From positions 1,560,001 to 1,592,000 of the forward strand of contig OY781039.1 in assembly GCA_963676105.1 (NCBI GenBank): 32,000 bases of DNA, given 5' to 3'. The notes under the pieces are model-generated. The model was given only the letters and a program-made list of their open reading frames with translations, was not told the DNA's origin and ran no database searches. Of the stretch, positions 1 through 32,000 are shown piece after piece (within the stretch, counting starts at the first letter, position 1; the number at the start of each line of letters is the position of its first letter). The stretch comes from Erysipelotrichaceae bacterium. GTDB taxonomy: Bacteria > Bacillota_I > Bacilli_A > Erysipelotrichales > Erysipelotrichaceae. The position numbers and the translations under genes are program-made.

Positions 1-40
1 TACAGAAGAAGAATTGAGATCTTTAATAGAAGCATCATGA
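1..40 (+). CDS. 3' end of an unidentified upstream gene (partial)
   Basis: Frame 2 is open from the window edge (..TEEELRSLIEAS*). Its TGA (38-40) overlaps the dusB ATG (37-39) as ATGA. Too short to identify. Confidence 0.3.
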   Translation, partial: TEEELRSLIEAS

Positions 41-1020
41 GTAAGTGGAAAATTGGCGACATTGAGATCGAGAATCAAGTGACTATTGCGCCAATGGCGG
101 GCATAAGTAATGGCGCTTTTAGATCTTTGGTTGCTCATTATAAACCCGGTATTATATATACCGAAATGGTCAGTGATAAAGCCATTGTTCATAAGAATGA
201 GCGAACTATGAAGATGTGTGAAGTGTATGAGGGTGAACATCCGATTGCTTTACAACTCTTTGGTGAAGACATCGAATCGATGACTGAAGCAGCCATCTAT
301 TTAGATACACAAACAAATTGTGACATCATAGATATAAATATGGGCTGTCCTGTGCCTAAGATAGTTAAGGGCTCAGGAGGAGCTTCACTAATGAAAGATC
401 CTGATAAGGCGGTCGCGATTGTTGAATCCATTGTGAAGAATGTTAAAAAACCTGTAACGGTTAAAACACGTCTAGGATGGGATTCAAAAAGTTTAAATGT
501 TGTTGAATTTGCGAAACGCTTAGAAAAAGCAGGGGCACAAGCGATAGCGATTCATGGACGGACACGCGTACAAATGTATGAAGGTGCTGCTGATTATAAA
601 CTCATAAAAGAAGTTAAGGCAGCAGTAAGCATTCCAGTCATAGTGAATGGTGATATTACCAGTGTTGAAAAAGCACATGAAGCTTTGGAATATACCGGCG
701 CTGATGCTTTAATGATTGGGCGAGGGGTACTTGGAAGACCTTGGTTCGTTAAAGAAGTTATGAATAGTCTAGATGGTACATCCATTGAACAAATAAGTAT
801 CGATGAGCGATTTGAAATCGCATTACTCCATGCGAAACGTTTAGTTGAACTCAAAGGGGAAAACCTTGGGATTAAGGAAATGCGGGGGCAGTTAGGTTGG
901 TATTTAAAGGGTTTACCTAACTCACATCGAGTAAAAGATGAAATCGCAAAGATGAATAGTTTAGAAGATTTTGATAGAATAATTAAGAATTATCAAAATG
1001 AATTAAAAAATAAGGATTAA
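37..1020 (+). CDS. dusB: tRNA-dihydrouridine synthase (Dus family, FMN TIM barrel)
   Basis: 327-aa ORF with Dus-type motifs IAPMAGISNGAFR, DINMGCP and HGRTR. Sits directly upstream of lysS, as in many Bacillota. Confidence 0.9.
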   Translation: MSKWKIGDIEIENQVTIAPMAGISNGAFRSLVAHYKPGIIYTEMVSDKAIVHKNERTMKMCEVYEGEHPIALQLFGEDIESMTEAAIYLDTQTNCDIIDINMGCPVPKIVKGSGGASLMKDPDKAVAIVESIVKNVKKPVTVKTRLGWDSKSLNVVEFAKRLEKAGAQAIAIHGRTRVQMYEGAADYKLIKEVKAAVSIPVIVNGDITSVEKAHEALEYTGADALMIGRGVLGRPWFVKEVMNSLDGTSIEQISIDERFEIALLHAKRLVELKGENLGIKEMRGQLGWYLKGLPNSHRVKDEIAKMNSLEDFDRIIKNYQNELKNKD

Positions 1021-2511
<1,491 letters not shown>

Positions 2512-2521
2512 TTATTAGAAG

Positions 2522-2557
2522 AAAAGCAAACTATTTTATCAGTAGTTTGCTTTTTTT
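2522..2557 (+). terminator. Rho-independent terminator of dusB-lysS
   Basis: Perfect 12-bp stem aaaagcaaacta (2522-2533) / tagtttgctttt (2543-2554), 9-nt loop, T-run to 2557. Confidence 0.8.
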
Positions 2558-2870
2558 AGGACTCCACTTGTTGACATGAGTTGTATTAATCCAATAATGT
2601 CTTTATCAAACCACAATCTATCATGGACACCTGCAATAGACCATATGATTACGACATAACCATTTGGATCTCTACCGTCAATCATATAAGTATCATTAAG
2701 ATAAATAATTTTGTCGATTGCTTATTGTGCAATTGACACCACAATAAGATTTGTTTTGCCAAATACATTCTAAGATATCAGTGACGATAACTGTTATCTC
2801 GAACCATTTGTTGTCAATCGTTCAATACAATATCATGGGTATTTATATACTCTAAATCAGGTGAAGTGTA
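2539..2870 (-). pseudogene. Decayed remnant of an unidentified gene
   Basis: Minus-strand translation gives protein-like segments (IDNKWFEITVIVTDILECI / FGKTNLIVVSIAQ*AIDKIIYLNDTYMIDGRDPNGYVVIIWSIAGVHDRLWFDKDIIGLIQLMSTSGVLKKANY*). They are broken by an in-frame stop and at least one frameshift. No intact ORF of 60 aa or more lies in 2560-3225. Confidence 0.3.
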
Positions 2871-3176
2871 AATTTGCTACTGAAAATATTTAATATTGCG
2901 TTCAACTTACATGATAAGGGGGATATTTAAATCTTTTGATTATGTGAAAGTTCTAAGGGTCAAATCAGCAGGAAATTCATGTTACTATCGTTTGCATATT
3001 TGTAGTCTATTAATACAAAAAAATATTGATCTAAACGTAGTTTTTTTCACACGCTAATTGATGGGTTAATTCCAAAGCTAGGTTTTCTTGTATCTCAACA
3101 TCTCGGCTTTACTAATAAACTATTTTTCTATCCAAAAAATAATAATAACATTCAAAAACAAAAATAGAATCAAAAT

Positions 3177-3207
3177 AGTTGTAAAAAACAACTAATAATG
3201 ATATTTT
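3177..3207 (+). promoter_or_regulatory. Candidate promoter (TTGTAA-17-TGaTATTTT) with overlapping palindrome AGTTGT-N5-ACAACT (3177-3193), a possible MarR operator
   Basis: -35-like ttgtaa at 3179-3184. Extended -10 with TG at 3199-3200 plus tatttt at 3202-3207. Perfect 6+5+6 inverted repeat at 3177-3193. GGAG at 3216-3219 precedes the ATG at 3226. Confidence 0.3.
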
Positions 3208-3225
3208 TTAAAAAAGGAGATTGTC

Positions 3226-3651
3226 ATGCTGCTTTGTAACATTAGTATTATGAATCGATATGGAAAGAATAAATTAGACGAATTACTAATACCGTTTAAT
3301 TTAGATTGGTATCAATTTGCTGCAATATGGTTAATTGATGGTATTCCAGGGATTTCACAAAATGATATGATCCCATTTTTACAGACTGATAAAGGAAATG
3401 TCTCTAAAATTATTAAGAAATTAATTGAAGAAGAACTTGTTTATACACATAAGAGTGAGGATGATAATCGTAAAAAAGGGTGTTATCTAACACTTAAAGG
3501 CAAAGATTTAGTTCCAACACTGAAAAGGGTTATGAGTGATTGGGAAGATATTTTATACAAAAATATCAGTAAAGAAGAGTTAGAAATATTTGATAAAGTA
3601 AGCTCTCAAATATCAGTAAACTTAACACAAAATATGGAGAAATTTAAATGA
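3226..3651 (+). CDS. MarR-family winged-helix transcriptional regulator
   Basis: 141 aa. wHTH core (ISQNDMIPFLQTDKGNVSKIIKKLIEEELV..DDNRKKGCYLTLKG) typical of MarR. Good SD. Stop overlaps the next start (ATGA). Confidence 0.8.
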   Translation: MLLCNISIMNRYGKNKLDELLIPFNLDWYQFAAIWLIDGIPGISQNDMIPFLQTDKGNVSKIIKKLIEEELVYTHKSEDDNRKKGCYLTLKGKDLVPTLKRVMSDWEDILYKNISKEELEIFDKVSSQISVNLTQNMEKFK

Positions 3652-5420
3652 TCATTACAGGAAGAGCAATCTATAGATTAATTCTATCTGGTGCCAACAA
3701 TATTGTAGTTAATGAAACAACTCTCAATAGGATTAATGTCTTCCCTGTTCCCGATGGAGATACGGGAACCAATTTATCATTAACAATGAATCAAATATTA
3801 AGAGAGACTGTTGAACATGATTATGCTTTTATGCAATTAGAAAATATTGCGAAAGTGGCAGTAAACAATGCTTATGGTAATTCTGGCATGATTTTTGCTG
3901 AATATTTAAGTGGATTAGCTGAAAATCTTAATAATCAAAAAGAACTTAAGAGAAATGATCTTATCAAGGCGTTTTCACATGCATATGCTAAAGCGAAACA
4001 ATCTGTTTCACAGCCGAAAGAAGGCACAATTTTAAGTGTCATGCGTTCGTGGGCAGAGTTGTTGGAAAAATCAGTTCATCTAGAGATTGAACATCTATTT
4101 TCTGAGAATTTAGAGAAATTGTTTTTAGCTGTTGAAAACACAAAAGAACAGATGAGAATTTTAAAAGATAATAATGTAGTTGATGCAGGTGCATTAGCGT
4201 TTTTCTTCTTTGTTGAAGGAATGGTTAAATATCTTAAAAATGGTGATCAAACGGAATTAGAATTTAAGGCTTCTAAGATGGAATTTATTAGAGAGCCATT
4301 AAAGTCATTAGATATTGGTAAATACCGCTATTGTTGTCAATATCAAATAAAAGCAAGTACTGATTCTAAAGAATTAGAGACGAAACTAAAAGAATTTGGT
4401 GATTCGATTGTAACCCATCATGATAATCAAAATTTAAGTGTACATATGCATAGCAATCAACCTGCAGAACTTATGAAAGAACTTTTAAAGATCGGACCAG
4501 TTTTAAAACACAAAGTTGATGACATGCTTTTACAGTCAAATATGATCCATAAACCAAAATCTAAAATTGCTATTTTAACGGATTCTATAGCAGATTTACC
4601 TGCATCTTTCATTGATGAAAATCAAATAGCTGTTTTACCATTAAATATTATTATTGACTCAATTGTATACAAAGATAAAGTAACAATGACTTCTGACTAC
4701 TTCTATCAGTATTTAGATAATTTTAGAATGAGTCCAACATCGTCCCAACCTAACGTTGAAAGCATAGAGCGTTTTTTAAGCGAAATCATAAGGAATTATG
4801 ATGAAATCATAGGTATATTTGTTTCATCAAGGATGAGTGGTACTTATCATAATATACTTAATGTTCTAGAAAAAATTGAAACGACAAATAAAAAGATTAA
4901 AATCATTGATTCAAAGACAAATTCAGTTGCTCAAGGTTTAATTGTTTATGATCTAGTTCAAAAAAGGAATGACGGTTATAATTTTGACAAACTTGTTTTA
5001 TATGCTGACAAGTTAGTTGAAAATTCAGAAATATTTGTAAGCGTAAAAGATTTAAAGTACATGATAAAAGGCGGAAGAGTATCAAAATTACAAGGCAAGT
5101 TACTTTCCTTAGTAAAACTAAAGCCTGTAATTTCGATCGATAATAATGGTCTTGGCATTATACCTTTTAAGACACTAAGCCAAAAAAGCGCAGTAAATTC
5201 CATACTTAATAAAATAAAGAAGGATCTATCAAAGTCAAAGATATCTAAATATGCATTAGTGTACGCAGATAAAGAATTGGACTTGGAAATACTCAAAAAG
5301 AAAGTTAATAAAATACTGGAAAAAGAACCTGAATATATTGAATGTATTTCCCCAATTGTAGGATTAAATGCTGGTAAAGGTGCATTTGCGATTGCATACC
5401 TTAAGGATGAGATAGGTTAA
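3648..5420 (+). CDS. Fusion protein: FakA-like DhaL/Dak2 kinase domain + FakA-like central domain + complete DegV (FakB-like) fatty-acid-binding domain
   Basis: N-terminal VFPVPDGDTGTN (Dak2/DhaL). Middle YRYCCQY..GDSIVTHHDNQNLSVHMHSNQP (YloV/FakA central-domain-like). C-terminal half from about nt 4560 carries DegV motifs IAILTDSIADLP, PTSSQP, SSRMSGTY, IKGGRVS. Confidence 0.8.
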   Translation: MIITGRAIYRLILSGANNIVVNETTLNRINVFPVPDGDTGTNLSLTMNQILRETVEHDYAFMQLENIAKVAVNNAYGNSGMIFAEYLSGLAENLNNQKELKRNDLIKAFSHAYAKAKQSVSQPKEGTILSVMRSWAELLEKSVHLEIEHLFSENLEKLFLAVENTKEQMRILKDNNVVDAGALAFFFFVEGMVKYLKNGDQTELEFKASKMEFIREPLKSLDIGKYRYCCQYQIKASTDSKELETKLKEFGDSIVTHHDNQNLSVHMHSNQPAELMKELLKIGPVLKHKVDDMLLQSNMIHKPKSKIAILTDSIADLPASFIDENQIAVLPLNIIIDSIVYKDKVTMTSDYFYQYLDNFRMSPTSSQPNVESIERFLSEIIRNYDEIIGIFVSSRMSGTYHNILNVLEKIETTNKKIKIIDSKTNSVAQGLIVYDLVQKRNDGYNFDKLVLYADKLVENSEIFVSVKDLKYMIKGGRVSKLQGKLLSLVKLKPVISIDNNGLGIIPFKTLSQKSAVNSILNKIKKDLSKSKISKYALVYADKELDLEILKKKVNKILEKEPEYIECISPIVGLNAGKGAFAIAYLKDEIG

Positions 5421-6187
5421 TGATAGAACTTAATTTAATCATTATTATAGTGGTGTATTTCTTAATCTGGTTCTTCATAAATACTTTATTAAAGAATGCA
5501 GGGCTAATTGATATCGCATGGGGTTTAGGCTTTGTTTTGCTTGCAATCACCCAATATGTTAATAACATAAGCTCACTTGGATTGATATTACTTATGATGG
5601 TAGCCATTTGGGGCTTAAGACTAAGTTGGCATATTGGAAAGAGAAATATCAACAACCCAGAAGATCACCGATATCAAAAATTTAGAAATGATTGGGGCAA
5701 ACATTATATATTGCGTGCAATCTTTCAAATTTATATTTTACAAGCAATACTTATGTTAATTGTTTCGATGACATTTCTTGATGGCATAAAACAGTCCGAA
5801 CTAAAGTCATTGGTTGGATTAATTATTGGTGCTATTGTTTATTCAATTGGCTTGGGATTTGAAGTGATTTCTGATTACCAAATGGAGAAATTTAAAAAAG
5901 ATATAAAGAATAAAGGACAGCTTATGACAAGTGGTTTATGGTCACTTAGTCGACACCCAAATTATTTCGGTGAAGCAACATTATGGTTAGGAATAGCTAT
6001 CACATCAATATCTATAGGATCAAACTTAGTTGCATTAATAGGCGCGTTTACAATATTCTATCTCGTTAGATTCTTATCAGGAACACCATTAATGGAGAAG
6101 AGAATTAAAGAATATGAAGAATTTAAATCTTATGAAAAAGAGGTGCCGATTTTCTTCCCAAAATTGAAAGGAGCTCTAAAAAAATGA
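5420..6187 (+). CDS. DUF1295-family polytopic membrane protein (steroid-5-alpha-reductase / ICMT-like superfamily)
   Basis: 255 aa, multiple TM segments. Motifs WGLRLSWHIGKRN..EDHRY and SDYQ..F....GLWSLSRHPNYFGE are characteristic of DUF1295. Start overlaps the upstream stop by 1 nt (TAATG). Confidence 0.8.
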   Translation: MIELNLIIIIVVYFLIWFFINTLLKNAGLIDIAWGLGFVLLAITQYVNNISSLGLILLMMVAIWGLRLSWHIGKRNINNPEDHRYQKFRNDWGKHYILRAIFQIYILQAILMLIVSMTFLDGIKQSELKSLVGLIIGAIVYSIGLGFEVISDYQMEKFKKDIKNKGQLMTSGLWSLSRHPNYFGEATLWLGIAITSISIGSNLVALIGAFTIFYLVRFLSGTPLMEKRIKEYEEFKSYEKEVPIFFPKLKGALKK

Positions 6188-6582
6188 AATTATTTATTCA
6201 CTTTATAATTACTTTTTTTGTATTTTTAAGCATTGACCTAATCTGGCTTGGCTTTATTGCCAAGAATATTTATGCAAATGCAATTGGTCATTTAATGAGT
6301 TCAAATGTTAACTGGCCAGCAGCGATAATATTTTACGTTATCTTTGTAGTCGGTATTTTATATTTTGTCGTTGAGCCAGCATTAATACATCAAGATATCA
6401 CTAAATTATTAATTTCTGCTGCTCTGTTTGGGTTTATAACATATGCAACATATGATTTAACGAATCTTGCAACACTCAAAGATTGGCCTGTCACTATTAC
6501 AATTATCGACTTAACTTGGGGTACAAGTTTATCACTTCTAGTTTCGATCATTTCATATTTTTTAATCAAGTTAATTTCATAG
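6184..6582 (+). CDS. DUF2177-like small integral membrane protein
   Basis: 132 aa, about 4 TM segments. Pattern IDLIWLGF...Y, ...TYATYDLTN.A.L.DWP...DL.WG matches my recollection of DUF2177. ATGA overlap with the DUF1295 gene. Confidence 0.65.
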   Translation: MKLFIHFIITFFVFLSIDLIWLGFIAKNIYANAIGHLMSSNVNWPAAIIFYVIFVVGILYFVVEPALIHQDITKLLISAALFGFITYATYDLTNLATLKDWPVTITIIDLTWGTSLSLLVSIISYFLIKLIS

Positions 6583-6599
6583 TTTAAAGGAGATATTCT

Positions 6600-7544
6600 A
6601 TGTTTGTAAAACCAAAAATATTAGTAAGTGATTGCCTTGGATTTAAAGCATGTCGTTATGATGCCTCTCAAATCAATGCACCACTTATTCAAGCGTTAGA
6701 ACCCTTTGTTGAGTATATAAGAGTTTGTCCAGAAGTTGCGATAGGACTACCAACACCAAGAGAAAGTTTAAGACTGATAGAGGATATTGAATATCCAAAG
6801 TTAGTTATTTCAAAATCAGGTAAAGACTTGACAGAAAAGATGAAGAATTTCTCAAATAATTTTATAGGAAATATTTCTCAGGTGCATGGTTTTCTATTAA
6901 AAAGCAGATCGCCATCATGCGGTACAAAAGATGTAAAAATTTATCATACATATGGGGTATCAAGCGCGATTGGGAAGGGCAAAGGTCTGTTTGCGCAAGA
7001 GGTTTTTAATTACTATCCTACACATCCAATTGAAGAGGAGGGTCGATTAACTAATTTTGCGATAAGAGAAGAGTACTTTTATAAGATATTTACGTTGGCT
7101 GAGTATGATGAATCAGTCAGAACAGTTAATGATCTCGTCAAATTTCACACGAAGCATAAGTATGCAATGATGTCATATCAACCTTTGAGAATGACAGAAC
7201 TTGGACAAATTGTCTCAAAATCAAGCAAGCGAACACAAAGTGATGATATTCAAGAGTACAAAGAGAGTTTGTATCAATTACTATCAGAAACGACTAGTAT
7301 TGGACGAAATATAAATACACTTAGTCATCTTTATGGGTATTTCAAAGATGATTTAAATGAATTAGAAAAAGAACATTATTTTACAACACTTGAATTATAC
7401 AAAAACCTGCAAATTCCCTTTTCAGTACCGATATCGATTATTTATTCATGGGCATTACGCTTTAAAAACGTCTACTTATTAAACCAATCAATCTTAAATC
7501 CATTTCCAAAAGAACTCATGAATCTACATGATAGTGGGAACTAA
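6600..7544 (+). CDS. TudS (DUF523) - DUF1722 fusion, RudS/YbgA-like putative [4Fe-4S] thio-nucleobase / tRNA 4-thiouridine desulfidase
   Basis: 314 aa. N-terminal DUF523 pattern with three candidate cluster cysteines (SDC12LG, VC43PE, SPSC107G). C-terminal DUF1722 pattern (HTKHKYAMMSY...LNQSILNPFPKEL). AAGGAG SD at 6587-6592. Confidence 0.8.
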   Translation: MFVKPKILVSDCLGFKACRYDASQINAPLIQALEPFVEYIRVCPEVAIGLPTPRESLRLIEDIEYPKLVISKSGKDLTEKMKNFSNNFIGNISQVHGFLLKSRSPSCGTKDVKIYHTYGVSSAIGKGKGLFAQEVFNYYPTHPIEEEGRLTNFAIREEYFYKIFTLAEYDESVRTVNDLVKFHTKHKYAMMSYQPLRMTELGQIVSKSSKRTQSDDIQEYKESLYQLLSETTSIGRNINTLSHLYGYFKDDLNELEKEHYFTTLELYKNLQIPFSVPISIIYSWALRFKNVYLLNQSILNPFPKELMNLHDSGN

Positions 7545-7563
7545 AAAAATATGAAGGAGATCA

Positions 7564-8187
7564 ATGATGAATTTAAAAGAAAAATATATTGATGCTTTAA
7601 ACGATTTAAATCACGATAAGTGCATATTATTACTTGATGAATATTTAAGTAGTGATGATGCAAACTTTGATGAAGCATTTGATTTAGTATCACAAGCACT
7701 ATCTTTATCCGTAAACTGCTCAACAGATGAAATATGGACAGAACATGCTAAGACGCAAATTGTAAGATCTAGCATAGAATTATTATCTATTTATATCATT
7801 AAAAATACACCACTTAAAAATCAAGAGAAAATCGCTATCATTTGTCCTAATGGAGAATATCATGAATTAGGGGCGAGAATGGTTAGTGAAGCTATACGAA
7901 AAGAAGGATTTAATGCGCTCTTTTTAGGTAACAGTTTACCCAATAAAGATATTGTAGAGTTGGTTAAATCTTGTGATTTAAAAGCGATTGTTTTTAGTAT
8001 TTCAAACTTTTTTACAATGCACTCGATTAATCCTGTTATTGACGAAATAAACAAAATTAGACCAGAGTTAAAGATTATACTTGGTGGACAAGCCATTAAT
8101 CATAATCCTAGTCAAATTCACGGTCAAAATTGTGAATTGTGTACAACTTTCGATCAATTGAAAGAAGTGTTGGAGGCGATGAAATGA
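7564..8187 (+). CDS. Stand-alone cobalamin-binding protein (helical B12-binding_2-like cap + Rossmann B12-binding domain), CarH/LitR-sensor-like, no DNA-binding domain
   Basis: 207 aa, no TM or signal peptide. KIAIICPNGEYHELGARMVSEAIRKEGFNALFLG...AIVFSIS...KIILGG. The His-on motif is E-x-H-x-x-G (nt 7855-7872). SD spacing suggests the second ATG (7567) may be the true start. Stop overlaps the permease start. Confidence 0.75.
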   Translation: MMNLKEKYIDALNDLNHDKCILLLDEYLSSDDANFDEAFDLVSQALSLSVNCSTDEIWTEHAKTQIVRSSIELLSIYIIKNTPLKNQEKIAIICPNGEYHELGARMVSEAIRKEGFNALFLGNSLPNKDIVELVKSCDLKAIVFSISNFFTMHSINPVIDEINKIRPELKIILGGQAINHNPSQIHGQNCELCTTFDQLKEVLEAMK

Positions 8188-9326
8188 AATTAGCATTTAA
8201 TATTGCGAGGCGTTTCTTAAACTATAATAAAGGTCAAACTTTACTTATTGTATTAGGGATAGCGATTGGAATATCAGTTCAAATTTTTATAGGTCTACTT
8301 ATCTCTGGTTTACAAGATTCACTCATTGATAGCACAATTGGTAGTAGCGCTCACATTACAATAAGTTCACAAACAAGAGGTGAGAATTTTGATTTCGACA
8401 ATAATTATTTAAATGACTTAAAAGAGAATGAAAATTTTACGAATGTTGGTATTAGTGTCAGTGGCCCAGCATTTGGTGTATTTGACGAAAAGAGTCAATC
8501 CATACTTTTTAGAGGTTTAGATTCTGAAGTGCTTGATATAAACAATCTTGAAAGCAAAATCATTGAAGGAACATTAGATATTAATAAAGGTATCGTCATT
8601 GGTAAAGGTTTAGCTGAACAACTTGAAATCGGTATTAATGATTATTTAACAATTCAACCAATCAATAATACAAGTACTGATTTTTTAGTTACCGGGATTG
8701 CTGATTTTAAAGTAGCGGTACTGAATGACAGTTGGGTTATTTCAAAACCTGATATTGTGCAAGAAACATTGTTGATAGATAATCAAATATCAGCGATTGA
8801 GATTCAAGTAGATGAAGTTTTTAGTGCTGATGTTTATGCAGCAGATTTAACTGTGCCATCAGGCTTAAGTGTTATTGATTGGAAAGCACAAAACGAAGAA
8901 CTATTATCTGGTTTAAATGGTCAAAGTGTATCAACTTATATGATTCAAGTCTTTGTATTAGTTTCGGTAGTTTTAGGAATCGCATCAACTCTCGCGATTA
9001 CTGTTTTACAAAAATCTAAGCAAATTGGGATCTTAAAAGCGATGGGAATAAAGAATTCTCAAGCATCGCTTATCTTTATGTTTCAAGGGATTATCTTAGG
9101 AATTCTTGGGGGCTTACTGGGAATGGGATTAGGCTATGGCTTACTTGAGATGTTTTCTACATTTGCGAAAAATTCAGACGGTAGCCCAATTATTCCAATT
9201 ACCTTTGACCTACAGTTTATATTATTATCGGGATCAATTGCAGTGATATCATCGTTTATCGCATCACTTATTCCAGCTAGAAAATCACTTAAACTATCTG
9301 TTATCGAGGTAATACGAAATGGCTAA
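8184..9326 (+). CDS. ABC transporter permease, FtsX/MacB/LolCE type (TM1, large extracytoplasmic domain, 3 C-terminal TMs)
   Basis: The ORF track starts at 8139. ATG 8184 (MKLAFNIARRFL..) is preferred because GGAGG lies at 8172-8176 and it forms an ATGA overlap with the upstream stop. Topology and N-terminus are typical of the FtsX family. Confidence 0.85.
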   Translation: MKLAFNIARRFLNYNKGQTLLIVLGIAIGISVQIFIGLLISGLQDSLIDSTIGSSAHITISSQTRGENFDFDNNYLNDLKENENFTNVGISVSGPAFGVFDEKSQSILFRGLDSEVLDINNLESKIIEGTLDINKGIVIGKGLAEQLEIGINDYLTIQPINNTSTDFLVTGIADFKVAVLNDSWVISKPDIVQETLLIDNQISAIEIQVDEVFSADVYAADLTVPSGLSVIDWKAQNEELLSGLNGQSVSTYMIQVFVLVSVVLGIASTLAITVLQKSKQIGILKAMGIKNSQASLIFMFQGIILGILGGLLGMGLGYGLLEMFSTFAKNSDGSPIIPITFDLQFILLSGSIAVISSFIASLIPARKSLKLSVIEVIRNG

Positions 9327-9996
9327 AATATTAGAACTAAATAATATCAAAAAATCCTATGGTGAAACTGAAGTTCTACATGGACTTAGCTTTGATTTAG
9401 AAGAAGGTTCATTTACATCAATCATTGGACAGTCAGGTTCAGGTAAAAGTACGCTTCTCAATATCTTGGGAACACTTGATAATGCGAGTCAGGGCAGTCT
9501 TAGAATTAATGGTGTATCAACGGAAACACTAAAAGGCAAAAAACTAGCTGAACTTAGAAATACTACACTTGGCTTTATCTTTCAATTTCATCACTTGCTT
9601 CCAGAATTTTCAGCTCTAGAAAATATTTTGATGCCTGTTAAAATCCAAAAAGGAAAAGTCACAAAAGAGGATTTACAATGGGCAGAAGAGCTTATAGAAG
9701 TCGTTGGGTTAAGTAAAGTTAAAAATAATAACGCCTTTAAAATGTCTGGTGGTCAACAACAACGTACTGCTATTGCACGTGCACTTATGAACAAACCTAA
9801 ACTCATCTTAGCAGATGAACCAACCGGAAACTTAGATAGTGATACAGCTGAAAATATTTACCAACTTATGCGTTCAATTAATGCAAAGTACAACACAAGT
9901 TTCCTAATCATTACACATGATCAAGATATAGCTCAAAAAGCGGATCGAATTATCGAAATAAAAGATGGACATATTGTGCTAGATGTTTCTAAATGA
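9319..9996 (+). CDS. ABC transporter ATP-binding protein (LolD/MacB-type)
   Basis: Walker A GQSGSGKST, signature MSGGQQQR, Walker B LILADEPTGNLD. 8-nt overlap with the permease gene. Confidence 0.9.
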   Translation: MAKILELNNIKKSYGETEVLHGLSFDLEEGSFTSIIGQSGSGKSTLLNILGTLDNASQGSLRINGVSTETLKGKKLAELRNTTLGFIFQFHHLLPEFSALENILMPVKIQKGKVTKEDLQWAEELIEVVGLSKVKNNNAFKMSGGQQQRTAIARALMNKPKLILADEPTGNLDSDTAENIYQLMRSINAKYNTSFLIITHDQDIAQKADRIIEIKDGHIVLDVSK

Positions 9997-10040
9997 TTAA
10001 AGTGCAAAACATGTATCTGTTTAGATTTTATCTTTAAATT

Positions 10041-10076
10041 AAAAAAACTGGAGTTCATTTGAATTCCAGTTTTTAT
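10041..10076. terminator. Bidirectional rho-independent terminator between the convergent ABC operon and nrdJ
   Basis: A-run, 10-bp stem actggagttc (10047-10056) / gaattccagt (10061-10070), T-run. The stem has one G.U pair on the + transcript, which is a mismatch on the - transcript. Confidence 0.7.
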
Positions 10077-10083
10077 ATATAAT

Positions 10084-12594
10084 TTATAATCCGCACTTGA
10101 GTTGAGCATTACAGTTGGTACATGTATTACATCCACCAATTTCCTCAACTGTACCTTCTAAGCAGATAGGACAGATATCACCAACTTCAACACCGATGTT
10201 ACGGTCTTGTCTGTCAGCTCTTAAGTCTGTTTTCTTTTCTTCAGGTTGTTGTTCTTTGACATTGACTCCAAAGTCATGGACTAAGTCCATTTGAGCCCAG
10301 TTGTTTTCATCATCATTGGTGAGTGTGAGAACTTGAGCATCACGTGATCCATCAACATAAACTGTTCCGCCTTTAGCTTTACCTGCGTAGAGTCTCTCAT
10401 AGATTTTTTGAACTTGTCTAACGGTAAATCCACGAGGGGCATTAACTGTTTTAGAAATTGAAGAATCAATCCATCTTTGAATTGCACATTGTGTATCAGC
10501 GTGTTCTTCAGGTGTAAGATCCATAGCGGCGACAAAGTACTCTGGGAGTGTTTGTCTTGTATATTCAGGATTGAGTTCTAAGAAGTCATCCACGATTTGT
10601 GCATTAACTTCAATAAACTTACCTAAACGTCCAGAACGATAATAACTAAATGAGAAGTAAGGTTCGAGTCCTGTAGATACACCGACCATAGTCCCAGTAG
10701 AACCGGTAGGGGCAATCGTTAATAAGTGAGAGTTACGGATACCATGTTTGAGAACACCTTGACGAATTTCTTCACTCATGGTTTTCATGTAGCCGGTATT
10801 GATAAATTCTTCTCTAGATTCTAAGAATGGGAATGAACCCTTCTCAGCAGCTAGATCAATGGATGTTTTATAAGCAGATTCTGCGATTGTTTTAAATACT
10901 TCATCTATCGTCTCGATTGATTCAGGTGAACCATAACGTTTCTTAGACCAGATGAGTAAGTCATGAAGACCCATAACCCCTAATCCAACACGTCTTTCGC
11001 TTAAAGCTTGAGTTTTATTTGGCTCTAGGAAGTAAGGTGTATCATCAATAACGTTATCTTGCATACGTACAGTTAAGGCAACTGTATGAGCAAGTGCATC
11101 GAATTGGATTTCGCCAGTTTTGCGATCAACGAAGTTTGCGAGATTAACAGCCGCTAAGTTACAAACTGAATAAGGCGCTAATGGTTGTTCACCACAAGGG
11201 TTAGTTGCGACAACTTTTTGTCCATAAGCTTTTGCGTTTGTCATATCGTTAGCATTATCAATGAAGAAGATACCTGGTTCTGCAGAATAGGTAGCACAGA
11301 AGTTAATTAAGTCCCATAGGTCTCTTGCTTTAATGGTTCTGTAAACTTTAACAGGATAGCCCATTTCTTCCCATTCACGAACATCACCAATTTCATGCCA
11401 TCTTAGATCATAAACTTCTTTTTCTTCTTTAGAGAAGTTTTGTAAATCTGGGAATCGTAATTGGAAGTCGCCATCATTTTCAACAGCGTTCATAAATTCT
11501 TTAGTGATTGTGACAGATATATTAGCTCCTGTTAAGAACTCAGGATTTAAAACTTCTAATGTTCCTCCATCAGCGAGTTTTGATCGAGCGTGGTTGATAA
11601 TATGTTGTTCAGCAGTTTTGCTTTCAGCTAATTCTTCATACATTTCTCTTTCAATACGTGAGAATTCTTTATATTTAATATGCTTTTCAGCTTCTTTACG
11701 AATTTGTTCATCATTTGAATTTTCAATAAGCCATTTTAAGACTTTAGCATTTTGCATCTTTGAAATGATGAATTCAATGATATCAGGATGCCAGTCAGCC
11801 ATCATGATCATTTGCGCACCACGACGTGAGCCACCTTGTTCAACTAAGTGTGTTAGGTTAGCTAAGTCATTTAACCAAGAAACAGCACCTGATGATTTAC
11901 CACCAACGCCTTTTGCAGGAGCACCTTTTGGTCTTAGTGTTGAACCATTAGTCCCAACACCGCCACCACGTGACATGATTTCCATAACTTCTTTACGGTG
12001 TTCTGAAATACCACCACGTGAATCATGGACAAAAGGCATAACAAAGCAGTTGAAGTATGTAACTTGAGTGCCTGATCCAGCACCAAATAAAACACGTCCT
12101 GCAGGGATGGTGTTCATCTTCTCTAATTGTTCAGAAAAGAGTTGTCCATATTTTTCTTGATCAGCTTCTGATTTTTCAGTAGAGGCTAATGCATGACCTA
12201 CGCGGCGTGCAATTTGTTCATAATATATTTCAATCGGTTTATCTACTTGATGAAGTGGTCGTTTAACAAGGCCGGTTTCAGCCTCGGTTTCATCTTCGAG
12301 GGATCCACGGAATTCTTCTTCAAGTAAGATAGAGACAATATCCCCATCAATAGCTTGAACAGATCCGATACCACGAGAAGGGAATTTAGGGTCTTCTTTT
12401 ACAACTGTAACAACAATATCACCAACACCAAGTGTTTTATGACTTCTATCTTTTTGCGCATAACGATCGAGCATGACTAAACGAGACACGCCTTGGTGTG
12501 TTAGTTTATCAGTCTCTAAAATTTGATAAATATGCGGAAAATGCGTACTGATGTCCGCATTCAGCTTTTGTACAGTTACATCTGAATACTTCAT
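10084..12594 (-). CDS. nrdJ: Adenosylcobalamin-dependent ribonucleotide reductase, class II
   Basis: 836 aa. RNR barrel motifs (NPCGEQPL, TIAPTGS). No ATP-cone. C-terminal Cys-rich tail CPICLEGTVEEIGGCNTCTNCNAQLKCGL, typical of class II enzymes. Confidence 0.9.
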   Translation of the reverse strand: MKYSDVTVQKLNADISTHFPHIYQILETDKLTHQGVSRLVMLDRYAQKDRSHKTLGVGDIVVTVVKEDPKFPSRGIGSVQAIDGDIVSILLEEEFRGSLEDETEAETGLVKRPLHQVDKPIEIYYEQIARRVGHALASTEKSEADQEKYGQLFSEQLEKMNTIPAGRVLFGAGSGTQVTYFNCFVMPFVHDSRGGISEHRKEVMEIMSRGGGVGTNGSTLRPKGAPAKGVGGKSSGAVSWLNDLANLTHLVEQGGSRRGAQMIMMADWHPDIIEFIISKMQNAKVLKWLIENSNDEQIRKEAEKHIKYKEFSRIEREMYEELAESKTAEQHIINHARSKLADGGTLEVLNPEFLTGANISVTITKEFMNAVENDGDFQLRFPDLQNFSKEEKEVYDLRWHEIGDVREWEEMGYPVKVYRTIKARDLWDLINFCATYSAEPGIFFIDNANDMTNAKAYGQKVVATNPCGEQPLAPYSVCNLAAVNLANFVDRKTGEIQFDALAHTVALTVRMQDNVIDDTPYFLEPNKTQALSERRVGLGVMGLHDLLIWSKKRYGSPESIETIDEVFKTIAESAYKTSIDLAAEKGSFPFLESREEFINTGYMKTMSEEIRQGVLKHGIRNSHLLTIAPTGSTGTMVGVSTGLEPYFSFSYYRSGRLGKFIEVNAQIVDDFLELNPEYTRQTLPEYFVAAMDLTPEEHADTQCAIQRWIDSSISKTVNAPRGFTVRQVQKIYERLYAGKAKGGTVYVDGSRDAQVLTLTNDDENNWAQMDLVHDFGVNVKEQQPEEKKTDLRADRQDRNIGVEVGDICPICLEGTVEEIGGCNTCTNCNAQLKCGL

Positions 12595-12624
12595 ATTGAA
12601 AACCCCTTTTGATTGATACGTTTT

Positions 12625-12633
12625 ATTTTATCA
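12625..12633 (-). promoter_or_regulatory. Candidate extended -10 promoter (TGaTAAAAT) for nrdJ
   Basis: The minus strand reads caTGaTAAAAT about 30 nt upstream of the nrdJ ATG. The AAGGGG SD lies between them. Confidence 0.4.
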
Positions 12634-12671
12634 TGATTGCCTATGTGTCATTCATGAAAGTGACTTACATT

Positions 12672-13133
12672 TTATAGTTCTTTTGAGAAAACAAAATCTG
12701 ATAATCTATTAATGTATTTAATAAAGTCTATATTAATACTCTCTGATAATGAATAGGCAATTAACACTCTTTCGACGCGTCTTACTTTTGCGCGAATAAG
12801 ATGCAAATGAGCTTTTAATTCATTGTCGAATGGAAAGATGAATTGATGTGTTAGATTTTGTTTTTTCTTAATTTCTTGATCAAAATAATCAATGTGTTCA
12901 CTTAAATCTATATCATCTAAGTAGCCTGAAAGAACACTACTTATTTGATAGAGATCGTTGACCACCATGACACAATCTTTTTTGTCTAAGTGAAATAAAG
13001 ATTGATGATAGATGAGTTCACTTGATAATTCGTCAATTTCACCTAAAAGGTTAATTAATGGATCACTTTTAGACAAGCGTTTATTTTTTACATCTGTTTG
13101 GCCAGTATCGCCCTTTTTAGTTGAGATTGTCAT
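12672..13133 (-). CDS. pduO: PduO-type ATP:cob(I)alamin adenosyltransferase (short form)
   Basis: 153 aa. N-terminal TKKGDTGQT matches the PduO-type T-K-x-G-D-x-G-x-T ATP motif. Helical-bundle-like remainder. Last gene of a cobalamin-riboswitch-controlled unit. Confidence 0.75.
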   Translation of the reverse strand: MTISTKKGDTGQTDVKNKRLSKSDPLINLLGEIDELSSELIYHQSLFHLDKKDCVMVVNDLYQISSVLSGYLDDIDLSEHIDYFDQEIKKKQNLTHQFIFPFDNELKAHLHLIRAKVRRVERVLIAYSLSESINIDFIKYINRLSDFVFSKEL

Positions 13134-13638
13134 TGAATTGATATTTCCTCATGAGTTGTTTAATCACTCGATAAATCGGCTTATATAACAATATTATAAG
13201 GATATAATTGGACGCTGCGTGAACTAAATCAAACAAAAGTCCTCTAAACCAATAAATAAGTCCCATATTGAAACCATACAAAAGCGCATGTTGAGCCGCA
13301 AAGAGGAGACCAAAAGCAAATCCAAAGAGGGCACCTGAAATAGCCCAAAACTGGTCTTTGTCTTTAATGAGTGGTTTCAAGGCTTGAACGATAATCATCC
13401 ACAATGTCCAAATCCATAGATACGCTAATACCCAATCACCAAAGCCCCAAACTAAACCCTCTAATAATGAGAATATAAAAACGACAATGAGGGATTCTTT
13501 CCAATTTATAAATTGAGCTATGATCAAGAACAAGAGTGTAACAAGTTCAACATTTGGAAGAGAAGCCATTGCGATTTGCGAAACAAAGGCAGTTGTGGCG
13601 ATTAATGCAAGCAATATCCACCGTTTAAGTGAGCGCAT
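13117..13638 (-). CDS. ECF-transporter S-component-like membrane protein, putative cobalamin-specific (CbrT-like)
   Basis: 173 aa, 5-6 hydrophobic helices rich in aromatics and Gly. Position under a cobalamin riboswitch, between a DUF4430-like gene and an adenosyltransferase gene. The family assignment rests mainly on context. Confidence 0.5.
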   Translation of the reverse strand: MRSLKRWILLALIATTAFVSQIAMASLPNVELVTLLFLIIAQFINWKESLIVVFIFSLLEGLVWGFGDWVLAYLWIWTLWMIIVQALKPLIKDKDQFWAISGALFGFAFGLLFAAQHALLYGFNMGLIYWFRGLLFDLVHAASNYILIILLYKPIYRVIKQLMRKYQFNDNLN

Positions 13639-13640
13639 GA

Positions 13641-14084
13641 TTAGTAAGTAGATGTGAAGTTTAATTCAAAATTATCTTGATCATAGATGCTTTGAAGATC
13701 AATACCGTTACAAAATCCTGCTTCTAAACAATCAACGTTATTCTCTGAATTGATTAACCACCAAGGACCAGTTGTCATATCCTCAGTTATATCTTCATTG
13801 ATGGAAAGAATCATTCTTCCCCAGGTATCCGTTTTTTCACCACTATAAGTGATTTCGATTTCATCATAGAACTCATCAACTTCATCTAATAAATCACCAA
13901 GTGTTTCTGAATCGGTATGAACTGTATTTTCAAATACAACTGTTTCACCTTCTTCAGTATCTACCACAATAGAAAGTTGAATATCTTTTTCACCTTCCAT
14001 TCTTGGGAAAATCATTGGTTTTAGAAGTCCGTAGGCTCCAAATGCGACCAATAATACTGTAATAATGCTTAAAAATTTCTTCAT
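13641..14084 (-). CDS. Membrane-anchored or secreted DUF4430-like protein (transcobalamin beta-domain-like), putative extracellular cobalamin-capture protein
   Basis: 147 aa. N-terminal hydrophobic anchor MKKFLSIITVLLVAFGAYGLL. C-terminal pattern TGPWWLINSENNV...GIDLQSIYDQDNFELNF resembles DUF4430 (G.W...vNg....l.dgD...f.y). First gene after the riboswitch. Confidence 0.55.
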   Translation of the reverse strand: MKKFLSIITVLLVAFGAYGLLKPMIFPRMEGEKDIQLSIVVDTEEGETVVFENTVHTDSETLGDLLDEVDEFYDEIEITYSGEKTDTWGRMILSINEDITEDMTTGPWWLINSENNVDCLEAGFCNGIDLQSIYDQDNFELNFTSTY

Positions 14085-14099
14085 GACTAGCCTCCTTAA

Positions 14100-14126
14100 A
14101 TAAAAAACACATCCTTAAGATGTGTA
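14100..14126 (-). terminator. Intrinsic terminator forming the riboswitch expression platform
   Basis: The minus transcript reads acacatc-ttaag-gatgtgt followed by UUUUUUA, immediately before the AAGGAGG SD of the DUF4430-like gene. An upstream cttaagat (about 14150-14158) can pair with atcttaag inside the terminator as an alternative, antiterminator-like helix. Confidence 0.65.
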
Positions 14127-14179
14127 AAAAAGACAGTTTGTGCCTTTTTATCTTAAGTCCCAGAAGATAATGGAGTTTG

Positions 14180-14335
14180 CTTTTGTTGGCAGGTCTACTG
14201 GCTGATCGTTCATCCTCTAAGCACCTTCCCGAAACGTTTCTCTCAGTGGTATCTTGCTTATCGTCACGACCTACAGTTGCTGGGACAGCTTTGTTTACTA
14301 CAAATTCCCTATTGAGCTCATTGAGCACCAAAGTA
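14180..14335 (-). promoter_or_regulatory. Cobalamin (AdoCbl-type) riboswitch aptamer
   Basis: The minus strand carries the conserved elements. GGTGC...AGGGAA at + coords 14305-14310. GCTGTCCCAGCAACTGTA at 14271-14290. CCACTG...GGGAAGG at 14221-14249. B12 box CAGCCAGTAGACCTGCCAAC at 14185-14204. Confidence 0.85.
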
Positions 14336-14344
14336 AGCATGTTC

Positions 14345-14350
14345 ATTATA
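14345..14350 (-). promoter_or_regulatory. Consensus -10 box (TATAAT) upstream of the riboswitch
   Basis: Perfect TATAAT on the minus strand about 10 nt before the start of the aptamer. No convincing -35 at 16-18 nt spacing. Confidence 0.35.
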
Positions 14351-14390
14351 AGTCAATTTGTGGTAAATTGATGTGAAATTTCTTAAAAAC

Positions 14391-14418
14391 TTGACCATTA
14401 TTTAAAAAAGCGTAAAAT
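14391..14418 (+). promoter_or_regulatory. Candidate sigma-A promoter of the ispD-like gene (TTGACC-16-TAAAAT)
   Basis: ttgacc at 14391-14396 and taaaat at 14413-14418, 25 nt upstream of ATG 14444. Confidence 0.45.
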
Positions 14419-14443
14419 TCTATGCATAGTGGGTGATTAAATT

Positions 14444-15085
14444 ATGAATTATTCCGTTGTTATTGCGGCTGCCGGTAAGGGGACTCGTATGGGTCTAAAG
14501 TTCAATAAAATGTTCTTACCAATTGAAGGTGGCAAAACTATTTTAGAAAAAACATTAAGTATCTTTCTAGATGATCCTCGATGCAAACAAATTGTAATCG
14601 TGACTAATCCTGAAGATATTTCTAAACTGATCGACCGTTATGAAGAAGGTCGTATCGTTTATGTTATGGGTGGTAAAACCCGTCAAGAATCCGTCTATCA
14701 TGGCTTGAAAGCCGTAACTGAAGAAATCGTATTTGTTCATGATGGGGCACGTCCTTGGTTGCCACTTGCTGATATTAATAATCTTTTAGAAGCAATGAAA
14801 ACCGAGAAAGCAGCAATCCTTGGTGTTAAGGCTGTACAAACGATTAAAGAAGTTCATGGTGGTTATATTAAAAAGACTATCCCAAGACAGTCTTTATATC
14901 ATGCGCAAACACCTCAAGCGTTCCATATTGGATTATTAATGGAATGTCATCAAAAAGCTGAGAAGGTAAACTTCCATGCGACAGATGATGCGCAATTGGT
15001 AGAAAACTTCTCTGATACGCCTATTAAAATGGTTGAAGGATCATATACAAATACTAAGATTACAACCATTCACGATCTTATCTAA
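14444..15085 (+). CDS. ispD: IspD/TarI-family cytidylyltransferase (2-C-methyl-D-erythritol-4-phosphate or ribitol-5-phosphate cytidylyltransferase)
   Basis: 213 aa. N-terminal VVIAAAGKGTRMG motif, plus VHDGARP and HAQTPQAF motifs of the IspD family. IspD versus TarI cannot be resolved by eye. Confidence 0.75.
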   Translation: MNYSVVIAAAGKGTRMGLKFNKMFLPIEGGKTILEKTLSIFLDDPRCKQIVIVTNPEDISKLIDRYEEGRIVYVMGGKTRQESVYHGLKAVTEEIVFVHDGARPWLPLADINNLLEAMKTEKAAILGVKAVQTIKEVHGGYIKKTIPRQSLYHAQTPQAFHIGLLMECHQKAEKVNFHATDDAQLVENFSDTPIKMVEGSYTNTKITTIHDLI

Positions 15086-15101
15086 ACCAAAATAGATAAA
15101 C

Positions 15102-15129
15102 AAAAAGGAGCGATTGTTAAGCTCCTTTT
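15102..15129. terminator. Bidirectional terminator between ispD and srlB
   Basis: 9-bp stem aaaaggagc (15103-15111) / gctcctttt (15121-15129), 9-nt loop, A/T runs on both sides. Confidence 0.75.
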
Positions 15130-15134
15130 ATGCT

Positions 15135-15500
15135 TTATTGAATGAATTGAATTTCATCTCCAACTTTAATGGTTGGAACTTTATAAGGACTTAATAGTGC
15201 AGCACCTGCCATGAGTTCAGTACCTTCTTCTAAACCGAAGTAGAGAGAGATATGACCTAACTCATTAAGGGTAGTGCCTGCAACATCACCGATGTCTTCA
15301 ACGATGAATTCTTCATCACCAAATTTGATCTTGCTTCCTTTTGTTAAGAAGTTAAGTGGAATTTGTGATTCAGTTTCGTGGATAACACAAACTTCTCTAA
15401 GCCCTGGAGGAGCTGTGTCATTGAATAGAATTAGAATTGGATAGTCTTCGAAAAAGTAATCTGGTCCTAATTCTGTAATCTTTGATTTAATAATAGCCAT
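15135..15500 (-). CDS. srlB: PTS glucitol/sorbitol-family EIIA component
   Basis: 121 aa. SrlB-like sequence including LNELGHISLYF (candidate phospho-His). Confidence 0.85.
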   Translation of the reverse strand: MAIIKSKITELGPDYFFEDYPILILFNDTAPPGLREVCVIHETESQIPLNFLTKGSKIKFGDEEFIVEDIGDVAGTTLNELGHISLYFGLEEGTELMAGAALLSPYKVPTIKVGDEIQFIQ

Positions 15501-15502
15501 AA

Positions 15503-16747
15503 TTATCCTAACATTTCATCCTGCATTTTACGTAGTTTCCAAACAGTGGTTGATGTATCTAAGTTAACATCGTCTTCACTGATGAAAGTCCCTTTAGTTA
15601 TATCACGTTTTGCTGTGACATTTCCAGAAATAAGTCCGATAGGTACTAAGTTCTTTTCACGTACAACTTCGTGATCTTCAATGACACCACGTACACAGAA
15701 ACCACCGATACCATCTAAGCGTTCACCTGCTTTGATATCTTTCTTAGCAACTGCAACTGTATCAGATACTTGACCGCATAGAGGTACGATTGAATGTTCG
15801 CCTTTAAGTACAGCTTTTGCGATTGAAATAGGTGTTTCAAGTGAACCTAAGTGATATGGACGATAAATGATTTGGTGATCATTGTCTGTTTTATTCATAT
15901 AACGGAATGTTTCATCAGCCATTTTTGTTTTAGCTTTAACGATAACGAAAACACCAGGTGCAATACCATCAACGTATTCTACGCAACCATAGTTATTAAG
16001 AACTCCACCTTCGTCTTTTGTACGAAGTTGTTTAACAGTTCCTTTTAAGTCGCCAGAAACACCGTGCATTCCTGTGACATCAGCTTTATAACCAATAGCA
16101 TTAGATAATAAGGTCATTTCTGCCATTGTTTTAGTACCATCAGCAAATGCAGCTAACATATGAGCAGCCATACTACGATCTTTCGCTTCTTGAGCGACTG
16201 AGTCAGGGTTAGCATCTAAACGTAATTTATTATTCTTACCTTTACCAGCAACTAGGACTTCCATACCCATTGATTTAGCAAATTCATAGAGTTCGAATGT
16301 TGCGGCAGGTTCATCGCCATCTGATCCAGTATAAGATAAGCCAGCAGCTTGGAATAGTTTGTATAATAATGGACCGACTGTAATGTCGATTTCTACATTT
16401 AATAATACAACGTGTTTTTTAGCGACTAAGCATTCCATACAAATCTTAGCACCTACTTCAGGAACACCAGTTGCGTCTACTACGACGTCCACATTTTCAC
16501 TTTGGATAACTTCTCTGAAGTTTGTTGTAGTGAGTGTGTCGAATTGTATTGTTGCGTTTGCAGCAAATTCGTCAGCCGCCTTTTTTGCGTTTTCTAATTT
16601 AATATCACTTACGCCAGCAACGACCATCCCAGGGATTGTTGCGATTTGAGAGATCATGCCACGACCCATTTGGCCAGCACCGATAACTCCGACGCGAATT
16701 GGATTGTTATTTGTTTCGCGTTCTAATAATTCTTGATAAATTGTCAT
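15503..16747 (-). CDS. NAD(P)-binding oxidoreductase with C-terminal SAF domain ('predicted homoserine-dehydrogenase-like' family)
   Basis: 414 aa. Rossmann motif VGVIGAGQMGRG at the N-terminus. The C-terminal ~70 aa (AVAKKDIKAGERL...VTAKRDITKGTFISEDDV) look like a SAF domain. 2-nt gap to srlB. Confidence 0.75.
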   Translation of the reverse strand: MTIYQELLERETNNNPIRVGVIGAGQMGRGMISQIATIPGMVVAGVSDIKLENAKKAADEFAANATIQFDTLTTTNFREVIQSENVDVVVDATGVPEVGAKICMECLVAKKHVVLLNVEIDITVGPLLYKLFQAAGLSYTGSDGDEPAATFELYEFAKSMGMEVLVAGKGKNNKLRLDANPDSVAQEAKDRSMAAHMLAAFADGTKTMAEMTLLSNAIGYKADVTGMHGVSGDLKGTVKQLRTKDEGGVLNNYGCVEYVDGIAPGVFVIVKAKTKMADETFRYMNKTDNDHQIIYRPYHLGSLETPISIAKAVLKGEHSIVPLCGQVSDTVAVAKKDIKAGERLDGIGGFCVRGVIEDHEVVREKNLVPIGLISGNVTAKRDITKGTFISEDDVNLDTSTTVWKLRKMQDEMLG

Positions 16748-16791
16748 TTGTTATACCTTTCCATGATTAAACATCATTTGTAAACGCCTAC

Positions 16792-16820
16792 ATCATAGAA
16801 CGAGCAATTTATGTTGTCAA
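16792..16820 (-). promoter_or_regulatory. Candidate promoter of the oxidoreductase-srlB operon (TTGACA-17-TATGAT)
   Basis: Minus-strand ttgaca (+ coords 16815-16820) and tatgat (16792-16797) with a 17-nt spacer. Confidence 0.5.
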
Positions 16821-16837
16821 TTTTGTTATTGTAAGTG

Positions 16838-16912
16838 TAACAAATGTGAATTTTTGGTAATATTGTGAATAGATGAAAAGAATTATCAAGCAGTTTTTGG
16901 AACATTTGTGAA
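16838..16912. promoter_or_regulatory. Three direct copies of a 12-13-bp box (t)AAYAwwTGTGAA between the divergent PTS promoters
   Basis: taacaaatgtgaa at 16838-16850, taatattgtgaa at 16858-16869, aacatttgtgaa at 16901-16912. The last two are each preceded by tttttgg. A weaker copy, acacatttgg, lies at 16929-16938. Confidence 0.4.
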
Positions 16913-16939
16913 AAAACCATGACTTTTGACACATTTGGA

Positions 16940-16968
16940 TTGACTTTGATATAGCGCTTTCATAAAAT
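16940..16968 (+). promoter_or_regulatory. Candidate promoter of gutM-srlA-srlE (TTGACT-17-TAAAAT)
   Basis: ttgact at 16940-16945 and taaaat at 16963-16968, about 60 nt upstream of the GTG at 17030. Confidence 0.5.
16949..16962. promoter_or_regulatory. cre-like (CcpA-type) site in the gutM promoter spacer
   Basis: The minus strand reads TGAAAGCGCTATAT against my recollection of the cre consensus TGWAANCGNTNWCA. The two 3' positions mismatch. Confidence 0.35.
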
Positions 16969-16985
16969 CGAGTTAGCTAAGGCAA

Positions 16986-16999
16986 GGAAAACGCTTTCA
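16986..16999 (+). promoter_or_regulatory. cre-like site in the gutM 5' leader
   Basis: GGAAAACGCTTTCA against TGWAANCGNTNWCA. Only the first base mismatches. Confidence 0.4.
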
Positions 17000-17029
17000 C
17001 TTGCTTTGCTCATTACAGAAAGGTAAGGT

Positions 17030-17440
17030 GTGCAATTGGATTATACAAAACTGATTATTGCATTTGCGATTGTATGGTTTGTTCAAGGCTACTTAGCGAT
17101 TGTCCAGAATCGGTCCATGACAAAGACGCTAACAGCAATGCAAAGAAAACATACATCAGGTCATCTTGGTGTTGGAATCAAGAAGGCTAAATGGAATATA
17201 GGGAAAGGGTTTTACATAATCTTAGTTGCAGATGAGACTGGCGTACTAAAGGATGTGCAACTCCTATCAGGCTTTCTCGTTACAGCTCGATTTAAACCCT
17301 ATCCAAAACTGATTGGTTTAAATGTTAGTGAAGCTCGTGCAGCCATTAAGCAGAAAAACATGCTTGCTGCATTCGATGAAGCGATAGGCCGCATCAATAT
17401 AGAACGCAAACATCATGATCTCGAACCTTTCAAAATTTAA
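17030..17440 (+). CDS. gutM: Glucitol operon activator GutM-family protein
   Basis: 136 aa, GTG start. N-terminal TM followed by a GutM-like region (GHLGVGIKKAKWNIGKGFYIILVADETG). Immediately upstream of srlA and srlE. Confidence 0.8.
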   Translation: MQLDYTKLIIAFAIVWFVQGYLAIVQNRSMTKTLTAMQRKHTSGHLGVGIKKAKWNIGKGFYIILVADETGVLKDVQLLSGFLVTARFKPYPKLIGLNVSEARAAIKQKNMLAAFDEAIGRINIERKHHDLEPFKI

Positions 17441-17461
17441 AATTCTCAAAAGGAGGAATGT

Positions 17462-17974
17462 ATGGATTTTCTAGTATTCTTAGCTGAAGGTTTCATTGGA
17501 ATCTTCAATCAAGGTGGATCTACTTTAATGGGTTTAATTACCGGTATTCTACCTACATTAATCGTATTGCTTACATTTGTTAATGCGATCATCGCATTAG
17601 TTGGGGAAGAAAAAGTTGAAAACTTCGCCAAAATGACAACAAAGAACATTATTCTTCGTTACTCATTATTCCCTGTATTGGCTGTCTTCTTCATGACAAA
17701 CCCAATGTGTTATACATTCGGACGTTTCGTTGAAGAAAAACAAAAACCTGCTTTCTATGATGCAGCTGTTTCATTTGTTCACCCAATCTTAGGTTTATTC
17801 CCACATGCAAATGCTGGTGAATTATTTGTTTGGACCGGTATCTCTGTTGGTATTACACAATTAGGTTTAAGTGTTGCTCCTTTGGCAATTCGTTACTTCT
17901 TAGCTGGGGTTATCGTTATCTTAATCCGTGGTCTAGTTACTGAAACTCTCACAAAAATGATGTGGAAGGATTAG
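17462..17974 (+). CDS. srlA: PTS glucitol/sorbitol-family EIIC component (SrlA-type)
   Basis: 170 aa, membrane protein. Characteristic SrlA sequence (FPVLAVFFMTNPMCYTFGRF, HPILGLFPHANAGELF). AGGAGG SD. Confidence 0.9.
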   Translation: MDFLVFLAEGFIGIFNQGGSTLMGLITGILPTLIVLLTFVNAIIALVGEEKVENFAKMTTKNIILRYSLFPVLAVFFMTNPMCYTFGRFVEEKQKPAFYDAAVSFVHPILGLFPHANAGELFVWTGISVGITQLGLSVAPLAIRYFLAGVIVILIRGLVTETLTKMMWKD

Positions 17975-17978
17975 TCTT

Positions 17979-19022
17979 ATGGCTGATAGAGTAGTTAAAG
18001 TTGTTGCTGGTGGTAAAGGCTGGGGCGGACCTCTTTATTTAAAAGAAGAAGGTACACGCAAAGTTGTTGCTTCCGTTACCGGTGGTGGTATCCATCCAGT
18101 AGCCGCAAAAATATCGGAACTTCTTGGTGTTCCAGCTGTTGATGGCTTTAACACTAAAGTTGAACCAGAAGAAATGATCGTTGCAGTTGTTGACTGTGGT
18201 GGTACAGCTCGTTGTGGTGTTTATCCAAAACTTGGTGTATTAACTATTGATTTACATGCAATTACACCTTCTGGACCTCTTATGAAGTTCATGAAAGAAG
18301 ACAATTTTGTTTCTGGTGTTAAAGTTGAGGACATTAGTATGGCAGAAGGAACACCTGCTCCTAAAAAAGCAGAAGCTCCTAAAGCAGAACCTAAGAAAAC
18401 ATCAACTGAAGAAGCTAAAGAAATTAAAGATGAAGCTAAAAAAGTCGTTGCTGAAAGAAAAGCAGAGGAGAAAAATATGGGAAATACAAGTGGTGTCCAA
18501 GCTGTTATCAGTAATATTGGACGTGCTGTAGGTAAGGTCATTGGTGCATTCTACCAAGCTGGCCGTGAAGCTATTGATATTACAATTAAAAACGTATTGC
18601 CATTTATGGCATTTATCTCAATGATGATTGGGTTAATCCTTTATACAGGTATTGGTGATGTTATCGCTAAAGCTGTTGTTCCACTCGCATCAAATCTAGT
18701 GGGAATGTTAGTCTTATCATTCATTGCTGCAATTCCATTCCTAAGTCCAGTTTTGGGCCCAGGTGCTGTTATTGCTCAAGTTGTTGGTGTTCTTGTTGGT
18801 GTTGAAATTGGTTTAGGACATATCGCTCCTTCAATGGCATTACCTGCATTATTCGCTATCAATGCACAAGTTGGTTGTGACTTCGTACCAGTTGGTTTAA
18901 CACTTGGTGAAGCAGAACCTAAAACGGTTGAAATTGGTGTTCCAGCTGTCTTGTTCTCAAGATTATTAACTGGTCCAATCTCAGTTGTTGTCGCTTACCT
19001 ATTAAGTTTCGGTCTATATTAA
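17979..19022 (+). CDS. srlE: PTS glucitol/sorbitol-family EIIBC component (SrlE-type)
   Basis: 347 aa. N-terminal EIIB domain with VVDCGGTARCGVYP (candidate phospho-Cys), a K/E/A-rich linker, and a C-terminal membrane EIIC2 half. Confidence 0.9.
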   Translation: MADRVVKVVAGGKGWGGPLYLKEEGTRKVVASVTGGGIHPVAAKISELLGVPAVDGFNTKVEPEEMIVAVVDCGGTARCGVYPKLGVLTIDLHAITPSGPLMKFMKEDNFVSGVKVEDISMAEGTPAPKKAEAPKAEPKKTSTEEAKEIKDEAKKVVAERKAEEKNMGNTSGVQAVISNIGRAVGKVIGAFYQAGREAIDITIKNVLPFMAFISMMIGLILYTGIGDVIAKAVVPLASNLVGMLVLSFIAAIPFLSPVLGPGAVIAQVVGVLVGVEIGLGHIAPSMALPALFAINAQVGCDFVPVGLTLGEAEPKTVEIGVPAVLFSRLLTGPISVVVAYLLSFGLY

Positions 19023-19044
19023 TAGATAGAACTAATTAATGATC

Positions 19045-19077
19045 AAAGAAGTTCAGAATTCTGGACTTCTTTTTTTT
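19045..19077 (+). terminator. Rho-independent terminator after srlE
   Basis: 12-bp stem aaagaagttcag (19045-19056) / ctggacttcttt (19061-19072) with one G.U pair, 4-nt loop, T7 run. Confidence 0.8.
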
Positions 19078-19092
19078 GTTATCATTTAAGTA

Positions 19093-19779
19093 ATGAAAAT
19101 TAAATTTGTTGATAGTGGAATCGTTGATTCTTACTCAATCAAAGAAGAACTAAAACTTATTAAAGATTTAAACGATGATGAATTGATTATTCGTTTTTGG
19201 CAAGAAGAAGCAATTCTTTTAGGAAAGTTAGATACCGTTTTACCTAAGTATGCTGAGGGTAAACAATTTCTCATCAATAATGATTATAAAGTAGAGATAC
19301 GTAGACAAGGTGGTTTAGCAATCGTCTCAGACTTGGATAACTTAAATATGACCTTTTGCTTTAAAACGAGTGATTTTAATAATCTACACAAACCCTATCA
19401 ATGTGTCGCAAAATACATAAGTGATGTATTAAACACATTAGGTTTAAAAGTCGATATAAAAAGCATAGATGAGTCTTATTGTCCTGGAGATTATGATTTA
19501 AGCGTTAATGGAATTAAATTTGCAGGTATTGCCCAGTATCGAAATAAAGAAGCAATCATTGTAGGTGTTAGTTTATTTGTAAAAGGTGATCAAGAAAAAA
19601 GAGCACAACTTATTAAAGATTTTTATGAAAAGGCTGATGCGAAAAATAGCACACGCCAGACCTATCCAGAGGTTGATCTTAAATCAATGGGAACACTCAG
19701 TGATTTGTTAAAAAAATCACTTGATATCGATGTGGTAAAACTAACTTTTATGGAGTCTAAAATTCACATATGTGAATAA
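19093..19779 (+). CDS. Lipoate-protein ligase / octanoyl- or lipoyl-transferase family protein, catalytic domain only (LplA/LipM/LipL-like)
   Basis: 228 aa. BPL_LplA_LipB-type core with RRQGGLAIV, CPGDYDL and the conserved Lys context VNGIKFAGIAQ. No LplA C-terminal accessory domain. Confidence 0.75.
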   Translation: MKIKFVDSGIVDSYSIKEELKLIKDLNDDELIIRFWQEEAILLGKLDTVLPKYAEGKQFLINNDYKVEIRRQGGLAIVSDLDNLNMTFCFKTSDFNNLHKPYQCVAKYISDVLNTLGLKVDIKSIDESYCPGDYDLSVNGIKFAGIAQYRNKEAIIVGVSLFVKGDQEKRAQLIKDFYEKADAKNSTRQTYPEVDLKSMGTLSDLLKKSLDIDVVKLTFMESKIHICE

Positions 19780-19798
19780 AACCATCACAAAATCTATT

Positions 19799-19832
19799 CT
19801 AAGAATTGACATATGTTCAATTCTTTTTTGTT
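19799..19832 (+). terminator. Weak AT-rich terminator-like hairpin after the lipoyl transferase gene
   Basis: 9-bp stem aagaattga (19801-19809) / tcaattctt (19817-19825), loop catatgt, then ttttgtt. Confidence 0.5.
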
Positions 19833-19834
19833 AT

Positions 19835-19863
19835 TTGACAGTATTATTTCACAATCTTAAACT
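19835..19863 (+). promoter_or_regulatory. Candidate promoter of the SorC-regulator / aco-like operon (TTGACA-17-TAAACT)
   Basis: ttgaca at 19835-19840 and taaact at 19858-19863. Confidence 0.5.
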
Positions 19864-19887
19864 ATTAGTAGCATATGTTACGTTTAA

Positions 19888-19901
19888 ATAACAAATGTTA
19901 T
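19888..19901. promoter_or_regulatory. 14-bp palindrome ATAACA-AA-TGTTAT between the promoter and the SD of the SorC-family gene (candidate operator)
   Basis: Perfect 6-bp arms. Same ACAwwTGT core as the boxes at 16838-16912 and the 16-bp palindrome at 19762-19777. Confidence 0.35.
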
Positions 19902-19912
19902 AGGAGGCAATT

Positions 19913-20857
19913 GTGGCAGATAAAAATAATGATCGTTTGCTGATTGATATCGCTAAAATGTATTACGACGAAGCAGCAACCCAAGAAGATATTGCTCAAC
20001 AGTTTAATATTTCACGGTCTCTTGTTTCTAAGCACTTATCACTAGCTCGTGAAAAGGGTTTAGTTGAGATTGTTGTACATGATGAAAGCATTCAACCTTT
20101 CAAAGTTATTGAAGATCGTATACGTAAGAAATATGACTTAGAAGATGTGGTTTGTGTTTCTAGTGCGGATACCTCTCAAATTAAATTTAGAGTTGGTTTA
20201 GCGGCTGCGAAATATCTTTCTAAGATATTAGCACCAGATATGTTTATTGGCTGTTCTGCAGGAACAACTGTTCATGAAGTGGCAGAAGCAATGAATCTAA
20301 ATCTAAATATGAGTAATTTAACCTTTGTCCCAATGGTTGGGGGACTAGGTATGGCACATACAGATATTCAAGCCAATGTTATCTGCGATATTTTTGCGCG
20401 TAAGACAGGTGGTAATGCCATACAACTTCATGCACCACTAGTTGTAGACGATGAAAACTCACGAGAGGTTTTTGTTAGACAACGCTTTATTAAAGAAATA
20501 TTAGATTTAGCGCGTAATGTGGATGTGGCAGTTGTCGGTATTGGTGGACAACCAGCTTACTATGAAATGACAAAAGCTTATCTTCATAAGATTGAACCAC
20601 TTGATCCTAAGGAAGCAGAGTATGTCACGGGTGATATTCTCTATAACTTCTTTGATACAAACGGAAGAGAAGCTAATAGCGCTTGGAATAAGCGCGTGAT
20701 CAACCTAAGTATTGAAGACTTAATGCAAATACCTAGAGTTGTTGGGGTTGCTTATGGGCCTACTAAAATTGATGCGATACATGCAGCGCTAAGTGGTGAG
20801 TTAGTCAATATATTAGTGACAGATGTTCAAACAGCTAAACTGCTGTTAGATAAATAA
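19913..20857 (+). CDS. SorC/DeoR(Bsu)/CggR-family transcriptional regulator (N-terminal HTH + sugar-phosphate-binding domain)
   Basis: 314 aa, GTG start with GGAGG SD. HTH QEDIAQQFNISRSLVSKHL. C-terminal SorC-type effector domain (GCSAGTTV, VPMVGGLG, VAVVGIG, VVGVAYGPTK). Confidence 0.85.
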   Translation: MADKNNDRLLIDIAKMYYDEAATQEDIAQQFNISRSLVSKHLSLAREKGLVEIVVHDESIQPFKVIEDRIRKKYDLEDVVCVSSADTSQIKFRVGLAAAKYLSKILAPDMFIGCSAGTTVHEVAEAMNLNLNMSNLTFVPMVGGLGMAHTDIQANVICDIFARKTGGNAIQLHAPLVVDDENSREVFVRQRFIKEILDLARNVDVAVVGIGGQPAYYEMTKAYLHKIEPLDPKEAEYVTGDILYNFFDTNGREANSAWNKRVINLSIEDLMQIPRVVGVAYGPTKIDAIHAALSGELVNILVTDVQTAKLLLDK

Positions 20858-20870
20858 AGAAAGGGAATCT

Positions 20871-22259
20871 ATGAGTTCATTAGACACAGTTATTATTGGA
20901 TCAGGACCTGGTGGCTATGTTGCGGCGATACGCGCTAGTCAATTAGGTCAAAAAGTTACGATTATTGAAAAAGCAGATATTGGAGGCACTTGTTTAAATG
21001 TAGGTTGTGTTCCATCAAAGGCCTTATTGAATATTGGTCATCATTTGAAAGATTTAAAAGAATTAAGTACCTTTGGGATTGATGTCAAAGACGCTGAATT
21101 TGATTTTGTAAAAGCACAAAAATTCAAAGATCAAAGAGTTGTTAAAAAATTGAGAATGGGAATCACTGGGCTTCTTCAAAAGAATAAGGTTGAAGTGATT
21201 AATGGTGTTGCTGATTTTACGTCAGCTAATACGATTGAAGTGACAAGTGATGGAAAGAAAACATCACATACCTTTAAGAACGCCATTATTGCGGTTGGTG
21301 GAAGACCAGTTGAACTTAAATTCTTACCTAAAGATGAAAGAATATTAGATTCTAGTACAGCTTTAAATTTAAAAGAATTGCCAAAATCAATGATTGTCAT
21401 TGGGGCAGGTTATATCGGTTCAGAACTTTCTGAAGCTTATGCAATGTTAGGAACTAAAGTAACTTTGATTGAAGGAACACCAAATATCCTTCCTGGATTC
21501 TCAACAGACTTATCAAGTTTAGTTGCCAAGAATTTTAAAAAACTAGGAATTGATGTTGTAACGGATGCGATGGTTGAATCTGCTGAAGTTAAAGACAATC
21601 AAGTGACGCTTAAATATAAACACGCAGGTGAAGTGAAAACAGCGAGTGCTGATTATGTGCTTGTATCAGTAGGGCGTAGACCTAATACAGATTTACTATC
21701 ACTAGATAAAGCAAAAGTTGAGGTAGTTGATAGAGGTTTAATTAAAGTAGATCAACAAAGCAGAACAACAAATAAAAACATCTATGCTATAGGTGATGTG
21801 ACTGAGGGTTTAGCATTGGCTCACAAAGCATCTTATGAGGCAAAGATTGTAGCTGAAGTTATATCGGGTTCTAAAAATATTATCGATTATAAATGCATTC
21901 CAGCTGTGTGTTATACAACACCTGAGATTGCGAGTGTTGGTTTAAGTTTAGACGAAGCTAAAGCTCAAGGTAAAAAGGCAAAATCATCGGACTTCCCATT
22001 CCAAGCAAATTCAAGATCAATCGCACATGGGAATACTGAAGGTTATGTACGCTTAATCTTTGAAGAAAAAACAGAACTTTTACTGGGCGCACAAGTCGTC
22101 GGTGCCAACGCTAGCGAGATGATTACAAACTGTGGTTTAGCGATTGAAAATAGTTTAACTCTAGAAGATATTGCCTTAACCATCTTCCCACATCCATCAT
22201 TTGCGGAAAGCATTATGGATAATGCGGAGATTGGCTTAGGCTATCCAATACATATGTAA
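20871..22259 (+). CDS. acoL: Dihydrolipoyl dehydrogenase (E3)
   Basis: 462 aa. FAD motif GSGPGGY, redox disulfide GGTCLNVGCVPSK, C-terminal HPSFAE. Confidence 0.9.
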   Translation: MSSLDTVIIGSGPGGYVAAIRASQLGQKVTIIEKADIGGTCLNVGCVPSKALLNIGHHLKDLKELSTFGIDVKDAEFDFVKAQKFKDQRVVKKLRMGITGLLQKNKVEVINGVADFTSANTIEVTSDGKKTSHTFKNAIIAVGGRPVELKFLPKDERILDSSTALNLKELPKSMIVIGAGYIGSELSEAYAMLGTKVTLIEGTPNILPGFSTDLSSLVAKNFKKLGIDVVTDAMVESAEVKDNQVTLKYKHAGEVKTASADYVLVSVGRRPNTDLLSLDKAKVEVVDRGLIKVDQQSRTTNKNIYAIGDVTEGLALAHKASYEAKIVAEVISGSKNIIDYKCIPAVCYTTPEIASVGLSLDEAKAQGKKAKSSDFPFQANSRSIAHGNTEGYVRLIFEEKTELLLGAQVVGANASEMITNCGLAIENSLTLEDIALTIFPHPSFAESIMDNAEIGLGYPIHM

Positions 22260-22273
22260 GAAAGGATGAATAT

Positions 22274-23263
22274 ATGACAACTTCATTAAAAAACAAAGCA
22301 AAATTAAATGACGAGCAACTCAAAGAAGCCTTTAAGAAAATGTGGCTCGTTCGATACTTTGAGGAAAAAGTTGATTTCTTTTTCGCTCAAGGTAAAATTC
22401 ATGGAACAACTCACCTAGCTGTAGGTGAAGAAGCGAGTTCGGTTGGATCAGGGGCCGTTCTTCGTACAACTGACTGGATCACCGCAACCCATAGAGGTCA
22501 TGGTCAAACCATTGCGAAGGGTACCAAAGTTAATGTCATGATGGCAGAACTCTTTGGGAAAGTCACTGGAACCAATAATGGTAAAGGTGGATCAATGCAT
22601 ATTGCTGAACTTGAAACCGGTAACTTAGGCGCAAATGGTGTTGTTGGTGGTGGTTATGCGATTGCGGCAGGTGCAGCTTTATCTGAACAAATGAAAGGGA
22701 CTGATAATGTTGCCTTATGTTATGCAGGGGATGGATCAACCAATGAAGGGTCATTCCATGAAGCACTAAATATGGCTTCTGTTTGGAAATTACCCGTCGT
22801 TTATTTCATTGAAAACAATATGTATGGTATGTCGGGTCCAATTAAGGAAATGGCTAATATTGAAAACTTATCAGATCGTGCAAAATCTTATGGAATTCCT
22901 GGAATTACCATTGATGGTAATGACTTAATCGAAGTTATTAATACGACTTATGAAGCGGTTGAAAGAGCACGTAAAGGTGAAGGTCCAACCTTAATTGAAG
23001 CGAAAACCTATCGTTGGAAAGGTCACTCTAAATCTGATGCGAAGAAATATCGTACACGTGAAGAGGAAGCTTACTGGCGTGAAGAAAAAGACCCAATTGA
23101 AAATGCGAAGAAAGCCTTTATTAAAGCGGGTGTTTTTACAGAAGAAGAATCAGAAGCGATTAGACAAGCTGCATTTGATGAAGTTGAAGCAGCTGTTGAG
23201 TTTGCGAATGAAGGCGAAACCATTGGTGTAGATGAACTCTATACAAATGTGTTGGCAGATTAA
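22274..23263 (+). CDS. acoA: TPP-dependent dehydrogenase E1 alpha subunit, acetoin-dehydrogenase (AcoA)-like
   Basis: 329 aa. [25 protein letters not shown] and the TPP motif GDGSTNEG. Size and motifs are closer to AcoA than to Gram-positive PdhA (from memory). Confidence 0.8.
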
Positions 23264-23274
23264 AGGAGGCAATT

Positions 23275-24258
23275 ATGAGAGAAATTACATATTCAGAAGC
23301 CGTACGTGAAGCATTAAGTGAAGCGATGCGAGAAGATGAAACAGTCTTCCTAATGGGTGAAGATATTGGTGTTTATGGGGGTGCTTTCGGTGTTACTCGT
23401 GGCATGATTGAAGAGTTTGGACCAGAGCGTCTAAGAATTACACCAATTTCAGAAGCTGCTATTTCAGGTGCAGCAATTGGTGCAGCTATGACTGGTATGC
23501 GTCCCGTATTTGAACTTCAATTTTCAGACTTTATTACCATCGCAATGGATAATATTGTTAATCAAGCAGCTAAGATCCATTACATGTATGGTGGCAAAGC
23601 TAAAATTCCTCTAGTCATGCGTACACCGGGTGGATCAGGTACCGGTGCTGCAGCACAACATAGTCAAAGTTTAGAAAACTGGACAGCTCATATTCCTGGA
23701 TTGATTGTCATTCAACCATCAACTGCTTATGATGCGAAAGGTTTACTCCACTCAGCCATTAAAAATAATAACCCTGTTATGTTTTATGAGCATAAACTCT
23801 GTTACCGTACAAAAATGGATGTACCAGAAGGGAAATATGAAATTCCTATTGGGGTAGCTGATGTGAAAAAAGAAGGAAGTGATATTACAGTTGTCGCAAC
23901 AGGTATTATGGTGCACAAAGCATTAGAAGCTGCTGAAATATTAGCTCAAGATAATATTAGTATTGAAGTGGTTGATCCTCGAACACTTGTTCCTTTAGAT
24001 AAAGATACAATCATTAATTCTGTTAAGAAAACACATCGTGCAGTGGTGGTCACTGAAGCGGTTAAACGCTCTGGTTTCTCAGCTGAACTTGCGAGTGTGA
24101 TTGCCGAAGAAGATTCATTTGATTATTTAGATTATCCATTGGTTAGATTGGCTGGAGCAGAAGTTCCAATTCCTTATGAACCAACAATGGAAAAGGCGGC
24201 AGTTCCACAAGTGAATGATATTGTAGAAGCTTGTAAGAAAATCATGGAGAGTGTGTAA
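23275..24258 (+). CDS. acoB: E1 beta subunit of the 2-oxoacid/acetoin dehydrogenase complex
   Basis: 327 aa. Transketolase-like pyrimidine-binding and C-terminal domains ([25 protein letters not shown]). Confidence 0.9.
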
Positions 24259-24260
24259 TT

Positions 24261-25457
24261 ATGGCAAAAGAAGTCTTAATGCCTAAACTCAGTTCTACCA
24301 TGGATGAAGGTAGTGTAACTGAGTGGCTTAAAAATGTTGGTGATACAGTCAAAGTGGGTGAACCAATCTTTGAAGTTATGACTGATAAAATCGCGATTGA
24401 AGTTGAAGCTTATGATGCAGGCGTGCTTTTAGGTCGATACGTTGAAGTGGGTGAAAAAGTACCTGTTAATAGTGTTATCGCACATATTGGTGAAGCAGGT
24501 GAAAAAGTTGAAGCTCCAGCTAAAGCGGCTATTGCTAAAGCGGAAGTAAAAGAAGAAGTCGTTGAAGAAGTTAAAGCATCTTCAGTGCCTGTTATTAATC
24601 CGACAGGAGATACTCGCGCAACCCCTGCGGCACGTAAATTAGCACGTGAAAAAGGTTTAGATATCAATGAGATTTATCAAAGTTTAACCGATAGTCCACG
24701 TGTGCATTTAAAACATGTCACAAACTATGTGCCTAGTGCTAAAGCATCGAGCGCTCCTGTTCAAAGTGAAGTTGTTGTACCTTGGAAAGGTATTCGTAAA
24801 ATGGTGGCAGATCAAATGGTTAAATCTAAGAGTACTGCACCACATGTTACCTTGAATGCTGAAGTTGATACGATGAAGCTAGTTGAGCTAAGAAAAACAT
24901 TATTAGCTAACGCAAAAGAAGATGATACACGCATTTCTTATACACACCTTATTGGTTACTTTGTGTCTAAGGTACTTACAAAACATACAAATGTAAATGC
25001 GAGAGCACTTGATGATGGCATTCATCAATATTCTAGTGTTAGTTTAGGTATCGCAACTGCGATGGATGATGGACTGATTGTCCCAGTTGTGCATAATGCT
25101 GATAGTTTAAGTATTCAAGAACTTGCGACTAAAGCAAAAGATTTAACTAAACGTGCTCGCTCTAATGCTCTTGTAAGTGAAGAACTTAATGGTGGTACCT
25201 TTACCATCACATCACTGGGGACAACTGAAGTTCTTAACTTTAACCCAGTAATTAATGTTCCTGAGATTGCGATCTTAGGGGTTGGGAAAACATATACAAA
25301 GCTCGAGTTTGATTCGAATAAAAATGTCGTTGAGAGAACTAAACTACAATTAAGTCTTTCCTTCGATCATAGAGCGATTGATGGTTATCCTGCGGCCTTG
25401 TTTTTGAGTGACTTGGTAAAAGTCTTAGAAGATCCAGGATTATTAGTTCTATATTAA
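24261..25457 (+). CDS. acoC: Dihydrolipoamide acyltransferase (E2): one lipoyl domain, E3/E1-binding domain, catalytic domain
   Basis: 398 aa. Lipoyl-Lys context EVMTDKIAIEVEA, subunit-binding TPAARKLAREKGLDINEI, catalytic DHRAIDG. Confidence 0.9.
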   Translation: MAKEVLMPKLSSTMDEGSVTEWLKNVGDTVKVGEPIFEVMTDKIAIEVEAYDAGVLLGRYVEVGEKVPVNSVIAHIGEAGEKVEAPAKAAIAKAEVKEEVVEEVKASSVPVINPTGDTRATPAARKLAREKGLDINEIYQSLTDSPRVHLKHVTNYVPSAKASSAPVQSEVVVPWKGIRKMVADQMVKSKSTAPHVTLNAEVDTMKLVELRKTLLANAKEDDTRISYTHLIGYFVSKVLTKHTNVNARALDDGIHQYSSVSLGIATAMDDGLIVPVVHNADSLSIQELATKAKDLTKRARSNALVSEELNGGTFTITSLGTTEVLNFNPVINVPEIAILGVGKTYTKLEFDSNKNVVERTKLQLSLSFDHRAIDGYPAALFLSDLVKVLEDPGLLVLY

Positions 25458-25469
25458 AATAAAGATAAT

Positions 25470-25504
25470 AGTGATATTGGGGTTAATCTTTGATATCACT
25501 TTTA
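25470..25504 (+). terminator. Possible terminator after acoC
   Basis: 8-bp stem agtgatat (25470-25477) / atatcact (25493-25500) with a large loop and a short T-run. Weak. Confidence 0.4.
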
Positions 25505-25554
25505 TGATTAAAGAATTAAATATCGTTATTATATAGATAAGCAAATAATCGCTA

Positions 25555-25583
25555 TTGTTTTAGTAGCAATAGAGTGCTATAAT
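25555..25583 (+). promoter_or_regulatory. Candidate promoter of rpsF-ssb-rpsR (TTGTTT-17-TGcTATAAT)
   Basis: Extended -10 with TG at 25575-25576 and tataat at 25578-25583. -35-like ttgttt at 25555-25560. Confidence 0.5.
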
Positions 25584-25656
25584 CACTAAACGGGTAGATA
25601 TCCTATATATTTACTTCTTGCCTGAAAAGGCCAATAGACCATAAGGAGGTGAACAC

Positions 25657-25944
25657 ATGAGAAAATATGAAATCATGTACATCGTTAAAGCAGATTTAGA
25701 CGATGCGTCACGTCAAGAGTTGGTTGACCGTTTACACGCTATCATCACAAATGATGGTGGACAAGTAACAAAGGTCGACGAATGGGGGATTAAGGAATAC
25801 GCTTATCCTATCAATGACGAGACTAAAGGTTATTACGTGGTTATCAAAGTTGAAGCTAAACCTGAAACTTTAGATGAATTCAATCGTCTTGCACGAATTG
25901 AAACAAACGTAGTTCGTTTCTTAGTTGTAAACGAAGAAGAGTAG
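25657..25944 (+). CDS. rpsF: 30S ribosomal protein S6
   Basis: 95 aa, MRKYEIMYIV... canonical S6. AAGGAGG SD. Confidence 0.95.
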   Translation: MRKYEIMYIVKADLDDASRQELVDRLHAIITNDGGQVTKVDEWGIKEYAYPINDETKGYYVVIKVEAKPETLDEFNRLARIETNVVRFLVVNEEE

Positions 25945-25957
25945 GAGGATCACATAC

Positions 25958-26410
25958 ATGCTAAATCGTGTCGTACTAGTTGGAAGACTCACAAGAGATC
26001 CAGAACTAACTAAAACACAATCAGGTGTATCGCTAACACGTTTTACGGTTGCGGTTAATCGTCGTTTTAGTAAGAGTGACGAAGCTGATTTTATTAGTTG
26101 CGTTACTTGGCGTCAAACAGCAGATTTCCTTAGCCAATATGCTAAAAAAGGAAATATTGTTGCGATTGAAGGACGTATCACAACTGGCAGTTATGATGAT
26201 TCAACAACTGGCAAGAAAGTGTATACAACAGATGTAACTGTTGATAATGCTCAACTTGTTGGTTCACGTAATCAATCTGATTCTACACAAAGTTATCAAA
26301 GTCAAAGTTCAAACAACAGTGGTTATCAAGCTGATGTAGAACCAAAATCTGATGACGATTTCGAAACTGGACCATTACTTGATATTTCAAGTGATGACCT
26401 TCCATTCTAA
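25958..26410 (+). CDS. ssb: Single-stranded DNA-binding protein
   Basis: 150 aa. OB fold [19 protein letters not shown]-rich tail, acidic tip SSDDLPF. Confidence 0.95.
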
Positions 26411-26424
26411 AGAAAGGAGTTCTC

Positions 26425-26655
26425 ATGGCATTTAGAAAACAACGCGTAGGCCGTAGAAAGGTCTGCTATTTCACAAAAAATAACATTAAAACCATTGACT
26501 ACAAAGATACGGAGTTACTTAAACGCTTTATCACAGCTAATGGTAAAATTATTCCAAGACGTGTTACTGGCACAAGCGCTAAATATCAACGTATGTTAGC
26601 AACTGCTATCAAACGTGCTCGTCAAATGGCTTTATTGCCTTACGTAGCTGACTAA
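26425..26655 (+). CDS. rpsR: 30S ribosomal protein S18
   Basis: 76 aa. KVCYFT...IDYKD..LLKRFI...GKI.PRR.TG canonical S18. Confidence 0.95.
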
Positions 26656-26663
26656 TTTAAAAC

Positions 26664-26705
26664 AACCTTCACTTGAGCACTGCGTTTGGGTGAAGGTTTT
26701 ATTAT
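26664..26705 (+). terminator. Terminator after rpsR
   Basis: 9-bp stem aaccttcac (26664-26672) / gtgaaggtt (26690-26698), 17-nt loop, T-rich tail. Confidence 0.55.
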
Positions 26706-26711
26706 TTATAT

Positions 26712-27614
26712 ATGAATAAAAATAACGTACGAAAAATAACACAAGGTGCAATGATGCTAAGTATCATTGCTGTATTCTTAATTATCAATCTGCAAACGGC
26801 AGGTCTTTTAGAGTTGTATGCAGTGTGGTTACTACCACTCCCTTTTATCTTTTATCAAGTTCAATATGGATTTAAGGCAACAGTTATCTTATCGATATCA
26901 AGTTTTATACTTTCCTTTTTATTAGGGTCAATTTTAACCTTGTTTTATGTTACGTCTGCGATTGTCATAGGACTTGTCTATGGTTATGGCGTATCTAAAG
27001 ATAAGGACAATGGATGGTTAATCTTTTTCACAACCATATTTACTGCGATCAGTATGTTCTTGGAAATGTATGTTTTCGCTGCTTTCTTTGGTTATGATTT
27101 AGTGGCTGAAACACATGAAATTGTAGAAGTATTAAAAGGTATGGATGGTTTAGTCATTCCGAATGATTTAGAAAGTTTGGTTTTAGGAATTTATCCTGTC
27201 GCTTTACTGTTTATGTCATTCTTACAATCATTAGTGATACATATGTTGTCGATTTTATTGTTAAAGAGATTAAAAATCAAAACACGCAAAATGAAAGACT
27301 TGGGTAACTATCGTTTACCTAGCTGGGCTGGCTTATTAACTTTAGTTGGTTTGTTTGCGAACTTAATTTTTACAAGTGATTCAGATCTTGTAAGACAATA
27401 TTTAATTCTAGCTTTTACAGTAAGTACCATGATCTTATTAGTTGATGCTTATATTGTGCTTGTACTACTTGCGAGAAAGTACAAAATGAGATGGTTGCCG
27501 ATGATATCAGTACTATCGATTCTGTTCTTGCCAAGCATTGGTATCTATGTTTTCATAGGATTAGGCTTACTTGATTCAATTACAGATTTTAGAAAACGAA
27601 TTCTAAAATTATAA
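26712..27614 (+). CDS. yybS: YybS-family (DUF2232) polytopic membrane protein
   Basis: 300 aa, multi-TM. Conserved position between rpsR and gdpP. No clear SD before 26712, so the start is uncertain. Confidence 0.7.
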   Translation: MNKNNVRKITQGAMMLSIIAVFLIINLQTAGLLELYAVWLLPLPFIFYQVQYGFKATVILSISSFILSFLLGSILTLFYVTSAIVIGLVYGYGVSKDKDNGWLIFFTTIFTAISMFLEMYVFAAFFGYDLVAETHEIVEVLKGMDGLVIPNDLESLVLGIYPVALLFMSFLQSLVIHMLSILLLKRLKIKTRKMKDLGNYRLPSWAGLLTLVGLFANLIFTSDSDLVRQYLILAFTVSTMILLVDAYIVLVLLARKYKMRWLPMISVLSILFLPSIGIYVFIGLGLLDSITDFRKRILKL

Positions 27615-27624
27615 GAGAAAAACT

Positions 27625-29580
27625 ATGTTACATCATTTTAAAAACATTAAACCGCTTTTGTGGAGTATTATCATCGTTGACACGGTGCTTTTAGGCATCC
27701 GTTTTGCGCTACAAATACGCTATCACTGGACTTTGGATCTAGGGATTGTATTAGGCAATATCTTAATGTTTTTATTTGTGGCTGATTACTATGAAGAACA
27801 GGCACAACAAAGACAATTTGATGTTTCAGATGTCTTAGGTAAAAGTGCCTTTGATGCCTTGCTTTTTGGGGATATTGGTTTAGTTGTTTATAACGATGCT
27901 TTTGAAATTATGTGGATAAGTGACTTACTTGTTCAACGTAATTATCAAGTTATCGGACAAAAGATAATGCAGTGGCTACCTGAAACCAAAGCCATCTTTA
28001 ATAATGAAGCTGAAACCATCCGTTTAAGAATAAATGAACACTCATATGAAGCAACGAAAGTAAGTGGTGCTTCTACCTTAATATTGAGAGATATTACTGC
28101 TTTAGATGAATGTTTAATAGAATCTCAGAATAAACAAATTGTATTAGGTATGGTTCACTTTGATAACTATGAAGAAACAACCCAGTTTGAAGATGAACAC
28201 CGTGTTACATTAATTGACTCTAAGATTAGACAAGCTGTTTATACTTGGGCAAGTGAAATGGGTATCTTTGCGAAGCGTTTAAGAAACAATCGTATGATTT
28301 TAGTTTTAGATGAAGAGTTATTTCAAAAAGCATATGAAGATCGTTTTTCAATTGTGGATATAATTCGTGAGGAATCAGAAGAATTGGATATTGCGATCAC
28401 TTTATCAATGGCTTTCTCACGTGGTAGTCGTAAATTCTCTGAACTTGAAGATATGGTTAATACAGCTTTAGATTTAGCGCAAAATCGTGGTGGGGATCAA
28501 GTTGCGATTAAAGCATTAAACGAAGATGTTCTATATGTTGGTGGATCATCTGAAGCACAAGCGAAAAAATCTAAAGTTAGAGCGCGTGTAATAGCACAAT
28601 CTTTAAGAGAAACGATATTAAACAGTTCTAACGTTATTATTATGGGACATAAAGACATGGACTTTGATTGCTTTGGTTCTGCCTTAGTTATGAGTCGATT
28701 TGTTTATGCATATCAAAAACCGGTTGGAATTGTATTACATGGTGATCAAGAAGAAAAACTGGCAGTCTCTTTTGAAAAGAATGAAGAAGAATTAGCTTTA
28801 TATCATAATTTCTTAAGTGAACATCAAGCACGTCAAATGATTAATGAAGATACTTTATTGATTCTTGTTGACCATCATTCAGAAAACTATACACAAGTTC
28901 CTAAATTACTTCATGAAGTAAAACATATTGTTGTTTTAGACCACCATCGTCGTAATCAAGACTTTACCTTTAATCCAATGTTGGTTTATACAGAAACTTC
29001 TGCTTCAAGTACCAGTGAAATGGTTGCGGAACTTATTTCTTATCACCAACATACAGTTCCACTAACACCAATTGAAGCAACCTTTATTTTTACGGGTGTT
29101 GTGGTCGATACAAATCGTTTTAGAAATCGTTCAGGTTCTCGTACCTTTGAAGTCGCAAGTTTACTCAAAAAGTATGGTGCAGATAGTAGTCAAAGTGATG
29201 AATTCTTAAAAGACAATTTACGAGACTTCCAACAAAAATCAGCCGTTTTAAGTAATCAAAAAGTGATTAATAAGAATATGATTATTGCCTTTGCAGATGA
29301 AGATGTGGTGACAAGTCGTTCTATTATTTCTCAGGTCGCAGATTCACTATTATTAGTTGAAGGAATTGATGCGAGTTTTGCGATTGGACGTTTAAATGAG
29401 CGTTTAGTTGGGATAAGCGCACGATCAAACGGTAATGTAAATGTGCATGCTATAATGGAAAAAATGCAAGGTAGTGGTCACTTCAATGCAGCTGCTTTAC
29501 AACGTGAGAATACAGATGTAGAAAGCCTTTTAAGTGAACTTGAAAGTACGATTACTGATATACTTGAAAGTGAGGAATAG
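27625..29580 (+). CDS. gdpP: Cyclic-di-AMP phosphodiesterase GdpP (2 TM, PAS-like, degenerate GGDEF, DHH/DHHA1)
   Basis: 651 aa. N-terminal TM pair. DHH motifs (VDHHSEN, LDHHRR). DHHA1 motif GSGH. Conserved yybS-gdpP-rplI synteny. Confidence 0.9.
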   Translation: MLHHFKNIKPLLWSIIIVDTVLLGIRFALQIRYHWTLDLGIVLGNILMFLFVADYYEEQAQQRQFDVSDVLGKSAFDALLFGDIGLVVYNDAFEIMWISDLLVQRNYQVIGQKIMQWLPETKAIFNNEAETIRLRINEHSYEATKVSGASTLILRDITALDECLIESQNKQIVLGMVHFDNYEETTQFEDEHRVTLIDSKIRQAVYTWASEMGIFAKRLRNNRMILVLDEELFQKAYEDRFSIVDIIREESEELDIAITLSMAFSRGSRKFSELEDMVNTALDLAQNRGGDQVAIKALNEDVLYVGGSSEAQAKKSKVRARVIAQSLRETILNSSNVIIMGHKDMDFDCFGSALVMSRFVYAYQKPVGIVLHGDQEEKLAVSFEKNEEELALYHNFLSEHQARQMINEDTLLILVDHHSENYTQVPKLLHEVKHIVVLDHHRRNQDFTFNPMLVYTETSASSTSEMVAELISYHQHTVPLTPIEATFIFTGVVVDTNRFRNRSGSRTFEVASLLKKYGADSSQSDEFLKDNLRDFQQKSAVLSNQKVINKNMIIAFADEDVVTSRSIISQVADSLLLVEGIDASFAIGRLNERLVGISARSNGNVNVHAIMEKMQGSGHFNAAALQRENTDVESLLSELESTITDILESEE

Positions 29581-29582
29581 AT

Positions 29583-30026
29583 ATGAAAGTTATCCTATTA
29601 GAAGATGTTAAAAAAGTAGGCAAAAAAGGTGAAGTGTGTGATGTCGCTGACGGTTATGCACGTAACTTTTTAATTCGAAATAAAAAAGCTGTTGCGGCTA
29701 CTGATGAAGCTAATAAAATCTTAGCTCAACAAAAAGCAGACAAAGCACATCAAGATGCTTTAGATAAACAAGCCGCTGAAGAACTTAAAGAAAAACTTGA
29801 AAAACTTGTTTTAAATTTTACTTTGAAACAAGGTAATGAAGGGCGTGTTTTTGGTTCGATTAGCACAAAACAAATTAGTGATGAACTCAAGAAAACATAT
29901 GGTTATGAAGTTGATAAGCGTAAGATGCATGGTGAAGCGATTGCCTCTATTGGTTATAGTAAAATGCAAGTTGAACTATACAAAGGGGTCATGGCAACAC
30001 TTAGTATTAAGGTAGACCCACAATGA
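29583..30026 (+). CDS. rplI: 50S ribosomal protein L9
   Basis: 147 aa, MKVILLEDVKKVGKKGEV..VADGYARNFL canonical L9. Confidence 0.95.
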   Translation: MKVILLEDVKKVGKKGEVCDVADGYARNFLIRNKKAVAATDEANKILAQQKADKAHQDALDKQAAEELKEKLEKLVLNFTLKQGNEGRVFGSISTKQISDELKKTYGYEVDKRKMHGEAIASIGYSKMQVELYKGVMATLSIKVDPQ

Positions 30027-31375
30027 GTCAAACACTACCGCATAGCATAGAAACAGAACAAGCGATGTTATCTAGTATGTTAGCTTACCCTAACTCAGTA
30101 CAGGTCGCATCAGAACTTGCTTTACATCCAGACCATTTTTACTCTGAAGCAAACAAACGTTTATTCAAAGTGATGATGGATATGTATGAGGAAGGGAAGC
30201 CGATTGATTCAGCTTCTGTTTTAGCGCGTTTAAAAGATCTAAATCTTACGCAAGCTATCGGTGGTGCAAGCTATATTTTAGAACTCTCAGAAAGTTCAGT
30301 CTCTTCAGCTAATACTCGTTATTATGTTGGGGTTATTCAAGATAAAGCTTATGTTCGCAATTTAATTATTACAGCTCAAAAGATTGCGGCTGATGGTTAT
30401 GATGGCAGCGTTGATATTGATGATGTCATGGACCAAGCCGAAAAAGACTTATTAAATGTCACACGTACACGCCGTGCGGCAGAATTTAAAAATTCAAGAG
30501 AAGTTGTGACCAACGTTTTAGAAAACATTCAAACAATGTCACAAACACATACAAGTATTACTGGTACACCTACTGGTTTTAGACGTATGGATGGTTTAAC
30601 AAATGGTTTCCAAAATGGGGACTTAATAATTTTAGCGGCACGTCCTTCAGTTGGAAAAACAGCTTTTGCCTGTAATGTCGCACTCAATGCAGCGCAAATT
30701 TCAAAGAAAGCTGTTGCGATGTTTTCGCTTGAAATGCCAGCTGAACATTTGATTACTCGTATGTTGTCTGCGAAATCAAGATTAACAGGTTCTGCTTTAA
30801 GAACTGGTCAAATTAGAAATAACAATGAGTGGAATGCTTTGAATGAAGCGGCTGCTGATTTAAAAGAAACAAAAATATATATTGATGATTCAGCAACCAT
30901 TCGTGTTTCTGAAATCTTTAGTAAATGTCGTAAACTACAAACAGAACATCCATTAGGATTAATTATTATTGACTATATTCAACTCATTAGCTCAGGAGCT
31001 AAGTCATCAGATAATCGTCAACAAGAAGTATCAGAGATTTCTCGTAACCTTAAAGCTTTAGCGCGTGAACTAAAAGTACCTGTTATTGCGTTATCACAAT
31101 TATCTCGTTCAGTTGAATCAAGATCTGATAAGCGTCCACAACTCAGTGATTTACGTGAATCAGGTGCGATTGAACAAGATGCTGATATCGTTTTATTCTT
31201 GTATCGTCAAGCTTATTATGAGCGTGATGAAGATCGTCCAGAAACTGAGAAAATTGAAGTCTTAATCGCAAAACATCGTAATGGTCCGATTGGCCAAGTT
31301 GATCTTGCTTTTGAATCAGCGATAAATGCATTCTATAACTATTCCGAAACTAACCAACGAGGTGAAAATGCGTAA
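30023..31375 (+). CDS. dnaB: Replicative DNA helicase DnaB
   Basis: 450 aa. PHSIETEQAMLSSML N-terminus, Walker A ARPSVGKTAF, IIIDYIQL, LSQLSR, IAKHRNGP. Confidence 0.95.
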   Translation: MSQTLPHSIETEQAMLSSMLAYPNSVQVASELALHPDHFYSEANKRLFKVMMDMYEEGKPIDSASVLARLKDLNLTQAIGGASYILELSESSVSSANTRYYVGVIQDKAYVRNLIITAQKIAADGYDGSVDIDDVMDQAEKDLLNVTRTRRAAEFKNSREVVTNVLENIQTMSQTHTSITGTPTGFRRMDGLTNGFQNGDLIILAARPSVGKTAFACNVALNAAQISKKAVAMFSLEMPAEHLITRMLSAKSRLTGSALRTGQIRNNNEWNALNEAAADLKETKIYIDDSATIRVSEIFSKCRKLQTEHPLGLIIIDYIQLISSGAKSSDNRQQEVSEISRNLKALARELKVPVIALSQLSRSVESRSDKRPQLSDLRESGAIEQDADIVLFLYRQAYYERDEDRPETEKIEVLIAKHRNGPIGQVDLAFESAINAFYNYSETNQRGENA

Positions 31376-32000
31376 TATTTATGCCATCTTACTAGCGCTT
31401 GGGATCAGTCTGTCAATTGTGAGTGTTGATTTTTTCAGTCAGTCTAATGCGATGAGTTCTGAAACAGCACAAATTCAAGAACAAACAATTGTTGATCAAG
31501 CGATCGTAGAAAGCTATGATATTCAAAAAACCATTCAAAAGATTTATTTAGGATCTGATTTGATAGGTGTTTTAAGTCACGATGCTGATGTTGAAGGTTT
31601 TTTAAATAGTGTTTATGTCGATAGATACTTAGAAGAATTCCCATCATCAAAATTAGGTTTTGGGGAAAACATTACGCTTATCGAAGAATTATCTTATTTT
31701 GAATATGAAAATAAAGATCAAGAAATATTTGATTATCTGAATTCAAATGATTTATTTTCAGTAGAAGTTGATAAGATTGAATTTTCAAATGGTGCGATTA
31801 TTTATGTAAAAGATGTGGCCATGTTTGAAGAAGCGCGTGAGATTTATGTTGGTAACTTTATCTCAAAAGAAGCCTATGATTTAATTCGTAATAATCAACT
31901 ACCTGCACCACTGACCACCTATGGTTATCGTGAAGTTGGTTTCTCTATTGTTGAAACAGCTACCTATCAAAGAGGGCTTGCGCCTTTATCAAAAATATTA
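31368..32000 (+). CDS. Secreted or membrane-anchored protein of unknown function (5' partial, runs off the window)
   Basis: Frame is open from ATG 31368 to the window end (211 codons, no stop), so it is missing from the ORF track. N-terminus MRNIYAILLALGISLSIVSVDFF is signal-peptide-like. 8-nt overlap with the dnaB stop. Confidence 0.6.
   Translation, partial: MRNIYAILLALGISLSIVSVDFFSQSNAMSSETAQIQEQTIVDQAIVESYDIQKTIQKIYLGSDLIGVLSHDADVEGFLNSVYVDRYLEEFPSSKLGFGENITLIEELSYFEYENKDQEIFDYLNSNDLFSVEVDKIEFSNGAIIYVKDVAMFEEAREIYVGNFISKEAYDLIRNNQLPAPLTTYGYREVGFSIVETATYQRGLAPLSKIL

Follow-up and report, generated by a model that had tools for sequence, protein, structure and literature searches.

Of the eight genes that make up the operon described here, one encodes a cobalamin-binding (B12) domain devoid of any DNA-binding domain, which raises the question of what this protein acts upon. 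The initial annotation of the 32,000-nucleotide stretch of Erysipelotrichaceae DNA analysed (the window) had read the locus as a light- and B12-responsive gene set of undescribed composition, in which a MarR regulator and the free B12 domain replace the usual MerR-B12 fusion as a split pair. The eight plus-strand genes span 3226-9996 and are followed by a strong bidirectional terminator (Table 1). These ORFs, their junctions and all eight domain assignments held up on checking, each protein being matched in Pfam by profile-HMM. The MarR gene and the fatty-acid-kinase (Fak) fusion overlap by ATGA, the fusion and DUF1295 by 1 nt (TAATG), and DUF1295 and DUF2177 again by ATGA; a 17-nt gap precedes the RudS-like gene, and one of 19 or 22 nt (start at 7564 or 7567) the B12 gene, which overlaps the FtsX permease gene by ATGA, as does the latter the ABC ATPase gene by 8 nt. 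The overlaps imply translational coupling, and a single eight-gene transcript is plausible, judged by gene spacing. The downstream hairpin is as strong as had been supposed (-17.4 kcal/mol, z = -6.75, on the plus strand) and folds on the minus strand too (-13.1 kcal/mol, z = -5.1); it is therefore predicted to be a terminator for the convergent nrdJ as well. Two terminator-like sites within the operon are at chance level in the scan (3 found versus 2.7 expected). The promoter-like region reported upstream is present as a sequence, but its 8 of 12 matches fall under the scan threshold, and promoter-like hexamers in this AT-rich region show no excess over chance (42 found versus 44.7 expected). 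The last three genes (B12 protein, permease, ATPase) are hereafter called the trio.

Table 1. Features of the operon and its upstream region (positions in the window).
Feature	Position	Strand	Evidence
Remnants of a DNA photolyase pseudogene, oriented divergently to the MarR operon	2551..3135	-	tblastn
Perfect inverted repeat TAGTTGT-N5-ACAACTA, a candidate operator for MarR that overlaps the putative -35	3176..3194	.	sequence and fold
Putative weak promoter: TTGTAA, 17 nt, TG-n-TATTTT	3179..3207	+	read from sequence
MarR-family regulator, 141 aa, lineage-specific add-on	3226..3651	+	Pfam MarR 3.4e-9
Fatty-acid-kinase fusion: FakA N-terminal Dak2 and middle domains, full DegV (FakB), 590 aa	3648..5420	+	Pfam Dak2 3e-30, FakA-like_M 1.5e-17, DegV 6.6e-62; NCBIfam DegV above cut-off
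DUF1295 membrane protein, steroid-5-alpha-reductase-like	5420..6187	+	Pfam DUF1295 1.7e-62, Steroid_dh 3e-9; weak PDB matches to SRD5A2 and sterol reductase
DUF2177 membrane protein	6184..6582	+	Pfam 1.1e-44
RudS-like tRNA 4-thiouridine desulfidase, TudS and DUF1722	6600..7544	+	Pfam 2-thiour_desulf 5.7e-35, DUF1722 1.6e-31
Stand-alone CarH-like cobalamin-binding protein, WxEH subtype, 206 aa	7567..8187	+	Pfam B12-binding 5e-14
Type VII ABC permease, MacB_PCD and FtsX, LolC/E/F-like, 380 aa	8184..9326	+	Pfam; NCBIfam lolCE 1.8e-30 (below cut-off); best PDB match LolF, 4e-17
LolD/MacB-type ABC ATPase, 225 aa	9319..9996	+	Pfam ABC_tran 1.2e-33; NCBIfam LolD 5e-79 (below cut-off)
Intrinsic terminator, bidirectional, common to convergent nrdJ	10043..10074	both	fold energy

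The start of the B12 gene at 7567 better fits the ribosome-binding site GAAGGAG (7553-7559) and agrees with a 206-aa database entry, the alternative start giving 207 aa. The AF2 model of the protein (pLDDT 91.4) comprises a four-helix bundle and a Rossmann domain, and its best Foldseek matches are the cobalamin-binding domain (CBD) of TtCarH and photocobilin (E about 1e-10), with the highest TM-score (0.78-0.80) for photocobilin, which is also the best match of the family in a PDB profile search (1.2e-11). Invariant residues are W57, E59, H60, E97, H99, G102 and G121. The published light signature of B12 photoreceptors includes EH, GxxH and GxxxP (PMC11796333), and these elements are invariant in our alignments A1 and A2; together with the structural and profile matches, this agrees with the photoreceptor type first assigned to the protein. 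In a regex scan, all 69 trio-linked ORFs carried the EH dipeptide, the G...P pattern and ExHxxG, and all 69 lacked the Trp of Wx9EH (GxxW). In CarH this Trp packs on the adenosyl group, so AdoCbl photochemistry is not assured for the family. On sequence grounds, these proteins are a distinct CarH-like subfamily, in which WxEH replaces Wx9EH while the His ligand motif and GxxxP are kept. The 206-aa protein resembles in two-domain architecture and size the corrinoid methyl-carriers of MtbC/MtaC-type methyltransferase systems, some members are labelled MtbC1 by JGI automatic annotation, and the profile matches the corrinoid proteins 4jgi, 2i2x and 3ezx (1e-7 to 1e-5). Yet no methyltransferase gene adjoins it in about 90 loci, the motif is ExHxxG with EH and not DxHxxG, and every NCBIfam corrinoid-protein score lies far under the cut-off; we therefore give a methyl-carrier identity almost no credence.

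The genomic context of the B12 gene was surveyed in about 90 loci (80 metagenomic, locus GC 26-69%). It is followed by a LolC/E-like permease gene in 65 of 67 loci, and the permease by a LolD-like ATPase gene in 56 of 57, with modal overlaps of 4 and 8 nt, respectively. The carriers are single-membrane bacteria and archaea (Erysipelotrichaceae, Clostridia, Thermoplasmata); the linkage persists throughout that GC range and down to 24% identity of the B12 protein, and is present in Acetivibrio cellulolyticus and in one Thermoplasmata archaeon. Starting from the permease, a B12 gene was found beside all three sampled homologues at 53-67% identity. The linkages proposed by the initial annotation thus fared differently: that to FtsX is general, but MarR occurs only in the window and its close 84% relative (L006/L012), with 49% identity between their MarRs, the RudS-like gene is limited to a sub-branch (window, L001, L006), and DUF1295 is found in 10 trio loci. 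As far as gene linkage tells, the real partner of the B12 protein is the pump and not MarR. A literature search found no paper on such a B12-FtsX-ABC trio, which is a previously undescribed unit.

This bears directly on the idea of a split CarH, in which the free B12 domain would be an AerR/PpaA-like co-regulator acting through MarR to make transcription responsive to light and B12. Stand-alone B12 proteins working through a separate transcription factor do exist (AerR matches the family profile, 6.5e-5), and the window holds both MarR and a conserved candidate operator: the palindrome announced at 3177-3193 is real, a perfect 7-bp inverted repeat one nucleotide longer on either side (fold z-score -7.8), and L006 has kept its arms and changed its spacer (TAGTTGTtttatACAACAA) 5' of its own MarR. 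However, in all lineages other than the window and L006/L012 the trio either stands by itself or is accompanied by an AraC or XRE-B12 regulator, the B12 gene of L013 begins 27 nt past lysS with no regulator, and the constant companions of the B12 gene are the permease and ATPase genes, not any regulator. The split pair finds no support in this distribution, and we consider it very improbable.

A light-independent corrinoid system, whose B12 protein would report cobalamin status to the pump or pass or take corrinoids (export, salvage, detoxification), is in our opinion unlikely, and equally so the corollary that the photoprotection genes are mere neighbours in some lineages. The family does occur in dark-dwelling anaerobes and lacks the canonical adenosyl-packing Trp, HrtBA is a known tetrapyrrole-extruding pump of the MacB type, and the trio of the window lineage adjoins a riboswitch-PduO-NrdJ operon. 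The convergent AdoCbl supply genes pointed out earlier are indeed real (cobalamin riboswitch at 14171-14347, 100 bits, and PduO); the enzyme that they supply is NrdJ, a B12-dependent ribonucleotide reductase (10084-12594) absent from the first account, but this adjacency is the synteny of one lineage and is not found elsewhere. B12 transport genes are usually under riboswitch control, and a search of 79 trio loci (495 kb) for cobalamin riboswitches gave no hit, which argues against B12 uptake by the trio. The permease is Lol-like, with no similarity to Hrt or Btu seen in NCBIfam and PDB searches, and type VII pumps (MacB, LolCDE) are loaded from outside the membrane and not by a cytoplasmic carrier. 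Moreover, the sole neighbours that recur beyond lineage synteny are related to light or oxidation.

The cluster lies between lysS and nrdJ, and sister genomes have at the same locus RudS and the trio, or the trio alone, without a regulator. Genomes compared at this locus form a series: the trio, RudS with the trio, the eight genes, and these with amine oxidase, SnoaL and SDR genes added; a transposase lies nearby in L006. Dak2-DegV, DUF1295, DUF2177 and photolyase genes join the trio independently at other sites and in other orders (L003, L014-L021, L033, L047, L065), Dak2-DegV in at least nine loci with differing gene orders and DUF2177, like DUF1295, in 10. Read from gene content, the operon is a patchwork around a three-gene core joined to UV/photo-oxidation repair genes. 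That the site is merely an insertion hot-spot, where unrelated genes are read through together, would fit its differing content among close relatives, that transposase, the decayed photolyase alongside and a GC content across 3000-10000 below that of the flanks; given the independent associations elsewhere and the coupling implied by overlapping genes, we regard this as quite improbable.

Several observations support the light/photo-oxidative theme of the initial annotation. Photolyase adjoins homologous clusters in L003, L014-L020, L023 and L046, L047, L075 and L096 have a CarH-like HTH_3-B12 regulator gene oriented divergently to the B12-pump genes, and aldo-keto reductase and MsrA/B genes recur 5' of distant trios. 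The published links of the accessory genes point the same way: RudS is found in light operons and tied to UVA (PMC11417400), singlet oxygen induces DUF1295 and DUF2177 in Chlamydomonas (PMC4067076), and DUF2177, DegV and DUF1295 are signature neighbours of heliorhodopsin, whose listed neighbours also include cobalamin-binding proteins, ABC transporters and Dak2-DegV fusions (bioRxiv 10.1101/2021.02.16.431466). Hence the claim that no described system has this composition stands for the trio but not for the DUF1295/DUF2177/Dak2-DegV set; the flanks inspected contained no heliorhodopsin gene. The seemingly empty 714 nt 5' of MarR contain a decayed photolyase: the L003 photolyase matches 2512-3225 by tblastn (E = 5e-28) with residues 317-423 and 1-65, the middle being deleted, and the remnant carries in-frame stop codons and no listed ORF of 60 aa or more. 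Decay of the photolyase adjoining the operon may be a sign that selection for light defence has been relaxed in this genome. Most trios are without a light-related neighbour, and among the carriers are many strict anaerobes of sludge and sediment origin (Acetivibrio, Dethiosulfatibacter, Methanomassiliicoccales), so light may not be the general signal of the trio.

With a confidence just short of even, we propose a composite photoprotection operon whose core would be a type VII ABC transporter gated by cobalamin and probably by light. Three units may have been joined one after another between lysS and nrdJ, within a single Erysipelotrichaceae lineage. The old core (7567-9996) would be the self-contained trio, with the CarH-like protein translationally coupled to permease and ATPase. 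We infer that these proteins assemble into a single complex, in which the cobalamin protein would be the sensory or regulatory subunit of the pump. In the dark it would bind a light-labile cobalamin, probably AdoCbl, in the His-on form; photolysis or cofactor loss would change its state and thereby toggle the mechanotransmission that the ATPase drives in the permease (the presumed direction of regulation). The best guess for the substrate is a lipidic or photodamaged outer-leaflet component. RudS, the second unit, would strip the UVA chromophore 4-thiouridine from tRNA. The third (3226-6582) would combine MarR with the lipid-handling triad of heliorhodopsin neighbourhoods, namely fatty-acid activation (Dak2-DegV), a reductase-like membrane enzyme (DUF1295) and a further membrane protein (DUF2177). 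MarR would be a local repressor at the palindrome, which presumably once lay between the operon and the divergent, since decayed photolyase gene.

Compared with known systems, the B12 protein shares with the CBD of CarH/LitR (TtCarH, PDB 5C8A/5C8D) its fold, the lower-ligand His in ExHxxG, the EH pair and GxxxP, but lacks a MerR DNA-binding domain and the Trp ten residues before EH, in place of which an invariant Trp precedes EH by two residues, and its conserved partner is an ABC transporter and not DNA. Photocobilins (PDB 8J2W/8J2X/8J2Y), its best matches by profile and TM-score, are B12 photoreceptors with non-DNA outputs (PMC10979010), yet they have a fused bilin-binding globin domain and retain Wx9EH, whereas the 206-aa protein consists of the CBD alone, its partner being encoded by another gene. 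Like AerR/PpaA (PDB 7TE2; PMC9144470), to which its sequence similarity is weak, it would be a stand-alone B12-binding protein acting on another protein; the target of AerR is, however, the transcription factor CrtJ, and the B12 gene of the trio has no transcription-factor gene as a conserved neighbour. The pump shares with LolCDE, LolFD and MacB the four-helix MacB_PCD and FtsX permease (best PDB matches LolF, LolC and LolE) and the LolD-like ATPase, but scores below every equivalog cut-off, occurs in named hosts without an outer membrane or Lol pathway, and adds a putative cytoplasmic cobalamin-binding partner. We know of no cytoplasmic sensor subunit in type VII ABC transporters. The RudS-like protein has the TudS-DUF1722 fusion, the three cluster cysteines (Cys12, Cys43, Cys107) and the light-gene context of published RudS (PMC11417400), but sits with MarR instead of MerR/LitR, as an accessory gene and not the core. 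Finally, control of an ABC transporter by a photoreceptor through protein contact has been described for heliorhodopsin and OmrDE (PMC11109279), where likewise a non-pumping photoreceptor (putative in our case, as is its effect on the pump) is encoded alongside the ABC transporter that it modulates; the named hosts of both systems are single-membrane organisms, and both associate with the same three lipid-related families including Dak2-DegV fusions (bioRxiv 10.1101/2021.02.16.431466). The putative chromophore protein of the window is, in contrast, an unrelated soluble cobalamin protein and not a 7-TM retinal protein, and its transporter is of type VII (MacB/Lol-like), whereas OmrDE is a type IV heterodimeric exporter.

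The eight plus-strand ORFs and their junctions proved to be exactly as described in the initial annotation, and every domain call made there is backed by Pfam in a profile-HMM check, with NCBIfam concurring. For the B12 gene, a start at 7567 rather than 7564 is more likely, given its better spacing to the GAAGGAG ribosome-binding site and its agreement with the 206-aa database entry P0001. An exact-sequence look-up gave no record of the window B12 protein, whether in its 207-aa form or as P0001, and gene context was therefore drawn from homologues.

Features of the window, with strand and supporting evidence
Feature	Position	Strand	Evidence
DNA photolyase remnant	2551-3135	-	tblastn with the photolyase of locus L003, E = 5e-28
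Palindrome	3176-3194		perfect TAGTTGT-N5-ACAACTA
MarR	3226-3651	+	Pfam
Dak2/FakA_M/DegV fusion	3648-5420	+	Pfam, NCBIfam
DUF1295	5420-6187	+	Pfam
DUF2177	6184-6582	+	Pfam
TudS+DUF1722 (RudS-like)	6600-7544	+	Pfam
B12-binding protein	7564 or 7567 to 8187	+	Pfam PF02310
MacB_PCD+FtsX permease	8184-9326	+	Pfam
ABC ATPase	9319-9996	+	Pfam
Terminator hairpin	10043-10074		-17.4 kcal/mol, z = -6.75
Riboswitch operon, upstream part	12672-14347	-	
Cobalamin riboswitch	14171-14347	- (convergent to the eight-gene operon)	100 bits

The strong terminator noted downstream was recovered as a hairpin that folds on the opposite strand too, and that would thus also terminate the convergent nrdJ. The promoter-like region noted upstream stands as far as its palindrome is concerned, the promoter itself being weak (8/12 match, under the scan threshold). 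Sites resembling promoters or terminators that might split the operon occur in its AT-rich DNA at the frequency expected by chance, so the unity of the operon rests on gene overlaps and not on such signals. Among the individual products, the RudS-like protein combines TudS and DUF1722 in one chain (both Pfam matches) and carries three [4Fe-4S]-ligand cysteines, Cys12, Cys43 and Cys107, with counterparts Cys12, Cys44 and Cys110 in RudS_ST; with both the fusion and the cluster cysteines, it qualifies at the sequence level as a RudS (TudS-DUF1722) protein. Dak2 ATP-binding, FakA middle and DegV fatty-acid-binding domains are joined in one polypeptide (Pfam; DegV at 231.9 bits versus an NCBIfam cut-off of 99.7), which thus has the domain set of a fatty acid kinase (FakA/FakB), with DegV in place of the C-terminal domain of FakA. 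The DUF1295 protein weakly resembles steroid and sterol reductases.

The last three genes, encoding the B12 protein, a LolC/E-like FtsX permease and a LolD-like ABC ATPase (hereafter the trio), recur together in other genomes. Searching 1.84 billion representatives with a profile produced 38 clusters at E <= 1e-30 and also brought out a separate set of stand-alone proteins of 205-225 aa. In metagenomes, a scan based on an alignment of 60 sequences yielded over 443 relatives, and 80 loci were retained. Over all loci, FtsX comes next after the B12 gene in 65 of the 67 for which enough DNA is available, and ABC comes after that in 56 of 57, with modal overlaps of 4 nt (B12/FtsX) and 8 nt (FtsX/ABC) and a locus GC ranging from 0.26 to 0.69. 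When the search was seeded with the permease, all three sampled homologues (53-67% identity) had a 207-210-aa B12 gene overlapping the permease start. Among the named sources are Acetivibrio cellulolyticus, Dethiosulfatibacter aminovorans, Velocimicrobium, Solirubrobacterales, Thermoplasmata and Methanomassiliicoccales, and the trio was confirmed in A. cellulolyticus as well as in a Thermoplasmata contig, where it adjoins an archaeal primase gene. The named hosts (Erysipelotrichaceae, Clostridia, Actinomycetota, Thermoplasmata) are all single-membrane organisms. Judging from these loci, the trio is widespread and essentially invariant. The B12 protein of one Thermoplasmata locus (L109, 1653-2726) reaches 357 aa through an N-terminal extension of ~150 aa without Pfam domain, and its gene still overlaps that of the permease.

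From the B12-protein homologues and their contigs, a graded series could be built at the lysS-nrdJ site that holds the cluster: the trio alone (L005, L008-L011 and L013; B12 identity 45-53%), RudS plus trio (L001/L002; 62%), and the eight genes of the window (100%). In the closest relative, an Erysipelotrichaceae MAG (L006/L012, OY760660.1; B12 identity 84%), the eight genes come after genes for an amine oxidase, a SnoaL protein and an SDR. Gene content thus compared shows the window cluster to be a composite assembled round a three-gene core. GC lies at 0.285-0.32 across 3000-10000, versus 0.35-0.39 in both flanks, and the low GC of the eight-gene block fits genes having been acquired step by step at the lysS-nrdJ site. 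In other Erysipelotrichales the genes are arranged differently and lie elsewhere in the genome: in L014-L020, AraC precedes DUF1295-DUF2177-B12-FtsX-ABC-Dak2/DegV, accompanied by a convergent GGDEF gene and photolyase; L003/L004 share this arrangement without the Dak2/DegV fusion; and L021 reads Dak2/DegV-DUF1295-(106-aa membrane protein)-DUF2177-B12-FtsX. The same families thus join the trio independently, in differing orders and at differing sites, which makes a chance clustering of the genes unlikely.

MarR and the free B12 domain had been read initially as the two halves of a split regulator. MarR is, however, confined to the window and L006/L012, with no conserved regulator in the other ~90 loci, and it is the pump whose linkage to the B12 gene is conserved; this reading is not supported. 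An antirepressor of the AerR/PpaA type likewise differs in its conserved linkage to a target transcription factor, which the window B12 gene lacks. MarR is also the fastest-evolving gene of the block (49% identity between the window gene and L006 5663-6085, versus 72-88% for the others), and the operator arms are conserved in L006 although the spacer has changed and MarR has diverged. Upstream of MarR, L006 carries an amine oxidase-like flavoprotein, a SnoaL_2/DUF2358 protein and a short-chain dehydrogenase (2611-5546), families that we take to be those of the sigmaE-ChrR singlet-oxygen regulon and of furan fatty-acid synthesis; the same contig has a DDE transposase between ispD and glucitol genes. 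A search for remnants of these three genes in the 714-nt lysS-MarR gap of the window found none, and revealed a photolyase pseudogene instead. Photolyase remains lie in this "intergenic" stretch, with residues 1-65 and about 311-423 recognisable, the middle deleted and in-frame stops present. The remnant is divergent from the MarR promoter and the palindrome, so that the palindrome must formerly have separated two divergent transcription units, those of photolyase and MarR.

The AF2 model of the B12 protein (pLDDT 91.4) consists of a four-helix bundle (helices 3-80) and then a Rossmann beta/alpha domain. Its best PDB matches in Foldseek are the cobalamin-binding domain of TtCarH and photocobilin (E ~1e-10, TM up to 0.80), and the best profile match is photocobilin 8J2W (1.2e-11), above corrinoid methyl carriers, CarH and AerR. 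Pfam finds PF02310 alone, and the model begins with the helical bundle, so that the N-terminal MerR domain of CarH/LitR is not found here, whereas the helical-bundle cap and the Rossmann cobalamin-binding domain are, according to the model, common to them and the window protein. The published signature of light-responsive cobalamin-binding domains (SignatureFinder) comprises GxxW, EH, GxxH and GxxxP (PMC11796333). The window protein has E59-H60 (EH), G96-E-Y-H99 (GxxH, with the His ligand) and G121-N-S-L-P125 (GxxxP), and E59, H60, E97, H99 and G121 are invariant over 60 diverse aligned members. Fold and motifs together uphold the CarH-like nature first assigned to this protein. GxxW is absent: Val occupies position -10 from E59, the counterpart of W131 of TtCarH is missing, and the alignments have in its place an invariant Trp two residues before EH.

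This motif (WxEH, as opposed to Wx9EH with Trp ten residues before EH) was found by regex scan in 68 of 69 full-length trio-linked proteins, none of which has Wx9EH, and therefore marks a transporter-linked subfamily; EH, G...P and ExHxxG patterns are present in 69/69 trio-linked ORFs. Of the 150 highest-ranking representatives, 76 carry WxEH alone, and the canonical Wx9EH occurs solely lower in the list. HTH or MerR fusions were found only among sampled Wx9EH proteins (n = 3; P0272, P0277 and L022, with HTH_3 or MerR), in a motif check that left out the regulators of L047, L075 and L096. A search for Rosetta-stone fusions of the WxEH domain found no second Pfam domain in the longer representatives P0199, P0206 and P0214. 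We also considered a corrinoid methyl carrier (MtbC/MtaC/MtgC) and rejected it: the motif is ExHxxG and not DxHxxG, the flanking families include no methyltransferase where MT1/MT2 would be expected, and NCBIfam scores fall far under the cut-offs.

The permease matches MacB_PCD (8e-14) and FtsX (2.9e-15), and the ATPase ABC_tran (1.2e-33). PDB matches of the permease are LolF, LolC, LolE and MacB. LolF, LolC, LolE and LolD are the closest relatives of permease and ATPase, yet every NCBIfam equivalog cut-off is missed (lolCE 106 bits versus 362, LolD 265 versus 308), and the trio differs from LolCDE lipoprotein release proper in these scores and in lacking a diderm host with LolA/LolB. By these matches, the pump is a type VII (mechanotransmission) ABC transporter in hosts without a Lol pathway. 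An HrtBA-like tetrapyrrole exporter was discarded, NCBIfam and PDB placing the permease with LolC/E/F and MacB and giving no Hrt match.

Four families recur beside the trio beyond lineage synteny: DUF1295 (10 loci), DUF2177 (10), the Dak2-DegV fusion (9) and photolyase (6). Of the linkages that the initial annotation had singled out, those to DUF1295 and FtsX thus recur, that to MarR does not, and RudS is found only in the window, L001/L002 and L006/L012. DUF2177, DegV and DUF1295 are all found beside the B12 gene in the window, L003, L014-L021, L033, L047 and L065. They are the most characteristic neighbours of heliorhodopsin, which prompted a "membrane lipid remodelling" hypothesis, and heliorhodopsin neighbour lists include Dak2-DegV fusions, ABC transporters, photolyase and cobalamin-binding proteins (bioRxiv 10.1101/2021.02.16.431466). 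The set beside the trio is the same, but the putative photoreceptor is here of the cobalamin type; no 7-TM heliorhodopsin candidate of the right size was found in the trio flanks, and none in the window. A heliorhodopsin has moreover been found to control an ABC transporter through direct contact (PMC11109279), singlet-oxygen acclimation in Chlamydomonas induces DUF1295 and DUF2177 (PMC4067076), and RudS erases the UVA chromophore s4U and is found in light operons (PMC11417400). This literature matches the neighbourhood of the trio, and the light-protection theme proposed at the outset holds up.

Many trios stand alone, and a search for a conserved flanking partner of the distant ones found none, their flanks being heterogeneous with only weak recurrences. 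Aldo-keto reductase (5) and MsrA/B (3) genes recur upstream (L037, L045, L071, L097, L098), the former directly before the trio in several distant loci and after it in Acetivibrio (L108, 9570-9968), which may point to a connection with oxidative or carbonyl stress. HTH_3-B12_2-B12 regulators (3) are divergent from the trio in L047 (858-1748, -), L075 (2156-3040, -) and L096 (1942-2817, -), placing two different B12 proteins at one locus, and N-terminally truncated copies occur in L068 and L103. Downstream, PAS (3) and GGDEF (2) domains recur. GGDEF genes also lie near lineage-B clusters, and in L039 a c-di-GMP-II riboswitch (4610-4693, -), just upstream of the trio on the opposite strand, leads a divergent gene.

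The nrdJ operon, convergent to the eight genes, is driven by the only riboswitch of the window. It encodes a 147-aa protein, a 173-aa protein, a PduO-type adenosyltransferase and, last, NrdJ, a B12-dependent ribonucleotide reductase that passes its cut-off at 1361 bits. The genes for AdoCbl supply thus already have in NrdJ an obvious client of their own. The 147-aa and 173-aa proteins match nothing in Pfam or NCBIfam, their genes are conserved in L001, L006 and L023, and they may be an undescribed B12 capture/uptake pair. In L023, the neighbouring nrdJ operon is extended by genes for a photolyase and an ABM monooxygenase-like protein (10321-11934, -), which follow nrdJ directly on its own strand and may thus be read from the cobalamin-riboswitch operon. 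That the trio itself serves B12 uptake or homeostasis was rejected, as no RF00174 match was found in 79 trio loci (495 kb).

The most likely reading, quite possible if somewhat short of probable, is that the window holds a composite photoprotection operon. In its conserved core, a type VII ABC transporter would be coupled to a sensor of cobalamin and probably of light. In this lineage the core would have gained accessory genes: RudS, a MarR repressor, the lipid triad of the heliorhodopsin type and, in the past, a photolyase. A pump gated by cobalamin status, independently of light, remains a serious alternative, since the adenosyl-packing Trp is missing from the trio B12 proteins, many hosts are anaerobes of dark habitats, most trios have no light-related neighbours, and the photolyase adjoining the window operon has decayed. 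We consider rather unlikely, on present evidence, the further-reaching form of the photoprotection reading, in which the trio is an unrecognised photoreceptor class: a CarH-derived WxEH protein would switch a type VII ABC mechanotransducer from the cytoplasm in response to light. Such a system would occur widely among bacteria and archaea with a single membrane and would serve, with Dak2-DegV, DUF1295 and DUF2177, as an alternative to heliorhodopsin for light-dependent membrane remodelling or repair.

The trio is noteworthy in being widespread, sharply defined by its motif and testable in a culturable host, A. cellulolyticus. Since the published light signature demands GxxW, the WxEH family would escape signature-based mining and may have been missed for this reason. 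We found neither the trio nor a B12-binding protein with FtsX/MacB in the searchable literature, outside which most subscription papers lie, so that this absence is not proof. DUF2177, DegV and DUF1295, puzzling in heliorhodopsin work, occur here in association with a Lol-like pump and a photoreceptor type unrelated to heliorhodopsin, which strengthens the idea of light-dependent lipid remodelling and makes it testable. If the light-switch reading is true, monoderm type VII ABC transporters would gain a possible cytoplasmic regulatory subunit, and a cobalamin-gated transporter could provide a new optogenetic part. B12 photoreception is known to act through transcription factors (CarH; AerR via CrtJ) and, more recently, through the control of enzymes (photocobilins); with a cobalamin protein devoted to an ABC transporter, the direct control of membrane transport would then become a third B12 output. 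The trio would in this way combine two known kinds of system, B12 photoreceptors and photoreceptor-regulated ABC transport.

Follow-up and report, generated by a model that had tools for sequence, protein, structure and literature searches.

A conserved, translationally coupled module joins a stand-alone B12-binding protein to a type VII ABC transporter and suggests a light- or B12-controlled membrane transporter

The B12 photoreceptors described so far act on DNA binding or on enzymatic domains fused to the sensor. CarH/LitR-type domains (TtCarH, 5c8d; CtMerR, 8jbs) combine a four-helix cap with a Rossmann fold, hold a His-on lower ligand in a G-x-x-H motif, and carry a cap E-H pair with Arg at +7 as well as a G-x-x-x-P motif. 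The light response of the CtMerR domain has been shown experimentally, and the published light-response signature includes G-x-x-W, EH, GxxH, and GxxxP (PMC11796333). Photocobilins (Saccharothrix syringae SasPcob, 8j2w/8j2x; PMC10979010) are light-responsive B12 domains with a non-DNA output; they have a biliverdin-binding globin-like domain fused at the C-terminus and, in some cases, a GGDEF output domain. AerR/PpaA antirepressors (7te2; PMC9144470) are stand-alone proteins of approximately 210 aa that act via protein-protein contact. Heliorhodopsin, a 7-TM retinal protein that modulates OmrDE, a type IV heterodimeric exporter, is a precedent for direct action of a light sensor on an ABC transporter (PMC11109279). 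Genes for DegV, DUF1295, and DUF2177 are reported to form the characteristic heliorhodopsin neighborhood in Firmicutes and Chloroflexi (bioRxiv 10.1101/2021.02.16.431466).

The locus described here joins a B12-binding protein to genes for a type VII ABC transporter, the class of MacB, LolCDE, FtsEX, BceAB, and HrtBA. To our knowledge, no transporter of this class has a cytoplasmic cofactor-binding regulator, and we know of no Lol or MacB system with a cytoplasmic cofactor-binding partner. Cytoplasmic regulators can gate ABC ATPases, as in EIIA-Glc binding to MalK and MetNI trans-inhibition. A literature search found no link of a B12-binding protein with FtsX, MacB, or Lol, and the pairing of a stand-alone B12 protein with a transporter appears to be undescribed. 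The original prediction had proposed either a free B12 sensor or an accessory subunit of a MacB-type transporter and had taken both arrangements to be new; this holds for the transporter pairing but not for a free B12 regulator, since AerR is one (7te2, PMC9144470).

The window, which is the whole stretch of 32,000 nucleotides analyzed from an Erysipelotrichaceae bacterium, contains the following three-gene module.

7567..8187, + strand: stand-alone B12-binding protein, four-helix cap and Rossmann domain, 206 aa (PF02310, AF2, Foldseek, family profile)
7735..7746, + strand: cap motif W57-T-E59-H60 (W58, E60, and H61 in 207-aa numbering), read from the DNA
7855..7872, + strand: putative lower axial ligand motif E97-Y-H99-E-L-G102 (GAA TAT CAT GAA TTA GGG), Glu variant of D-x-H-x-x-G
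8172..8187, + strand: translational coupling element, GGAGG (8172-8176) and ATGA stop/start overlap (8184-8187), read from the DNA
8184..9326, + strand: FtsX/MacB_PCD permease, LolF/LolC/LolE-like, 380 aa, type VII ABC membrane subunit (PF02687 and PF12704)
9319..9996, + strand: LolD-like ABC ATPase, 225 aa, overlapping the permease gene by 8 nt (PF00005, E 1.2e-33)

The open reading frame of the B12 protein, including an alternative ATG, was read from the DNA as 7564-8187 (+), 207 aa, which was the length first proposed. The frame is correct, but translation probably begins at the second ATG (7567), for a product of 206 aa, because an AAGGAG box (7554-7559) is better spaced for it and because the equivalent M-N/E-L is the start in all 13 close homologues and in public gene calls. 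Pfam returned B12-binding PF02310 alone (E 5e-14, residues 89-186; 52.6 bits against a gathering cutoff of 32.1), with no HTH family, no N-terminal MerR-type DNA-binding domain, and no PF02607 match in the cap region. The AlphaFold2 model (pLDDT 91.4, no low-confidence segment) has four N-terminal helices at residues 3-80 followed by the Rossmann half. A stand-alone protein of helical N-terminus and Rossmann half was thus what had been predicted. The EYHELG motif at 7855-7872 was also as first read.

The cap Trp lies 2 residues before the Glu (S-T-D-E-I-W-T-E-H), compared to 10 in CarH-type photoreceptors. There is no Gly-x-x-Trp 10 residues upstream of the cap E-H, so that the canonical Trp of G-x-x-W or W-x9-E-H is absent, in agreement with the spacing reported originally. 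Both W-x-E-H-x-K-T-Q-I-x-R and C-P-x-G-E-Y-H-E-L-G-A-R were invariant in 13 homologues with identity down to 39%, and G96-E-Y-H99, G121-N-S-L-P125, and G173-G174 were likewise invariant in that alignment. Across 51 family members, with identity down to approximately 21%, E59, H60, E97, H99, and G174 were unchanged. W.EH was found in 106 of 109 loci and E.H[ED].G in all 109, the D variant occurring in none. This invariance across distant homologues indicates that the motifs are more than chance.

A Foldseek search with the AF2 model returned CarH (TtCarH), LitR, and photocobilin structures exclusively in its top 50. The best match was photocobilin 8j2w (TM-score normalized by query length, TMq, 0.78-0.80; rmsd 2.9), and the match to TtCarH had an E-value of 1.6e-10. 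These relatives are B12 photoreceptors and not the methyltransferase corrinoid proteins that had been named beforehand as the contrary outcome. When a family profile was searched against the PDB, the CtMerR cobalamin-binding domain was best (8jbs, E 2.7e-21), photocobilins scored 6e-19, and methyl carriers were lower (MttC, 1.8e-14; 4jgi, 8e-14). At the sequence level, methyl-carrier corrinoid proteins were close behind the photoreceptors; TtCarH itself fell below MttC with the profile. The NCBIfam CarH equivalog matched at 43 bits against a cutoff of 400, with the C-terminal part alone covered. The methyl-carrier models were also below cutoff (TIGR02370 pyl_corrinoid, 38.5 against 215.3; MtbC, 27.7 against 350; MtaC, 25.5 against 420). 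The closest multi-domain relatives were signaling proteins, namely photoglobin-B12, HTH-B12, and a GGDEF/EAL-B12 protein. A tblastn search of plasmids found just an out-group multi-domain protein in Ilyobacter, beside a GGDEF gene.

Three of the 4 elements of the light-response signature (EH, GxxH, and GxxxP) are present and conserved in the B12-protein family, whereas G-x-x-W is not. In the alignment, E59-H60 coincide with the E-H pair of CtMerR and of photocobilins (E141/H142 of TtCarH), and the local I-W-E-E-H is shared with CtMerR. The cap E-H position is P-H in MttC (7xcn), the sole methyl carrier seen aligned; judged from the aligned sequences, the residue that discriminates photoreceptor from methyl carrier is the Glu of this pair. 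The Glu of the ligand motif had been proposed as a mark of CarH/LitR domains but is not diagnostic, as validated light-responsive domains include E-x-H (photocobilin 8j2w) as well as D-x-H forms (CtMerR 8jbs, photocobilin 8j2y).

Compared with the described systems, the B12 protein shares with CarH/LitR-type domains the fold, the G-x-x-H ligand, the cap E-H with Arg at +7, and G-x-x-x-P. It differs from them in having no MerR DNA-binding domain, in a cap that falls outside PF02607, and in a sole Trp 2 residues before the Glu where TtCarH has the G-x-x-W Trp W131; its output partner is apparently an ABC transporter and not DNA. These two cap differences, the missing canonical Trp and the missing PF02607 match, indicate that the upper-ligand pocket differs from that of CarH. 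The photocobilin SasPcob shares the highest TM-score and the E-x-H ligand variant (G-E-W-H), as well as an output other than DNA, but here the B12 module is bare and its output would be in trans.

The permease matched PF02687, the FtsX C-terminal domain (E 2.9e-15), and PF12704, the MacB-type extracytoplasmic domain (E 8e-14), and its best solved relative was LolF (9w37, E 4e-17). The ATPase consists of a nucleotide-binding domain in minimal form and lacks any regulatory extension. By these matches, the 2 proteins belong to the type VII ABC transporters (MacB/LolCDE/FtsEX superfamily). They share with LolDF, LolCDE, and MacB (LolF 9w37; LolCDE 7arh) a permease of four TM helices with MacB-type extracytoplasmic and FtsX domains and a LolD-like ATPase. 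The single permease gene suggests a homodimer, as in LolF. However, both genes missed the equivalog cutoffs (TIGR02212 lolCE, 106 bits against 362; TIGR02211 LolD, 265 bits against 308). Erysipelotrichaceae and Clostridia, the known hosts of the module, are monoderm Firmicutes with no outer membrane for lipoprotein sorting, which does not fit a LolCDE lipoprotein-release system proper, with its diderm host and LolA/LolB.

The TGA stop of the B12 gene (8185-8187) overlaps the permease ATG (8184-8186) in a 4-nt ATGA overlap preceded by GGAGG, as the original prediction had read it. We found an FtsX permease directly downstream of the B12 gene in 85 of 87 loci and, counted as non-redundant clusters, in 75 of 78, with B12-protein identity down to 24% and GC of 26-69%; the adjacency to the ABC genes, whose loss had been foreseen as a counterargument, is therefore conserved. 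A LolD-like ATPase was also present in 52 of the 53 loci with enough room. In all 86 loci measured, the B12 stop and the permease start were -17 to +15 nt apart, and in 58 of them the genes overlapped. Loci chosen via the permease alone had the B12 gene upstream in 4 of 4 cases. W-x-E-H was missing in 2 of the 3 clusters without a downstream permease. One exception, L063, matched partially and showed no FtsX in its 1.4 kb of downstream sequence. The B12 gene, the permease, and the LolD-like ATPase are thus a conserved, translationally coupled three-gene module. It is widespread: Clostridia, Erysipelotrichia, and high-GC lineages together account for more than 1000 protein clusters. A taxonomic look-up of cluster members gave a single name, Saccharofermentanales, and the high-GC loci lie at 66-69% GC. 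The conserved coupling favors the accessory-subunit branch of the original proposal over the free sensor; operon linkage alone is no proof of a physical complex.

Beyond the 3 genes, no upstream gene was conserved (134 Pfam families in 113 ORFs, taking the two nearest upstream ORFs per locus) and no downstream gene was conserved (104 Pfam families in 63 ORFs). This census gave scattered families such as PMSR/SelR, ICMT/PEMT, and PAS-GGDEF, and distant loci mostly had unrelated housekeeping genes as neighbors. A promoter and terminator scan of 2400-10200 gave counts equal to the shuffled expectation in this AT-rich DNA. Upstream of the module, the window contains the following.

3226..7544, + strand: upstream operon genes, tightly packed, same operon as the module (profile matches)
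3226-3651, + strand: MarR regulator
3648-5420, + strand: Dak2-DegV fusion
5420-6187, + strand: DUF1295
6184-6582, + strand: DUF2177
6600-7544, + strand: TudS/DUF1722
2548..2873, - strand: DNA photolyase remnant, C-terminal, frameshifted (tblastn, two HSPs in different frames)

In most Erysipelotrichales loci, with the exception of L003, L008, and L105, DUF1295-DUF2177 (and Dak2-DegV) accompany the module, as they do in L018, L026, L040, and L058. An intact photolyase adjoins the module in L005, L009, L013, L039, and L105. These light-related neighbors occur mainly in Erysipelotrichales. The DegV/DUF1295/DUF2177 trio around the sensor is shared with heliorhodopsin in Firmicutes (bioRxiv 10.1101/2021.02.16.431466), as is the concept of a light sensor acting on an ABC transporter (PMC11109279). 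The sensor here is a soluble corrinoid protein instead of a retinal protein, the transporter is Lol/MacB-like type VII instead of type IV, and translational coupling and near-universal occurrence make the association much tighter.

The explanation we favor, tentatively, is that a corrinoid-based CarH-type sensor works with a homodimeric Lol/MacB-type (type VII) ABC transporter as its dedicated third component. From its fold and motifs, we infer that the cytoplasmic protein binds a cobalamin, most likely AdoCbl, with His99 as the lower axial ligand and Trp57, Glu59, and His60 of the four-helix cap covering the upper face. The cofactor state would set the conformation or oligomeric state of the protein, which in turn would bind to or release the minimal LolD-like ATPase dimer. 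This physical contact would switch ATP hydrolysis and hence permease mechanotransmission on whatever substrate is transported or extracted. The most likely signal would be light, by Co-C bond photolysis as in CarH, and a light-gated ABC transporter may have a role in photoprotection related to the membrane or to lipids. The DegV/DUF1295/DUF2177 setting in Erysipelotrichales, the photolyase genes nearby, and a neighboring PduO adenosyltransferase, which shows that AdoCbl is made, speak for light. Against it, many hosts of the module, which include cultured Clostridia, are strict anaerobes of sediments and digesters (Clostridium, Pseudobacteroides, Acetivibrio), for which light would be a less evident cue. 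A bolder version, possible but held with more reserve, is that this would be the first B12-based photoreceptor with a membrane-transporter output, in which an AdoCbl protein clamps or releases the type VII ATPase dimer and the module, in Erysipelotrichales, takes the place of heliorhodopsin beside DegV/DUF1295/DUF2177 lipid-remodeling genes.

Alternatively, the B12 protein could be a corrinoid-status sensor or a corrinoid-handling partner, with the transporter working in corrinoid acquisition, release, or detoxification. The protein would then report B12 availability or form, for example OH-Cbl bis-His via His60 as in AerR, or deliver corrinoid to the transporter or accept it from there. The B12-binding motifs are all intact, many hosts are anaerobes of dark habitats, and in the window and close relatives the module faces a riboswitch-controlled operon for B12 uptake, PduO, and NrdJ, as follows.

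10084..14347, - strand: convergent operon under a cobalamin riboswitch (Rfam, Pfam, NCBIfam)
14171-14347, - strand: cobalamin riboswitch (Rfam RF00174, 100 bits)
12672-13133, - strand: PduO-type adenosyltransferase (Pfam/NCBIfam)
10084-12594, - strand: class II RNR NrdJ (Pfam/NCBIfam)

This operon, which also encodes a 147-aa protein and a 173-aa membrane protein, shows that the cell obtains B12 and produces AdoCbl. The MacB-type pump HrtBA extrudes heme, a tetrapyrrole, and MacAB exports protoporphyrin, which also speaks for a corrinoid substrate; against it, we know of no type VII permease that moves hydrophilic solutes across the membrane. The NrdJ/PduO adjacency is kept in closer relatives only (e.g., L001, L003, L105) and is absent at or below approximately 53% identity (L005, L008-L016) and in all distant loci. 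Since it is lost in more distant Erysipelotrichales loci, it was rejected as a functional link. A B12-uptake reading was rejected because neither the window nor any of 22 diverse loci showed a cobalamin riboswitch ahead of the module. The weak similarity to AerR and the invariant cap Glu, whose position is Pro in the Pro-His of the aligned methyl carrier MttC, also argue against a role in corrinoid status or handling, which we consider rather unlikely.

Less likely still is a free AerR-type photoreceptor or antirepressor with an unlinked or variable DNA-binding partner, the ABC genes then being no more than passengers co-transcribed in a light regulon. AerR is a known case of a stand-alone B12 domain that regulates a transcription factor (PMC9144470), and it shares with our protein its size, four-helix cap, and B12-binding domain. 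A MarR gene is present in the window, and AraC regulator genes in clusters L005, L009, and L013. However, no regulator family is conserved beside the module, and mere co-regulation does not explain the B12-FtsX-ABC order (75 of 78 clusters) or the coupling (86 of 86 loci). The similarity to AerR (7te2) is weak, with an E-value of 0.056 for the single sequence and 3.2e-6 with the profile. AerR also has no ABC gene linkage; its partner is CrtJ/PpsR, in photosynthesis gene clusters, and Pfam censuses found no PpsR/CrtJ or photosynthesis genes in the window or loci.

We regard it as improbable that the domain is degenerate or repurposed, a structural subunit binding another ligand (heme, as the AppA SCHIC domain does) or none. 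The cap falls short of PF02607, the canonical Trp is missing, and one relative had a weak AppA_SCHIC match; yet the family keeps the axial His, ligand-loop Gly, G-x-x-x-P, and G-G without exception, and PF02310 scores above its gathering threshold. A methyl-carrier corrinoid protein of the MtaC/MtbC/MttC type, in line with the JGI annotation "methanogenic corrinoid protein MtbC1", the partial NCBIfam matches to pyl_corrinoid, MtgC, and MtbC, and 4jgi as the best single-sequence PDB match, is very improbable given scores far under the NCBIfam cutoffs, a structural top 50 made up entirely of photoreceptors, Glu where the L-P-H cap motif of methyl carriers has Pro, and no methyltransferase or RamA-type activase genes in the window or among the 25 most frequent flanking families listed (113 upstream and 63 downstream ORFs).

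Taken together, the pairing with a Lol/MacB-type transporter suggests a light- or B12-controlled membrane transporter, in which, on our preferred reading, the B12 protein would be a corrinoid-based regulatory subunit, probably responsive to light, of the type VII ABC machine. If this is true, the module would be a new output class for cobalamin-based sensing and a new mode of ABC transporter regulation, and it could offer optogenetics a compact green-light-controlled membrane machine. Mining by the published light-response signature would miss this family because that signature requires G-x-x-W. A regulatory role would also give a function to a large Clostridia/Erysipelotrichia family whose present labels, "MtbC1" or "cobalamin B12-binding domain-containing protein", are wrong, and the shared DegV/DUF1295/DUF2177 neighborhood ties the module to the question of heliorhodopsin function.

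The B12-binding open reading frame was present at 7564-8187 (+), with E-Y-H-E-L-G at 7855-7872 and W-T-E-H at 7735-7746, as the original prediction had it. Reading of the DNA also confirmed the GGAGG at 8172-8176 and the ATGA at 8184-8187, where the following gene begins at an ATG that overlaps the TGA stop. The frame does encode 207 aa from 7564; however, translation more likely begins at the second ATG (7567) and yields 206 aa, because the AAGGAG is better spaced from this codon, which also agrees with the N-termini of all homologues. Residue numbers below refer to the 206-aa version. PF02310 (B12-binding) was the sole Pfam match (E 5e-14, residues 89-186). Thirteen close homologues (39-100% identity) were each single-domain proteins of 204-211 aa, with W57-x-E59-H60-x-K-T-Q-I-x-R and C-P-x-G-E97-Y-H99-E-L-G-A-R invariant among them.

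The B12-protein gene forms a three-gene module with the permease and ATPase genes that follow it, and this module closes a tightly packed operon at its 3' end. The other genes of the operon are:

3226-3651 (+), MarR regulator, first gene of the operon
3648-5420 (+), Dak2-DegV fusion of 590 aa (Dak2, FakA-like kinase; DegV, FakB-like fatty-acid binding)
5420-6187, DUF1295 protein
6184-6582, DUF2177 protein
6600-7544 (+), TudS (2-thiouracil desulfurase)/DUF1722 fusion, directly 5' of the B12 gene
8184-9326 (+), permease with FtsX and MacB_PCD domains (Pfam)
9319-9996 (+), ABC ATPase (Pfam), overlapping the permease gene by 8 nt

The closest solved relative of the permease was LolF (E 4e-17), followed by LolC/LolE, MacB, and YtrF. 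Both subunits were nearest to LolCE and LolD in NCBIfam, yet under the equivalog cutoffs. The ATPase, a minimal NBD, has 225 aa and no regulatory extension, and the transporter is presumably a homodimer, since there is a single permease gene. Canonical lipoprotein sorting to the outer membrane was ruled out as its function because the identified hosts are monoderm. The lipid-related neighbors in Erysipelotrichales suggest extraction or remodeling of membrane lipids or lipoproteins.

An HMM search returned 5780 relatives of the B12 protein, 38 of them below E 1e-30. The best 150 were mostly stand-alone proteins of 200-230 aa, and most carried W-x-E-H-x-x-[ST]-x-I-V-R and P-x-x-E-x-H-E-[LI]-G-A-R. 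GTDB genomes, metagenomes, and exact-protein look-ups supplied 109 loci (designated L), onto which we mapped the window proteins by tblastn. Among the first 100, 87 had at least 600 nt of downstream sequence, and an FtsX permease gene lay directly 3' of the B12 gene in 85 of these; where the downstream sequence reached 2.3 kb or more, the ATPase was also present (52 of 53 loci). Clustering at 90% identity gave 86 non-redundant clusters, 78 with enough downstream sequence, and FtsX was directly downstream in 75. The adjacency to ABC genes first noticed in the window is thus conserved, across loci with B12-protein identity down to 24% and GC of 26-69%. The exceptions were a CarH-like protein with canonical W-x9-E-H in a Krumholzibacteriia MAG (L017), a multi-domain Ilyobacter protein adjoining a GGDEF gene (L101), and a partial match at 294-686 of a 2115-nt locus (L063), the only family-like match with downstream room (1.4 kb) and no FtsX gene. 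L017 and L101 lack W-x-E-H; therefore, motif and transporter adjacency go together.

The distance from B12 stop to permease start was -17 to +15 nt in all 86 loci, and 58 of the 86 overlapped at stop/start, chiefly through the same ATGA. When loci were picked solely by permease homologues (53-67% identity), the B12 gene was upstream in 4 of 4. No other gene was conserved upstream (134 Pfam families among 113 ORFs, the two nearest in distant loci) or downstream (104 families among 63 ORFs). These results show that the B12 protein and a type VII ABC transporter, itself devoid of a regulatory domain, form a near-obligate, translationally coupled pairing. The local regulator also varied, being MarR in the window and AraC upstream in other Erysipelotrichaceae loci. 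A second B12-binding protein, with a canonical PF02607 cap, was seen near the module in L061 (101-388, -) and L089 (1984-2391, -), and in 4 of the 113 upstream ORFs.

The family was carried by Erysipelotrichaceae and Erysipelotrichales MAGs and by cultured Clostridia, namely Clostridium bowmanii, C. punense, C. sulfidigenes, Pseudobacteroides cellulosolvens, Acetivibrio alkalicellulosi, and Herbivorax, where annotation goes no further than "cobalamin B12-binding domain-containing protein" or "MtbC1." Two metagenomic loci have T-box leaders, consistent with Firmicutes, and loci of 66-69% GC suggest a wider spread.

The AlphaFold2 model from the close-homologue alignment (pLDDT 91.4, pTM 0.86) predicted four helices at residues 3-80 and a Rossmann half after them. 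The best 50 Foldseek matches in the PDB were without exception cobalamin photoreceptors, including the TtCarH cobalamin-binding domain (E 1.6e-10), photocobilin 8j2w (TM 0.78-0.80, rmsd 2.9 Å), and LitR 3whp, rather than the methyltransferase corrinoid proteins that the original prediction had named as the competing outcome. A single-sequence PDB search placed a Desulfitobacterium corrinoid protein first (4jgi, 1.7e-7), with photocobilins and CarH next. A profile of 51 family members ranked CtMerR 8jbs (2.7e-21) and photocobilins (6e-19) ahead of MttC (1.8e-14), 4jgi (8e-14), TtCarH (1.5e-9), and AerR (3e-6). CarH was also the best partial NCBIfam match, and multi-domain relatives in an exhaustive HMM search were signaling proteins (photoglobin-B12, HTH_3-B12, RR-GAF-PAS-GGDEF-EAL-B12). 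These data show that the fold is CarH-like, with the His-on ligand loop intact and the cap E-H pair present.

The published light-response signature is GxxW, EH, GxxH, and GxxxP (PMC11796333). The B12 protein carries EH (E59-H60), GxxH (G96..H99), and GxxxP (G121..P125). GxxW is absent, the sole cap tryptophan being two residues ahead of the Glu, and signature-based mining would therefore have overlooked this family. The local sequence I-W-E-E-H is common to the family and to CtMerR, a domain whose green-light response was shown experimentally in the SignatureFinder paper (PMC11796333). The Glu variant of the ligand motif, singled out in the original prediction, does occur in a validated photoreceptor (E-x-H in 8j2w) but is not diagnostic, as 8jbs and 8j2y have D-x-H. 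The Glu of the cap E-H pair is a better discriminator, since in the alignment the methyl carrier MttC has P-H at that position.

The linkage of the module to DUF1295-DUF2177 (and Dak2-DegV) held in most Erysipelotrichales loci (these genes being absent from L003, L008, and L105) and in the more distant L018, L026, L040, and L058. DegV, DUF2177, and DUF1295 are characteristic heliorhodopsin neighbors in Firmicutes and Chloroflexi (bioRxiv 10.1101/2021.02.16.431466); here the trio is the same, but a B12-type sensor fills the place of heliorhodopsin. The Dak2-DegV fusion itself stayed beside the module across Erysipelotrichales and several distant loci, and the TudS/DUF1722 gene was confined to the nearest relatives (61% identity or more). 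Photolyase genes lay beside the module in L005/L006, L009, L013, L039, and L105. The window has a photolyase remnant within the 715-nt lysS-marR gap, and relatives have an intact photolyase adjoining the module. The close relative L001 has amine-oxidase, SnoaL, and SDR genes upstream. Features of these surroundings are:

Window 2548-2873 (-), frameshifted C-terminal remnant of DNA photolyase (...DPNGYVVIIWSIAGVHDRLWFDKDIIGLIQLMSTSGVLKKANY*)
L005 2088-2903, L009 5821-6609, and L013 2789-3568, AraC-family regulators
L009 12234-14492, L013 12252-14495, and L064/L091 about 8530-11460 (-), large PAS-PAS-GGDEF-HD(-GYP) proteins just 3' of the module

The last of these adjoin photolyase in L009 and L013, and their PAS_9 domains could be LOV-type candidates. 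Farther along the window, 15135-25457 is housekeeping (sorbitol PTS with GutM, lipoate-protein ligase, a SorC-type regulator, and an E3-E1alpha-E1beta-E2 2-oxoacid dehydrogenase cluster), and 25958-31375 encodes SSB, DUF2232, GdpP, L9, and DnaB.

Convergent with the module, a cobalamin riboswitch (14171-14347, -, 100 bits) governs a second operon, whose products are two unannotated proteins, PduO adenosyltransferase, and a class II RNR (NrdJ). The gene content of this operon shows B12 import and AdoCbl synthesis in the host cell. Of the unannotated genes (13117-14347, -, region), which precede those for PduO and NrdJ, the first encodes a secreted-looking 147-aa protein with no Pfam match; the product of the second has 173 aa and several TM segments, and matches only an ECF S-component model, below threshold (E 0.02). 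Together they may constitute a B12 uptake pair not yet described. In more distant relatives the module no longer adjoins the PduO/RNR operon, and no cobalamin riboswitch was found upstream of the module in the window or 22 other loci.

We tentatively propose, with confidence a little short of even, that the B12 protein is a cobalamin-binding, corrinoid-state-dependent regulator of the ABC transporter, most likely light-switched. It would bind cobalamin, most likely AdoCbl, and its cofactor-dependent state would control the ATPase dimer through binding or release. Cytoplasmic gating of ABC ATPases has precedent in EIIA-Glc acting on MalK and in MetNI trans-inhibition. By analogy with CarH, the switch would most likely be light, although this specific version is more doubtful than regulation as such. 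The one precedent for an ABC transporter modulated by light is unrelated: heliorhodopsin acts on OmrDE (PMC11109279).

Sensing or handling of corrinoid status without light is rather unlikely; many hosts come from dark, anaerobic habitats and the window has its NrdJ/PduO neighbor, but that adjacency is unconserved, the module lacks riboswitches, and similarity to AerR is weak. A free AerR-like antirepressor with the ABC genes as mere cargo is improbable, as it leaves unexplained the universal gene order and coupling and the absence of a conserved regulator. We give little credence to a repurposed domain that has lost B12 binding. A methyl carrier is hardly credible, with no methyltransferases in the window or among the most frequent families of the flanking ORFs in other loci, every NCBIfam methyl-carrier score far under cutoff, and a predicted structure of photoreceptor type.

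The original prediction held neither arrangement to be described. Stand-alone B12 regulators (AerR) and the superfamily of the fold are already known; the transporter pairing does appear new, as we found no B12-binding protein tied to FtsX, MacB, or Lol transporters in full-text literature searches, and the surveys of B12 photoreceptor architectures consulted do not include it. The module matters because it is widespread and directly testable.
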